Assembly: GCA_963739455.1 (NCBI GenBank)
Contig: CAVUAK010000001.1
Coordinates: forward strand, 1,824,001-1,888,000
Direction: 5' to 3'
DNA from: an uncultured Gemmatimonadales bacterium
GTDB taxonomy: Bacteria > Gemmatimonadota > Gemmatimonadetes > Gemmatimonadales > GWC2-71-9
DNA length: 64,000 nt
In this document: positions 1 through 64,000 of the stretch, piece by piece
How positions within the stretch are numbered: the first letter of the stretch is position 1
Layout: every line of letters begins with the position of its first letter
Notes under the pieces: generated by a model
Told to the model about the DNA's origin: nothing
Databases searched by the model: none
Seen by the model: the letters and a program-made list of their open reading frames with translations, nothing else
Made by a program: the position numbers and the translations under genes

Positions 1-435
1 GCGGGCAGCGGCACTCGATCCCAGACGGCGAGCACGAGGAGCAGGACGAAGAGCCGGGGTATCGCCAGCAGGGCATCGACCGTCCGCATCAGCAAGGTGT
101 CCACCAGGCCCGCGCGCGTCCCGGCGATGAGCCCCACCGCGGCACCGAGTAGCACCGCAAGGAACGCCGAGACGAGCCCGATGACGAGGGAAAGCCTCAG
201 CCCGTTCACGATACGGGAGAGCACGTCACGGCTCAGCTGGTCGGTGCCCAGCAGGTGGCCCGCTCCCGGTGGACAGGAGCGACTCGGTGAGCAGGTCGCC
301 TTGCACGGTGGGGCTCGGGAGCACGAAAGGCCCGATCAGGGCGATGAGCGCCAGGAGCACAAGCGCAACGATGCCCGCGCGTCCGCCCGGGCGGCTCCAG
401 ACCGCCTGCAGCAGGGCGACTGGTCGCGAGGTCAC
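1..435 (-). CDS. Peptide/nickel ABC transporter permease (DppC/OppC-like), runs off window edge, frameshift near 270
   Basis: GTG at 435 overlaps the upstream stop. N-terminus VTSRPVALLQAVWSRPGGRAGIVALVLLALIALIGPFVLP; after the shift it reads HLLGTDQLSRDVLSRIVNGLRLSLVIG, the typical DppC motif. Confidence 0.85.
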
Positions 436-1399
436 TCGACGCGCGCTCGCGGATCGAGCAGGCAATGGAGCACGTCACTGACGAAGCTGCCGGTCACCAC
501 CGCGCGGTCGCCACGACGGCAGTGCCCATGAGCAGGGGATAGTCCCGCGCGGCCGCCGCACCGGCGGTGAGGCTGCCGATGCCCCTGCCACGCAAAGACC
601 TGTTCCACGAAGACGGCGCCCACCACGAGAATCGGGAGCCAGAGCCCGAACAGGGTCAGCACGGAGGGCAGTGCCGATCGCCAGGCGTGTCCCCACGTGA
701 CGCGGCGATCGGTGAGCCCGCGCGCGCGCGCGGCGGCGACAAATGGCTGCCGCAGCGCTTCCAGCATTGCGGCGCGCTGGTAGCGCATGCTCGAGGCGAT
801 GCTGACCGCGGCCAGCGTGAGCGCGGGAAGGATGAGGTGTCGCAGCCGGTCGAGAGACGACGACAGCACCGCCAGCTCCCTCGAGGCCGGGATCCTGTGA
901 GCCAGCGGCGGGCAGCCAGTGCAGCCGGACCGCAAAGGTCAGCACCAGCATGAGGCCGAGCCAGAAGGACGGCATGGCATAGCCGGTCAGCGACAGCGTC
1001 GTGAGGATCCGGTCGAGCGGCCGACCACGATGCAGGGCCTGCTGCACGCCCAGCCAGAGTCCCAGCGTGAAGTTGATGAGCAGGACCGTGGCGCCGAGCA
1101 GCAGCGTGCGCGGAAGGCGTTCGAGGACGAGCTGCGTTACCGGCCTGCCGTACTGGATGGAGGTCCCGAAATCGCCCCGCAGCGCGCCGCCCATGAAGGC
1201 GGTGAACTGGCTGCCGATCGGCTGGTCGAGCTGGTAGCGGCGTTGCAGGTCGCGCACCTGCGCGCTGGTGAGCGGGCCGGTCTTCGGTCAGGACCGCGAG
1301 CGGGTCGCCGGGCAGGCTGCGAATGAGGAAAAAGAGCAGCGTGAGCGCAACGAGGGCGGTGACCACCGCCTGAAGCGCCCGACGCGCGAGCCAGTTCAC
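432..1399 (-). CDS. Peptide/nickel ABC transporter permease (DppB/OppB-like), split by frameshifts
   Basis: Fragments 656-1399 (LPGDP), 475-1257 (LRGDFGTSIQYGRPV; MPSFWLG) and 432-935 (HLILPALTL; ARARGL EAA loop) join into one DppB. Confidence 0.88.
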
Positions 1400-1400
1400 C

Positions 1401-3015
1401 TCAGTGGCTCGCGCCGGCCAGCGTCCATGTCCAGACCATGAGCCAGGGCGACTCCACCTGGAAGTTCACGTTGCCGTACACGTTCGGCATGGCGAACTAC
1501 GCGGTCCGGGGAAAACACGAAGACCGCGGGGAAGTCGTTGGCCACCGTGCTGGAGCCAGGCGCGGATGGGCGGCGCTGGATCGCGCAGGGTGAGGTGTGC
1601 GGCCCGCAGGAGCGAGTCGGCAGTCGCGTTGCAATAGTGGCCATAGTTGCCGTCAGCGCCGCAGCCCCAGCGATCGATCAGGCTCCAGGGCGATGGCTCG
1701 ATCGCGACATTCTCCATGACGACGTCGAAGTCCCGAGTCGCCGGCGTACCGCAACACTGTGAACGTTCCAGCGTCTCGATGTCCACCTTCACGCCAAGCT
1801 TCCGCCATTGCTCCTGGACGATGAGGGCCATCTGCACCCGCGCGACGCTCGAGGTCGCGAACCAGCAGCGAGAACGCCAGCGGAACTCCGTTACGATCCA
1901 GCACACCGTCGCCATCACTGTCGCGTCCATCCGCGCGCGGCCAGGAGGCGAGCCGCCTCCTTGGGATCGAACCGCGCCTGCGATGGGGCGAGGCCGCTGA
2001 ACCAGGCGGCAGAGCCGGCCGGCGTGGAGACCAGCGGGGCGTACTTCCCGAACAGGGCCTGGGCTATCGTGGCGCGATCGAGTCCGATGGTGAGCGCGTG
2101 GCGCACCTGCTGGTCCGCAAAGAGGGGATGCGGGCGACTCGTGTCGGCGGGGGCACGCTCGTTGAAGAGCAGGTAGTTCACTGCCATGGACGGAATGTGC
2201 GCGACGCGAAGCGAAGGCCGCTCCCTGAGGCGCGACAGGTTGCTCAGCGGGGGAATGATGTCCTCCTGCACGTCGGCCTCTCCGCTCAGCAGCAGGTTGA
2301 GCCGGGCGTCCTGCGAGCCGGTGACGCGCCAGACGATCTGCTCGATGGCCGGCGTCCCCAGGAAGAAATCAGGCACCGAACGAAGTAGGAGATACTGGGA
2401 CGGCTCGAGCTTCTCCCATCGATAGGGTCCGCTGCCCACGGGTGCCCGGGCAAAGGCACTGGTGCCCAGGCTGTCGGCCGGGATGGCCGCCACGAGATGC
2501 TCAGGGAGGATGTGCACATGATAGGTGGCATCGTACAACTGCTCGCCGTACGCCCGTGCAAACCGGAAGATCACGCGACCGTCGCCGTCACCCGTTACCG
2601 AAGCGATCTCGCTCAGGAGCGGCGCAACCATGGGCGCCAGCTTGGGGTTGCGCGCGCGGTTGAAGCTGAAGACGACGTCGCGTGACGTGACCGGTGTGCC
2701 ATCGTGCCAGCGGGCCCGCGGATCGAGTTCGAAAACCAGCGTCAGCGAGTCGCTCCGGGTCCAGCTCTTCGCCAGCCCCGGAAGTGCGGCGCGATCGCCG
2801 AACGATGTGCCGCCGTAGCGCCCGAGCCGGAGGAACAGGATGTCACTGACCTGGTTCTCCGCGCTGGACCGGCTGATGCCCGGCACCGCCTGCGTGATTT
2901 CCTCGCCAATGGCTATGACCAGGCGGCGAGGTCCGGCGGGCGCCGACTGGGCTGGCAACCGAAGGGCGATGCCGGCCAGCAGGAGTGGAAGGAGGCGTCC
3001 GCAACGACGGAGCAT
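1401..3015 (-). CDS. ABC transporter substrate-binding protein, family 5 (DppA/OppA-like), frameshifted in C-terminal third
   Basis: Signal peptide, LAKSW, ARWHDGTPVTSRDVVFS, PVGSGPY, VRHAL..GLDR. C-terminal pieces lie in ORFs 1466-1930 and 1396-1644, with the final frame ending VESPWLMVWTWTLAGASH* at 1401. Confidence 0.85.
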
Positions 3016-3878
3016 CAAGCCTCGTGCTGAATGGTGGATATGCCGGCGTGGTGAGTTCAGGTGCCGAGCGGACCTTGGAATAATACGACAACGGCTTGGG
3101 CGAGGGCAGCGCTCAGCGCTGCCAGGTCCACGCGGGATCGCGGAACCGCGACGCCCGGCCCTTCAAGTCGGCGAGGAGGTGTGCTTCACCCTCGAAGGGA
3201 GCCCATGCGCCCCACGATGTCGCGGCTTCGCGGATGCTCTGCGCCACTTCTTCCCACCCTGCCTGGCGACCGAGGATCCGGGACAAGGGCTGGACATCGG
3301 GTGTCTCCGCCGGGCCTGTCGTGACATCGCGTACGAGCGACTGATCATCGTCCAGCAGCACCGAGCCATGCTGCAGCAGCACGCCCTCGCTGCGCAGCTG
3401 CGCGCTGCCCACCACCTTGCTTGCGTCCCGCACGACCTCACCGCCGGCCGCTGCCGCGAAGCATGCCCCGGCCCCGACGGGAAGGATGCGGCGCTCAGCG
3501 GCCAGTTCGACTGGGGCGCCCAGGGCCCGCAACGCCGATGCAATGGTGTGGTGGATGGTGTGGTAGGCGCTCCGCAGCGATCCCATCACCGATTCGGGGG
3601 CGGCCACGGCGTAGGTAAGCTCTCCAGCATGCCACACCGCGCGCCCGCCGGTTGGCCGGCGCACGGTGTCGATACCCAGGTCGGCAATGCGCTCGCGATC
3701 GTAGCGCTTGAGCGCGGGCTCGTGCCTCCCGAACGAGAGGCACGAGGGATCCCAGCGGTAGAAGCGGAGGTAGCCGCTCCCCGATTGCATGGCCAGCGCA
3801 TGGAGACCCATGTCGAGCGACATGTTCTGCCATCCCGGGCGCGGGGTGCGATCGAGCCATAGCTGCCAGGAAATGGCG

Positions 3879-6827
<2,949 letters not shown>

Positions 6828-6865
6828 ACTTTGGGATAGCTCCAGCTCGTGAAAAAAGGCACAAG

Positions 6866-6905
6866 GTCAAACGAAATGCGCTCCGGACAGGATGCCCGGA
6901 GCGCA
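6866..6905 (-). terminator. Intrinsic terminator/attenuator-like hairpin between gcvH and gcvP
   Basis: Perfect 10-bp stem tgcgctccgg (6877-6886) / ccggagcgca (6896-6905), followed on the minus strand by TTTCGTTT. Confidence 0.55.
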
Positions 6906-6929
6906 GGTAGTGATGGCACACGAGAAAAC

Positions 6930-7316
6930 CTACTCGCCGATCTGAGCCTTGTAGGCCTCAGGGGTCAGCAGTGTGGTCAGGCTGTCGGGGTCCTTGATCC
7001 GGAGTCTGATCATCCAGCCGGTGTCGTACGGATCACGATTGATGAGGCCAGGGTCGGCATCGAGCGCACCGTTGATCTCGGCCACCTCGCCCGCCAGCGG
7101 GGAGAACAGGTCGGAAACCGCCTTGACCGCCTCAACCACGCCGAACACGCCGTGTTCCTCGAAACTGTCCCCAACTTTGGGCAGGTTTACGAACACGATG
7201 TCGCCGAGCTCGCCCTGGGCATAGTCGGTAACACCGATCTGGACGAGTCCCTTGCCCAGCATCTTCACGTATTCGTGATCGGCGGTGTAACGCAGGTCGG
7301 CGGGAATGTTCGACAT
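6930..7316 (-). CDS. gcvH: Glycine cleavage system H protein
   Basis: IGVTDYAQGELGDIVFV, VEAVKAVSD (lipoyl-lysine), INRDPYDTGW. Confidence 0.98.
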   Translation of the reverse strand: MSNIPADLRYTADHEYVKMLGKGLVQIGVTDYAQGELGDIVFVNLPKVGDSFEEHGVFGVVEAVKAVSDLFSPLAGEVAEINGALDADPGLINRDPYDTGWMIRLRIKDPDSLTTLLTPEAYKAQIGE

Positions 7317-7371
7317 GAATGCTCCAGAAGGAGGCGATCGGGGGCAAGGATACCGGATGCCGCGGGGTGGG

Positions 7372-7977
7372 TCAAGGAACCGCGCGCGCTTCCAGTGCAG
7401 ACCAGATTTCGGCCGTCCGGGCTTCGAGGGAAGCCACGTCGCGGTCGTTGTCGATGACGTAGTCGGCGCGAGGTCGCTTCACGGCGGCCGGCAGTTGCGC
7501 GGCCATCAGCCGGTCGGATTCATGGCGCGGCAGCCCGCTTCGCTCGAACAGCCGTTGGCGGCGCAGGTCGTCAGGCGCGTCAACCAGTATCACCACGTCG
7601 AACGAGTCGGGGTCGGCCACCTCGAACAGCAGCGGGATGTCGGTGACGACCACCTGCGCGCCCGCGTCCCGCGCTGCGGCCACGCGCGCGGTGCGCAACT
7701 TGTTCACGGCGGGGTGCACGATCGCGTTCAGGTCCTTGAGCGCCTCGGCCGATGCGAGCACCATGGCGCGCAGCTGACCCCGGTCGAGCGTGCCGTCGGG
7801 GCGGAGGACACCCGGGCCGAAGCGGCGAACGATGGCGGAGAGCACCGGGCTGCCTGGCGACTGCACCTCGCGCACGAGCTGGTCGGCGTCGATGACGACA
7901 GCGCCCCAGCGGCGGAAGAGATTCGCCACGGTGGACTTGCCGGAGGCGACGTTGCCGGTCAAGGCGACGTTTAGCAA
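7372..7977 (-). CDS. coaE: Dephospho-CoA kinase
   Basis: LTGNVASGKSTV P-loop, IDAD, LDRGQL, IVHPAV, DIPLLFE. Likely TTG start at 7977. Confidence 0.95.
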   Translation of the reverse strand: MLNVALTGNVASGKSTVANLFRRWGAVVIDADQLVREVQSPGSPVLSAIVRRFGPGVLRPDGTLDRGQLRAMVLASAEALKDLNAIVHPAVNKLRTARVAAARDAGAQVVVTDIPLLFEVADPDSFDVVILVDAPDDLRRQRLFERSGLPRHESDRLMAAQLPAAVKRPRADYVIDNDRDVASLEARTAEIWSALEARAVP

Positions 7978-8008
7978 GGCGTGAAGACTTGAGGACTTGA
8001 TGGCGTGA
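7977..8008 (+). repeat. Octamer tandem repeat, left arm (aggcgtga agacttga ggacttga tggcgtga)
   Basis: Four 8-bp units read directly; inverted relative to 8472-8503. Confidence 0.75.
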
Positions 8009-8071
8009 AGACGACACACCCTGGGGCCGAATGGTGACTAGTTCCGGCCTGCCCGGCAACAAATTCTTCCA

Positions 8072-8458
8072 ATGACTGCTGCATCATCCCCCCGGTTTGA
8101 GAAGCTGGAAGCCTGGAAGGCCTCTCACCAGCTCACGCTCTGCGTGTATCAAGCTACCAAGTTGATGCCGCCGAGCGAACGCTTCGGACTGACCGCGCAG
8201 ATGCGTCGGGCTGCTATCTCGATCGCTTCCAATATTGTCGAAGGTTCAATGCGACATGGCAAGCAGGAGTATCGCCGATTCGTGGGCATGGCGGCCAGCT
8301 CCTTCAATGAACTGCGGTATCAGATTCGGTTGTGCGAGGAGCTGGGGTATTTACCGGCGGAGAGCATCGAGGAATTGAGACATGCTGTCGACCACGCCGG
8401 CCGCCTGGTGTGGGGACTCTACCGGGGTCTGGGCGGGGTGGTAGCGTCCAAGTCGTAG
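8072..8458 (+). CDS. Four-helix-bundle protein (23S rRNA intervening-sequence protein family)
   Basis: FEKLEAWKAS, P.SERFGLTAQMRRAAISIASNIVEG, ASSFNELRYQ, the signature of this family. Confidence 0.93.
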   Translation: MTAASSPRFEKLEAWKASHQLTLCVYQATKLMPPSERFGLTAQMRRAAISIASNIVEGSMRHGKQEYRRFVGMAASSFNELRYQIRLCEELGYLPAESIEELRHAVDHAGRLVWGLYRGLGGVVASKS

Positions 8459-8471
8459 CCCCGCAGTTACC

Positions 8472-8503
8472 TCAAGCCTTCAAGCCCTCAAGCCTTCAAG
8501 TCC
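8472..8503 (-). repeat. Octamer tandem repeat, right arm (minus strand ggacttga aggcttga gggcttga aggcttga)
   Basis: Plus strand tcaagcct tcaagccc tcaagcct tcaagtcc; begins inside the tdk TAG stop. Confidence 0.85.
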
Positions 8504-9108
8504 TAAAGCAGTGCTGTTTGATCCTCATCCGCCCTCGGCACCCGGTGACAATGCCGACAGCGCGCCTCGTACGATTCGCGCCCGCCCACCATGATCGTCG
8601 GCGAATCCCATCGTGCGGGACGCCCATCCACCAGCCGCTGGTTTCGGCACGCCTCGCCACCGCACACCATGCAGATCGCGCGGAGCTTGTCCACCAGCTC
8701 GGCCACGGCCATCAGGTCACCCATGGCACCGAACGGCTCGCCCCGGAAGTCGGTGTCGGTGCCCGCGAGGATCACGCGGATGCCCCGCTGGGCCAGGACG
8801 GTCGTCACCGCGACGATATCACGATCGAGAAACTGGGCCTCGTCGATCGCCACGATTTCCGTGGCCGGTCGGACCTGTCGCAGGATCTCATCCGAGGAAT
8901 CGATGGGGATCGCCTCGAGCTCGGTGCCGTCGTGGCTGGTGACGTTGTAGACGCCGGCGTATCGGCTGTCGAGATGGGACTTGAAGACCTGGACACTGCG
9001 GCGGGCAATGATGGCTCGACGGACCCGGCGGATGAGCTCCTCGCTCTTGCCGCTGAACATGACACCCGAGACGACCTCGAGCCATCCGGTGCGCGACCCC
9101 TGATACAT
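8503..9108 (-). CDS. tdk: Thymidine kinase
   Basis: [19 protein letters not shown] (VAIDEAQF), DFRGEPF, zinc motifs CMVC and [12 protein letters not shown] at 9108. Confidence 0.96.
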
Positions 9109-9121
9109 CGACGAGTCTCCA

Positions 9122-9163
9122 GCAACGGCGAACGGGGACGGACGACCGGCGAGCGGTGGGCCG
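9122..9163. repeat. Degenerate heptamer tandem tract (cgaacgg-like) upstream of tdk
   Basis: gcaacgg cgaacgg ggacgga cgaccgg cgagcgg tgggccg. Confidence 0.45.
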
Positions 9164-9239
9164 CCAAATGTACGGGCCGGGGACGCATCACCGCCAGCGG
9201 TGCTTGCGTGACGGGGATAGTCGCAGCTATCGTCGCCCG

Positions 9240-9533
9240 GTGACCAAGCAACAATTGATTGTGGCACTCGCGCAGCGCCTCGACGTTTCCAAGGTCCGTG
9301 CGTCTGAAATCGTGGATGCGCTCTTCGCCAGCGACGGACTGATTGCGTCCGAGCTTCGGAAGAGCGGCCGGGTTCAGATCACGGGGTTCGGCAACTTCGA
9401 GGTGCGCCGTCGCGCCGGTCGCTCCATGCGAAATCCGCGCACCGGCAAGACCATCTCGCTTCCCGCGTCCTCCATGCCGGCCTTCAAGGCCGGCAAGCGC
9501 CTCAAGGACGCGGTCGTCCGGCGCCGCTCCTAG
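9240..9533 (+). CDS. hup: HU family DNA-binding protein
   Basis: GTG start. [34 protein letters not shown]. Confidence 0.93.
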
Positions 9534-10980
9534 GCTTGCGGTCGGTGCTGGCGCCGGGCACCCGGTCGAGCCGCGCCGTTACCCGCACCTTTCGGATCAT
9601 CTTTCCGCTCAGCGCCTGGGCAATCCGGTCTGCATCTCCCGCCGGCAGTTCAATCAGGCAGAAGCCATCTCGCAGTTCTACCCTCCCGATCGCCGTCCGC
9701 TCTACCCGCAGCTCCTTCGTCAGCGCGCCGACGAGGTCGGCCGGCGTCACCCCGTCCTTCTTGCCGATCGACACCCACACCTTTGCAATGGCGGGTGGCA
9801 ACGGTGCGGATGGCGCAGCAATCGCTTCCTCTTGCCGCCTTGCCGCCTTACTGCCTTGCCGCTCCTCCCCCTTCCACAACGCGTAGAGTGCCGCCGCGAC
9901 CCGCGTCGGGTCATGCCGCTCGAACAGGGGCGCCAGCGCCAGGAGCCCCGCCGCGCCGTCGCCGGACTCGAGCTCGGTGCGAATGCGCGCCCGGTCAGAG
10001 GCGGAGATGGCAGCGTGCTCTTCCAGCAGGCCGGGCAGGCGAAGGGGCCGCGTCGGTCGGGCAATGCCAGCCACGTACGACTCGGTGCCCGGAGGAACGA
10101 GGAGTACGGTGTCGCCGGCCTGGACCAGTTGTGCCAGGCGTTCGTGCGACGGCAGGTCGAACGCAATGATCAGGCTGGACTTGGGGGCATCGCCAGTGAC
10201 GAGGCGGATGGACTCGCCATCGATCGGGATGGCCCGCGCGATGTCGGCGGCGGCACTCCGGTCGTGAGCCCAGACGGTGACGGTGGCGGGATCGAGTAGT
10301 TGCAGCAGCTCGCCCAGGGCCGCCGCGCGACGGGACCAGGCCACACTCACAGTCCGGACGGGACCGACTGGCGCGATGGGCGGCGCTTCGGCGGGCGGCG
10401 TGCCCAGGACGAGGGCCTTTCGCGCGTACCGCTCGACCAGGTCTGCGGCGGCGCCGGGATCAGCGGTGAGGATGACGCGCTGGGCCTCGAGGGGCAGGTC
10501 CTGCATCAATGGAGATACGGCGGAATGATCGGCCCACGCCTCGGGCTGTGCGAGCACGATGACGCCGAGCCCTTCCGCCTTGAGGGCGGAACTGGTCATG
10601 AGTTCCTGGATGACCGAAGGGGAGGCCACGAGGAGGTCGAGGGAGCCGCTGCGGAGTTCGCGGAGCGCGCGAGGCGAGGCGAGTGCGGCGCCCACCTTGA
10701 GTCCGGTGCCGGCAGCTACCCCGAAGACGACGCCGGCCCACTCGGCCAGCATGCCCGGCGGCACCACCATCAGGCCCCGCACTCCTCCCCCGAGCCGACC
10801 CAGGACGGCCCCGATGAGGGGGGCCGCGGCGGCAGGCGACGGGGGCAGGACGGCGACCAGGTTGTGGCCCCGGGCCACTGTTGGTATCGCGTCCCTCAGG
10901 AGGGGATCGGACGCTTGCCAATCCCACGACTCAAGGGTGCGCGCCACGGGCGCGCTCAGGTGCTGCTCTAGCTCCGGCAC
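9502..10980 (-). CDS. Degenerate DEAD-box helicase-like protein with C-terminal DbpA RNA-binding domain
   Basis: RecA-like spacing of DEAD-box motifs but catalytic residues missing. C-terminus KVWVSIGKKDGVTPADLVGAL...IGRVELRDGFCLIEL is DbpA-RBD-like. GTG at 10980 follows GAGGAG. Confidence 0.8.
   Translation of the reverse strand: MPELEQHLSAPVARTLESWDWQASDPLLRDAIPTVARGHNLVAVLPPSPAAAAPLIGAVLGRLGGGVRGLMVVPPGMLAEWAGVVFGVAAGTGLKVGAALASPRALRELRSGSLDLLVASPSVIQELMTSSALKAEGLGVIVLAQPEAWADHSAVSPLMQDLPLEAQRVILTADPGAAADLVERYARKALVLGTPPAEAPPIAPVGPVRTVSVAWSRRAAALGELLQLLDPATVTVWAHDRSAAADIARAIPIDGESIRLVTGDAPKSSLIIAFDLPSHERLAQLVQAGDTVLLVPPGTESYVAGIARPTRPLRLPGLLEEHAAISASDRARIRTELESGDGAAGLLALAPLFERHDPTRVAAALYALWKGEERQGSKAARRQEEAIAAPSAPLPPAIAKVWVSIGKKDGVTPADLVGALTKELRVERTAIGRVELRDGFCLIELPAGDADRIAQALSGKMIRKVRVTARLDRVPGASTDRKPRSGAGRPRP
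9831..9862. repeat. Octamer tandem repeat inside a coding linker (cttgccgc x4, one degenerate)
   Basis: cttgccgc cttgccgc cttactgc cttgccgc; encodes part of RQGSKAARRQE. Confidence 0.7.
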
Positions 10981-11067
10981 AGGCTCCTCGATTCTCAAAT
11001 AGCGGTCGCGACTGTCGCGGCGAACGAAGCTAGCCCGGCCAGGGGCACGGGCCAAGGGCAATTGGCG

Positions 11068-11096
11068 TTGACAGGGAGCACGCCCGGAACGAACCT
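11068..11096 (+). promoter_or_regulatory. Possible sigma70 promoter for the aminotransferase-nurA-herA-mre11-rad50 operon
   Basis: Perfect TTGACA at 11068-11073, 17-bp spacer, weak -10 GAACCT. Confidence 0.35.
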
Positions 11097-11140
11097 TCCC
11101 GGTCCGCGTCGCCGTCCTTCGCCCTCACTCTGGACCGTCC

Positions 11141-12346
11141 ATGCCCGACCCGCTTTCGATCAACCTGGCGCACCTGAAGGCGTCTGAAACCGTCGCGATC
11201 AGCAATGAGACCAAGCGACGGAAGGCGGCCGGGGAGGACGTCTATGACCTGAGCGTCGGTGAGCCCGACTTCGACACGCCGGCGCCCATTCGCCAGGCCG
11301 CCATCGAGGCCATCAACAAGGGCATGACGCGGTACCCGCCCAACATCGGCCTGCCGGAGTTGCGCACGGCGATCGCGCGGACGCTGTCACTCATGTCGGG
11401 CGGCCGGGCGGTCAATCCTGATCACATCGTGGTGAGCTCGGGGTCAAAGCAGTCCCTGTTCAATACCTGCTTCACGCTCTTCGGCCCCGGCCAGCGGGTG
11501 CTCATTCCGGGCCCGGCGTGGGTGTCATATCCCCAGATTGTGCATCTGGCACGCGCGGAACCGGTCCTTGTGCCCGGGGACATTGAATGGGGCATGAAGG
11601 TGAGCGTCCGTGATCTCGATGCCGCCTACAGCAAGTCGGTGAAGGGCCTCATCCTCTGCTCGCCCTGCAACCCGACCGGCGCGGTCTACACGCTGGCCGA
11701 ACTCAAGGCGATCGCCGAGTGGGCCCACAAGCACCAGGTGTGGATCATCTCCGACGAGATCTACCGGACGATCAACTATGGCCCGGGGCCGGCAGCTTCG
11801 ATGCTCGACCTGCCCGATGAGCTGCTCGAGCGCACCGTGCTCATCTACGGTGTCTCCAAGGCTTACGCCATGACGGGCTGGCGCATTGGCTCGGCGCTGG
11901 CGCCACCGCACGTGGCGAAGGCGATGGCAGCACTGCAGTCGCACACCACCACCGGTGCCAACCATCCGGCGCAATGGGCGTCGGTTGCGGCGTTCAACGA
12001 TGAGCGAGTGGCCCAGGACGTGACGAAGATGGTGGCGGCCTTCCGGCGCCGGCGGGACCTGCTGGTGAGCCGCTTCCGCAGCGAGGTGCCCGGGGTGGAG
12101 TTCGTCGAGCCGCACGGGGCGTTCTACTTCTTCTTCCGGGTCGATGGCATCCGTGACGGGGCGACCGGTTCGAAGTTCTGCGAGGAGCTCATGCAGCGGG
12201 AGGGCGTAGCACTCGTGCCCGGGGCCGCGTTCGGCGACGACCGCTGGGTCCGCATGAGCTACGCGGTGTCCGACAAGGAGCTCGAGGCGGCGATCGACCG
12301 CATCATCCGGGTCATCCGGACCATGGGAGCGGCCCGTGCCGCCTGA
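11141..12346 (+). CDS. aspC: Aspartate aminotransferase-type class I/II PLP aminotransferase
   Basis: GEPDFDTP, SPCNPTG, SDEIY, SKAYAMTGWRIG, GAFY, VPGAAFG. Confidence 0.93.
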   Translation: MPDPLSINLAHLKASETVAISNETKRRKAAGEDVYDLSVGEPDFDTPAPIRQAAIEAINKGMTRYPPNIGLPELRTAIARTLSLMSGGRAVNPDHIVVSSGSKQSLFNTCFTLFGPGQRVLIPGPAWVSYPQIVHLARAEPVLVPGDIEWGMKVSVRDLDAAYSKSVKGLILCSPCNPTGAVYTLAELKAIAEWAHKHQVWIISDEIYRTINYGPGPAASMLDLPDELLERTVLIYGVSKAYAMTGWRIGSALAPPHVAKAMAALQSHTTTGANHPAQWASVAAFNDERVAQDVTKMVAAFRRRRDLLVSRFRSEVPGVEFVEPHGAFYFFFRVDGIRDGATGSKFCEELMQREGVALVPGAAFGDDRWVRMSYAVSDKELEAAIDRIIRVIRTMGAARAA

Positions 12347-12854
12347 GACATCATTGGGACCGCGGTTCACCGTCGAACGCCAGACTGGCGCCCTCCCCTC
12401 CATCGCGTGGCGATGGGATCCCGAGACCGACATCCTGTCGGGCACCTTCCGGAGTTCGGGAAGCTCCCGTCTCGACGGTACCATCGAGTTGACTGACGCC
12501 GAGGGCGCCATTGCGGTGCTCGATGTGGCCGACGGGGCGGTCGCTGGTCTCGATGTTGTCGTGTGGCCTGAGGTCACCTCGACCCGTGGGCTCGCGCTTC
12601 CCTCGAGCGTCGAGAGTGGTCGCGTCGTGCTCCGTGGTCCCCGGGCCGACCGCACGACGTCGGTGGAAATCGAGGCGGTGCTCACCATCCGCACCAATCC
12701 CGGCGAGAGCATCTATCACCTGAAGCTCGGCACCCTGCCGGCGGCGCGCGCCGTGCGGGTTGCCGATCAACTGCTGGTCGAGCTGGATGCGGAAGACGGT
12801 CTCGCGGGTTGCTGGCTCATGGGCGTGCCGCCGTTCCCGAGCCTGGATGACTAG
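12336..12854 (+). CDS. Hypothetical protein, apparently two tandem DUF2283-like modules
   Basis: WRWDPETDILSGTF...LDVADGAVAGLDV and IRTNPGESIYHLKL...LLVELDAEDGLAGCW. Overlaps both neighbours. Confidence 0.65.
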   Translation: MPPETSLGPRFTVERQTGALPSIAWRWDPETDILSGTFRSSGSSRLDGTIELTDAEGAIAVLDVADGAVAGLDVVVWPEVTSTRGLALPSSVESGRVVLRGPRADRTTSVEIEAVLTIRTNPGESIYHLKLGTLPAARAVRVADQLLVELDAEDGLAGCWLMGVPPFPSLDD

Positions 12855-13785
12855 CGACCTTACTGCTCTTCGCCGGTCGCTCGCTGCCGCAGGAATCACC
12901 CCCGCATCAGTCATACCGCCGGCGAGTGCAGGCCGGCGCGAGGAAGCCGAAATCCATCTCGCGAAATTGCTGGAAGGTGACCACGTCGAGGCTCGCGATG
13001 TGGGCGAACCGGCCGGCTGGCCCGATCCGGTGGCGTTCCTGGATGGGGTACAGCACTCCGAGGTTGTCGGCTACGCCGGGTCATCCCCGATCGTGGTGGC
13101 CTCGGTCGCGGCCGCAGTGAGGGAGCGCACCGGCCGCGTGCTTGCCACCAGGCTGGTAGAGCGGCGCGACCTTGTCATCGGCCGCCGGGCGGCACTCGAC
13201 GACGCAGGCTCCGCACTCGATGCCTTCGAGCGGCTCGAGCTCTCCGATTCCGATCCACCCCATCCCATTCGCGAGCTGGCACAGGCCGGTGCTGCCCTCG
13301 ACGACGCGCGGGGAGCACTCGAGGTCGCAGCGGGAGTTGCCTACCGGAATGTGAGTCAGGCCTGGCTGGTGGTGGATGGCTCGCTGGCCGAGAGCCCGGT
13401 GTGGGCGCAGGATCCGCGCATGGTGGGGGTGGCGAAGAGTCATTCTTCGCTTCCGTTCGACGGCGCTGACCTCGAGGCTTACCTCAGGCTGCCGCCGGGA
13501 CATCGCTCACCGATCTTTGCCCCGGCATCCCGTCGTCTCGCTCCCGTCCGTGCATGGGCAGTGCGGCTCTGGCCGTGGGAGGGGAAGGACCTGCTGCATG
13601 GCCTCATCCGCGTCGAGGTGGCCCCGGTCAACGGCACGCCGGAGATGGCCGACCGGATCTCACGCTGGTTGCTGGCCGAGCGTGCGCCGATCAGCGCTCC
13701 CGACCCGAGGTGGGATCGGATGCTGTACGGGATCCGTAGTGTCGAGGAGTTCCTGAAAGCGACGCGCGTCTCACCCCACCGTTAG
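12847..13785 (+). CDS. nurA: NurA-like 5'-3' nuclease
   Basis: AFLDGVQ, LVVDGSL and VGVAKS motifs of the NurA RNase H-like fold; directly upstream of HerA. Confidence 0.8.
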   Translation: MTSDLTALRRSLAAAGITPASVIPPASAGRREEAEIHLAKLLEGDHVEARDVGEPAGWPDPVAFLDGVQHSEVVGYAGSSPIVVASVAAAVRERTGRVLATRLVERRDLVIGRRAALDDAGSALDAFERLELSDSDPPHPIRELAQAGAALDDARGALEVAAGVAYRNVSQAWLVVDGSLAESPVWAQDPRMVGVAKSHSSLPFDGADLEAYLRLPPGHRSPIFAPASRRLAPVRAWAVRLWPWEGKDLLHGLIRVEVAPVNGTPEMADRISRWLLAERAPISAPDPRWDRMLYGIRSVEEFLKATRVSPHR

Positions 13786-13794
13786 GTTTGTTGA

Positions 13795-15726
13795 ATGCCA
13801 GCGCCCATTGGTCGCGTCGTTGCCACCGAGCTCAAGCCCAGCACCCCGCACCAGTTCTACTTCTGGACCGCGACGGAGTCTGAGGTCGGGATCGGTGCGA
13901 TTGTGCGCGTCGATCACCCGGGGCGAACCGTGTACGGCGTGGTTACCGATGGCATGGCCTACGCCGACCTGGCATCGCCGCTTCATGCCGTCATCGGCGC
14001 GGAAGGCGACCCCTCCGTTGTGGCGAACGAGCCCACCGCCCGCACCGAGGTGCGTCTTTTCCTGGCGGCCGTGCTGCGCCAGGTCCCCGAGGAACCGCTT
14101 CAGCCGGTGCCGCTCGGCGCCGTGCACCTCGCCACCGATGCCGACGTGGAGCTGGCGCTCCGCATGGATGCGTACACCCGCTCCGAGCGGCCCACCGGCA
14201 TTCCTGTCGGCGTCTACGCCCTGGGAGGCCATGAGTCGCCGGTGCTCCTCGATGCCGATTTCCTCCTCGGGCCCGAGGCGGCGCACCTCAACATCACCGG
14301 CGTGTCGGGCCTGGCCACGAAGACCAGCGCCGTCGAGTTCCTCCTCTCGAGCATCTTCCAGACCTTCCCGGCGCATCGCGGTTCCATTGCCGCCGTGTGC
14401 TTCAACGTGAAGGGTCCCGATCTCTGCTTCCTCGACCAGCCGGGCGAGATCTCCGAGCGGGATCACGCCCTGTACGACAAGCTGGGACTCGCCGCCGAGC
14501 CGCTGACGAAGGCCCGCTATTTCGCGCCCTTCAAGGCCGACGGCGTCAACCTCAACACCTTGCGGACGCACGAGGCGCTGCAGCACAACACCGAGCCGCT
14601 CGTGTGGGGCCTTCGCGAAGTGCTGGACTATGCGGAAGTGGTGATGAATCGCGATGACATCGACGCCAAGGCCGATGCCTTTATCGATTTCCTCGGCGAG
14701 CGTGTGGTGGGACGCGAGTTCACCGATGACCTGCTCCGTGGCAAGCCGTTCAAGGTCGAGAGCTTTGCCGACCTGGAGGAGTTCTTCCGGGCCATCTTCG
14801 ATTTCATGGAGGCGATGGGCCGGGGTGGAGAGGTGTGGCGCACGCATCACGTCGCGACCATTCGAAAAGTGCGCAACCGGCTCGGAAACATCAGCACCCG
14901 CGCGAAGGGCCTGGTCATCGATGACGGCGCCCCAAACGACCTGCCGTGGGGCAAGTTCGAGGACCGTACCGTCTACGTGGTAGATGTCGCCGGGGTTGAT
15001 CCACTGGCCCAGGACCTCGTCTTCGCCCGGTGCGTCTCCAAGCTGCGGGAGCACCTCGAGCGTCGAGATCTTGGCGTCGACCACGTCGTCGTTTTCGTGG
15101 ACGAACTGAACAAGTACGCCCCCGCCGACGGGCCGGACACCTACGTACGCAAGATGCTGCTCGACCTGGCCGAGCGCGGGCGATACCTCGGCCTCGTCCT
15201 GTTCTCGGCGCAGCAGTTCCGTTCGCAGGTGCAGCGCCGCATTGTTGGCAACGCCGGCACCTCTGTGTTCGGCCGGATGGACATGGACGAGCTGGCGACG
15301 CCTGCCTATTCCACACTCTCGCCGGCGATCAAGATCAAGCTGGCCACGCTTCCAAAGGGCGAGCTGATGCTCCGTCATCCGCACTTCACCCAGCCAATCT
15401 TCGCCCGCTTCCCGCGGCCGGCCATGCTGAGCGGCCGCGAGGGCGTCGAGCGCTTTCCGCCCGGGGCCGAGTTGCCCTTCGCGGATGCCGTGGCGCGGCA
15501 GCTCAGGCAGTTGGATCGTCGCGTGTCGACTGACGCTGTGCGCGCGCTGGTGGAGGGTCGCCCTGAGCTTGATGTCCGGCGGGCACTCGCCCTGACACGC
15601 CGCACCCGTCCGGACGATGTGCTCGCCTTCTTCACTGCGAAGCTGGGGCGCCGCATCGGCGGGGAGGTGGTCACGCCGCGGAGCACGGTCCGTCCAGTCG
15701 CGAGCGGCGTGGACCCCTATCAGTAG
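13795..15726 (+). CDS. herA: HerA-like ATPase/helicase (HAS barrel + FtsK/HerA ATPase)
   Basis: N-terminal IGRVV...F.FW barrel, variant Walker A HLNITGVSGLATKTS, Walker B VVFVDELNKY, AERGRYLGLVLFSAQQ. Confidence 0.88.
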   Translation: MPAPIGRVVATELKPSTPHQFYFWTATESEVGIGAIVRVDHPGRTVYGVVTDGMAYADLASPLHAVIGAEGDPSVVANEPTARTEVRLFLAAVLRQVPEEPLQPVPLGAVHLATDADVELALRMDAYTRSERPTGIPVGVYALGGHESPVLLDADFLLGPEAAHLNITGVSGLATKTSAVEFLLSSIFQTFPAHRGSIAAVCFNVKGPDLCFLDQPGEISERDHALYDKLGLAAEPLTKARYFAPFKADGVNLNTLRTHEALQHNTEPLVWGLREVLDYAEVVMNRDDIDAKADAFIDFLGERVVGREFTDDLLRGKPFKVESFADLEEFFRAIFDFMEAMGRGGEVWRTHHVATIRKVRNRLGNISTRAKGLVIDDGAPNDLPWGKFEDRTVYVVDVAGVDPLAQDLVFARCVSKLREHLERRDLGVDHVVVFVDELNKYAPADGPDTYVRKMLLDLAERGRYLGLVLFSAQQFRSQVQRRIVGNAGTSVFGRMDMDELATPAYSTLSPAIKIKLATLPKGELMLRHPHFTQPIFARFPRPAMLSGREGVERFPPGAELPFADAVARQLRQLDRRVSTDAVRALVEGRPELDVRRALALTRRTRPDDVLAFFTAKLGRRIGGEVVTPRSTVRPVASGVDPYQ

Positions 15727-15765
15727 CCGCTTGCCCCTCGGGGCGCATCGCTCCATTCTCTACTC

Positions 15766-16953
15766 GTGAAACTCGCCCATATCGCGGATTCCCACCTGGG
15801 AATCCGTCAGTACCATCGCCAGACCCCCACGGGCATCAACCAGCGGGAAGCCGACGTCGCCAACGCCTTCCGCGGCGCCATCGACGACGTCATCGCGCAG
15901 CGTCCCGACGTGGTCATCATCGCCGGCGATCTTTTCCATTCAGTGCGTCCTACCAATGCCGCGATCGTCTTCGCCTTTCGCCAGTTCCAGCGCCTGCGGG
16001 AGGCCCTGGGCCCCGATGTCCCGGTCATCATCGTCGCCGGCAACCACGACACGCCCCGCTCCTCCGAAACCGGCAGCATCCTCCGGCTGTTCGAGGAGCT
16101 TGGCATTGCGGTCGCGATCGATGAGGCGCGCCGCTTCGACTTTCCGGCGCTCGACCTGAGCGTGCTGGCGGTGCCGCATCCCGCGCTGCTCGCGCCTGAC
16201 CCGCCGGAGATGAGGCCCACCGGCTCAGCCAGGTATCACGTCCTCGCGATTCATGCCGAAGCGCCGGGGCTGCTGCCCGCGGACCGGTCAGGCCTCGAGT
16301 ATGGTGGCGTGATCGTCACCCCCGAGCAGATCGGATCCGGGGCCTGGAACTACGTGGCATGGGGCCATTATCACGTGCGTCGGCAGCTCGCGGAGAAAGA
16401 GTGGTATTCAGGCTCGCTCGAGTACACCAGCACGAACATCTGGGGCGAGCGCGCAGAGGAAGAGGCGAACGGCATCGACGCCAAGAGCTGGCTCATGGTG
16501 GATGTCGCGACGGGGACCGTGACGCCGCACAGCGTCAAGCACGCCCGCCGCGTAATCGACCTCCCGCCGATCTATGCCGACGGGCTCGGCGCGCCCGAGC
16601 TGGATGCGGCGATCGCCGACCGGGTTGAGTCCGTCCCTGACGGAATCGCGCAGCAGATCGTGCGGCTCGTAGTGTTCGACGTGCCTCGCACCGTGGCGCG
16701 GGAACTGAACCACGCACAGATCCGGGCCTGGAAGGCGGCCGCATTGCACTTCCATCTCGACCTGCGGCGGCCGGTGCGCAACCGGGCCACGGGTGTCGGT
16801 GCGCCGGGCCGGCGGCAGACCCTGCCCGAGGTGGTACGTGACTGGCTCAGCGATCGCGTCCTGCCGGGTGAGATCGATCGCGAGCGCTTCGTTGCGCGCG
16901 GCGTGGAGCTGGTGGAGCAGGCCGAGACCGACGGTGGGGATGTCGTCGCATGA
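15766..16953 (+). CDS. sbcD: Mre11/SbcD-type DNA repair nuclease
   Basis: Metallophosphoesterase motifs DSHLG, GDLFH, GNHD, GHYH, YSGSLE. Confidence 0.93.
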   Translation: MKLAHIADSHLGIRQYHRQTPTGINQREADVANAFRGAIDDVIAQRPDVVIIAGDLFHSVRPTNAAIVFAFRQFQRLREALGPDVPVIIVAGNHDTPRSSETGSILRLFEELGIAVAIDEARRFDFPALDLSVLAVPHPALLAPDPPEMRPTGSARYHVLAIHAEAPGLLPADRSGLEYGGVIVTPEQIGSGAWNYVAWGHYHVRRQLAEKEWYSGSLEYTSTNIWGERAEEEANGIDAKSWLMVDVATGTVTPHSVKHARRVIDLPPIYADGLGAPELDAAIADRVESVPDGIAQQIVRLVVFDVPRTVARELNHAQIRAWKAAALHFHLDLRRPVRNRATGVGAPGRRQTLPEVVRDWLSDRVLPGEIDRERFVARGVELVEQAETDGGDVVA

Positions 16954-19373
16954 TCATCCACCGCCTGCGACTGGTGAACTTCCGGCAGCATGAGAACACC
17001 GAGATCGAGTTCGGCAACGGATTGACCGGCATTGTCGGCCCCAACGGCGCGGGCAAGACGACGCTGCTCGAGGCCATTGCCTGGGCGATGTACGGCATGC
17101 CGGCGGCACGCGGCACCAGGGAGAGCATCAAGCGCCGAGGTGCCCCGCCGCGCGCCAGCGTCGAGGTCGAACTGGTGTTCTCGCTGGGAGCACATCGCTA
17201 TCGCGTCGTGCGGAAGATGGGCAGCGCGGAGCTCTATCTCGACGCCTCGGACGCACCGATTGCCACCGGCATCGGGCCGGTCACCGACCGGGTCACGCGG
17301 CTCATGGGCATGCGGCGCGACGAGTTCTTCAACACCTACTTCACGGGGCAGAAGGAACTCGCGGTCATGTCGGCGATGAAGCCGACCGAGCGGGCGCAGT
17401 TCCTCTCACGCGTCCTGGGTTACGAGCGGCTTCGAGTAGGGCAGGATCGCCTGCGCAACGAGAAGACTGCGCTGCGCGCACGGCTCGATACGCTGCGGAG
17501 CGGGCTGCCGGACCCGGTCGCGTTGCAGGAAGCGGTCGCGGCCACCACCGAGCGATGCAACGCGACCGAGAAGCTGGTGACTGCCGCTCGCGAGCAGGTA
17601 CAGAAGGCGGATCGCCGCCACGCGGAGCTCGGCCCGCAGTGGGCGGCGGCGCAGAAGCAGCGCGAGGCGGCGACGGCGCTCGATTCCGAGCTGCGCCTGG
17701 CTCAGCGCGACGTGGAGACGACGGGCCGGGAGGTGGCGCGGGTTACAGTCGAGCTGCAGGCGGCGACGGTGGCGGCCGCCCGAGTAGCCGAACTGGGAAC
17801 GCTGCTCACGCTGCTTCCTGCCCTCCGCGAGGAAGCGGCGTCGCTCACCAGGGATGCGGAGGGCAACAATCGGCGCGCGGCCAAGGGGGCCGAACGGAAG
17901 GAGATCGTGCGCCGGCGGAAGGAACTGGCGAAGCTGCTGGACAAGGCGCCGAGCGAGACACAGCTCGAGAATGCAACGGTTGCCCTGAACACGGTGCGGG
18001 AAGCACGCGACTTCACGTTGCGGTCCCTCGAGGCGCGGCGCACCCTCTGGGTCCAGGACACGCAGGAAGCCAAGACCAAGCGCGAAGGCCTGCGCGACCA
18101 GTACAAGGACCTGGCGGAGCAGCGGAAGCAGATCGTGAGCGCCGGTGTGGAGGGGGCGTGCCCGACCTGCGGCCGCCCGCTCCGCAAGGAATATGAATCA
18201 GTGCTCGGGGTACTCGACCGTCAGGCTGAGGAAGTGAAGTTCAACGGCAGCTTCTATAACCAGCGCTTGGAGCAGCTCAAGGATGCGCCGGCAGAGGTGA
18301 AGCAGCTCGAAGAGCAGCTGCAGGAGCTCGAGCGCAAGCTGCAGGCGGCGGTGCAGGCCGGTGCGAGCCTCGCGGCGGCTGTCACGGAATCCACCAAGCA
18401 GCGGACCGAGGTCGCCCAGCTGGACAAGCGACTCAGTGCAATCGAGGCAGATCTGGCCGAGTTGCCCGGCGTGGTGTACGATCAGGAAAGACATGCCCAC
18501 GTACAGGCGGAGCTCAAGCGCCTCGAGCCGCTGAACCTCGAACTCGAGCGGCATCGCGTCGGCGCGGAGAAGCTGGCGGGCCTGCAGGACGCGGCCGCAA
18601 CCGCAGAGACCTCCCGGGTTGCGGCCCAGGCGCGGGAAGCCAAGGTGCGGGTGTCGCTGGCGGAGCTTGGATTCAGCGAGGAGGGCTACCGCGACCTGGA
18701 GGAGTCGTGGGGCGGCGCGGAAAAGGCGCGCCAGGATGCGGCGCTGGCAATGATCCGGGTGCAGGGCGACATGCAGTCGGCCGTCACGGCGAGGGCGCAG
18801 GCGTTGCGGCAGGTCGAGGAGCGGTCCAGGCGGGCGAAGGAAGCTGACGACGTGGCCCTGCAGCTCCGCACCAACCAGGAGCTCGATGCCGCCCTCGGCG
18901 ACCTGCGCGACGAGCTGAATGCGGCGCTGCGTCCCGATCTCTCCGACCTGGCATCAGTGTTCCTGCGCGACCTCACCAATGGCCGCTACTCGGAACTGGA
19001 GCTCGATGAGGACTACAAGACGGCGCTGCTCGACGAGGGCGAACCCAAGGGCGTCATTTCCGGGGGCGAAGAGGATGTCGCCAACCTGGCGCTGCGCCTG
19101 GCCATCAGCCAGATGATCGCCGAGCGCGCGGGACAGCCGCTGTCGCTGCTCATCCTCGATGAGATCTTCGGGTCGCTGGATGAGGACCATCGCGCCTCGG
19201 TGGTCGAGCTGCTGCGCAACCTCGCGGACCGGTTCCCCCAGGTCATCCTCATCACGCACATCGACTCGGTGCGTGACGGCTTCGATCGCATTGTTCGCGT
19301 CACCTTCGACCAGCGCCGCGGTGCTTCCATGGTGGCCGACGAACAGCTTGAGGGACATGATGTGGCGGCCTGA
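16950..19373 (+). CDS. sbcC: Rad50/SbcC SMC-like ATPase with zinc hook
   Basis: Walker A GPNGAGKTT, coiled coils, central CPTC hook, signature SGGE, Walker B LILDEIFGSLD, H-loop ITH. Confidence 0.95.
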   Translation: MIIHRLRLVNFRQHENTEIEFGNGLTGIVGPNGAGKTTLLEAIAWAMYGMPAARGTRESIKRRGAPPRASVEVELVFSLGAHRYRVVRKMGSAELYLDASDAPIATGIGPVTDRVTRLMGMRRDEFFNTYFTGQKELAVMSAMKPTERAQFLSRVLGYERLRVGQDRLRNEKTALRARLDTLRSGLPDPVALQEAVAATTERCNATEKLVTAAREQVQKADRRHAELGPQWAAAQKQREAATALDSELRLAQRDVETTGREVARVTVELQAATVAAARVAELGTLLTLLPALREEAASLTRDAEGNNRRAAKGAERKEIVRRRKELAKLLDKAPSETQLENATVALNTVREARDFTLRSLEARRTLWVQDTQEAKTKREGLRDQYKDLAEQRKQIVSAGVEGACPTCGRPLRKEYESVLGVLDRQAEEVKFNGSFYNQRLEQLKDAPAEVKQLEEQLQELERKLQAAVQAGASLAAAVTESTKQRTEVAQLDKRLSAIEADLAELPGVVYDQERHAHVQAELKRLEPLNLELERHRVGAEKLAGLQDAAATAETSRVAAQAREAKVRVSLAELGFSEEGYRDLEESWGGAEKARQDAALAMIRVQGDMQSAVTARAQALRQVEERSRRAKEADDVALQLRTNQELDAALGDLRDELNAALRPDLSDLASVFLRDLTNGRYSELELDEDYKTALLDEGEPKGVISGGEEDVANLALRLAISQMIAERAGQPLSLLILDEIFGSLDEDHRASVVELLRNLADRFPQVILITHIDSVRDGFDRIVRVTFDQRRGASMVADEQLEGHDVAA

Positions 19374-20310
19374 CCGGAGCGTTCACGGCCCGGACCGGGG
19401 AACGGTCGACGACGTCGAGCCGCTCAACCGGCTCTTCACCGAGGCATTCACCGATCGGTATGCTCGAGACGGGCTCACGGGTGTGCGCGTGCCGCCACTC
19501 ACGCCGGCGGTGTGGCGCTATGCCGTGGAGGATGCCGCCGAGGGCGCGATGCTCTGGCGCGATTCGGATGGCCAGCTGGCGGCGTTCAACATGGTGCACC
19601 AGTCAGGCACCGAGGGATGGATGGGGCCCATTGCAGTGCGGCCGGACCGGCAGGGCGCCGGCGTTGGCCGCGCCGTCGTGCAGGCCGGCGTCGACCTCCT
19701 GCGATCGCGCGGGGCCACCACGATCGGCCTCGAGACGATGCCACGCACCACGGACAACATCGGGTTCTACGGCACGCTGGGGTTCGTGCCGCGCCACCTC
19801 ACGATCACGCTCCTGCGCGATGCCGTGCGCGCGGTCGCGCGTGACGCATCACGGCTTTCTGCCGGTGACATCGCTGCCGGGGTGGCGGAGTGCGCGGAAC
19901 TCACGTCGCTCGTGGCACCGGGCATCGATTTCACCAGGGAGCTGGTGCTGACGCACGAAATGGGGCTGGGGGACACCACGATGGTGCGCCGGAGTGGCCG
20001 ACTCGTGGCCTTCGCGCTCTGGCAGTCCACGCCACTCGCGGCCGGACGCCCGCGCGATGAACAACGCGTGCTGAAACTGGTGGCGACAGATGCCGCGGCA
20101 TTTGAGCGTCTCGTCGACGGGCTTCAGGCGGACGCCATCGCGTCACGCCTCCGCCGGGTGGCGATCCGCTGCCAGACGGCCATGAGCGGTACCTACGAGC
20201 ACCTGACGCGTCGGGGCTTTCGCGTGCACTGGACTGACTTGCGGATGACGCTTCCCGATGCCCCCGAGCCGGAGACGAACGGGATTCTCATGTCGAACTG
20301 GGAGATATAG
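19360..20310 (+). CDS. GNAT family N-acetyltransferase (two GNAT-like domains)
   Basis: IAVRPDRQGAGVGRAV acetyl-CoA motif, NIGFYGTLGF; start overlaps the rad50 stop. Confidence 0.85.
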   Translation: MWRPDRSVHGPDRGTVDDVEPLNRLFTEAFTDRYARDGLTGVRVPPLTPAVWRYAVEDAAEGAMLWRDSDGQLAAFNMVHQSGTEGWMGPIAVRPDRQGAGVGRAVVQAGVDLLRSRGATTIGLETMPRTTDNIGFYGTLGFVPRHLTITLLRDAVRAVARDASRLSAGDIAAGVAECAELTSLVAPGIDFTRELVLTHEMGLGDTTMVRRSGRLVAFALWQSTPLAAGRPRDEQRVLKLVATDAAAFERLVDGLQADAIASRLRRVAIRCQTAMSGTYEHLTRRGFRVHWTDLRMTLPDAPEPETNGILMSNWEI

Positions 20311-20458
20311 GGCGCAGCACCAGCCAGCGCACGAGCAGCAGGATGCCCACGGCATACAACCCGTGCGGCAATCCACTCGGCACCTGTCGCACGAAGATGA
20401 GGAATGCCCAGGCAATGAGGGCTACGATCGCTACGGCAAGCGACAGCTTGGGCGTCAT
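20288..20458 (-). CDS. Small (56 aa) two-helix membrane protein, not in the ORF track
   Basis: Hand translation MTPKLSLAVAIVALIAWAFLIFVRQVPSGLPHGLYAVGILLLVRWLVLRPISPSST*, with AGGA upstream. Confidence 0.65.
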   Translation of the reverse strand: MTPKLSLAVAIVALIAWAFLIFVRQVPSGLPHGLYAVGILLLVRWLVLRPISPSST

Positions 20459-20475
20459 GCGGATTGGTTCCTGTG

Positions 20476-20504
20476 TTGACGGTCTGACTGCCGTGTCCTA
20501 AGTT
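20476..20504 (+). promoter_or_regulatory. Sigma70-type promoter for the ncRNA candidate
   Basis: TTGACG (20476-20481), 17 bp, TAAGTT (20499-20504); predicted start near 20511. Confidence 0.65.
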
Positions 20505-20510
20505 AGTTGT

Positions 20511-20706
20511 GTCGGTGGCGGGGATCTACGTTATCGAGCCGATAAGTTAGGCCCAGGGCCCAGATATTGTGGCTGCTGCCATGCCCCTCGGGGGAAGACA
20601 AAAGCCATGACGAGGGTGCCGAGCATTCCGGTTGGGCTTCAGTAACCCTCTCCGTCGCCGTTTCTTCAGGTAAGCGCCGACTCCAAGCGGGTCGGCGCTT
20701 GCTTTT
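20511..20706 (+). ncRNA. Structured rod-like ncRNA candidate (6S RNA-like in size and shape)
   Basis: Nested pairings 20513-20524/20649-20660 (12 bp, 3 G-U), 20530-34/20642-46, 20536-40/20635-39, 20567-74/20603-10, and apical cccc-tcg-gggg. Bounded by a promoter and a terminator. Confidence 0.6.
20672..20706 (+). terminator. Intrinsic terminator
   Basis: Stem aagcgccgac (20672-20681) / gtcggcgctt (20691-20700) followed by gctttt. Confidence 0.75.
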
Positions 20707-20765
20707 CGCGCAACTTCGCGGGCACCACGGGGTGCCTCATGCATACCTAACGCCGGGGCTGCTCC

Positions 20766-21179
20766 ATGCCGAGATGCCGCGTGACGCGTCGTGTGCACTT
20801 CAATGCCGCTCACCGCCTGAACAATCCTGCCCGGACCGAAGCCTGGAATGCGGCCACGTTCGGCGCATGTAACAATCCAAACTTCCACGGCCACAACTAC
20901 GAGCTGGACATCAGCGTCGAGGGCGAGGTCAACCCCGACTCCGGCTATGTGCTCGACCTGAACACGCTCAAGCAGGTGGCGGAGGACCGTGTTCTGCGGC
21001 ACCTCGACCACAAGAACCTCAATCTGGACGTAGCCTGGTTTGCTGAGCTCAACCCGACGTCCGAGAATCTGGCCGTCGTGATCTGGCGCGAGCTGCGTGG
21101 CGCCGTGCCCGACGACCTGGCGCTCAGCGTTCGTCTCTGGGAAACCCCGAGGAACTATGTCGACTACGCCGGCGCCTGA
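20766..21179 (+). CDS. 6-pyruvoyl-tetrahydropterin synthase family protein with PTPS-II-type C-X5-HGH motif
   Basis: [38 protein letters not shown]. Confidence 0.9.
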
Positions 21180-21741
21180 CCTCACGATTGCCCCGCACGT
21201 CCGCGCCATTCTCGCGGAACTGGGTGAAGACCCGGATCGCGAGGGTCTGCTGAAGACGCCCGAACGCGTCGACAAGTCATATCGCTTCCTCACGCGGGGC
21301 TATTCGCAGACCCTCGACGAGGTGATTGGCGATGCATTGTTCGAGGAAGCGCACGAGAGCATGATCCTGGTGAAGGACATCGAGTTCTACTCGCTGTGCG
21401 AGCACCATATGCTGCCGTTCTTTGGTCGCGCGCATGTCGCATATATCCCGCATGGACGGATCATGGGCCTCTCCAAGGCCGCCCGGATCGTGGACATGTT
21501 TGCGCGCCGGCTGCAGGTGCAGGAGCGGCTCACCGACCAGATCGCTGACGCGATCATGAACGCGCTGCAGCCGCGGGGTGTTGGTGTGGTGATCGAGGCA
21601 TCGCACCTCTGCATGATGATGCGCGGCGTCGAGAAGCAGAGTTCCCGCACCGTCACGAGTGCGCTGCGCGGGATCTTCCGCGACGACCAGCGCACGCGCA
21701 ACGAGTTCCTGCGCCTGGCGCACGCGCCCGGACACGAGTGA
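21157..21741 (+). CDS. folE: GTP cyclohydrolase I
   Basis: [44 protein letters not shown]. Confidence 0.97.
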
Positions 21742-22433
21742 CGGACCTCGAGGGACAGGTCGCGGTCGTCACCGGCGCTTCCCGCGGGATCGGCGCCGCC
21801 ACCGCGACAGTGCTCGCGAATGCCGGGGCCCGCGTCGTCCGAATCGCGCGATCCCTCCCGAAGGTCCAGCCTGACCGGTTCATCGACTTCCCCTGCGACC
21901 TCACCGACCTCGCCGCCTGGCAGGCCACCTCGAGGCGAATCCTCGCCGAGGTGGGCGTGCCTTCGATTGTCGTGAGCAACGCCGGCGCGTTCGTCTTGAA
22001 GCTGCTGCACGAGACGTCCCAGGAAGATTTCGACGCGCAGCTGGACATCAACCTCCGTGCCCCGTTTGCCGTGGCGCACGCGTTGCTGCCCGGCATGCGC
22101 GCCGCGGGCCGGGGCACCTTCATTCACGTCGGCAGCGTTGCCGATCACACCGCATACCCCGAGAATGCGGCGTACGCGGCCTCGAAGTACGGGCTGCGTG
22201 GGCTGCACGAGGTGCTGGTCGCCGAGTACCGTGGCACCGGAGTGCGGCTTTCGCTCGTTTCGCCGGGCCCGACCGACACGTCGGTGTGGGACCCGGTCGA
22301 TCCCGATCACCAGCCGCACCTGCCCAATCGGGCCAGCATGCTTCGACCCGCCGATGTCGCCGAGGCGGTACTGTTCCTCGCGACCCGCCCCGCGCACGTC
22401 CACGTCGATTGGCTCCGCCTTGGTCCAGTCTAG
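21738..22433 (+). CDS. Short-chain dehydrogenase/reductase (candidate pterin/sepiapterin reductase)
   Basis: [17 protein letters not shown]; translationally coupled to folE. Confidence 0.88.
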
Positions 22434-22456
22434 GACCCGAGGACGTGAGGACGTGA
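22433..22456 (+). repeat. Orphan octamer tandem tract (ggacccga ggacgtga ggacgtga)
   Basis: Same unit family as the four-helix-bundle flanks; begins in the SDR TAG stop. Confidence 0.6.
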
Positions 22457-22482
22457 AGAAACAACCTTCAAGAGGTCCTGTG

Positions 22483-24036
22483 ATGCCCGCCGTACGCTAT
22501 GCAGCGCTACTGCTGCTGCTATTCCCTGCGCCAGCCATCGCACAGTCCGTCCCGATGCTGCCCGACTCATCCGGCTGGGGGGTCCAGATCCTCACCGATG
22601 TGACAGCGCCCGACGGGTCGCGGTGGGTCGGTACCTACGCCGAGGGAATCTTCGTGCTCAAGCGCGGTGCAAGGGCGTGGGAACGGATCCGCTCCGATAC
22701 GACTGACACCTCCATCTCCATGGACTTCATCAACGCCATTGCGTTCGGCCCACGGGGGGAGGTGTGGTATGGCACGGTGGGGAACGGCTGGGGGCTGTCG
22801 ACCGACGGCGGCAGGACCTGGCGCAACTGGACCATCAAGCAACTGGGACCGGAGTGGCAGTACGTCACCCCCGAGGGCATCAGCACCAAGGGTGATACCA
22901 CCGTGATCGGAACTGCCGATGGCCTGCAGATTACCACTGACAACGGCGAGCACTGGACGGCGATCATCGACGGCACCGGCCCCGCAGCCCGTGGCCCCGC
23001 CGATGCCGCGTTCGTCCTGCTCGACGACGAATACGTGCTCGCGCTCTCGGCGGTGAAGGGCGGGTGGCACGTGCAGACGCTGACCGGCACCATGATGCTG
23101 GCTGCATCCGGTGGGAAATGGCGCCGCGGTGGCGCGGCGGATGCCGGCGCCTCTGCGCGGGTAGCCACGGTCGTGAAGGGCAAGCCGTTGTCGTGCAGTT
23201 TCGCGGCGGGTGCGTCGCAGTGCACCCGGATGGTCGGCCCCGCGCCGGCTGCCGCTCCGCCGGCTGCGCCTCGCACGACATGGTTTGGCCGACCGATTGC
23301 ACCTCCCGCCAACGACAACATCGACCAGACCTACCGCTACGGCAGCACCATGGGTGGCTTCTTCCAGCCGCATCAGGGGGTTGAGTTCAACAATCCCGAC
23401 GGCACCCCCGTGCTGGCGATCGGCGACGGGGTGGTGGTCTACTCCGGGCCGGCGGAGGCGGGCGCGCTGACCGTGTCGATCCTGCACGATCGGAAGCTTC
23501 CCGTGAACGGCGACACGCTGCTCATCTTCTCCGTCTACTACCACAACAGCGGGCTGGACGTGAAAGTGGGCGACCGCGTCAAGGCTGGGCAGCCGATCTC
23601 ACGCGTGGGGAATACCGGGCGAGCCACCAATGATCACCTGCATCTCGAGGTGCATGCGGCGCCTGATACGGTCATCAAGACCATCGTCGACTCGCTGAAC
23701 CGGTACCCCAGCTACACCACCAACCCGGAGCTCTGGATCCAGCCACTGCCGGGCACCGGCATCGTCGCCGGCGTCGTGCGCGATGCCTCGGGCGCCAGGG
23801 TGAAGCAGGCGCGCGTGTATGGCATCGTGAAGCCGACGCCGCGCGAGACGCCCTACGCCTACGCCGAGACGTACGGCGACAAGAACCATCCCAATCCGCT
23901 CTATGGGGAGGATTTTGCCGTGGGCGATGTTCCGCCGGGGGAGTACCTCATGGGCGTGGATATCGATGGCAAGCCGGTGCGGCGACGCGTCAAGGTCGAG
24001 GCCGGCAAGATGACGTGGGTAGAGTTCCACCCATAG
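22483..24036 (+). CDS. Secreted M23 peptidase-domain protein with N-terminal BNR/beta-propeller-like region
   Basis: Signal peptide, Asp-box-like STDGGRTW and TTDNGEHW, M23 motifs HQGVEF and VGNTGRATNDHLHLEV. Confidence 0.85.
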   Translation: MPAVRYAALLLLLFPAPAIAQSVPMLPDSSGWGVQILTDVTAPDGSRWVGTYAEGIFVLKRGARAWERIRSDTTDTSISMDFINAIAFGPRGEVWYGTVGNGWGLSTDGGRTWRNWTIKQLGPEWQYVTPEGISTKGDTTVIGTADGLQITTDNGEHWTAIIDGTGPAARGPADAAFVLLDDEYVLALSAVKGGWHVQTLTGTMMLAASGGKWRRGGAADAGASARVATVVKGKPLSCSFAAGASQCTRMVGPAPAAAPPAAPRTTWFGRPIAPPANDNIDQTYRYGSTMGGFFQPHQGVEFNNPDGTPVLAIGDGVVVYSGPAEAGALTVSILHDRKLPVNGDTLLIFSVYYHNSGLDVKVGDRVKAGQPISRVGNTGRATNDHLHLEVHAAPDTVIKTIVDSLNRYPSYTTNPELWIQPLPGTGIVAGVVRDASGARVKQARVYGIVKPTPRETPYAYAETYGDKNHPNPLYGEDFAVGDVPPGEYLMGVDIDGKPVRRRVKVEAGKMTWVEFHP

Positions 24037-24635
24037 TGTTCATCGAACTCACGGACCACCTTCGCTGTCCTGAGGATCACGAGGAAGCCTACCTCGTGCT
24101 CCTGCCCGACTCTGTCGTGCAGCGCTCGGTGCAGGCCGGCGAGCTCGGCTGCCCCATTTGCCACCGTACTTTCTACGTCAAGGACGGCGTTCTCGATGTC
24201 GGCGACGCGCCGCCGCCAGACGAAGCGGAGCCATCGCTGGATGGTGGCTCCGTTGCGGCGCTGACCGGCCTTGGTGGTCCCGGCGGTTACCTGGTGCTGG
24301 TGGGCCCCATCGCGGGGCGCTGGCGGGAGGTCGAAGCGGTGCTGAACGGCGTGTCGACCGTCGCAGTCAACGGTCCGGCGTCGCTGGCGGATGCCCGGGG
24401 CCTGAGCGTCCTGCGCAGTGCCCGGCTGCCACTTAAGACGGCATCGATGCGGGGTGTGGTCCTGAGTGGCACCTTCGGGAGCGACGCGGCCTGGATTCGT
24501 GAGGCAGCCCGGGTACTGCTGCCAGGCTTGCGCGTGGTTGGCGAGGGACCGGACCCCGATCCCGCATTGCTCGACATGATCGCAAGTGCAGGCGGGTGGT
24601 GGGTGGCGACCGGCCGGAAAACCCTGGCGCCCTAG
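24036..24635 (+). CDS. Hypothetical protein with Trm112-like N-terminus and methyltransferase-like remnant
   Basis: LTDHLRCP...GELGCPICHRTFYVKDGV; C-terminal REAARVLLPG. Confidence 0.65.
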   Translation: MFIELTDHLRCPEDHEEAYLVLLPDSVVQRSVQAGELGCPICHRTFYVKDGVLDVGDAPPPDEAEPSLDGGSVAALTGLGGPGGYLVLVGPIAGRWREVEAVLNGVSTVAVNGPASLADARGLSVLRSARLPLKTASMRGVVLSGTFGSDAAWIREAARVLLPGLRVVGEGPDPDPALLDMIASAGGWWVATGRKTLAP

Positions 24636-26464
24636 TTCGCGCCTGGCCCCTCGAGGTACGCGGCCTCGATGCGGTCCCGATATCGCTGCTCCACGATGCG
24701 CCGACGCACCTTGAGCGTTGGGGTCAGCTCGCCCGCCTCGATACTGAAGTCTTCCTTTACCAGCACAAACCGCTTCGGCACCTCGTAGCGCGCCAGGTCA
24801 CGCAGCATGCGCTTCACCTCGCGCTCGATTTTCTCGTGCGTCTCGGACCTGGCCAGGAGCGCATCGTCGTCGATGAAGGCGTACTCATGCCGCTTCGCCC
24901 ATTCTCGCAGCAGGGGCAGGTTCGGCACCACCAGCATGATGGGGTAGGCGCGCCGATCACCCAGCATCACCGCGTTGAGCACCCACTTGCTGGTGCGCAC
25001 GACGTTCTCGATGGGCTGGGGGGCAATGTTCTTGCCGCCGGCGGTGACGATGAGGTCCTTCTTCCGGTCGGTGATGCGCAGGAAACCGTCTGCGTCGATC
25101 TCGCCGATGTCGCCGGTGTGGAACCAGCCGTCCGGCTCGAGTACCTCGCGCGTGGCGTCGGGCTTGTTGAAGTAGCCCATCATGACGTTGGGGCCTCGGG
25201 TCATGATCTCGCCATCGGGCGCGATCTTCACCTCATTGCCCGGCAGGGGCTTGCCTACGCTGCCGAGGCGCAGGTCCTTGAAGGTATTGACCGAGATGAC
25301 CGGTGAGGTCTCCGTCAGTCCGTACCCCTCGAGGATCGGCAGTTTCGCCGCGAGGAAGAAGCGTGCGATGTCCGCATTGAGCGGCGCACCGCCCGACACG
25401 AAGAAGCGAAGCCGGTTGCCGGTGCGGTCGCGCAGCTTCCGGAACACCAGGCGGTCAGCCACGCCCCGCTGGGCCGCCAGTGCGAGGGGCACCTGCTTCC
25501 CCGCCAGGGTCAGGTCGACACACGTTTCGCCAACGCGCTTGGCCCACCGGAAGATCTGCCGCTTCGCCGCCGAGCCCGCCATCGCGTTCTCCTGGACCCG
25601 GGCATAGATCTTCTCGTACAGGCGCGGCACCGAGCACATGATAGTCGGGCGGATCTCGCCCATGTCTGCCGACACGGTATCAATGCTGCCGGCATAGTTG
25701 ATGATGGCGCCGGCGTGCAGCATCAGGTAGTGCCCCGCCATGCGCTCGAAGATGTGCGACAACGGCAGGAAGGACAGGCACTCCTGCTGCCCCGGATCCT
25801 CCTGGATGGGAATGCGCTGCAGCCCGGCGAGCACGTTCGACGTGATGTTCCCGTGGGTCAGCATCACCCCCTTGGGGTCCCCGGTGGTGCCCGACGTGTA
25901 GATGATCGTGGCGAGGTCGCCCGGCCGGGCCATCAGCGACTCGGCGTCCCAGCCTTCCACCGGCAGGGCGCGGCCAAGCGCCTCCAGGTCACTGAACGAG
26001 AGCACATCCGGCCCATGTGCTGAGCCCTCGAATGCCACCACATGACGGAGGGCGGGCAGCGCTGAGCGCACTTCGAGCACCTTGTCGAGCATCGCCTGCG
26101 AGGACGCGAACGCCGCGACGGCGCCGGAGTCGCGCAGGATGTACTCGACCTGTGTCGCCGGAAGGGTGGGGTAGATGGGCACATCGGCGGCGCCCAGGGC
26201 GAGCACTGCGTAGTCCACGAGCGCCCACTCGGGGCAGTTCTCGGAGAGGATGGCGACGCGGTCACCCTTCCGGATCCCAAGGTTCGCGAGGGCCAGGCTG
26301 ACGGCGCGGGTGCGATCGTGCAATTGCTGGAAGGAAATCGGTGTCCACTGGCCGCCGGCTGGCTTCCAGCGCATGGCGACGGCACGCTCCCGGTAGCGCG
26401 CGATGGCGCCGAGGAAGAGTTCGTTGAGCGTACTGGGCGACGTGGGTGACGGGGCGGTGGTCAC
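24632..26464 (-). CDS. Long-chain fatty acid-CoA ligase (AMP-dependent synthetase)
   Basis: YTSGTTGDPKG, SFLPLSHIFER, GYGLTETSP, GWFHTGDIG, RKKDLIVTAGGKNIAPQ. Confidence 0.95.
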   Translation of the reverse strand: MTTAPSPTSPSTLNELFLGAIARYRERAVAMRWKPAGGQWTPISFQQLHDRTRAVSLALANLGIRKGDRVAILSENCPEWALVDYAVLALGAADVPIYPTLPATQVEYILRDSGAVAAFASSQAMLDKVLEVRSALPALRHVVAFEGSAHGPDVLSFSDLEALGRALPVEGWDAESLMARPGDLATIIYTSGTTGDPKGVMLTHGNITSNVLAGLQRIPIQEDPGQQECLSFLPLSHIFERMAGHYLMLHAGAIINYAGSIDTVSADMGEIRPTIMCSVPRLYEKIYARVQENAMAGSAAKRQIFRWAKRVGETCVDLTLAGKQVPLALAAQRGVADRLVFRKLRDRTGNRLRFFVSGGAPLNADIARFFLAAKLPILEGYGLTETSPVISVNTFKDLRLGSVGKPLPGNEVKIAPDGEIMTRGPNVMMGYFNKPDATREVLEPDGWFHTGDIGEIDADGFLRITDRKKDLIVTAGGKNIAPQPIENVVRTSKWVLNAVMLGDRRAYPIMLVVPNLPLLREWAKRHEYAFIDDDALLARSETHEKIEREVKRMLRDLARYEVPKRFVLVKEDFSIEAGELTPTLKVRRRIVEQRYRDRIEAAYLEGPGAN

Positions 26465-26479
26465 GCCGATGTCCTCCCG

Positions 26480-27187
26480 CTATTCGAAGAGAACCAGGAA
26501 CTTCTGGCCCGAGCCAGGAACTGGCGCACCTGAGGCTTGCGTCGCGGTCACCTCGATCAGGACGGAATCGGGTGCGGTGCGGCCGATGACCCGGGAAACG
26601 GTGATTCCATTTGGCGTGCCGTCGGCGGTCGTCAACACCGAGTCGACCAGGCGCAGGTTCGGCAGGGCCACGTTCTGAAGCCCGGTGGTATCGGCGAAGG
26701 TCGGCTTCACGATGGTAAAGATGAGGCGCCGCGCGGTCACCGGCCCGGCGGGATTGTCCGACGCCAGCACCGGGAGCAGGGCCAGGCTTGAAGGCTCACC
26801 ACTGGCCACGGTCTGTATGGAGTCGGCGGGCAGGATGATCGTGTCCGGCCGCGCCAGGATGGTGAGCGTGAAGAACCCGGTGGTGAGCGAGCCAAGCTTG
26901 GCCTGCAGCCGGCCCACACTGTTCGGCTTCACGCCCGTGACCAGCCCGGTTGCCGGATCGATGATATTGATCGTCGAGTCGTCAGGCGTCAGCCACACGA
27001 CTGGTGCAGCGACGCTGTCACCCGCCTGGTTGAGCGGAATCGCGATGTACTGTGTCGTGTCGCCGAAGTCGATAATGGGAGGCTGCGGCGCAATTACCTG
27101 GATCTCGATGACACCGTCGGCGAGTTCCCCGGCATTGCTGCAGGAGACCAGGCCAAGCACAAGCGCGACACGCGCGACACCCTTCAC
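26480..27187 (-). CDS. Lipoprotein with Ig-like (Big-type) domain(s)
   Basis: Lipobox LVSC; beta-rich sequence with W...IIDPATGLVTG. Confidence 0.7.
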   Translation of the reverse strand: MKGVARVALVLGLVSCSNAGELADGVIEIQVIAPQPPIIDFGDTTQYIAIPLNQAGDSVAAPVVWLTPDDSTINIIDPATGLVTGVKPNSVGRLQAKLGSLTTGFFTLTILARPDTIILPADSIQTVASGEPSSLALLPVLASDNPAGPVTARRLIFTIVKPTFADTTGLQNVALPNLRLVDSVLTTADGTPNGITVSRVIGRTAPDSVLIEVTATQASGAPVPGSGQKFLVLFE

Positions 27188-27615
27188 CGCGACTCCGGCT
27201 GGGCCGTCAGCTGGCGCAACGCCTCCTCGGCATGCTGCACCCAGCGCTCCGCATCGGTGCCCTTGGGCGGCCGGGCCAGGAACTCCCGCAGGTGCACTGA
27301 CGCCGCCTCGGTCTCGCCGCGCTTGAGCAGCAGGAACGCGAGCCCGTAGTGCGCGCCAACCAGTGACGGGTCCACCTCGAGCGCGCGGCGGTAGAGGCGG
27401 ATGGCCTCCTCCTGCTGCGCCGTCTTGGTGAACGCGATCGCCATGTTGAGCATGATGCGGGCGTCGTTCGGGTTGTCGCGATGCGCCAGCCGGTACGAGG
27501 TCAGGGCTGCCTCGTAGTCTCCCTGACGCTCGAGGGCCAGGGCCTCATTCAGGTAATCCAGCCGTTGCGGGCTGACGTTGTCCTTGCCCCCGAAAAGTCG
27601 TCGCCAGATGCTCAT
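27184..27615 (-). CDS. Tetratricopeptide repeat protein
   Basis: GDYEAALTSYRLA, EAIRLYRRALEVDP, AHYGLA. Confidence 0.85.
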   Translation of the reverse strand: MSIWRRLFGGKDNVSPQRLDYLNEALALERQGDYEAALTSYRLAHRDNPNDARIMLNMAIAFTKTAQQEEAIRLYRRALEVDPSLVGAHYGLAFLLLKRGETEAASVHLREFLARPPKGTDAERWVQHAEEALRQLTAQPESR

Positions 27616-27781
27616 GAATGAAGGGCGTTTTCCGGGTGTAAGTGAAAGACTGGCCTGCGCGTGGCTACGTCAGATAGTATTGTAGTCCGTGGGCGCAGAG
27701 CACCGCAACGCAGTCGCTCGCCCGAGCCGGTTCCCGGCGCCCGTATCTGCTGCTCCAACTCACCCTTCCGCGGGAGCTCTT

Positions 27782-28288
27782 ATGCGTCGGCCACCGCCGT
27801 CGGGCCCACGTGGCACCCTCGTGGTGGACTGGGCCTTCTTCGGCGAGATCAGCCGGGCCCTGGCGCTGCACGTGGCCCGCGAATACCAGCCGGAGGTGGT
27901 GTTGGGTATCGCCAAGGCCGGCGTCATTCCCGGCGCCGTGGTCGCGTCGATCCTGCAATGCGACTTCGCCTCCATGATCGTGACCCGCCAGGAGGCAGGG
28001 GGCGACCCCATCCTCGTTTCCGGTCCGCCCGCCTCCATTCGCGGCCGGCGCGTCCTGATCGTTGACGAAACCTGTGATACCGGACACACCATGCGGCTCG
28101 CGCTGAGTGAGGTCCGCGCGCTCCGCCCCGCCGAAGTCCACACCGCCGTCTCGTTCAAGACGGGCCCATACGCGCCGGACTACCATGCCTTCGAAACCGA
28201 GAACTTCATCATCCTGCCCTGGGACCGCGAAATCGTGCAGAATGGCGAACTCGTAGTCCGCCCCGACTACGCCGCCCGCCTGGGCTGA
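27782..28288 (+). CDS. Phosphoribosyltransferase family protein
   Basis: GIAKAGVIPG, PRPP loop VLIVDETCDTGHTM, IILPWD. Confidence 0.85.
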   Translation: MRRPPPSGPRGTLVVDWAFFGEISRALALHVAREYQPEVVLGIAKAGVIPGAVVASILQCDFASMIVTRQEAGGDPILVSGPPASIRGRRVLIVDETCDTGHTMRLALSEVRALRPAEVHTAVSFKTGPYAPDYHAFETENFIILPWDREIVQNGELVVRPDYAARLG

Positions 28289-28298
28289 TCACACCGAC

Positions 28299-29675
28299 GT
28301 GCTCGAACGACTTCTCGACGCGATCAAGAGCTCCCGCGCCGACTACGCCGACATCCGCCTGGAACGCTCGTCGATCACGAGCGTTGCCTGGCGGGGGCGT
28401 CGGCTCGAGGGGGCAAGCACCGGCACGGACGTGGGTGGCACGATTCGCTGCCTCAACCACGGTCACGGCTGGGGAATCGCGAGCTTCAATCGGCTTGACG
28501 ATCTCGAGGCTCGCCTGGCGCGCGCCCACGAGCTGTCGCTCGCGGTCCGGCCACCCCATGCGGTCGAGCTCGCGGCGGCGCCGGTGCGCGAAGGTCACGT
28601 CCGGCCAGCCCTCGCCGATGATCCGCGGGACATTCCCCTCCTCGAGAAGCGCCGGTACCTGGAGCACCTCAATGCCGAGATGCTGCGTCTTGATCGGCGC
28701 ATCGTCGACACGCAGTCGGCCTACCGCGACGAGGTGACCGAGTGCTGGTTCGTGAACTCCGATGGTACGGCGTTGCACGAGCTTCGCCCCGACGTGACCC
28801 TGTCGGCGCTCGCGGTGGCGCGCGACGGTGGTGTCCTGGAGCGGGCCGTGGAGTCGCTGGGAGCACGCGGTGGCTGGACCAGGGTGCGTGACCAGGAAGA
28901 GCTCTTCCGCGCGGCGGCACGGCGTGCCGTGGGGCTGCTCGATGCCAAGCCGGTGCGGAGCGGGAGCTATCCCGTCGTGCTCGACCCCCGGCTCGCGGGG
29001 GTGGTGGCGCACGAGACTGTCGGTCACCTCTGCGAGGCGGACACCCAGCTCGAGGATCCGGTAGCTGCCGAGCTCGCCGCCCCCGGACGGCAGCTGGGCA
29101 GTGAACTGCTGACCATCGGGGATGACGGCAGCGTCGCGGGACTCCGCGGCACGCTGCCGTTCGACGACGAGGGCACCCCATCCAGCAACACGCTCCTCGT
29201 GCAGCATGGCGTGGTGGTTGGTCGCCTGCACTCGCGCGAGACGGCGGCGCGATTTGGTGAGCGCCCCACCGGGAACGCCCGCGCCCTGTCGTTCCGTCAT
29301 GTACCGCTCGTGCGGCTCACCAATACGTATGTCGCCAACGGCACGGGCACCTTTGCGGACCTGATCCGCGACGTGAAGCTTGGCGTCTACGCTTGTGATG
29401 CCGTTGGCAGCCGGCATCGCGGCGACAGCTTTTCATTCACGGCAGGGCATGGGTACATGATCCGTGACGGCGCGCTGGCCGAGCCGGTGAAGGGTGTCGT
29501 GCTGGCCGGGTTCGTGACGGAAATCCTCGGCGCCGTGGACCGTGTGGCGGGCGACTTCCGCTGGCACGAGTCGGGTGGCGGATGCGGTAAGGGTGGCCAG
29601 TCACCTCTGCCGGTGTCTGAGGGCGCCCCGCATGTCCGGTTGCGCACTGCCGAGGTGCGGGGGCAGGCGCCGTGA
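28299..29675 (+). CDS. tldD: TldD family metalloprotease
   Basis: HETVGH zinc motif, FDDEG, PTGNAR, RLTNT, CGKGGQ. Confidence 0.92.
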   Translation: MLERLLDAIKSSRADYADIRLERSSITSVAWRGRRLEGASTGTDVGGTIRCLNHGHGWGIASFNRLDDLEARLARAHELSLAVRPPHAVELAAAPVREGHVRPALADDPRDIPLLEKRRYLEHLNAEMLRLDRRIVDTQSAYRDEVTECWFVNSDGTALHELRPDVTLSALAVARDGGVLERAVESLGARGGWTRVRDQEELFRAAARRAVGLLDAKPVRSGSYPVVLDPRLAGVVAHETVGHLCEADTQLEDPVAAELAAPGRQLGSELLTIGDDGSVAGLRGTLPFDDEGTPSSNTLLVQHGVVVGRLHSRETAARFGERPTGNARALSFRHVPLVRLTNTYVANGTGTFADLIRDVKLGVYACDAVGSRHRGDSFSFTAGHGYMIRDGALAEPVKGVVLAGFVTEILGAVDRVAGDFRWHESGGGCGKGGQSPLPVSEGAPHVRLRTAEVRGQAP

Positions 29676-30967
29676 TCACCCGGCTGCTCGAGGCCGCGCG
29701 AGCGCGGGCGCAAATGGCCGACGCGGTCGCCAAGACCGACGAGACGCTCACGCTGCGCCTGCGTGACGGCGAGGTCGTTGCCGCACACACCTCAGAGCAG
29801 GCCGGTCACAACCTTCGGGTCGTGGTGGATGGACGGATTGGCGTCGCGGGAAGCTCGGAGCGGGAGCCGGAGGCATTGCTCGAGGCCGCGATCTCGTCCG
29901 CCGCAGCGGGTGACGCCGCGCCACTGCTCCTGCCCAGTCCGTCACCGCTTCCGCGTGTGCACACTTACGTCCCCAGGGCCGCCGCCGCCACCGCGGCAGA
30001 GCTGGGACAATTGGGCGGCCTCCTGACCCAGCGGCTGCGTCATGCTGGCCGGAGCGTCACGGTCCACGTGGAACGATCGGTGGGGTCGGTGCAGGTCGGG
30101 AACACCCGCGGGGTGGACGCCGAGTATCAGGTTACCCTGCTGGCGCTCGACATCGATGTGGTGGGACCGTCTCAGGATGACAGCGTGCACGTGGTCGCGC
30201 ACCTGGCCGGTGCGGACCTTCCCGATGATGCTGCGATCGAGGCGCTCGTCACCGATTTCGAGCAGAGGCTGGAGTGGGCCTCGGCCTCGGCCCCGGCCCC
30301 CGCGACGACGGCGCCAGTGCTGCTGCTCCCCGAGGCCGTCCGCGCGCTGCTGGCCCCGGTGCAGCAGGCTCTCGTGGGCAAGGCATTCCTGCTCGGTACC
30401 TCACCCCTTGCGGACAGTCTCGGTGAAAGGGTTCTGCATCCCAGCCTGTTCCTGACGGACGATCCGCTCCGCGATGGCAAGGCGGGCTCGCGCCCGGTGG
30501 ACGACGAGGGTGTCCCCAGCTTCACGGCGTCGCTGATCGAGGCCGGTGTAATCCGCCGCTGCATCTACGACCTCGAAACGGGCGCGCTCGCCGGGCGTCC
30601 CTCCACCGGCCACGGCCGCCGTTCCACGTTCGGCAAGGCGCAGCCTGCCTTCTCCAACTTCGTGCTGCACGCCGGCGAGGATGACCTTGCGTCCCTCCTC
30701 ACGAAAATGGGCGACGGACTGCTGGTGGACGCAGTCGCGGGGGGCACCGGTGGCAGTTCCCGCTCCGGCACGTTCACCCATCCGGTCGTGCTCGGATACC
30801 GGGTGCAGGGCGGGGAAGTGACTGGGCGCGTCGAGGGAGTCGTCATTGCCGGGAACGTGTTTGATGCCCTTGGGGCCATCGAGGGTATCGGCCGCGATGC
30901 ACGCTGGATCGGGAGCTCACTCCTGCCGCCGCTTCTCCTCCAGGGAGTGACCGTCGCCCCACGCTGA
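29672..30967 (+). CDS. pmbA: PmbA/TldE family protein
   Basis: GSRPVDDEG, STGHG, IAGNVFD; lacks HExxH; coupled to tldD. Confidence 0.85.
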   Translation: MITRLLEAARARAQMADAVAKTDETLTLRLRDGEVVAAHTSEQAGHNLRVVVDGRIGVAGSSEREPEALLEAAISSAAAGDAAPLLLPSPSPLPRVHTYVPRAAAATAAELGQLGGLLTQRLRHAGRSVTVHVERSVGSVQVGNTRGVDAEYQVTLLALDIDVVGPSQDDSVHVVAHLAGADLPDDAAIEALVTDFEQRLEWASASAPAPATTAPVLLLPEAVRALLAPVQQALVGKAFLLGTSPLADSLGERVLHPSLFLTDDPLRDGKAGSRPVDDEGVPSFTASLIEAGVIRRCIYDLETGALAGRPSTGHGRRSTFGKAQPAFSNFVLHAGEDDLASLLTKMGDGLLVDAVAGGTGGSSRSGTFTHPVVLGYRVQGGEVTGRVEGVVIAGNVFDALGAIEGIGRDARWIGSSLLPPLLLQGVTVAPR

Positions 30968-31058
30968 TTTCCCGTCCGGCACTCCCGGTCCGTCCCGTGC
31001 AACCCTTCGCCTCGACCCGCCGTCTAACGCCTCGATACCCACAACGGCCGGAGGTCCA

Positions 31059-32066
31059 ATGTCATTCGTTCGCGCGTCGCTGGGACTGGCGGCGCTTGCC
31101 CTGAGCGTCCCAGGGCTGGTGCAGGCCCAGAAGCAGTTCACCCTGTCAGGCAATGACGTCGCCATCTACAACCTTGCCGGCACCGTGAGTGTTGCGGCCG
31201 GTCGGGGTGACGCGGTGACGGTGGCCGTCACCCCCAAGGGCAGCGATGCCGACAAGCTCACCTTTGGCGAGGGCACGGTCCGCGGACGGAACGCGCTCCG
31301 GGTTCTGTATCCGACCGATCGCATCATCTACGATGGCATGGGGCGTGGGAGCAGCACGGAACTCTCGGTGCGGAGCGACGGGACCTTCGGCGGCGACAAT
31401 GAGGACCGGCACGGTAACCGCGGGGGACGGGTCCGGATTACCGGCTCCGGCTCGGGTCTCGAGGCGCACGCCGACATCATCATCAGCGTGCCAGAGGGAA
31501 AGAGCGTAAACGTCTACCTGGGCGTGGGCGACATCACGGCGTCCAACGTGAAGGGCAACCTCCGGCTCGATACCTCCAGTGGCCGCGTGGATGTCAGCGG
31601 TATCAAGGGTGATCTCGGCATCGACACCGGCTCGGGTGACGTCAAGGTGACTGGGGCTTCCGGAAGCTCGGTCTCCATCGACAGCGGCTCGGGCGAGGTG
31701 AATGGAACGGACATCAAGGCGACCTCGCTTGACGTGGATACCGGGTCGGGCGATGTGGAGCTGAGTGACGTGACGTCGGAGGATATCTCGATCGATACCG
31801 GCAGCGGTTCAGTGAACCTCGGGCTCACGACCGCGGTCGACAAGCTGAAGGTGGATACCGGGTCGGGCAATGTGACGATCGCGGTGCCGGGCTCACTCAG
31901 CGCCCAGGTCGCCATAGAGACGGGGAGCGGGGACATCACCACCGATTTCCCGATCCAGGTGCGCAAGACCGGCGGCGATGAACTGATCGGGACAATCGGT
32001 TCCGGCACCGGCCGGATCGACATCGATACCGGCTCGGGTGACGTGAAGCTCCTGAAGCGGCCGTGA
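31059..32066 (+). CDS. Secreted DUF4097/adhesin-like beta-strand repeat protein
   Basis: Signal peptide and many (D/E)TGSG(D/N/S)(V/I) repeats. Confidence 0.85.
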   Translation: MSFVRASLGLAALALSVPGLVQAQKQFTLSGNDVAIYNLAGTVSVAAGRGDAVTVAVTPKGSDADKLTFGEGTVRGRNALRVLYPTDRIIYDGMGRGSSTELSVRSDGTFGGDNEDRHGNRGGRVRITGSGSGLEAHADIIISVPEGKSVNVYLGVGDITASNVKGNLRLDTSSGRVDVSGIKGDLGIDTGSGDVKVTGASGSSVSIDSGSGEVNGTDIKATSLDVDTGSGDVELSDVTSEDISIDTGSGSVNLGLTTAVDKLKVDTGSGNVTIAVPGSLSAQVAIETGSGDITTDFPIQVRKTGGDELIGTIGSGTGRIDIDTGSGDVKLLKRP

Positions 32067-32070
32067 GCCC

Positions 32071-33372
32071 TTACGGGGACTTGTAGACCGTCCCGTTCTT
32101 CATCACCCACACGACCCGCTCGATGGCGCTGAAGTCATCGAGCGGGTTTCCATTTACGGCGATGATGTCGGCGAAGGCCCTGGGCTTGATGACGCCCAGC
32201 TCGTTCTCGAACCCGAGCAGCCGCGCATCGTTGACGGTCGCGGCCTGCAGCACCTGCACCGGTGTGAGTCCCGCCTGGATGTAGGCGAAGAGCACGCGCT
32301 TGGCGGCCGCACCCTGCGCGGTGCCGAGCGCGATGTACATGTCCGATCCTGCCGATATCGGTACTCCAGCCTTCACGGCACGCATGAGGCGCTCGCGCTC
32401 CGAGTTCATGTAGGCCACGAAGCCCTGGGGCAGCGGCCCCTGCATGCCGGCCGCCTTTGCGTAGGCCACGGCTGTGAGCGTGTCGACGTCGGTCGGCGTC
32501 AGGTAGACCCCCTTCTGCGCCATCATTCGGAACGTCGAGTCGGCGACCTCGTATCCGTGCTCGATCGAGTTCACGCCCGCCGCCGCGGCGCGCCATACCG
32601 CGGCGTCGTCCGTCGCATGCGCCGCCACGCGCACGCCGAGGAGCTTCGCCGTGGCGACAATGGCCTCCAGCTCGGCGGATGACAGCACGCCGGGGTTTGG
32701 CGTGTTGTTTGAGTAAACCTTGATGACCTGGGCACCCTGCGAGACGTTCTCCTGCACCGCGAGTGCTGCATCGGCTGGGCCACGGACGATGCGATACTCC
32801 TCCTCGACGATCGACTGGTAGCCGGCCTGCACGCCGGGGAACTGTCCGCCCGGCGGTGAGAGGCCGGGACCCGAGACGATCATGCGTGGTCCGTCCACGC
32901 TCCCGTCCCGGATTGCGGCGCGAAGGGCCACGTCACCGAAGCGGCCGGAGTTACCGAGGTCGCGGACCGTTGTGATCCCCGCCGCGAGGAACGTTCGAGC
33001 GCGTGCAGCCCCATGGAGAGCGCGGAGCGGCGTGCCCTCCATGGTGACTGCCTTGACCCCTTCCAGCGCACCGCCGTTCTTCGGGTCCTCGAGGTAGAGC
33101 AGGTGGGTGTGGGCGTCGATGAGGCCTGGGAGCACCGTGTATTTCGACAGGTCCACCACACGCGCACCCCTGGGCGTGGTCACCTTCGCGCCGACTTCCG
33201 CGATGCGGCCATTCACCACCAGGATCTCCTGCGGCCCCGACATCGTGCCATTCTCGCTGTCGAAGACACGCCCGGCCCGGATGACCATCGGCATCGTGTC
33301 GGGGGTGGTCTGGGCCGAAATGCTGCTTACACCGAGCAGCATGACGCTCAGCAACCCAATTGACGCTCGCAT
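32071..33372 (-). CDS. Secreted amidohydrolase (prolidase-like)
   Basis: Signal peptide, PGLIDAHTH, GITTVRDLG, VAAHA, SIEHG, ADIIAVNGNPL. Confidence 0.9.
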   Translation of the reverse strand: MRASIGLLSVMLLGVSSISAQTTPDTMPMVIRAGRVFDSENGTMSGPQEILVVNGRIAEVGAKVTTPRGARVVDLSKYTVLPGLIDAHTHLLYLEDPKNGGALEGVKAVTMEGTPLRALHGAARARTFLAAGITTVRDLGNSGRFGDVALRAAIRDGSVDGPRMIVSGPGLSPPGGQFPGVQAGYQSIVEEEYRIVRGPADAALAVQENVSQGAQVIKVYSNNTPNPGVLSSAELEAIVATAKLLGVRVAAHATDDAAVWRAAAAGVNSIEHGYEVADSTFRMMAQKGVYLTPTDVDTLTAVAYAKAAGMQGPLPQGFVAYMNSERERLMRAVKAGVPISAGSDMYIALGTAQGAAAKRVLFAYIQAGLTPVQVLQAATVNDARLLGFENELGVIKPRAFADIIAVNGNPLDDFSAIERVVWVMKNGTVYKSP

Positions 33373-33377
33373 GGTAC

Positions 33378-33405
33378 CTCCCTTTTCCCTGTTCCCGGTT
33401 CACCG
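33378..33405. repeat. Heptamer tandem tract (ttcccNN)
   Basis: ctccctt ttccctg ttcccgg ttcaccg. Confidence 0.55.
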
Positions 33406-35064
33406 CCGTTCAAACACCGTCTTTCCACCCAGTACTGTCCGCATCACCCGTGCTTCGAGGATGCTCGAAGCCGGCACTGTCATGATGTCCTGGTCGAGGA
33501 TCACGAAGTCGGCATACTTGCCGACCGATAGACTCCCCACCTCGTTCTCCATGAAGGACGCATGGGCGGGCCACATCGTCATGCCGAGCAGTGCTTCCTC
33601 GCGGGTGAGCCGCTGTGCAGGGAACCAGCCGCCATCAGGATGGTTCTCCGCATCCTGCCGCGTGACAAACGCGTGGAAGGACACGAGCGGGTTGATCGAC
33701 TCCACCGGGGCATCGGAGCCGTTGGGAATGATGACGCCGGTATTTCTCAGCGAACGCCAGGCGTATGCGCCAAGCACCCGTTCCGGGCCAATCCGTGTGG
33801 TCACCCATGCCATGTCGCTCGTCTGGTGGCTGCCCTGCATTGACGGAATCACGCCAAGCTGCGCGAAACGCGGAATGTCCTCCGGGGCGAGTACCTGCGC
33901 GTGCTCCACACGCAGGCGATAGTCCGCCGCTGGCACCTGCTTCAGCGCGGCGGCATAGGTGTCCAGCACCACGCGATTCGCGCGGTCTCCAATGGCATGG
34001 ATCGCCATCTGGTAGCCGGCCCGCAGTGCGCGCAGGACCACCTGTGCCATTTGCTCCGGCGGGATGCGGTAATGGCCGGTGTTCCCCGGGTCATCGCTGT
34101 ACGGCTCGAGCAGCGCCGCCCCCCGACTGCCCAGCGCACCATCAAGCTCGATCTTCACCGCCCGGACCCAGAGGTGCCCGTCGTAGAGTCCGATGCGCGG
34201 CTTCTGCGCCAGTTGTGCCGCGAGGAAGCTGCCTGTGTCGCTCTCGGCGAGGATCATGAGATAGCTGCGAAGATTGAACCGGCCTTCTCGGGCGAGGCTT
34301 TCGTACGTCTGGAGATCCAGGGCCTCGATCCCGGGGTCGTGGATGCCGGTCAAGCCAAAGCGATTCGCCTCAGCGATGGCCGGAAGGGTCTCGGCGCGCC
34401 TCGTCTCCACGTCATCGGCAGGGATGACGCGTTCGACCAGCTGGAATGCCACGTCGATCAGCACACCAGTTGGTTCACCGTTCGCGTCGCGGACGATGCG
34501 GCCACCTGGTGGATCGGGCGTGTTCCGCGTGATGCCCGCTGCCCGCAATGCCGCCCCGTTCACCAGGGCGGCATGGCCATCGACCCGCCGGAGATACACC
34601 GGGTTCCCAGGGGTGGCCAGGGAGAGCGCAGCGTTGTTCGGGAAGTCGGTGCCCCAGAGGTTCTGGTCCCAGCCGCGTCCACGAATCCACGTTCCCGGGG
34701 CCGCATGCGTTGCCTTGGCGGCGACCAGCGTCACCAGGGAGTCGTAGGAGGGAACGCCGCGCAAGTCGAGCGTGGCAAGGATGAGGCTGAGGTTGCGGAG
34801 GTGTGCGTGAGCGTCGATGAAACCGGGGTAGAGCGGACGGCCACCGGCATCGATCCGAACGGTGGCTGGTGCAGTGAGCGCCGCCGCCCCCGCGTTCGAG
34901 CCAACGAACACGATCCGGTCACCGCGCACCGCCAGTGCCTCAGCGCGCGGCTGCGCGGAATCGGCGGTGTAGATGATGGCATTGGTGACGACGAGATCGG
35001 CTGGATGGGACTGGGCAACGAGCAGCGCGGGAAGGAGCGCTGCGGCAAAAGCGAGTCGGATCAC
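33400..35064 (-). CDS. YtcJ-like amidohydrolase
   Basis: PGFIDAHAH, GRGWDQ, RVDGH, DGALGSRGAAL, HAIGDRAN, RVEHAQ, GSDAPVE. GTG start at 35064. Confidence 0.92.
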   Translation of the reverse strand: MIRLAFAAALLPALLVAQSHPADLVVTNAIIYTADSAQPRAEALAVRGDRIVFVGSNAGAAALTAPATVRIDAGGRPLYPGFIDAHAHLRNLSLILATLDLRGVPSYDSLVTLVAAKATHAAPGTWIRGRGWDQNLWGTDFPNNAALSLATPGNPVYLRRVDGHAALVNGAALRAAGITRNTPDPPGGRIVRDANGEPTGVLIDVAFQLVERVIPADDVETRRAETLPAIAEANRFGLTGIHDPGIEALDLQTYESLAREGRFNLRSYLMILAESDTGSFLAAQLAQKPRIGLYDGHLWVRAVKIELDGALGSRGAALLEPYSDDPGNTGHYRIPPEQMAQVVLRALRAGYQMAIHAIGDRANRVVLDTYAAALKQVPAADYRLRVEHAQVLAPEDIPRFAQLGVIPSMQGSHQTSDMAWVTTRIGPERVLGAYAWRSLRNTGVIIPNGSDAPVESINPLVSFHAFVTRQDAENHPDGGWFPAQRLTREEALLGMTMWPAHASFMENEVGSLSVGKYADFVILDQDIMTVPASSILEARVMRTVLGGKTVFERR

Positions 35065-35103
35065 CTGTTCCCTGTTCCCTCTTCCCGCAGTTGTAGTTCC
35101 CGC
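35061..35103. repeat. Heptamer tandem tract (ttcccNN)
   Basis: tcacctg ttccctg ttccctc ttcccgc ... ttcccgc. Confidence 0.6.
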
Positions 35104-35107
35104 AGGT

Positions 35108-35665
35108 TCAGGCCAGTCCCAGTGCCTCGCCGTACGCCATGCCCTGCGACATGCGGTCGTAGATCGCACCGAGGGTTTCCGGGGCGCCCGCCAGGAACCG
35201 AGCCCGCGGATCTCCCCTGGAGGGACACTCAACCTGCATCACTGCCGTGACCTGGCCTGACAGCCTGCCAAAGAACTCGGCGAGCATGCCGCAACTCACG
35301 TGGCAGGAGGGATACTCGCTGGAACCGGGTTCACCTGCCTCGGCCCACTCGATGGCGTCGAGGGCGAGCACGGCATCGCCGAGTGGGCGCGCCGTAAGCG
35401 GCCCCCAGCCGATTTCGGAGAAGAAGCGCGAAAGCACCTCGCTCAGGAACGCCTGGTCGAGGTCGCCCGGGTCGCCGAGCTGGTAAGTCTCCTTGAGCCA
35501 GGCTGCATAGGCGGCGTACAGCTCTGCACCCCCGGCAAACCCTGCTTCCTGCAGATAGGCGGCCGTCTGGACGCCCACCTCGCGATCGAGGGTGGCGCGA
35601 AGCTGCTGGAAGAAGCGGCGGCCGATGCCGACGCAGTGGCTGGAGGCGAGGAAGTTTGGATTCAT
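35108..35665 (-). CDS. V4R domain protein
   Basis: IGWG, CHVSCGMLAEFF, VECPSRGDPRARF pattern. Confidence 0.8.
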   Translation of the reverse strand: MNPNFLASSHCVGIGRRFFQQLRATLDREVGVQTAAYLQEAGFAGGAELYAAYAAWLKETYQLGDPGDLDQAFLSEVLSRFFSEIGWGPLTARPLGDAVLALDAIEWAEAGEPGSSEYPSCHVSCGMLAEFFGRLSGQVTAVMQVECPSRGDPRARFLAGAPETLGAIYDRMSQGMAYGEALGLA

Positions 35666-35684
35666 GTTGGATTCGAGTGGGAGT

Positions 35685-38494
<2,810 letters not shown>

Positions 38495-38674
38495 GCGCGG
38501 GTCCGCTGGTTGGAGATGTGCCAAACGTAATCATGACAACGGTGTAGGGCCACGGGGACCTGTGGTCGCTTGGAGGGTTGGGAATCTGGCGGTAGGTTCA
38601 TTCAGCAAGGCCGGTTGCGCGGAGGGCGGAGACACCGTTCTCGGGCTGCGTCCGGGGCAGCAGGAGGAGGTCGC

Positions 38675-38923
38675 ATGTTCGATCGTGAAGAATCAGACGG
38701 CGGTGGCAGCTTTGCCGCGGGGTTGCTCGTTGGGGCGCTGGTCGGTGCCGGCCTGGCGCTCCTCTTCGCCCCGGAGAAGGGTGAGTCAGTGCGTCGCAAG
38801 CTCGGCAAGAAGGCCCGCCGCGTGAGCGAGTCGGCCCGTGAAGTGGTGGAAGATGCGGCGGAAGAGGTGCGGGACGAGGTGGCGCGTCGTCGTCGCGAGA
38901 TTGCCCGGAACCTGGGCGTGTGA
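38675..38923 (+). CDS. YtxH-like protein
   Basis: AGGAGG RBS; FAAGLLVGALVGAGLALLFAPEKGESVR. Confidence 0.85.
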   Translation: MFDREESDGGGSFAAGLLVGALVGAGLALLFAPEKGESVRRKLGKKARRVSESAREVVEDAAEEVRDEVARRRREIARNLGV

Positions 38924-38969
38924 AGACCAGCCGGGGCGGCAGGCGCCGTCCCGGGCCGCACCGCGCCGG

Positions 38970-39749
38970 CTACTTCTTGCCGGCGATCTTCGTCAGCATC
39001 GCGGCGGCATCCCGCTTGTACATCGGGTCGCCGACGTCCTGGACGGGCAGGGTCGCGATCATCTCGAACTGTTCCCGCGCCCCGGCGTAGTTCCCGACAT
39101 CGACGTATACCAGGCCCAGGTCCAGCCGGTGGTAGATCCAGGTCGGGTTGAGCGACACGGCGCGCTGCAGGTACTTCTGCGCGTTGTCCCAGCTGGCCTG
39201 GCTGAATGCGCTCCCACCCATGAATGACTTGGCAAAGAAGCGCTCCACGCTCGACAGGCGCATGATCTCGGCATTCCAGCGGCCCAGCACGTGATAGGCG
39301 CCGTCGTGCGACTGGTCGAGGCCGATCGCCGTCAGCGCATCCTGCTGGATCTCTACTGCACGCTTGACACGTTCCTTCCGGCTCTTGGTCAGCGCGGCAC
39401 GCCCGATGGCATTCGCGAGGACGAACCACGCATCCGCGCTCTTGGGCGCGAGAATGACGGCGCGCTGGGCCAGCACCTCGGCCCGGTCATAGAGTGAGTC
39501 GCGTTCCGGGCTGGGGACCGAATCGGGGGTGAGCTTGCCCATGTCGATCAGGGTGAGCGCGGCCTTCCAGTACGCGGTGCCGTTCATCGAGTCGGCGGCG
39601 ATGGCTGCCTTGTACGCCGCGAGCGCGGCGGGAGGGTCGAGCGCCGCGCGCGCGGCATCGCCCCGGGCAATGTCGGCGGCTTCCGTCTGGGCTGCGACAG
39701 GAGCGGCGGCGAGTACAGTGAGCAACGCCAGCAGGCCGGCAGGGCGCAT
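38970..39749 (-). CDS. Secreted TPR-repeat protein
   Basis: Signal peptide MRPAGLLALLTVLAAAPVAA|Q, then helical TPR-like repeats (AYHVLGRW, YLQRAVSLNP). Confidence 0.8.
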   Translation of the reverse strand: MRPAGLLALLTVLAAAPVAAQTEAADIARGDAARAALDPPAALAAYKAAIAADSMNGTAYWKAALTLIDMGKLTPDSVPSPERDSLYDRAEVLAQRAVILAPKSADAWFVLANAIGRAALTKSRKERVKRAVEIQQDALTAIGLDQSHDGAYHVLGRWNAEIMRLSSVERFFAKSFMGGSAFSQASWDNAQKYLQRAVSLNPTWIYHRLDLGLVYVDVGNYAGAREQFEMIATLPVQDVGDPMYKRDAAAMLTKIAGKK

Positions 39750-39797
39750 CCGAGAGATCTCCATGGGGAGGACCGCGATGGGGCTGGGCAGCACTGA

Positions 39798-41123
39798 ATG
39801 GTGATTGCGCCACTGATCGAGCGCAAGCGAGATGGTTTCGCGCTGGCCCCCGAGGAGTGGCGCGCGATCATTCATGCCTTCGCCCAGGGCGAACTTCCGG
39901 ACTACCAGATGTCGGCCCTGGCCATGGCGGTGGTATGGCGTGGGCTCGAACCGGCCGAGCTCACGGCCCTCACGGACGCCATGCTCGACTCCGGTGACCG
40001 ACTCCGCTGGGATGCCCTTCCGGTGCCGCGGGTGGACAAGCACTCGACTGGTGGCGTCGGGGACAACACGTCCCTGCTCCTGGTGCCCATGGTGGCGGCG
40101 GTGGGCGTCGCCGTGCCGATGATGTCGGGCCGGGCGCTGGGCCATACCGGCGGCACGCTCGACAAGCTCGAGGCGATCGCCGGCTTCCGCACCCGCCTGA
40201 CGCTGCGCGAAGCCGAGGCCCAGGTGCAGCGCATCGGCTGTGTCATGCTGGGCCAGACCCATGAAATCGCACCAGCTGATGGACGCCTCTACGCGCTGCG
40301 CGACGTGACCGGCACGGTCGAATCGATTCCGCTCATCGCGGCGAGCATCATGTCCAAGAAGCTGGCGGAGGGACTCTCCGGGCTGGTCCTCGACGTGAAG
40401 CGGGGCAGTGGAGCCTTCATCCCGAGGCTGGAAAGTGCGCTGGAACTCGCGCAGACGATGATCGGCCTGGGTGATGCTCATGGCTGCCACACGGTGGCAC
40501 TGCTCACGGCGATGGACAGGCCGCTCGGGTATGCGTGTGGCAACGCCCTCGAGGTAGAGGAGGCCATCGCGGGCCTGCAGGGCAGCGGGCCTGCGGACCT
40601 CATGGAGGTGACCTACGCACTGGGGGTGGAAATGCTGCTGGCGACGGGTACGGAGGTTAACCGCTCTACAGCGAACACCCGCCTGCACGGGGCGGTCAGC
40701 AGCGGCGCCGCGCTCGACAAGCTCCGTCTGATGATCGAGGCACAGGGCGGCAACCCTGCCATCGTGGATGACCCGGGTGTCCTGCCCCAGGCGCGCCACA
40801 GCGAGGTCTGGGAATCGCCGCAGGACGGCTTGGTGAGCGAGGTCGTGCCTCGCGAGATCGGCCGCGCGATCAACGCGATGGGCGGCGGGCGACAGCGGGT
40901 CACCGATCACGTCGACCCGTCGGTCGGGTTCCACATCACGGTGAAGCCAGGCCAGCGGGTGGAGCGCGGCCAGCCGCTCGCCACGATCCACGCGCGGGAC
41001 GAGCATGGCCTCGGAGTCGCTCGCGCGGCGCTCGCCAGTGCCATCCGGTTCGGCGAGACGGCAGATCCCCTGCCGCTCATCTCGCACCGCGTCACCCTGA
41101 CAGGCGTGGAGGCGTTGGCATGA
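39798..41123 (+). CDS. deoA: Thymidine/pyrimidine-nucleoside phosphorylase
   Basis: KRDG, VDKHSTGGVGD, MMSGRALGHTGGTLDKLE, YALRDVTGTV, SIMSKKLA. Confidence 0.95.
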   Translation: MVIAPLIERKRDGFALAPEEWRAIIHAFAQGELPDYQMSALAMAVVWRGLEPAELTALTDAMLDSGDRLRWDALPVPRVDKHSTGGVGDNTSLLLVPMVAAVGVAVPMMSGRALGHTGGTLDKLEAIAGFRTRLTLREAEAQVQRIGCVMLGQTHEIAPADGRLYALRDVTGTVESIPLIAASIMSKKLAEGLSGLVLDVKRGSGAFIPRLESALELAQTMIGLGDAHGCHTVALLTAMDRPLGYACGNALEVEEAIAGLQGSGPADLMEVTYALGVEMLLATGTEVNRSTANTRLHGAVSSGAALDKLRLMIEAQGGNPAIVDDPGVLPQARHSEVWESPQDGLVSEVVPREIGRAINAMGGGRQRVTDHVDPSVGFHITVKPGQRVERGQPLATIHARDEHGLGVARAALASAIRFGETADPLPLISHRVTLTGVEALA

Positions 41124-41347
41124 CCATCAGCTCACCCTGGTATGGCCTCCTCGCCGGCGTTGCATTTGTGTTCTGGCTGGTACAGCGACGCCGTCGGCAC
41201 CGGGTGCCTGGCGGTCCCATCATTCATCGGGCGGAACTCGAGCAGGCGGAGCGGGAGGTGCAGGCGATGGGCGCGCAGGACAGGGTGCCGCTGGACGAGA
41301 GGGACCACTGGGGGCCCGGCGCTCCCCGGCCGCCCATCCGGCTTTGA
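41120..41347 (+). CDS. Small membrane protein
   Basis: One N-terminal TM helix followed by RRRR; ATGA overlap with upstream gene. Confidence 0.6.
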   Translation: MTISSPWYGLLAGVAFVFWLVQRRRRHRVPGGPIIHRAELEQAEREVQAMGAQDRVPLDERDHWGPGAPRPPIRL

Positions 41348-41348
41348 T

Positions 41349-41780
41349 CTAGGTCAGGGATACTTCCGGGCCGAAGGTCTCGATGAGGTCGTCGTCGTAC
41401 CGGTCGGCGAGGCGCGCGGTCTGGGTTACCAGTTCGAGCAGTTCCGGCTCCTCGACATCAGCGCAGAAACGGCCCGCCCCGAGCCAGACACAGTCGTTCT
41501 CGTCCACGGAGAACGCCGCGTAGTTCCCCAGGTCGTGATTGAGGCTGAGCAGGGTGCGGAGGAGGGTCTCCCGCCCGCGCTGCGGCAGCTTCACCACCCG
41601 GAACTTCACGTGCAGGAAGGGGTCGGCCTCGGGTTCAGTTGCGCCAAGGATCGCCACGTAGCCGGTCACCGAGCCGCGGTGCACCACCCATGCGTCGTCA
41701 CCGAGCGAGAGCTTGCCCGGGTCCTCACCGAGCCCGGTCAGGAGCTCGGGGATCTTCAGCCGGAGCGTGGCGACATCCAC
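41349..41780 (-). CDS. YbjN/T3SS-chaperone-like fold protein
   Basis: W.VHRGS, LLRTLLSLN, AAFSVDE, ARLADRYDDDL..FG; starts 1 nt after the gyrB stop. Confidence 0.7.
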   Translation of the reverse strand: MDVATLRLKIPELLTGLGEDPGKLSLGDDAWVVHRGSVTGYVAILGATEPEADPFLHVKFRVVKLPQRGRETLLRTLLSLNHDLGNYAAFSVDENDCVWLGAGRFCADVEEPELLELVTQTARLADRYDDDLIETFGPEVSLT

Positions 41781-41781
41781 C

Positions 41782-43717
<1,936 letters not shown>

Positions 43718-43725
43718 GTCTCCAG

Positions 43726-44071
43726 CTATGGTAAGGGTCTCATGCCGGGACCCGCGGCGATCCAGCGGATGCCCGCGAATCCGTCCCTGACGTCCTGCAT
43801 TGAGCCGCGCGATGATCTGTGGTGTCATGAGGCTCAGCTCGTTGGCCCACGCGGCCGTCGTTACGCGCACCCGCAGCAGGCCATCGGGTGTGATCGACTC
43901 CGCCTCCGTCACCGCCGCGATCTGCTCACCCACAAGGCGGGGCCATTCAACGATCACGGTGGCCTGCGCCACCCGCGCCCCGATACCGGTGCGACCGAGC
44001 CAGGCTGCAACCGCGTCGCCGATCGGTGCCGGCGCGCGCTTGCGGGAACCCCTCGCTTCATCGTCGCTCAT
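43726..44071 (-). CDS. dciA: DciA (DUF721) helicase-loader family protein, frameshift near 3' end
   Basis: [26 protein letters not shown]; canonical recF-dciA-gyrB order. Removing one G gives ...[19 protein letters not shown]. Confidence 0.82.
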
Positions 44072-45156
44072 GCCGACTCCCCGCCACGTGTGGCCCGGCC
44101 GCCGTTCATTTCCCACCGCGGGAGCTCGAGTTGCCGCGGCAATTCATCGCTCCGCGGCGCCGTCACGAAGAGCTGCCGTGCTCCATCGCGCGTGAGCCGC
44201 ATGGCCAGCCGCCGCTGCCGTTCCGAGTCGAGCTCCGCGAATACGTCATCCATCAGCAGCGCCGGCTCCATGCCGCGGCGCTCGCGGAGCGTGCCGAGTT
44301 CCAGCAGCTTGAGCGCGATGGCGGCGCTGCGGAGCTGGCCGGTGGAGCCGTACACCCGCAGCGGCTGGCCATCGATCGCGAGCGCGACGTCATCGCGATG
44401 GGGACCAACGGTGGTAATGCCGCGCGCCCTGTCCGTCGCGAAACTGCGAGTAAAGGCATCGTGCCATGCCCCCGGCTCGGACAACTCGGGGCGACCGGCA
44501 TACTCCAGCGTCGCGTGTCCCGATTCGTTGAGCCCCGCCAGTTCGTCGGCGAATGCCCCACCTGCGCCGGCAGCCCACGCAACACGGCGCTCCACGAGCA
44601 GCGCCCCTTCCGCCGTCAGGATCGGCTCACAGGCCCGGGCGACGTCGCCCTGCTGCTGTCGCAGCGCCGCGTTCCGGCGGGACAAGGCGCCGCGATATCG
44701 CAACAGCGCCCGCAGGTACGCCGGCTCGGCCAGTGACAGCATCCGGTCGAGAAAACGTCGCCGACCGGCGGCCGGTCCCCCAGCCAGCTCCACGTCGCCG
44801 GGAAGGAACACCACCGCGAGCCAGCGGCCGATCGCGGCGGTGAGTCGTCGCTCCTCGACGTTGTCGACGGCAATCCGCTTCTTCCGGCCCGATGCCAGGA
44901 AGGTGGCGGTCAGCGATCCCGTCGCCTCACCGTCGAACACCGCCTCGACGTGGAACCCCGTTCCGTTGAACGCGACCAGTTCCGAATCGGTCGCCCCGCG
45001 AAAGGACCGGAGCAGGACCGGGTAGTACGCCGCCTCGAGGAGATTGGTCTTTCCCTGGCCGTTCTGCCCTACAAGGGCGAACCCCCCTGACGGCACTTCC
45101 AGCTCGCCGTCCGCCAGGTTGCGGAAGCCACGGATCGCGAGGCGGGAAAGCCTCAC
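44068..45156 (-). CDS. recF: DNA replication/repair protein RecF
   Basis: [41 protein letters not shown]. Confidence 0.96.
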
Positions 45157-45192
45157 AAAAATAGTCGGTTGGGGGAGGGTGTTGCAGGCCTG

Positions 45193-45976
45193 TCAGTGAC
45201 CTTCAAAGGCGGGCTTCCGCTTCTCGAGGAAAGCGCGGGTTCCCTCGCGCATGTCGTCGGTGGAGGAGAGCAAGCCGAACAGGTTGGCCTCGAGCAGGAG
45301 GGCATCCTCCTGGCTCATCTCGTAGCCGGCGTCAACCGCCTCGAGCACTGACCGCACGCGCGAGCGGGCCTTGCTCCATGATGCCCCGCACCAGTGCCTC
45401 GGCGTCACTGAGAAGCCGGTCGGCAGGCACGACTCGACTCACCAGCCCGATGCGCAGTGCCTCGGCGGCGTCGATGATCGCGCCGGTCAAGAGGAGCTCC
45501 AGGGCCCGCCCCTTTCCGACAATGCGCGGCAGTCGCACGGTGCCGCCGTATCCGGGAAGGAGGCCCAGTTTCACCTCCGGCTGGCCGAACTTGGCCGTAT
45601 CGCTCGCGATCCTGATGTGGCATGCCATCGCCAGCTCGCAGCCGCCGCCCAGGGCAAAACCATTGACCGCCGCCACCACCGGCTTGTTCAGTCGCTCGAA
45701 GGCGCGGAACACCAGTTGACCGGCGCGTGCCCGCGCCTTGCCGTCCATCGGGCCCTGGGTGGTGAGCTCGCTGATATCGGCACCGGCAACGAACGCCTTG
45801 GGCCCCGCCCCGGTGAGGATTACGGCGTGCACTGCAGTGTCGGCCGCCACTGCCGCGGCCGCATCACCCAGCTCCCGGATGACGGTGCCATTCAGGGCGT
45901 TCAGCTTGTCGGGACGGTTGATCGTGACGCGGGCCAGGCCATCGGCCACATCGTAGAGGAGGGTCTCGTAAGCCAT
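45193..45976 (-). CDS. Enoyl-CoA hydratase/crotonase (frameshift near 45365)
   Basis: INRPDKLNAL, FVAGADI, ALGGGCELAMAC, FGQPEV; C-terminus DMREGTRAFLEKRKP in the other frame. Confidence 0.9.
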
Positions 45977-46021
45977 GCCCAAACTTAATCGCGCTGAGCG
46001 CCAGGCCGCCTATCTTTGGGC

Positions 46022-47029
46022 ATGACGATTCCCGTGACCGTAGCATGGACGCCCGAGGGGCTGGTGGTGCTCGACCAGGCGCGCCTTCCGGGCGAAGAGG
46101 TGTATGTGACCCTGCGGACGGTGGCCGAGGTGGCCGACGCCATCCGCACCCTGCAGGTGCGCGGCGCGCCCCTGATCGGAATTGTGGGTGCCATGGGCGT
46201 GGCACTGGCCGCGCGCGAACCTGGCGACGAGTCCGCTGCCGCCGTGCGGAAGCGGGTGGATCGTGCCGGACGACTATTGGCGGCCACCAGGCCCACGGCG
46301 GTTAATCTCCGCTGGGCGATCGACCGGATGCTCGAAGTGACCAACCGGACGATGCCGGACGCGCGCCGCCTGACCGATTCACTGGTGGCGGAGGCCAAGG
46401 CGATCCATGACGAGGATCGCGCGATGTGCGACGCGATCGGTGAGCATGGGCTCGTGGTCGTCCCCGACGGCGCCATCGTGCTGACGCATTGCAATGCCGG
46501 CTCACTGGCGACCGGTGGCATCGGCACGGCGCTGGCGCCGGTATACCGTGCGCACCAGGCGGGTCGCAAGGTCCATGTCGTCGCCGACGAGACACGACCG
46601 GTGCTTCAGGGCGGTCGCCTCACCGCCTGGGAGCTCACCCGCGCCGGCGTTCCCTGTACGCTGATCGCAGACAGCATGGCCGCGAGCCGGCTCCGCAAGG
46701 GCGACGTGACCTGCGTCATCGTTGGCGCCGATCGGATCGCGGCCAACGGCGACACGGCCAACAAGATCGGCACCTATCCGCTGGCCCTCGCGGCCAGGGC
46801 GCACAACGTGCCGTTCTACGTCGCGGCGCCGCAGTCCACCTTCGACCTTGCGACCCCCAATGGCGCCGCGATTCCCATCGAGGAACGCCACGCCGATGAG
46901 ATCACGATGATCGGTGGTCGCCGGATTGCGCCCGACGGCGTGGCGGTGTGGAATCCGGCCTTCGACGTGACGCCCGCGTCGTTGATCACCGGGTTCATTA
47001 CCGATCGCGGTCTCCTGACGCGCCCGTGA
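46022..47029 (+). CDS. mtnA: S-methyl-5-thioribose-1-phosphate isomerase
   Basis: VRGAPLIG, RPTAVNL, LTHCNAGSLAT, ETRP.LQG.RLTAWE, GADRIAANGD, NKIGTY, NPAFDVTP. Confidence 0.95.
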   Translation: MTIPVTVAWTPEGLVVLDQARLPGEEVYVTLRTVAEVADAIRTLQVRGAPLIGIVGAMGVALAAREPGDESAAAVRKRVDRAGRLLAATRPTAVNLRWAIDRMLEVTNRTMPDARRLTDSLVAEAKAIHDEDRAMCDAIGEHGLVVVPDGAIVLTHCNAGSLATGGIGTALAPVYRAHQAGRKVHVVADETRPVLQGGRLTAWELTRAGVPCTLIADSMAASRLRKGDVTCVIVGADRIAANGDTANKIGTYPLALAARAHNVPFYVAAPQSTFDLATPNGAAIPIEERHADEITMIGGRRIAPDGVAVWNPAFDVTPASLITGFITDRGLLTRP

Positions 47030-48504
47030 CCGCGATCCTCGCGCTCGACCAGGGCACCACCGGCTCGACGGCGCTCGTCGTGCGCGAGGATGGCCGTATC
47101 ATCGGTCGCGGCTACCGCGAGTTCACCCAGTTCTTCCCGGAACCGGGCTGGGTCGAGCACGATCCACTTGAAATCCTGCGCGTGTCGCTCGAGGCAATGC
47201 GCGAAGCGGTAGCCCAGGCCGGCACACGACCGACGGCGCTCGGCATCACCAACCAACGGGAGACGGTGGTTCTCTGGGACCGGCGAAGCCTGGAGCCGGT
47301 GGCGCGAGCGATCGTCTGGCAGGACCGTCGCACCGCTGCGCGCTGCCGCGAGCTGCGTGAGGCCGGGCTCGAGACGATGATCCGGCGTCGCACCGGCCTC
47401 GTGTGCGATCCCTACTTTTCCGCGACAAAGCTCGAGTGGCTGCTCAGGGACCAGGCACTTCGTGCCGCCGCCGTGCGTGGTGACATTGCGGCGGGAACAG
47501 TGGAGAGCTGGCTCGTGGCGCGACTCACGGGCGGTCTCCACGTCAGCGACCACACGAACGCATCTCGCACCCTTCTCTACAACCTCGCGGCGCGGGCGTG
47601 GGACGATGAACTCCTGGCGCTCTTCTCGGTACCGCGCACGATGCTCGCCGAGATCGTACCCTCGGCCGGCGTGCTGGGTGACGTGCGCGAGGAGCACCTC
47701 GGCTTTCGTCTCCCGATCGCGGGTCTCGCGGGCGACCAGCAGTCGGCTCTCTTCGGTCAGGGTTGCACCCGTTCCGGCATGGCGAAGAACACCTACGGTA
47801 CCGGCGCGTTTCTCCTGGTCCATGCGGGAGATGCGGTGCCTGAACCGGCGCCGGGCCTGCTTGGTACCGCGGCGTGTGGCCCTGCCGGCGAGCCGGCCTA
47901 TGCCGTCGAGGGCAGCGTCTTCATCGCCGGTGCAGCGATTCAATGGCTGCGCGATGGCCTCGGAGTCATCGCGACGGCGTCCGAGACGCAGGCAATGGCC
48001 ATGAGCGTCAGCGACACCGGCGGCGTCACTTTTGTGCCGGCATTTGTCGGGCTCGGCACGCCGCACTGGGAGGCTGAAGCGCGCGGAACCATTACCGGGA
48101 TCACGCGAGGCACCACGCGGGCGCACCTGGTGCGCGCGGCGGTGGAGTCGATTGCGTTTGGAACCGCCGACCTCCTCCGCACCGTCATGGACTCGAGTGC
48201 GCTCGAGGTGCCGGTGCTGCGGGTCGATGGCGGCGCCGCCGCGAACGATTTCCTCATGCAGTTCCAGGCCGACTTGCTCGGCGTTCCGGTCGAGCGTCCG
48301 GCCATGCTGGAGACCACTGCACTCGGCGCTGCCGGCCTCGCGGGTATTGCCACTGGCGTCTGGTCGTCGGTGGAGGAGCTTCGCGGTGGCGATGCCGTGC
48401 GCCGGTTTGAGCCCGCGATCAGCGCCGCGGAGCGGGCAACGCGCCTGCGGGCATGGGAGCGCGCGGTGCACGCAGCCCTCGCCTGGGCACGCTATCAGGC
48501 CTGA
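47026..48504 (+). CDS. glpK: Glycerol kinase
   Basis: DQGTTGST, GITNQRET, IVWQDRRT, DPYFSATK, GDQQSALFGQ, KNTYGTG, LRVDGG. Confidence 0.93.
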   Translation: MTAILALDQGTTGSTALVVREDGRIIGRGYREFTQFFPEPGWVEHDPLEILRVSLEAMREAVAQAGTRPTALGITNQRETVVLWDRRSLEPVARAIVWQDRRTAARCRELREAGLETMIRRRTGLVCDPYFSATKLEWLLRDQALRAAAVRGDIAAGTVESWLVARLTGGLHVSDHTNASRTLLYNLAARAWDDELLALFSVPRTMLAEIVPSAGVLGDVREEHLGFRLPIAGLAGDQQSALFGQGCTRSGMAKNTYGTGAFLLVHAGDAVPEPAPGLLGTAACGPAGEPAYAVEGSVFIAGAAIQWLRDGLGVIATASETQAMAMSVSDTGGVTFVPAFVGLGTPHWEAEARGTITGITRGTTRAHLVRAAVESIAFGTADLLRTVMDSSALEVPVLRVDGGAAANDFLMQFQADLLGVPVERPAMLETTALGAAGLAGIATGVWSSVEELRGGDAVRRFEPAISAAERATRLRAWERAVHAALAWARYQA

Positions 48505-48510
48505 CCTCGG

Positions 48511-49972
48511 TCAGGGATTGCTGGACGGAATTCCCAGGGCGTGACAGGCGGTGCACATCTGCGGGTTCGCCTTGCGCAGTTTCTCGGCGGGGAAGTTTGG
48601 CCCATGCGGATTGAAGCGCCGCCCGCCGAACGACGAATGACACACCATGCAGTCCTTCTCACTGTGACAACTGACGCAGGTCTCGAGACCCTGTCGGGCG
48701 GCGGGCCCGTGCCCCGCCGCGAACGTGGGGTTTCCATCGTGGTAGATCGCCTGCCCGCCGATGAACCGGCCCCCTGAGGCGATGCCGTTCTGCGCGTGAC
48801 AGGTCTGGCAGAACTGGCCCGGGTTGTGGCAGTCGGAGCATGAAGCTTCACGACCATACGCTGCGACCGGGTGCCGAGTGATGAAATCGGCCGGGTGAAA
48901 TGTGCCTTGCGTGCCCGCGTTTGGGCGGTGGCATTGCAGGCATTGCTCCTGAACGTGGCATCCCGCGCATGTCTGCGGCGATGTGCCCGCCAGTTGCGCA
49001 TGGCCATCGGTGAAGTCGGTGCCGTGCGTGGCGGGGCGGGCGCGGGTCACGGTGGCACCTGCGCCGCGGCCTGGTCCCGCCACGGCGAGCACTCGCACCT
49101 GCTGGGGCGGCACCTGGTGGCACGCCTCGCAGCTGGTAGCGGTATGACACGAGCCGCATTGCTGGGTCACTTGCTGCTTCGACAGCTTGCGGCCGTGGGA
49201 GCTCGCGAACGCCGGCACCGAGTGCGATGCCGGAGCCTTCACGTCCGGCACGGCCATGGCGAGTGAACGCGCATCGGGCTGGAGCGCCTGGATCGCGGGC
49301 ACCTCGGGCGCGTTGACGTGACAGGTGATGCAGTAGTCCCGCGCGTGACAGGTCGTGCAGGAAGGTGACACGTTGTACTTCACGCCGTTCAGCACGATCG
49401 GCCCGGCGAACTTTCCATGTCCCGACTGGAAATCCGGCGAGGCATGTGAAGCAGGTGCCTTCCAGGTGGCGACTTGGGCCTCGGTGACGCCTGGTGGCAT
49501 CTCCCAGAACGGCACGTGGCAGGTGGCGCACTGCCCCGGCGGCGCGTCGAAGTGGTCGGTGCCCGCCTTGTGGCACGCCAGGCAGTTCCCGATCACGTCG
49601 CGCTGCACGTTCATCCACTTCGCGCCCGGCTCGCTGTGGCAGGACGCGCATGCCAGCCCACTGTCGCCTCGCGGCTTCGCGGCAACGACTCGCTGGTGGG
49701 CCTCGTGAGTAAACCGGAGGTTCGACGGAAGCGCCCCTGTGCGCGGTGCCCAGGTGACCGACTTCTGGATCTTGTCGTCATGGCAGGCCGCGCAGTCGGC
49801 CGGCGCGGGCCACAGCGGCTTCCGGGTCTCCGCCGCTCCTGCGTGACAAGTCTCACAGCGCACAAAGAGCGTGGCGTGCTGCGTGTGATCGAATGGAACA
49901 GCCTTCACCGCAGCGGCAGCCAGCAGGGCGCTCGCAGCGAGGGCGAGGAATCGCGAAGTGCGCGCTGGTCAT
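48511..49972 (-). CDS. Periplasmic 16-heme c-type cytochrome (frameshift in signal peptide)
   Basis: 16 CxxCH counted. ATG at 49972 overlaps the porin stop; removing one base restores the signal peptide ..RFLALAASALLAAAA. Confidence 0.9.
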
Positions 49973-51477
49973 CGCTGGTATCCCACCGCACTCGGCATGC
50001 GCTTCACGGCGTCGGGCAAGCCGGTCCGGTCGGCGCCACCCGCGCTGAATACGTAAGTGACGTAGGCGCTGATGCGGGCCTGGTTCCAGTCGAACGCGGC
50101 CGCGTCCGGTCGCTTCCGGTTCTCGTTCACGTAGACGATGGATGCTCCGACGAGCACCTGCTGCGTGGTGCGCAGGCTCACGTCGAGCCCCGCCCAGGTG
50201 AGGTAGCTGTCATCGAATCGGTATACCAGCGGGCGCTGGCTGTACGCGCCGTAGAGGCGCAACACCATCGCGTCGAATGGATTCCAGCCGACCGAGGCGT
50301 CGCCTCCTGCGGCCACGGCACCGAAGTTCCTCTCGTACATCCAGCCGGCATCGAAGGTCCAGCGTGGCAGCGCCGTGACCGTGGCTCCGACCGCCCACAG
50401 CGTGCCCGTTGGTGCGGCGCTGCCGAGCGCCGTCTCCGCGCCGGTGTTCTCGTACTCCTGCCACTGTATGCGCCCACGCAGCTTGAGCCAGCGGGTCGCC
50501 GAGACGATCGCCGATGCCTGCACGCCGTTCCACGGCACCGGGGAGAACGCCGGCCAGATCGACCAGAGATCGAAGCGCGGCATGTACCGCTTGTAGCCCG
50601 CCGTGGCCGAGACGCGCGGGGCGGTGAAGCGCACTTCGGCATCCGCGCTGCCGACCCAGCCCTGGGCAAGGTCGTATTCCATCCAGCCAGCCACGGCCAG
50701 CCGGGGGACCGGGCGGACCACCGCGCTGCCCGAGAGGAAATCCGACATGAGGTAGTCGGTGGAGCGGTCAACCTGGCGCTGCCACTGCGCCTGCGCCTCC
50801 ACTGGGCCGCCGACAAAGCCCACGAGCACGCCACCAATGAGGTTTCGTTCACCGGGTATGAAGTCGCCGAGTGGGGCGGTGACCGGGTCGTTCACGCCTA
50901 CCGAACTGGAGCGCGCGAGTCCCAGGCCGGCATAGCCGGTGGCTTCGAGGCCGTACTTCCGGTAGCGCAATGTGGCCCGGCCGCCATCGAAGCCGGCGAA
51001 GCCGAGACGCGTTGTGATGGTTTGCCGTCCCGCGAGGACGGCGAACCAGTCGTGCTGGTAGCTGAGGTAGCCTTCCCAGAACTGGAACGCGGGCGTGGTC
51101 GCGGCGAACGCCTCGTCGCCCGCGTTGCCGTTCATGCGGAAGTTGAGGTGCGCGCTCAGTCCGGCGGTTCCCAGGCCCCATGCGGTCACGTCGGTCGTGA
51201 AGACGAGCGGGGCGTACTGCACCCTGGGGCCGGCGGCGTAGAAGTAGCACCAGTTGGGTGCGCTGCAGGCCACCGCATAGCCCGTCGCACTGTAGAGCCC
51301 GCCGCCGTCTCCCACCACCACCTCCGACCGCGGAATGCTGTCGAGCAGCCAGCCGCGAGTGGCGACGCTCTGACCGCGCAGGTCAAACGACCCGCGGAAG
51401 CCTTGTGCCGATGCCGCCGATACGCCCAGCGCGATGCCCACTGCCACCAGCGCCACAACGCGCGCGGGGTGCTTCAC
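49969..51477 (-). CDS. Outer-membrane beta-barrel protein (porin of a porin-cytochrome complex)
   Basis: Signal peptide ending ASA|Q; alternating aromatic-rich strands (LRLYGAYSQ, VGASIVYVNE, ARISAYVTYVF); sits between two multiheme genes. Confidence 0.78.
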   Translation of the reverse strand: MKHPARVVALVAVGIALGVSAASAQGFRGSFDLRGQSVATRGWLLDSIPRSEVVVGDGGGLYSATGYAVACSAPNWCYFYAAGPRVQYAPLVFTTDVTAWGLGTAGLSAHLNFRMNGNAGDEAFAATTPAFQFWEGYLSYQHDWFAVLAGRQTITTRLGFAGFDGGRATLRYRKYGLEATGYAGLGLARSSSVGVNDPVTAPLGDFIPGERNLIGGVLVGFVGGPVEAQAQWQRQVDRSTDYLMSDFLSGSAVVRPVPRLAVAGWMEYDLAQGWVGSADAEVRFTAPRVSATAGYKRYMPRFDLWSIWPAFSPVPWNGVQASAIVSATRWLKLRGRIQWQEYENTGAETALGSAAPTGTLWAVGATVTALPRWTFDAGWMYERNFGAVAAGGDASVGWNPFDAMVLRLYGAYSQRPLVYRFDDSYLTWAGLDVSLRTTQQVLVGASIVYVNENRKRPDAAAFDWNQARISAYVTYVFSAGGADRTGLPDAVKRMPSAVGYQR

Positions 51478-53487
51478 CGGTCGCCCAGGAGCTGCGGACG
51501 AAACGCCGATGGCGTGGCCAGCAGGTGGCACACAGTGCACTGCGTCCCTGCCTGGTGATCCACCTTGGGATCGTGGCAGGCGAGACAGAAAGCGCGATTG
51601 GGCTCAAGCCGCGACACGGTGGTTGCCTGGTGGCAGGCGACGCAGTCCACGTGCGACTCGCGGGTGTGCGCCTCCCAGTTCGTCGTACCACGATGGCAGC
51701 CGGCACAGTCGCGCCCGGCGTCATGATGCTGGTCGTGGCACCCCTGGCACTGTGCTGCCGCGGGGGATGCGGCCAGGGTCACCGGTGTGGTGTGACAGGT
51801 GAGGCACGTGACGGCGCCGTGACCTTCATGGCTGAATGCCACCTCGCGGGCGCGATCGGGCGCCTTCGGGGCGCTCGTCTGCACGTGAATGGTCTCGCTG
51901 ACCTGCAGCTCCTGCATGCGCGATGCGTCATGGCAGGACGAGCAATCGGCCTTCGTGGGCGCCTGGTGATGGCAGATGAGGCACCCGCGCGGGGCCTTGA
52001 ACGTGACGGTGCTCGCCTTCGACTTCACGTCGTGGCAGGTGATGCAGTGGAGTTTCTTGTGGTTGCTGTGCGAGAAGGGCCGGGGCGGTGCTCCTGGTGG
52101 GACAGGGTCTGGCGGCGGATCATCGATTGGTGCGTCACCCTTCCCGTGCGGCAACGGGGGTGCGATGTCCAGCGGACCGGACGTGCGCTGCAAGGTCTTG
52201 AGCGTGTCGAAGGGCAGGGGCGGCTTGCGGCGCAGTGCCGCGCGCGCCTTCGAACTCTGGTGGCACCCGACGCAATCTGACGCGTCCACCCGTGCCGCAT
52301 GCGGTGTGTGGCAGGTCTCGCAGCGCGCCGCGATCTTGCGATGCGCTGCGCCATCATGGAAGGCCACTTTCTTCGTATCCGCATGACAGCCCGCATCGGT
52401 GCAGCTCTTGAGCGCGTCCTTCGGTTTCACGTTCTGGTGCGGATTGTGGCACATGCCGCAGGTGCCGCCGTGCGGGTCGCGCTCCGGATTGAAGTCCGCA
52501 AGCCGTTCCCGCATCGCATGGCACGAGAAACACTGTTTCGATCCCGGTCGCAAGGCACCCTTGGCGGAATCGAAGGTGGCGAGCTCCGGGACCACGCGCG
52601 TGAACCGGTGGCAGACCATGCAGTGGAGCCCCGTCTGCCCCGCCATCTTCCCCAGCCGGATGTTCACGTCTTCAGTAAGGTGACAACCCTGCTGGGAGCA
52701 GGTGCTGTCCACCGGCGCAAAGCGGTGAGCCGAGCGCGCGTGACAGGTGAGGCATTCCACCTTTCCGCGGAGCGCCGAGCTGTCCGACTCCAGGTGCGTG
52801 CGGTGGCCGGCGGTCTTCGAAATGGCCTGCCATGTCGCCTTTGCGGCGCCCAGCTTGTGGCATTTCTCGCAGACGTCCCTGGGCACCTTGCCATGCTCGG
52901 GGATTGTCGAGTCGCGGACACCCGACATCCACAGCGTCATCTTCACCGCTTCCTTGCGGAAGTCGAAGGCGTGGCAGGTGTGACAGTTCAGCGTGTCGTG
53001 CTTGCCCTCGAGCTTGTTGACCAGCGTGTAGTCGCCGCTGTCGGGGCGCTCCACCACCTGGCCACTCGGCACGAAGACGTGGCACCCGTTGCACATGCGC
53101 GGGTCGTTCATCATGAAGTCGTACGACTTCATGCCGGCCGCGACGACGCCGAGCACCGCCAGCAGCACCACAGCGCCCAGGGCCGCCTTCACCGCCGTGC
53201 TTCGGGTCGCGAGGTACTTCACCACCGCCTTGATGTGCCCCCGCAGCCACCAGAGCGCGGCGATCCCCAGCGATGGCGGCGAGGATGGCGCCGCCCCACA
53301 TCACCCACGGGGGCTTCTGGAAGATCCACTGGATGATCGGGGTGACGGTGTCCGGCAGCAGCGTGTGGTCGACGGTGGAGTCGAGCACCTCGGGGTGGCC
53401 GGGCACCCGGATGGTGGCAGTGTCCTGCCTGCCAACGGAAGCGGCCGCCACGTAGGCGGCCGCACCGTGAACCAGCCGAGTCAGCAC
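51474..53487 (-). CDS. Membrane-anchored 20-heme cytochrome c with NapC/NrfH-like N-terminus (frameshift in GGGG run near 53265)
   Basis: Two hydrophobic helices, then DPRMCNGCH; 18 CxxCH plus 2 CX4CH; Pro-rich linker. Restores to 670 aa. Confidence 0.88.
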
Positions 53488-53512
53488 GGGACGCCCGCGC
53501 TCCACTGGCGGC

Positions 53513-55142
53513 TTACCGGATCGCGGTCTGCCGTGCACCGGCGGGAGGGGTGTACCGGATGCCAGGCGTGGAGAGCGCATTCCGGACCGCAGCTTCCTGG
53601 GCCGGGGAAAGCGCGTTGAGCAGGCCATACCGCGCGCGTACCGCGTCGATCGACCCGGCGATCAGTCCGCGGTAGAGCACGGGGTTGTGGATGCCCTTGG
53701 AGCCATCGTTGTGCGGATAGAGTTCCTCGCCCAGCATCCGCGCGTTGAACAACGCACCCTCGGCCACCGACAGGCTGTTGTCCTTCGCATCGGCGGTGCA
53801 GCAGAAGTACGCGGAATCGGTTGCGGGCACGGTCGTGCCCGGATGCTGGGCAAGAACCGCAGGCAGCAGGCCGCCATCGGTAGTCTCGAGCACGGTATTG
53901 TGGTTCGTGTCGATCCACAGGATGTCTACCAGCACCTTGATGCTGGCCCGCGTGCTGTTGAAGAGATTGGCTGCGTTGTTGGCATTGCCATGACAGGCGG
54001 TGCAACCAGTCCAGAATCGCGCAGTTGCCGTGTATTCGCAACTTCCCGCGGTCGGGAGGCCGTTCGCGTCCTTGCACGGGTTGGGCGAGAACAGGTGACC
54101 GACCGAGGTGAACTCCGTGCCCGTGGAGAGGTCGGTGGTCGTGAAGGTGACCACGTGGCACCCGGCGCACAGGCGCGTGTTTGCCGTCACATGCGACGTC
54201 TGCACCGGGTTGTCCGGGTCATAGACGAACCCGGGAGGCGGCCAGCCGGCGGCCTCGCCGAAGTACACCGCGCCCTGGGACGCGTGGGCACCGCGCGAGT
54301 TGATCGTGAAGGACGGCGTCGCCGACGCGCTCTTGGTATGGCAACTCGAACAGAGGTTGGCTGTCCACGTCCGGATTGTCGATCGGGGCACGGAGCTGCC
54401 CGGCGTTTGTCTTGGCGTGCGGATCGTGACAGACAGCGCAGGTGAGCGGGAATTGCGTGGTCTTCCCGATGTAGTTGGTAGGCGCGTTGCCGCTCAGCTT
54501 GGCCATCGCCTGGGCGCCGCTATGGCAGGAGACGCCGCACGAGGTCGGCGTCTCAGCCGGCCCGCCGGGTTCATTCCGCAGGTTCGCATGCGCCGATTGC
54601 GACCATTGCTCCGCGAACGGGTGATGGGCCCCCGAATGGCAGGCGACACAGGTCTGTCCCGGCGGGGTTACCAGCCCGCTCGCGAGCGGGATGTTGGTCG
54701 AGTTCGGGTTGGTGACGTGGGTGAGGCCAGGACCGTGGCAGCTTTCGCACTGAACATTGTGATAGACGGAATCGGGCACGGCATTCCAGCCACCGGGAAT
54801 CCCAGCGGCGAAATAGGTGTTCCCGTTCTGCGATACGGTATGACAGCCAAAGCACGTCGGCAGTGCGACCCCCGGCGGCAGGGACGCGAGCGTTGCGTAT
54901 GCGTCGGCGTGCCTGGTGCCGGACCATTCCGTCTGGTTGTTGACGTGGCAGTTGCCGCAGGTCGTCTGGTTGGTGTGGACGTCATACAGCCCCAGGAATC
55001 CGGCCACGCTGTCGGGCGCCGGGTTGAAGCGGGGCTGGTCCACCTCGACGATCTCGGTATTGGTGCAGGCGCTCGCGGTGAACGCGCCCGCCAGGACGAC
55101 GAGCGCGAGCAGGGTCCAGTGCGGACGAAGGTTCGTGCGCAT
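53513..55142 (-). CDS. Multiheme (9-heme) c-type cytochrome lipoprotein (frameshift near 54360)
   Basis: Lipobox-like ASAC; 8 CxxCH plus 1 CX3CH (CGVSCH); C-terminal DGSKGIHNP. Restores to 542 aa. Confidence 0.88.
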
Positions 55143-55386
55143 GCGCGTCTCGGGAAGGCGAGGAATGACCGGCAGCAGTCTGCTACACATTACCGCCCGG
55201 TAGTTGTACGGACAAGAGAGCCCTGATGATCATTCCGTGAAGTTATCTTGTTCATTCCCTTGGAGTTATGGCAAGCGCCTTCGTGATGATCTCTTCACTC
55301 GTATCGACCCCATTCCGGCGCCAGTGCGGCTCCAGTATTCTCCTGTCGCTCGTTCAGATGCCACTCACTCCGAGGCAACGCCCCTC

Positions 55387-56197
55387 GTGACAACGACATG
55401 CCCTGCCTGCGGCGCCGCAGCCAGCGGGAAGTTCTGCAGCTCATGCGGCGCAGCGTTGTCACCCCGCAACTGCGGTCAATGCGGCCGGCCGGTCGCCCCA
55501 GGCGCGCAGTTCTGCCGGGATTGCGGCGCCGCAGTCGGGAGCCAGTCCCGCCAGCGTGGGTGGTGGGGATCGAGGTGGCCGGACCGCCTGGATTGCCGCA
55601 GCCGGACTCGGTGCGGCAGTGCTCGCGGTCGTCATCGCCTTTCTCGTCAAGAACGAGCGCCGCCCCGTGCCTTCGGCTGGGCCGATGGCTGCGGCGCTAT
55701 CGGCTGAAGCACAGACTTCGGCTGGACCGGAGGGAACGCCTCCAGACATCAGCAGCATGTCTCCGAAGGAGCGGTACGACCGGCTCTACAACCGGGTCAT
55801 GCGCGCTGCTGAATCGGGTGACCAGGCCACCGTGGAGCGCTTCACTCCCATGACGGTCATGGCCTTTCAGCAGCTCGACAGCATCGACGCCGATGCGCGC
55901 TTCCACATGGCGATGTTGCTCTTGCACACCGGGCAGGTTCCCGGCGCACAGGCGGAAGCCGACAGTATCCTCAAGTTCTCGCCCGGCCACCTCTTCGGGT
56001 ACATGATCCGGGGAGCCGTCGCCCGCTGGAACAAGGACGCGGGGGCCCTCAAGAAGGCTCAGGACGAGTTCCTGGTGCGCTACGACACGGAGATGAAGGC
56101 CAAGCGGCCCGAGTATGGGGAGCATGAGCGGGCGGTGAGTGACTTCCGGGCCTCAGCGCTGGGGCAGGCTCCTCCGCCCCCGGCCGCCGGTTCCTGA
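55387..56197 (+). CDS. Double zinc-ribbon + TM + TPR-like protein (frameshift near 55550)
   Basis: CPAC, CSSC, CGQC, CRDC in ORF 55204-55707; TM and helical domain in ORF 55556-56197. Removing one base gives 269 aa. Confidence 0.7.
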
Positions 56198-56281
56198 CCG
56201 ATCAGCCAGGGGTCGGCGAAGGTATATTTGAGACCGTAACCTGATTGCAGGTCGGCAGGGGTACAGGCAGGAGGAGATGAC

Positions 56282-56704
56282 ATGAAGCCGGGTACCAAGT
56301 TCCTTATCGGCGCGCTGCTGATTGTGGGCAGCGTCGGTTTCCTCATCGCCCAAGGGGTGAAGGAAACCGGGGTGTATTTCCTGACGCCCACCGAGCTCGC
56401 TGCAAAGACCACCTCGGATCCCACGTTCTTCGACGTCGGCCTCAAGCTGGGTGCCAAGGTGGTTCCGGGTTCGATCAAGCGGGATGCAGCAACCCAGCAG
56501 GTCGATTTCCTGGTGAGTGACGGTGGCCGGCAGTACCCGGTGTCCTACCGCGGTATCGTGCCGGACACATTCACCGACGCGAATGACATCGAGGTCATCG
56601 TCGAGGGGCGCCTCGGGCGCGATGGTGTCTTCCACGCCACAGAAGTGTTCGCCAAGTGTGGTTCCCGCTACGAGGCCGAACTCGACAAGGCTGCCAAGGC
56701 CTGA
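56282..56704 (+). CDS. ccmE: Cytochrome c maturation heme chaperone CcmE, CxxxY variant
   Basis: N-terminal TM, YFLTPTE, YRGIVPDTF, VIVEG, FAKCGSRY. Confidence 0.92.
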   Translation: MKPGTKFLIGALLIVGSVGFLIAQGVKETGVYFLTPTELAAKTTSDPTFFDVGLKLGAKVVPGSIKRDAATQQVDFLVSDGGRQYPVSYRGIVPDTFTDANDIEVIVEGRLGRDGVFHATEVFAKCGSRYEAELDKAAKA

Positions 56705-56720
56705 TCGCACGGCTCCTGAC

Positions 56721-58775
56721 ATGACACTGCTGGGCAACTTCGCGCTTTGGGCGGCGCTCCTCTTCGGCATCTGGGGCGCCGTTCTCGCCTTCTCGAACCG
56801 CTGGCAGGGCCGCCCCGAGATCGCGCTCTCGGTGACGCGCTCGGTCTACGCCGTGTTCGCCTCGTGCGTCGTGGCGTCGGTCGCGCTGTGGAAGGGCATC
56901 ATCGCCCACGACTTCAACATCGAGTACGTCTGGGCCTATACATCGCGGAACCTCCCGTCCGGATACCTCTTCTCCGCGTTCTGGGCCGGACAGAAGGGTT
57001 CGCTGCTGTTCTGGGCAGTCGTGCTCTCACTGTTCGCGACGCTGGCCCAGGCGATGACACCCCGACGCTACGCCCCGCTCATGCCGTACGTGGCGGGAGT
57101 CACTTCGTCTGTCACCGTCTTCTTCATTGCCGTCATGCTCTTCTCCGGGGCCAATCCGTTCGAGCGGCTTCCGTTCACGCCGGCAGATGGCCGAGGGCTG
57201 AATCCGCAGCTGCAGAACCCCGGCATGATGATTCACCCTCCCATGCTGTACCTCGGCTACATCAGCATCACCATTCCCTTCGCGTTCGCCATCGCCGCAT
57301 TGCTGTCCCGGAAGCTCGATACCGGATGGATCCACGCGATGCGGCGCTGGATGCTGGTGTCGTGGCTCTTCCTGGGTGTGGGGATCACCCTCGGCATGTG
57401 GTGGGCGTACGTGGAGCTGGGCTGGGGCGGCTACTGGGCATGGGACCCGGTGGAGAACGCCAGCCTGCTCCCCTGGCTTACCATGACTGCGTTCCTGCAC
57501 TCGGTCATGATCCAGGAAAAGCGCGGCATGCTGAAGCGGTGGAACCTGTCGCTGGTGGTGGGCACGTTCCTGCTGAGCATCTTCGGGACCTTCATTACGC
57601 GCTCCGGCGTCATTGCCAGCGTGCACAGCTTCACGCAGTCGAACGTCGGCTACTACTTCCTGGCGTTCCTCTTCATCATCGCGGTGGTTTCCTACACCCT
57701 GCTCTACACCCGGTGGCCGCTTCTCGAGGCCGACGTGGAGCTGGAGTCGATGGTCAGCCGCGAGGCGGCATTCCTCTTCAACAACCTGCTGTTCGTCGGC
57801 ATCGCATTTTCGGTCCTGTGGGGTACCCTCTTTCCGATCCTTTCTGAGGCAGTGCGGGGCACCAAGATCACGGTGGGGCCGCCCTTCTTCAACAAGGTGA
57901 ATATTCCGCTTGGGCTCCTGCTGCTCGCGCTCACCGGCATCGGCCCCCTCATCGCGTGGCGGAAGGCCTCGATCCAGAATCTCCAGCGACAGTTCGCCTT
58001 CCCGGTCGGCGCCGGCGTGGTTGTGACCGCGGTGCTCATGTCCCTTGGGGTGCGCGAACTTGCCCCACTCATGACCTGGGGCCTTGCCGGGTTCGTAGCG
58101 GGGACAATTGCGCAGGAGTTCTGGCGCGGCACCCGTGCCCGCATCCGCATGCACGGTGAGACGGTGCCGGTCGCGCTGGGCCGGCTGGTGGCCCGGAACC
58201 GCCGCCGCTACGGTGGTTACATCGTGCACCTCGCCATGCTCGTGTACTTCGTGGCGTTTGCCGGCATGGCGTTCAAGGTGCAGCGCGAAGCGACGCTCAA
58301 GCCGGGTGAGTCGGTGGAACTGCGAAGCCCGTTCGGCCATACCTACACCTTTACGCACGTGGGCATCTCGCAGTTCAAGCAGCTCAATCGCTATGTGTCC
58401 GCGGCCACCGTGGAGGTGGAGCGTGATGGAAAGCCCGACGGGCGGATTGTGTCGGAGAAGCGCCAGCACTTCACCGTCAATGAGCTGGGCACCGAGGAAG
58501 CGTCGTTCGAGCCGTCCACCGAAGTCGGTATCCGGAGTGGCCTGCAGGAGGACATCTACATCGTCTTTGCCGGGGCGGTGAACGGGACCGAGGAGGCGGT
58601 GTACCGCTTCAACATCAATCCCCTGGTCTGGTGGGTGTGGGCAGGCGGGTTCATCCTGGCGTTCGGTGGGCTCATTACGATGTGGCCGGGCGGCGGAACG
58701 CCGGTGGCGTCACGTCGCAATGCGCAGCCGGGCTATGGCGTCGAGCTCGCGACAGCGCCCGTGGGCGTGGAGTAG
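56721..58775 (+). CDS. ccmF: Cytochrome c-type heme lyase CcmF
   Basis: WAGQKGSLLFW, GLNPQLQ, HPPMLYLGY, WAYVELGWGGYWAWDPVENAS, RSG..ASVHSF. Confidence 0.97.
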   Translation: MTLLGNFALWAALLFGIWGAVLAFSNRWQGRPEIALSVTRSVYAVFASCVVASVALWKGIIAHDFNIEYVWAYTSRNLPSGYLFSAFWAGQKGSLLFWAVVLSLFATLAQAMTPRRYAPLMPYVAGVTSSVTVFFIAVMLFSGANPFERLPFTPADGRGLNPQLQNPGMMIHPPMLYLGYISITIPFAFAIAALLSRKLDTGWIHAMRRWMLVSWLFLGVGITLGMWWAYVELGWGGYWAWDPVENASLLPWLTMTAFLHSVMIQEKRGMLKRWNLSLVVGTFLLSIFGTFITRSGVIASVHSFTQSNVGYYFLAFLFIIAVVSYTLLYTRWPLLEADVELESMVSREAAFLFNNLLFVGIAFSVLWGTLFPILSEAVRGTKITVGPPFFNKVNIPLGLLLLALTGIGPLIAWRKASIQNLQRQFAFPVGAGVVVTAVLMSLGVRELAPLMTWGLAGFVAGTIAQEFWRGTRARIRMHGETVPVALGRLVARNRRRYGGYIVHLAMLVYFVAFAGMAFKVQREATLKPGESVELRSPFGHTYTFTHVGISQFKQLNRYVSAATVEVERDGKPDGRIVSEKRQHFTVNELGTEEASFEPSTEVGIRSGLQEDIYIVFAGAVNGTEEAVYRFNINPLVWWVWAGGFILAFGGLITMWPGGGTPVASRRNAQPGYGVELATAPVGVE

Positions 58776-58778
58776 CTG

Positions 58779-59348
58779 ATGCGTCGTCGCGCGTTCCTGT
58801 CGTTCGAGCAGGATACCACCCGCGCTCCAGTTGCCCCCAGCCCGCGCGCCGGCCAGGGCGATGTGGGTGAGCTGTTCAATCCCGACGTCGCGGGCCGTCC
58901 CCGCGCGCCCACCCTGGAAAGCGACAACGACGTCGTTGTCCGCAATACCGAGCTCAAGCTGCGCTGCAACTGCGGATGCACGCTCGACATCTTTACCTGC
59001 CGTACCACCGACTTCACCTGCACCTATTCGCCCGCGCTGCATCGCGAAGTCGTGGCCCTGTTCGCCGGGGGCAAGACTTCCGAGGGCGTGATCGCCGCCT
59101 TCGTTGACAAGTATGGCGAGAAGATCCTCATGGCCCCGAAGCCGGAGGGGTTCAACCTCGCGGGGTATGTGGTGCCCGGCGCCGCCATCCTGACGGTGGG
59201 TGGCATCGTGGCCTGGATCATCCGGCGGCGCATGCAGCGATCGGCGGATCAGGCGCTCGACCAGGCGCTGGCGCCGGTGCCGGTCACGGCAGTGACGGAT
59301 GCCGAGATGGAGCGCCTGAAGCGTGAATTGGCGGAGATGGAAAAATGA
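58779..59348 (+). CDS. ccmH: CcmH-like protein
   Basis: LRCNCGC variant of LRCxxC, FVDKYGEKILMAP, C-terminal TM. Confidence 0.8.
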   Translation: MRRRAFLSFEQDTTRAPVAPSPRAGQGDVGELFNPDVAGRPRAPTLESDNDVVVRNTELKLRCNCGCTLDIFTCRTTDFTCTYSPALHREVVALFAGGKTSEGVIAAFVDKYGEKILMAPKPEGFNLAGYVVPGAAILTVGGIVAWIIRRRMQRSADQALDQALAPVPVTAVTDAEMERLKRELAEMEK

Positions 59349-59857
59349 TCTGGCTCGAGGCGGTGGCGGCGGCACTCGTTGGGCTTGCATTGCTCCTGGT
59401 CGTGCTTGGGCCGCTCATCTCCCGCGAGCCTGTGCCGGCGATCGTCGACGACGAGCCGACGGACCTCGAGGAAACGCCCAAGGGCATCGCGCTGTCGGCA
59501 CTCAAGGAGATCGAGTTCGACCAGGCGACCGGAAAGCTGTCGGACGAGGACTACGCAATGCTCAAGGGGAAGTACACGGCGCAGGCACTGCAGGCGCTAC
59601 GGGCCGAGGAAGGGATGCCGGTTGCGGCCAGCGCCACGGGCATCGAGGCCGTCATTGCGGCCCGGGCCGTGGCGATCCGGGCAGAGGGACTTTCCGGGCC
59701 GGCCTGTCCACACTGTGGACCGCGACCGGAGCAGGATGCCGTGTTCTGTTCGACCTGCGGCGCAGGGATGGGCATGCGAACCTGCAACGATTGCAGTGCG
59801 ACCCTGCCACCAGGCAGCCGGTTCTGTGACCAATGCGGAAAGCGCGTGGCCGCCTGA
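59345..59857 (+). CDS. CcmI N-terminal-like membrane protein with double zinc ribbon
   Basis: TM, LKEIEFDQATGKLSDEDY, then CPHC, CSTC, CNDC, CDQC. Confidence 0.72.
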   Translation: MIWLEAVAAALVGLALLLVVLGPLISREPVPAIVDDEPTDLEETPKGIALSALKEIEFDQATGKLSDEDYAMLKGKYTAQALQALRAEEGMPVAASATGIEAVIAARAVAIRAEGLSGPACPHCGPRPEQDAVFCSTCGAGMGMRTCNDCSATLPPGSRFCDQCGKRVAA

Positions 59858-59864
59858 AGCTGCG

Positions 59865-62800
59865 TCAGGCCCGAGCTGCCCGCTTTCGCGGGACCGTGGT
59901 CATGCCTGTTGCGCGCTCACCAAGCACAACCTCGACTCGGTGCACTTCTCCGTCATCCACGAGCGGAATGGCGGCAGGAGGACAGGCCACGCCGTTGTGC
60001 AGGGCCGCGGCAACACCGCGGCAACGATGCTGTGGGTTGACGACGCTGATCTCATAGCGTGTACGTCCGAAGGTCCAGGTAATTGCATAGGCTGGCCACG
60101 TCGCGGGAATGCAGGGATCCAGTTCGAACGTTGCGCCGTGGCGCTTTAGGCCGAGTATGCTCTCCAGTCCGGCGCGATACATCCATCCGGCAGACCCTGT
60201 GTACCAGGTCCAGCCACCGCGCCCGATGTGGGCCGGGTGGGCGTAGACGTCACCGGCGGTGACATAGGGCTCCACCTTGTAGCGCTCCACGTCCGCGGCC
60301 GTGCGGGTGTGGTTGACGGGGTTGAGCATGTGAAAGAGCTCCATCGCCTCGTCACCGTTTCCCAGCCGCGCCACAGCCATGATCGTCCAGATCGCCGCAT
60401 GGGTGTACTGCCCACCATTCTCCCGCATGCCCGGCGGGTATCCCTTGATGTAGCCCGGGTCCTGCGCTGACTGGTCGAAGGGTGGCGTCAGCAGCAGGAC
60501 CGCGCGCGCGGCGCGACGGACGAGGTGTGTCCTGACGGCATCCATTGCTCGCTCCGCTCGCGCTGGCGCCGCGGCACCGGACAACACCGCCCACGTCTGC
60601 GCGATCGAGTCGATCTTGCATTCCTCGTTCTGCGCCGAACCAAGGGGCGATCCGTCGTCGTAGTACGCGCGCCGGTACCAGTCACCATCCCAGGCAAGTT
60701 CCAGCATGGTGGCGAGGCGAGACGCCTCGCCCTGGTATCGTGCGGCACGTGCCTGGTCGCCTGCCCGATCACAGAGCGGCGCCATCTGCTTGAGCACCGC
60801 ATACAGGAACCAGCCCAGCCAGACGCTCTCGCCCCGGCCCAGGTGGCCGACGCGGTTCATGCCGTCATTCCAGTCGCCGCTGCCGATCAGCGGAAGGCCA
60901 TGCGAACCCGACGTGAGGCTTCGCTCCACGGCCCGCACGCAGTGATCGAGCAGCGAGGCGGATTCCGCCGACGCGCCCGGCTGCATGTACGTCTCCGTCT
61001 CTCCCGGGGCGAGCGGCGCGCCCTCCAGGAACGGGACGACTTCCTCGAGGATTCCGGTGTCGCCCGTCGCGTCCACGTAGTGCGCCACGGCGTACGGCAA
61101 CCAGAGCAGGTCGTCCGAGCAACGCGTGCGGGTGCCGCGACCTGACGGTTCGTGCCACCAGTGCTGCACATCGCCCTCAACAAACTGGCGACCCGCCGCG
61201 CGGACGATATGCTCGCGAAGCAAGCCCGGCTGCGCGAAGCTCAGGGCCATCGCGTCCTGCAGCTGGTCACGGAAGCCGAACGCTCCACCCGGCTGGTAGA
61301 GGGCGGATCGTGCCCACACGCGGCAGCTCAGCACCTGGTACAGCAACCACCGGTTCATGAGCAGGTCGAATGAATCGTCGGGCGTACGCACCTGAATGGT
61401 GCCCAGCGCCCGGTCCCACGACGAGGTCACACGCGTGAGCGCCGCGTCGGCCGCGTCGACACTGCGATGACGGGCGAGCAACTCGCGCACATGGTTGTGA
61501 TCGCGGCCCTGCCCGAGGGTGAAGGCCACGCGTCGCGTCTCGCCCGGCGCGAGGTCGATGCGGACATGCAGTGCCGCACACGGATCGAGGCCGGGACCGA
61601 CGGCGCCGGACAGTGCGTGCCGCGTCATGGCAGCAGGCATGGCGAGCGACCCGTTGCGCCCGAGGAACGAGAACCGGTCGGCCGAGACCGAGTGCGGCGC
61701 CTCGCTCACGCTGGCGAATGCCACGCGGGTGGCGAACTCCTGGTTGTACGGGTTGGTGGCGAGGATGGCGGCCGACTCCCGGTCATACTCCGTCACCACG
61801 TGCAGGTGCTCGCCTGATCGTGGCGGGCCCAGCCGCCATTCGGCGTAGCCGAAGGCGCTGAGCCGCCGACGGCGGTCGGTGCGGTTTGTGACCGTCAGGA
61901 GCGAGAACTTTACCGGATCCTCAGCGTCCACGAACACGGCCAGTTCCTGCTCGATACCGTGTGACGCATGCGTGAAGCGGGATACGCCGGCCGTGTGCTG
62001 CACCACATAGCGACCGCTCTCGAGGGTCCGCGTCACAGGACCGGGCGTCGGAGCCCAGGCGTCGCCGGTGTCCTCATCGCGGAGATAGACGGCCTCGCCG
62101 GTTGGATCGCTCACGGGATCGTTCGCAAACGGGGTGAGCCGGTTCTCCCGGCTGTTGACCGCCCAGGTGTACGCCGAGCCGGAAGCTGAGACGACGGTGC
62201 CGAAATCCGGGTTGGCAATGACGTTCACCCAGGGGAGCGGCGTTTCCTGTTCACCGTCGAGGACGATGGCATAGGCCCGCCCATTGTCCGTGAAGCCTCC
62301 GGATCCATTGCCGAACGTCAGTGCCGGTGACGCGATCGCCACGCCGTCGCGTTCCGGCACTGGTACGGGTGGCGGCGCTGGCAGTTCCCGCTGCCACTGC
62401 GGCTCCGCATACGGCCGGTCCAGCTGGTTGGCGAGTTCGCCTCGCTCGCCACTGAGGATCGCGCGCGACGCCGCCGCGAGGAGGACGCGCTCGGCGTCGC
62501 TCATCCGGTCGCCACGCAGCAGGAACACCCCGCCCGGACGATGCTTCCACGCGCCCCACGGACCGGTGTCGAGCAGCGCCGCGAGTTGCACGTGCATCTC
62601 ATCCAGGTAGCTCACCGGATGCTCATTCAGGATGACGACGTCCGCGCTCAACCCCTTGAGGCGCCAGTACTCCTGTGCCTGCAGTACCTGCCGCACCAGC
62701 GGGATGTCATTCTCTTCGACGACGCGCACGAGCAGGATGGGGAGGTCGCCCGAGATGCCATGGGCCCACAGGCCCGGCTGGCCGAGCACATTGCGCGCGA

Positions 62801-64000
62801 GGACCTCCGGCGCCGCGCGAAGCGAGGCGTCGATATGCAGCACCCGCGATGCAAGCCGCTCGTAGAGCATGGCCTCGTCACTGGAGATGCCCATGTGTCG
62901 CAGCGCGCTCTGCGCCTGGGTAAAGGCCAGCGCGAACGTGCGGGCCGAGGCGCTTGGGTCATGGTACTTGTGCGCCATCGCGAGTGCCGCGTCGCGACTC
63001 GAAGCCACACCGGTGGCGAATGACATGCGCACAAAGCCGCCCGGGAGCAGGCGGATGCGCTGCCGCAGGCTGACGATCGGGTCCAGGACGGCCCCGGTGG
63101 TGCCTGACAATGCGCGCCCATCCAGCGCCGTCGGGTTCTCGGGGCCGTGTCCGCGGCCGAGGAACCGGAGGCGATCGGTTTCCCACTCGACGGGCCCCTG
63201 CATCCGCCCCTCGACGCTCAGCACATGCACCGCCCACATGCCCGCCTCGTCCGGCGCGCGCGGACGCCGGGTGCACACCAGTGCCGCGCTTTCCGGCAGG
63301 TACTCTGTCTCGATGAACAGCTTCCCGAAAGCCGGATGGGCCAGGTCGTCGGCCAGCGACGCGAGCGCCATCTCGCCATAGCTCGTGATCTCGAGCTCGC
63401 GCGGACGGTCACTCAGGTTCGTGATGGCGAGGCGCCGAACCTCGACGTCGTCTTCCGTCGAGACCGCGATGTCGAGCTGCGTCGCGATACCGTCGTCACG
63501 CCGCCGGAATACGGCACGCTCCGCCTGGAACGTGACCACATACTCCTCCGGCTCCCGGGCCGTGGGATGGTACGTCGCCGACCACACCGAGCCGCTTCGC
63601 ACATCGCGGAGATACAGGAACTGGCTGCCGAGGTCGCGCGTGGCGTCCTCGCGATGGCGGGTCACGGCGCGCCCACGACAGAGGCTGGCGCCGCCACCGG
63701 CGTTCGTGACCACGGTGACGTAGGAACCGTTCGACAGGAATTGCGCATGCGGATAGCGGGTGTGTGGCGAGCGGAAGCGCCGCACCGCCACGGCGGGCAC
63801 CGCGGCTGCCACCCGGGTCGCTTCGGCAGGGCGTGGCTGGGTGATCGGGGCGTGGCGGGGGACGCGCTCCTGCAGGAGAAGTGCGGTCGCCTGAACCCGG
63901 GCGTCGGCGTGGAAGCGATGCACCATCACGTCATCGAGGAGGGCATTCGCCAGTGCCACCAGGGTCATGCCCTGATGATGCGCAAGGAACGACCGCACCA
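59865..64000 (-). CDS. ndvB: Cyclic beta-1,2-glucan synthase (NdvB/Cgs), C-terminal GH94 phosphorylase part; 5' end outside window
   Basis: [75 protein letters not shown]. Confidence 0.92.

Follow-up and report, generated by a model that had tools for sequence, protein, structure and literature searches.

In a soil-type Gemmatimonadota bacterium, the genes for four DNA-end-trimming proteins and for an acetyltransferase form one tight string, which raises the question of whether they serve as a single machine for double-strand breaks and whether that machine is of archaeal kind. A sequence-only reading of the window (the whole stretch of 64,000 nucleotides analysed here) had described an archaeal-style resection operon, unusual in a bacterium. 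The open reading frame list and the translations bore out its description of the locus: nurA, herA, mre11 and rad50 are contiguous and co-oriented (12847-19373, plus strand), and every motif that it had quoted was located in the translated proteins.

The first of the four, nurA (12847..13785, +), is predicted to encode a divergent NurA nuclease of 312 aa when read from its ATG, although a longer ORF with a TTG start begins at 12760. After a spacer of 9 nt, herA (13795..15726, +) encodes a predicted HerA-type hexameric translocase ATPase of 643 aa, and 39 nt further on mre11/sbcD (15766..16953, +; GTG start) encodes a putative calcineurin-like phosphoesterase nuclease of 395 aa. This gene overlaps by 4 nt with rad50/sbcC (16950..19373, +), the product of which would be an SMC-like ABC ATPase of 807 aa with a CPTC zinc hook. 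A gene for a tandem-GNAT acetyltransferase (19357..20310, +; 317 aa) follows and overlaps the rad50 stop codon; its ATG falls within rad50, 17 nt from the end of that gene. On the other side lies up172 (12336..12854, +), encoding a conserved hypothetical protein of 172 aa and overlapping the stop codon of an aminotransferase gene by 11 nt and the start of nurA by 8 nt. Each of the four genes has hundreds of homologues, and their catalytic positions are kept across 80 loci, so they are more than chance ORFs. The GC content of the cluster equals that of the rest of the window, and a promoter and terminator scan of the locus gave matches at chance level only.

Identity of the four proteins

The product of the first gene carries the motifs FLDG at residue 64, VDGSL at 176 and GVAKS at 194. 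With the acidic residues of the motif I and II "DG" pairs taken as defined in the NurA passage of a review (PMC13748450), motif I reads VAFLDG (D66) and motif II LVVDG (D177). Among related loci, D177 was kept in 73/73 and D66 in 64/72, with a replacement in the other 8. E159 and E278 were invariant in the family alignment (E278 in 74/74 loci). Matched by eye to motif III (LxxAH), the C-terminal stretch reads W-L-L-A-E, placing the glutamate E278 at the histidine position. The protein matched no Pfam or NCBIfam model and hence falls below the gathering threshold of PF09376; a PF09376 search of the whole genome returned no match, although controls matched in 7 of 14 genomes. A phmmer search of the PDB with the single sequence also found no match. 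A profile of 74 relatives, in contrast, matched Thermotoga TM1739 (1zup_A, E 3.7e-8) and Deinococcus radiodurans NurA (7f6d_H, E 6.3e-8) in the PDB, and 9 of the 74 relatives touched the Pfam NurA model (best E 1.5e-5). The AF2 model of the protein (pLDDT 93.8) shows an RNase H-like NurA fold, with solved NurA structures as its closest neighbours: Foldseek ranked 7f6d_G, 1zup_A, 1zup_B and 2ygk_A first to fourth, with E values from 8.6e-12 to 3.5e-6. The top match, at E 8.6e-12, was D. radiodurans NurA, to which the protein is ~16% identical in the structural alignment. Profile and predicted fold together identify the first gene product as a NurA, grouped with Deinococcus NurA and Thermotoga TM1739, and the earlier assignment, made from motifs, was thereby upheld.

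The second gene product is, by sequence comparison, a relative of Deinococcus HerA. In a phmmer search of the PDB, D. radiodurans HerA (7f6d_B, E 1.6e-42) aligned to its residues 5-276 and, as a second stretch, 340-553. Its Walker A motif is GVSGLATKT at 169 and its Walker B motif VDELNKY, with DELNKY at 436; K176, T177, D436 and E437 were kept in 80/80 loci. The unusual Walker A pattern G-x-S-G-x-A-T-K-T is shared with HerA of the D. radiodurans NurA-HerA system (PDB 7f6d, 7wrw, 7wrx; PMC9960219). The match to the Pfam HAS-barrel model remained below threshold (E 0.0039, 17.7 bits against a 25.2-bit cut-off), and no further Pfam model and no NCBIfam model was matched. The two genes are adjacent both in Deinococcus and in the window; those of Deinococcus, however, are regarded as a two-gene unit and their deletion removed both as one operon, whereas here the pair is joined to mre11, rad50 and the GNAT gene.

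Sequence comparison likewise identified the third gene product as an Mre11/SbcD nuclease and the fourth as a Rad50/SbcC ATPase; their genes are the sole such pair found in the genome. Mre11 carries IADSHLG, GDLFH, GNHD and GHYH, and its metal ligands D8, H10, D55, H94 and H203 were kept in 75/75 loci. Rad50 has a split ABC-ATPase head (Walker A GPNGAGKTT at 30, signature SGGE at 704, Walker B LILDE at 734) and a coiled coil with a central CxxC zinc hook (CPTC at 404-407), the cysteines of which were kept in 65/65 loci. Mre11 matched Pfam Metallophos (E 3.3e-11) and Rad50 matched AAA_23, SMC_N and SbcC_Walker_B, all above cut-off. The best NCBIfam models were Mre11_Sulfo (1e-22, ahead of sbcd TIGR00619 at 6.8e-17) and the Rad50 model PRK03918 (2.4e-51, with sbcc at 5.9e-31). 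Each of these stayed below its curated cut-off: 80.9 bits against 500 for Mre11_Sulfo, 62.1 against 77.65 for TIGR00619, 174.7 against 700 for PRK03918 and 107.3 against 478.5 for TIGR00618 sbcc. In the PDB, Mre11 matched archaeal Mre11 (1.5e-15) better than the Thermotoga protein (1e-6), and Rad50 matched M. jannaschii Rad50 (4.2e-32). In the HMM searches that had been proposed as a check, the Pfam models for Mre11 and Rad50 were thus matched above cut-off, and the NurA, HAS-barrel and curated Mre11 and Rad50 models were not. A leaning to archaeal models is confined to Mre11 and Rad50, with scores far below the family cut-offs; for NurA and HerA the closest proteins are bacterial, from Deinococcus and Thermotoga.

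Distribution of the cluster in Gemmatimonadota and in other phyla

To follow the string beyond this assembly, as had also been proposed, we surveyed 121 sampled Gemmatimonadota genomes and, separately, 80 species-level loci. All four genes were present in 66 of the 121 genomes, and in 60 of these 66 they were arranged as nurA, herA, mre11, rad50 on a single contig and strand, so that the linkage is not peculiar to this assembly. In the species-level set, the four genes were present and co-oriented in 64/80 loci, with Mre11 and Rad50 found in all 55 loci that had 5.5 kb or more of sequence after herA, and NurA in 71 of the 73 with upstream sequence. The flanks recur across species, with the aminotransferase gene and up172 upstream and the GNAT gene downstream, and HerA identity drops with taxonomic distance, from 65-80% in the family and 60-66% in the order to 31-38% in a more distant family (f7). 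The tight spacing is less general: the gap between herA and mre11 exceeded 300 bp in 47/73 genomes, being occupied by an exported protein gene or by an opposite-strand ClC channel gene, and a single operon is accordingly not the rule among relatives. Nine sampled genomes have herA, mre11 and rad50 with no NurA match, and eight hold mre11 and rad50 only. The string is thus real and inherited within the phylum, yet similar strings exist in other bacteria, which makes the finding solid rather than surprising.

The best-known counterpart comes from thermophilic archaea, in which herA, mre11, rad50 and nurA form an operon (Constantinesco et al. 2004, cited by PMC13748450 and PMC5448004). The window has the same four kinds of protein in one co-oriented cluster, including the CxxC hook of Rad50. 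It differs in that its host is a mesophilic-type high-GC bacterium, its HerA and NurA are of the bacterial branch, rad50 is coupled to an additional tandem-GNAT gene, and the genes of its relatives are often split by unrelated ones. In Sulfolobus, the gene order is herA, mre11, rad50, nurA, unlike that of the window, where nurA comes first.

The claim that such a cluster is unusual in bacteria did not hold. A nurA-hepA-sbcD-sbcC arrangement was in print by 2017 for Oceanithermus profundus (Deinococcota), and the passage describing it likens this architecture to the archaeal double-strand-break system (PMC5448004). Compared through that published description, both organisms have sbcD and sbcC after a nurA-herA pair; the phylum is a different one and no GNAT is reported in the passage. 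The same cluster was also recovered from Cyanobacteriota, Actinomycetota and Chloroflexota, where all six plasmid-collection records with a HerA match (AP018315.1, AP018313.1, NZ_CP091916.1, NZ_CP134205.1, NZ_LT559118.1 and NZ_CP128402.1) carry in a row genes for a NurA-like protein (97-99% hhalign probability when aligned with the family of the window protein), HerA, SbcD and an SMC/SbcC protein. Their HerA proteins are just 26-31% identical to that of the window, their SbcC proteins are longer, at about 1000-1120 aa, the two actinobacterial records have NurA at the far end of the cluster, and no GNAT was found in any of the six clusters. According to the relevant section of PMC13748450, biochemical and structural work on bacterial NurA-HerA is limited to Deinococcus and Thermus. 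Stable linkage of the four genes studied here extends through a whole order of a phylum common in soil, and the set reappears in three further phyla.

Proposed role and alternative readings

The sequence-only reading had suggested that the cluster might feed the RecF pathway and that the genome be checked for recBCD or addAB. Neither the AddAB/RecB-type nuclease domain (PDDEXK_1) nor RecC was found in the window genome, which is 83.7% complete; RecJ, RecF, RecR and RecA are present. PDDEXK_1 was also without a match in the seven genomes (95-99% complete) of the nearest genus. Among the 66 genomes with the four-gene set, 14 encode a large PDDEXK_1 protein and 52 do not, whereas such a protein is encoded by 34 of the 39 Gemmatimonadota genomes that belong to families other than those numbered f1-f5 in our survey. 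As 14 genomes have both systems and some sampled genomes hold neither, replacement of AddAB is a tendency and no rule. The recF gene does lie in the window (44068-45156, minus strand), but it is 25 kb away, on the opposite strand and beside gyrB, and its presence there is uninformative on any coupling.

We consider it likely that the string is a chromosomal, vertically inherited cluster for processing double-strand-break ends in Gemmatimonadales, and it probably does the work of AddAB/RecBCD in this lineage, alongside RecJ. The enzyme activities, complex formation, co-transcription and repair role assigned to it are predictions from characterised archaeal and Deinococcus homologues. By analogy with these, DNA ends would be recognised and cleaned by an Mre11 dimer and zinc-hook Rad50; a HerA hexamer would then drive double-stranded DNA into a NurA dimer, which would resect it over long distances, and the resulting 3' tail would be passed to RecFOR and RecA. 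An AddAB-type nuclease being mostly not found in the same order, the lineage offers a testable case of resection-system substitution in mesophilic bacteria.

The string might instead consist of two independent neighbouring modules without joint function, a nurA-herA pair and an mre11-rad50-GNAT set representing the ordinary SbcCD locus of the phylum. The genes between herA and mre11 in 47/73 genomes are unrelated and some are on the opposite strand, genomes without nurA-herA keep the aminotransferase, up172, mre11, rad50 and GNAT genes in the same place, and GNAT follows rad50 irrespective of nurA. We nevertheless regard this as unlikely: the spacers of the window do not exceed 39 nt, and the neighbourhood persists in 60/66 genomes across many genera and recurs in all six unrelated records, which come from three other phyla and have a HerA identity of only 26-31%. 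Such a pattern would hardly be expected unless linkage is selected for. Recent transfer of the entire four-gene operon from thermophilic archaea is very improbable. Mre11 and Rad50 do match archaeal NCBIfam models and archaeal PDB chains best, but every archaeal score is far below its cut-off, the only solved structures that HerA and NurA match in sequence are bacterial, namely 7f6d of Deinococcus and 1zup of Thermotoga, and Sulfolobus NurA was reached by fold only and at a weaker E of 3.5e-6. The cluster, moreover, has the GC content of its genome, and its conservation tracks the taxonomy of the phylum.

A role primarily in anti-phage or anti-plasmid DNA degradation, and not in repair, would agree with the statement in a section of the 2026 review PMC13748450 that bacterial NurA-HerA acts mainly against foreign dsDNA, degrading it. 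The NurA model is similar, too, to 8wfd_G (E 1e-4), the chain that acts as nuclease in the TdpAB complex, and several of the six records from other phyla are plasmids on which the cluster lies beside ImmA/IrrE or TIR/HEPN genes. PADLOC gave weak matches to mad8, mad3 and LmuB; these are generic SMC- or ATPase-head matches, and no system model fitted the locus. Defence islands are usually patchy and mobile. The cluster is neither: it is single-copy, shows no compositional anomaly and occupies the same chromosomal site, flanked by housekeeping genes, throughout the order. We judge a defence role to be highly unlikely here.

The reading as an end-processing cluster brings with it a tightly coupled, unexplained acetyltransferase partner of Rad50. 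The GNAT gene, which is probably translationally coupled to rad50, makes up a conserved fifth member of the string in Gemmatimonadota: it lies less than 200 bp from the end of rad50 in 58 of 59 related loci with at least 1 kb of downstream sequence. Its product matches Pfam Acetyltransf_1 over residues 53-143, and its AF2 model (pLDDT 94.9) has tandem GNATs (3tt2, 3ddd and 7q3a) as top Foldseek matches. One could speculate, at rather long odds, that NurA-HerA-Mre11-Rad50 displaced AddAB as the main resection system in Gemmatimonadales and that the GNAT serves as its dedicated regulatory subunit, acetylating for example Rad50, Mre11 or an end-binding protein. If true, this would be a kind of control undescribed for any prokaryotic Mre11-Rad50 system.

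The upstream gene up172 is a syntenic neighbour whose place in the machine is doubtful. Its product matched no Pfam, NCBIfam or PADLOC model. An upstream homologue, at 29-91% identity, is present in 39 of 54 loci but adjoins nurA in just 8, and up172 remains beside herA or mre11 where nurA or nurA-herA is absent. In the protein Atlas it falls in hypothetical-protein clusters from Gemmatimonadota only.

The gene string and its four products

The cluster consists of four open reading frames on the forward strand, nurA (12847-13785, with an ATG start taken inside a longer TTG frame), herA (13795-15726), mre11 (15766-16953) and rad50 (16950-19373). A spacer of 9 nt separates nurA from herA and one of 39 nt separates herA from mre11, while mre11 and rad50 share a 4-nt ATGA overlap. 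The sequence-only reading had described four contiguous, co-oriented genes with a series of family motifs, and each of these motifs was found in the translations. A promoter scan of the locus returned no promoter-like sites, and the six terminator-like sites (3.6 +/- 1.9 in shuffles) all fell within genes.

The first product was the hardest to assign. Pfam, NCBIfam and PADLOC gave no match to the window protein, and a phmmer search of the PDB chains gave none even at an E-value of 10. The Pfam NurA model matched nothing in the source genome (3.6 Mb in four contigs, 83.7% complete) and had matches in 7 of 14 control genomes. Homologues were nevertheless abundant, with 1077 proteins at E ≤ 0.001 among 8000 scored candidates and 499 representatives of the family in a 50%-identity library; of 120 listed homologues, none carried a precomputed Pfam domain and all were named "hypothetical protein." A profile built from an alignment of 74 full-length representatives matched Thermotoga TM1739 (1zup_A, E 3.7e-8) and Deinococcus radiodurans NurA (7f6d_H, E 6.3e-8), and nine of the 74 members reached Pfam NurA themselves, the best at E 1.5e-5. 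An AlphaFold2 model built from the same alignment had a pLDDT of 93.8, and its best Foldseek matches were D. radiodurans NurA, TM1739 and Sulfolobus NurA, followed by the TdpAB nuclease chain and endonuclease V. The profile matches and the confident fold model thus bear out the earlier assignment of this product to NurA. According to a recent review (PMC13748450), NurA is defined by two "DG" motifs, and both are found in the window protein as FLDG and VVDG. The same source places a histidine in motif III; at what appears by eye to be this position, the family of the window protein has an invariant glutamate, E278.

The other three products were easier to recognize. HerA matched D. radiodurans HerA over both halves (E 1.6e-42, phmmer against PDB), with which it has an unusual Walker A in common, and barely registered against curated domain models (HAS-barrel, E 0.0039). 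Mre11 has a phosphoesterase domain with the full set of metal-binding motifs, and Rad50 combines a split ABC head and the signature motif with a CPTC hook at its centre. The best scores of both proteins were with archaeal models and chains, the bacterial ones being lower. For Mre11 these were Mre11_Sulfo at 1e-22 versus sbcd at 6.8e-17 in NCBIfam, and archaeal Mre11 at 1.5e-15 versus Thermotoga at 1e-6 in the PDB; for Rad50, PRK03918 Rad50 at 2.4e-51 versus sbcc at 5.9e-31, and M. jannaschii Rad50 at 4e-32 versus T. maritima at 2.5e-22. All of the NCBIfam scores, archaeal and bacterial, are far under the model cut-offs. The Mre11-Rad50 pair is therefore a lineage of its own, orthodox neither by the archaeal nor by the bacterial standard. 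No second Mre11 and Rad50 pair was found in the source genome, and a protein Atlas search with Mre11 returned Gemmatimonadota clusters only.

Conservation of the key residues was followed in a second, independent set of species-representative loci collected by HerA alignment, the best 80 of 584 confirmed loci, all from Gemmatimonadota. Among these best 80 of the 584 HerA-found loci, K176, T177, D436 and E437 of HerA were kept in 80/80, the five metal ligands of Mre11 in 75/75 and the hook cysteines of Rad50 in 65/65. For NurA in the same 80 loci, D177 was kept in 73/73, E257 and E278 in 74/74, E159 in 70/73 and D66 in 64/72. The other eight of these 72 relatives (among loci L024-L103) have N, A or G in place of the motif I aspartate at position 66, so some lineages may carry a catalytically altered NurA.

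Linkage within and outside Gemmatimonadota

To follow the linkage, 121 evenly drawn Gemmatimonadota genomes were searched, the same set with each protein. NurA was matched in 68, HerA in 82 and Mre11 in 97 of the 121 (E ≤ 1e-5), and Rad50 in 86 (E ≤ 1e-10). The linkage count used only close matches of HerA, Mre11 and Rad50, excluding weak rows and those of the divergent family f7, which left 68 (NurA), 76 (HerA), 85 (Mre11) and 84 (Rad50) genomes. All four genes were present in 66 of the 121, and 60 of these 66 had them in the order nurA, herA, mre11, rad50 on a single contig and strand; the remaining six had at least one gene on another contig, several such matches abutting contig ends. The best 80 of the 584 HerA-found loci agreed with this: the four genes were present and co-oriented in 64, contig ends cutting most of the others; Mre11 and Rad50 were found in 55/55 loci that extend 5.5 kb or more beyond herA on its downstream side, and NurA in 71 of the 73 with upstream sequence, next to herA in 66.

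Other gene contents were less frequent. Among the 121 sampled genomes, eight had mre11 and rad50 only and three further patterns occurred in one genome each. Nine had herA, mre11, rad50 and the downstream GNAT gene with no NurA match, including loci L011 (genome G038), L014 (G095), L010 (G021) and L012 (G053), and these loci leave no room for nurA. HerA may work with another nuclease in these genomes; a published study deals with a RecJ-HerA interaction in Deinococcus (PMC4663267). In family f7, of the same class, the version is far more divergent (HerA 31-38% identical). There, a NurA-like gene sits at either end of a herA-sbcD-sbcC string, behind sbcC in one genome and ahead of herA in a second (L021:8573-9532 (+) and L022:8872-9651 (-)).

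Median gaps were 59 bp for nurA-herA and 26 bp for mre11-rad50. The herA-mre11 gap had a median of 883 bp, was longer than 300 bp in 47 of 73 genomes and held inserts of two kinds (genes noted at L018:3866-4687 (-) and L008:5151-6044 (-)). One is a poorly conserved gene of ~280 aa with signal-peptide/lipoprotein-like N-termini and no Pfam match, the other a ClC chloride-channel gene on the opposite strand, at times with other genes. Neither is present in the 39-nt gap of the window. The ~280-aa gene was considered as a possible fifth subunit and rejected because of its N-termini, its poor conservation and its absence from the window.

A tblastn search of a plasmid collection with HerA matched six records of other phyla: three cyanobacterial plasmids, a Streptomyces plasmid, an 11.85-Mb Nonomuraea replicon filed as a plasmid and a Candidatus Chlorohelix (Chloroflexota) plasmid. 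In each of these records a NurA-like gene, HerA, SbcD and an SMC/SbcC gene lie in a row, and the NurA-like genes matched the 74-member profile in hhalign with probabilities of 97-99% (E 1e-10 to 4e-19). The four-gene linkage is therefore not peculiar to this phylum. In Oceanithermus profundus, sbcD and sbcC lie downstream of nurA-hepA, which the authors read as an archaeal-like architecture (PMC5448004). Neither an account of the cluster for Gemmatimonadota nor a systematic survey of bacteria turned up in our literature searches; two earlier papers (Iyer et al. 2004; Constantinesco et al. 2004) may bear on the subject and may have described bacterial clusters already. The linkage thus holds well beyond one assembly, in the phylum and in the records from other phyla, and the earlier description of an archaeal-style operon unusual in bacteria was overstated, given these other clusters and the arrangement in print for Oceanithermus. 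The cluster is real and well conserved, and of a kind already known.

Inheritance and proposed role of the cluster

The best-supported reading is that the cluster would be a housekeeping module for processing the ends of double-strand breaks, in a lineage largely without AddAB. Its activities, complexes and co-transcription we infer from archaeal and Deinococcus systems. Mre11-Rad50 would recognize and clean the ends, HerA-NurA would resect them processively, and RecFOR and RecA would act downstream, with RecJ in parallel. The 83.7%-complete source genome gave no match to RecC or to PDDEXK_1, the nuclease domain found in AddAB, RecB and AdnAB. RecJ was found over its cut-off, RecF is encoded in the window beside gyrB (44068-45156, minus strand; 264 bits versus a 172-bit cut-off), and RecR and RecA were found in the genome. 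The sole RecO-like match (G000:C1:2319861-2320434, in the source genome) is under the cut-off and split over two adjacent frames, which could reflect a frameshift, an assembly error or a divergent recO.

PDDEXK_1 was present in 65 of the 121 Gemmatimonadota genomes: 13 of 53 in the window's own family, 13 of 28 in the sister family and 39 of 39 in all other families, with 0 of 7 in the nearest genus. As a proxy for an AddAB-like protein we took a PDDEXK_1 match inside an open frame of at least 900 aa, by our own reading of the match rows. This proxy was present in 14 of the 66 four-gene genomes, in 34 of the 39 genomes of the further families f6-f12 and in five of the nine genomes without NurA. 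The two systems appear complementary but not strictly so, a pattern to be taken as a lead and not a test because related genomes are not independent.

The archaeal-leaning scores of Mre11 and Rad50 might suggest a recent transfer from archaea. This is less likely, as the locus is stable, GC is unremarkable (0.63-0.69 throughout the window) and identity drops with taxonomic distance, which argues for vertical inheritance of the cluster within the order and against recent acquisition. Upstream, the conserved flank comprises an aspartate-aminotransferase-like gene (11141-12346) and a 172-aa Gemmatimonadota-specific hypothetical gene (12336-12854, plus strand), which runs into the end of the aminotransferase gene on one side and into the start of nurA on the other. 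Homologues of the latter lay upstream in 39 of 54 loci and adjoined nurA in only 8 (best 80 of the 584 HerA-found loci), and a protein Atlas search with it returned Gemmatimonadota clusters only. Loci without nurA, or without nurA-herA, retain the order aminotransferase, 172-aa gene, (herA), mre11, rad50, GNAT, and nurA-herA therefore behaves as a module within a stable chromosomal locus. One could then regard the cluster as two modules that merely neighbour each other; with the order kept by 60 of the 66 genomes that have all four genes, we consider this less likely than a joint role in end processing. A defence function is likewise less likely. PADLOC recovered no defence system in the window, and there are hints that the plasmid-borne versions sit in a stress or defence context. 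The Ca. Chlorohelix and Streptomyces clusters adjoin genes for ImmA/IrrE-family metallopeptidases, the former also TIR and HEPN genes.

The GNAT gene coupled to rad50 and other genes of the window

A fifth gene (19357-20310, plus strand) starts at an ATG within rad50, overlapping it by 17 nt, and encodes a tandem-GNAT acetyltransferase of 317 aa. The domain search recovered an N-terminal GNAT domain, and the model (pLDDT 94.9) has two GNAT-like lobes. Its best structural matches are tandem GNATs, among them 3tt2, 3ddd, MAB_4324 and mycothiol synthase, and a sequence-profile search placed RimI-type acetyltransferases nearest among solved proteins. The gene is absent from all six plasmid-collection clusters of other phyla. 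In the best 80 of the 584 HerA-found loci, a homologue lies at most 200 bp from the rad50 end in 58 of the 59 that have 1 kb or more of downstream sequence; it likewise comes after rad50 in nurA-less loci and in six of seven loci without nurA-herA. This rad50-coupled tandem GNAT is an unexplained element worth following.

Elsewhere in the window, the dephospho-CoA kinase and thymidine kinase genes have between them a small gene (8072-8458, plus strand) belonging to the "23S rRNA intervening sequence protein" family. In the region 48511-59857, a multihaem c-type cytochrome gene cluster (48511-55190, minus strand) comes first and cytochrome c maturation genes (CcmF, CcmH-like; 56517-59348) come next, and a GH94-family glycosyl hydrolase/phosphorylase gene of more than 1377 aa (59865-63998, minus strand) runs past the window end.
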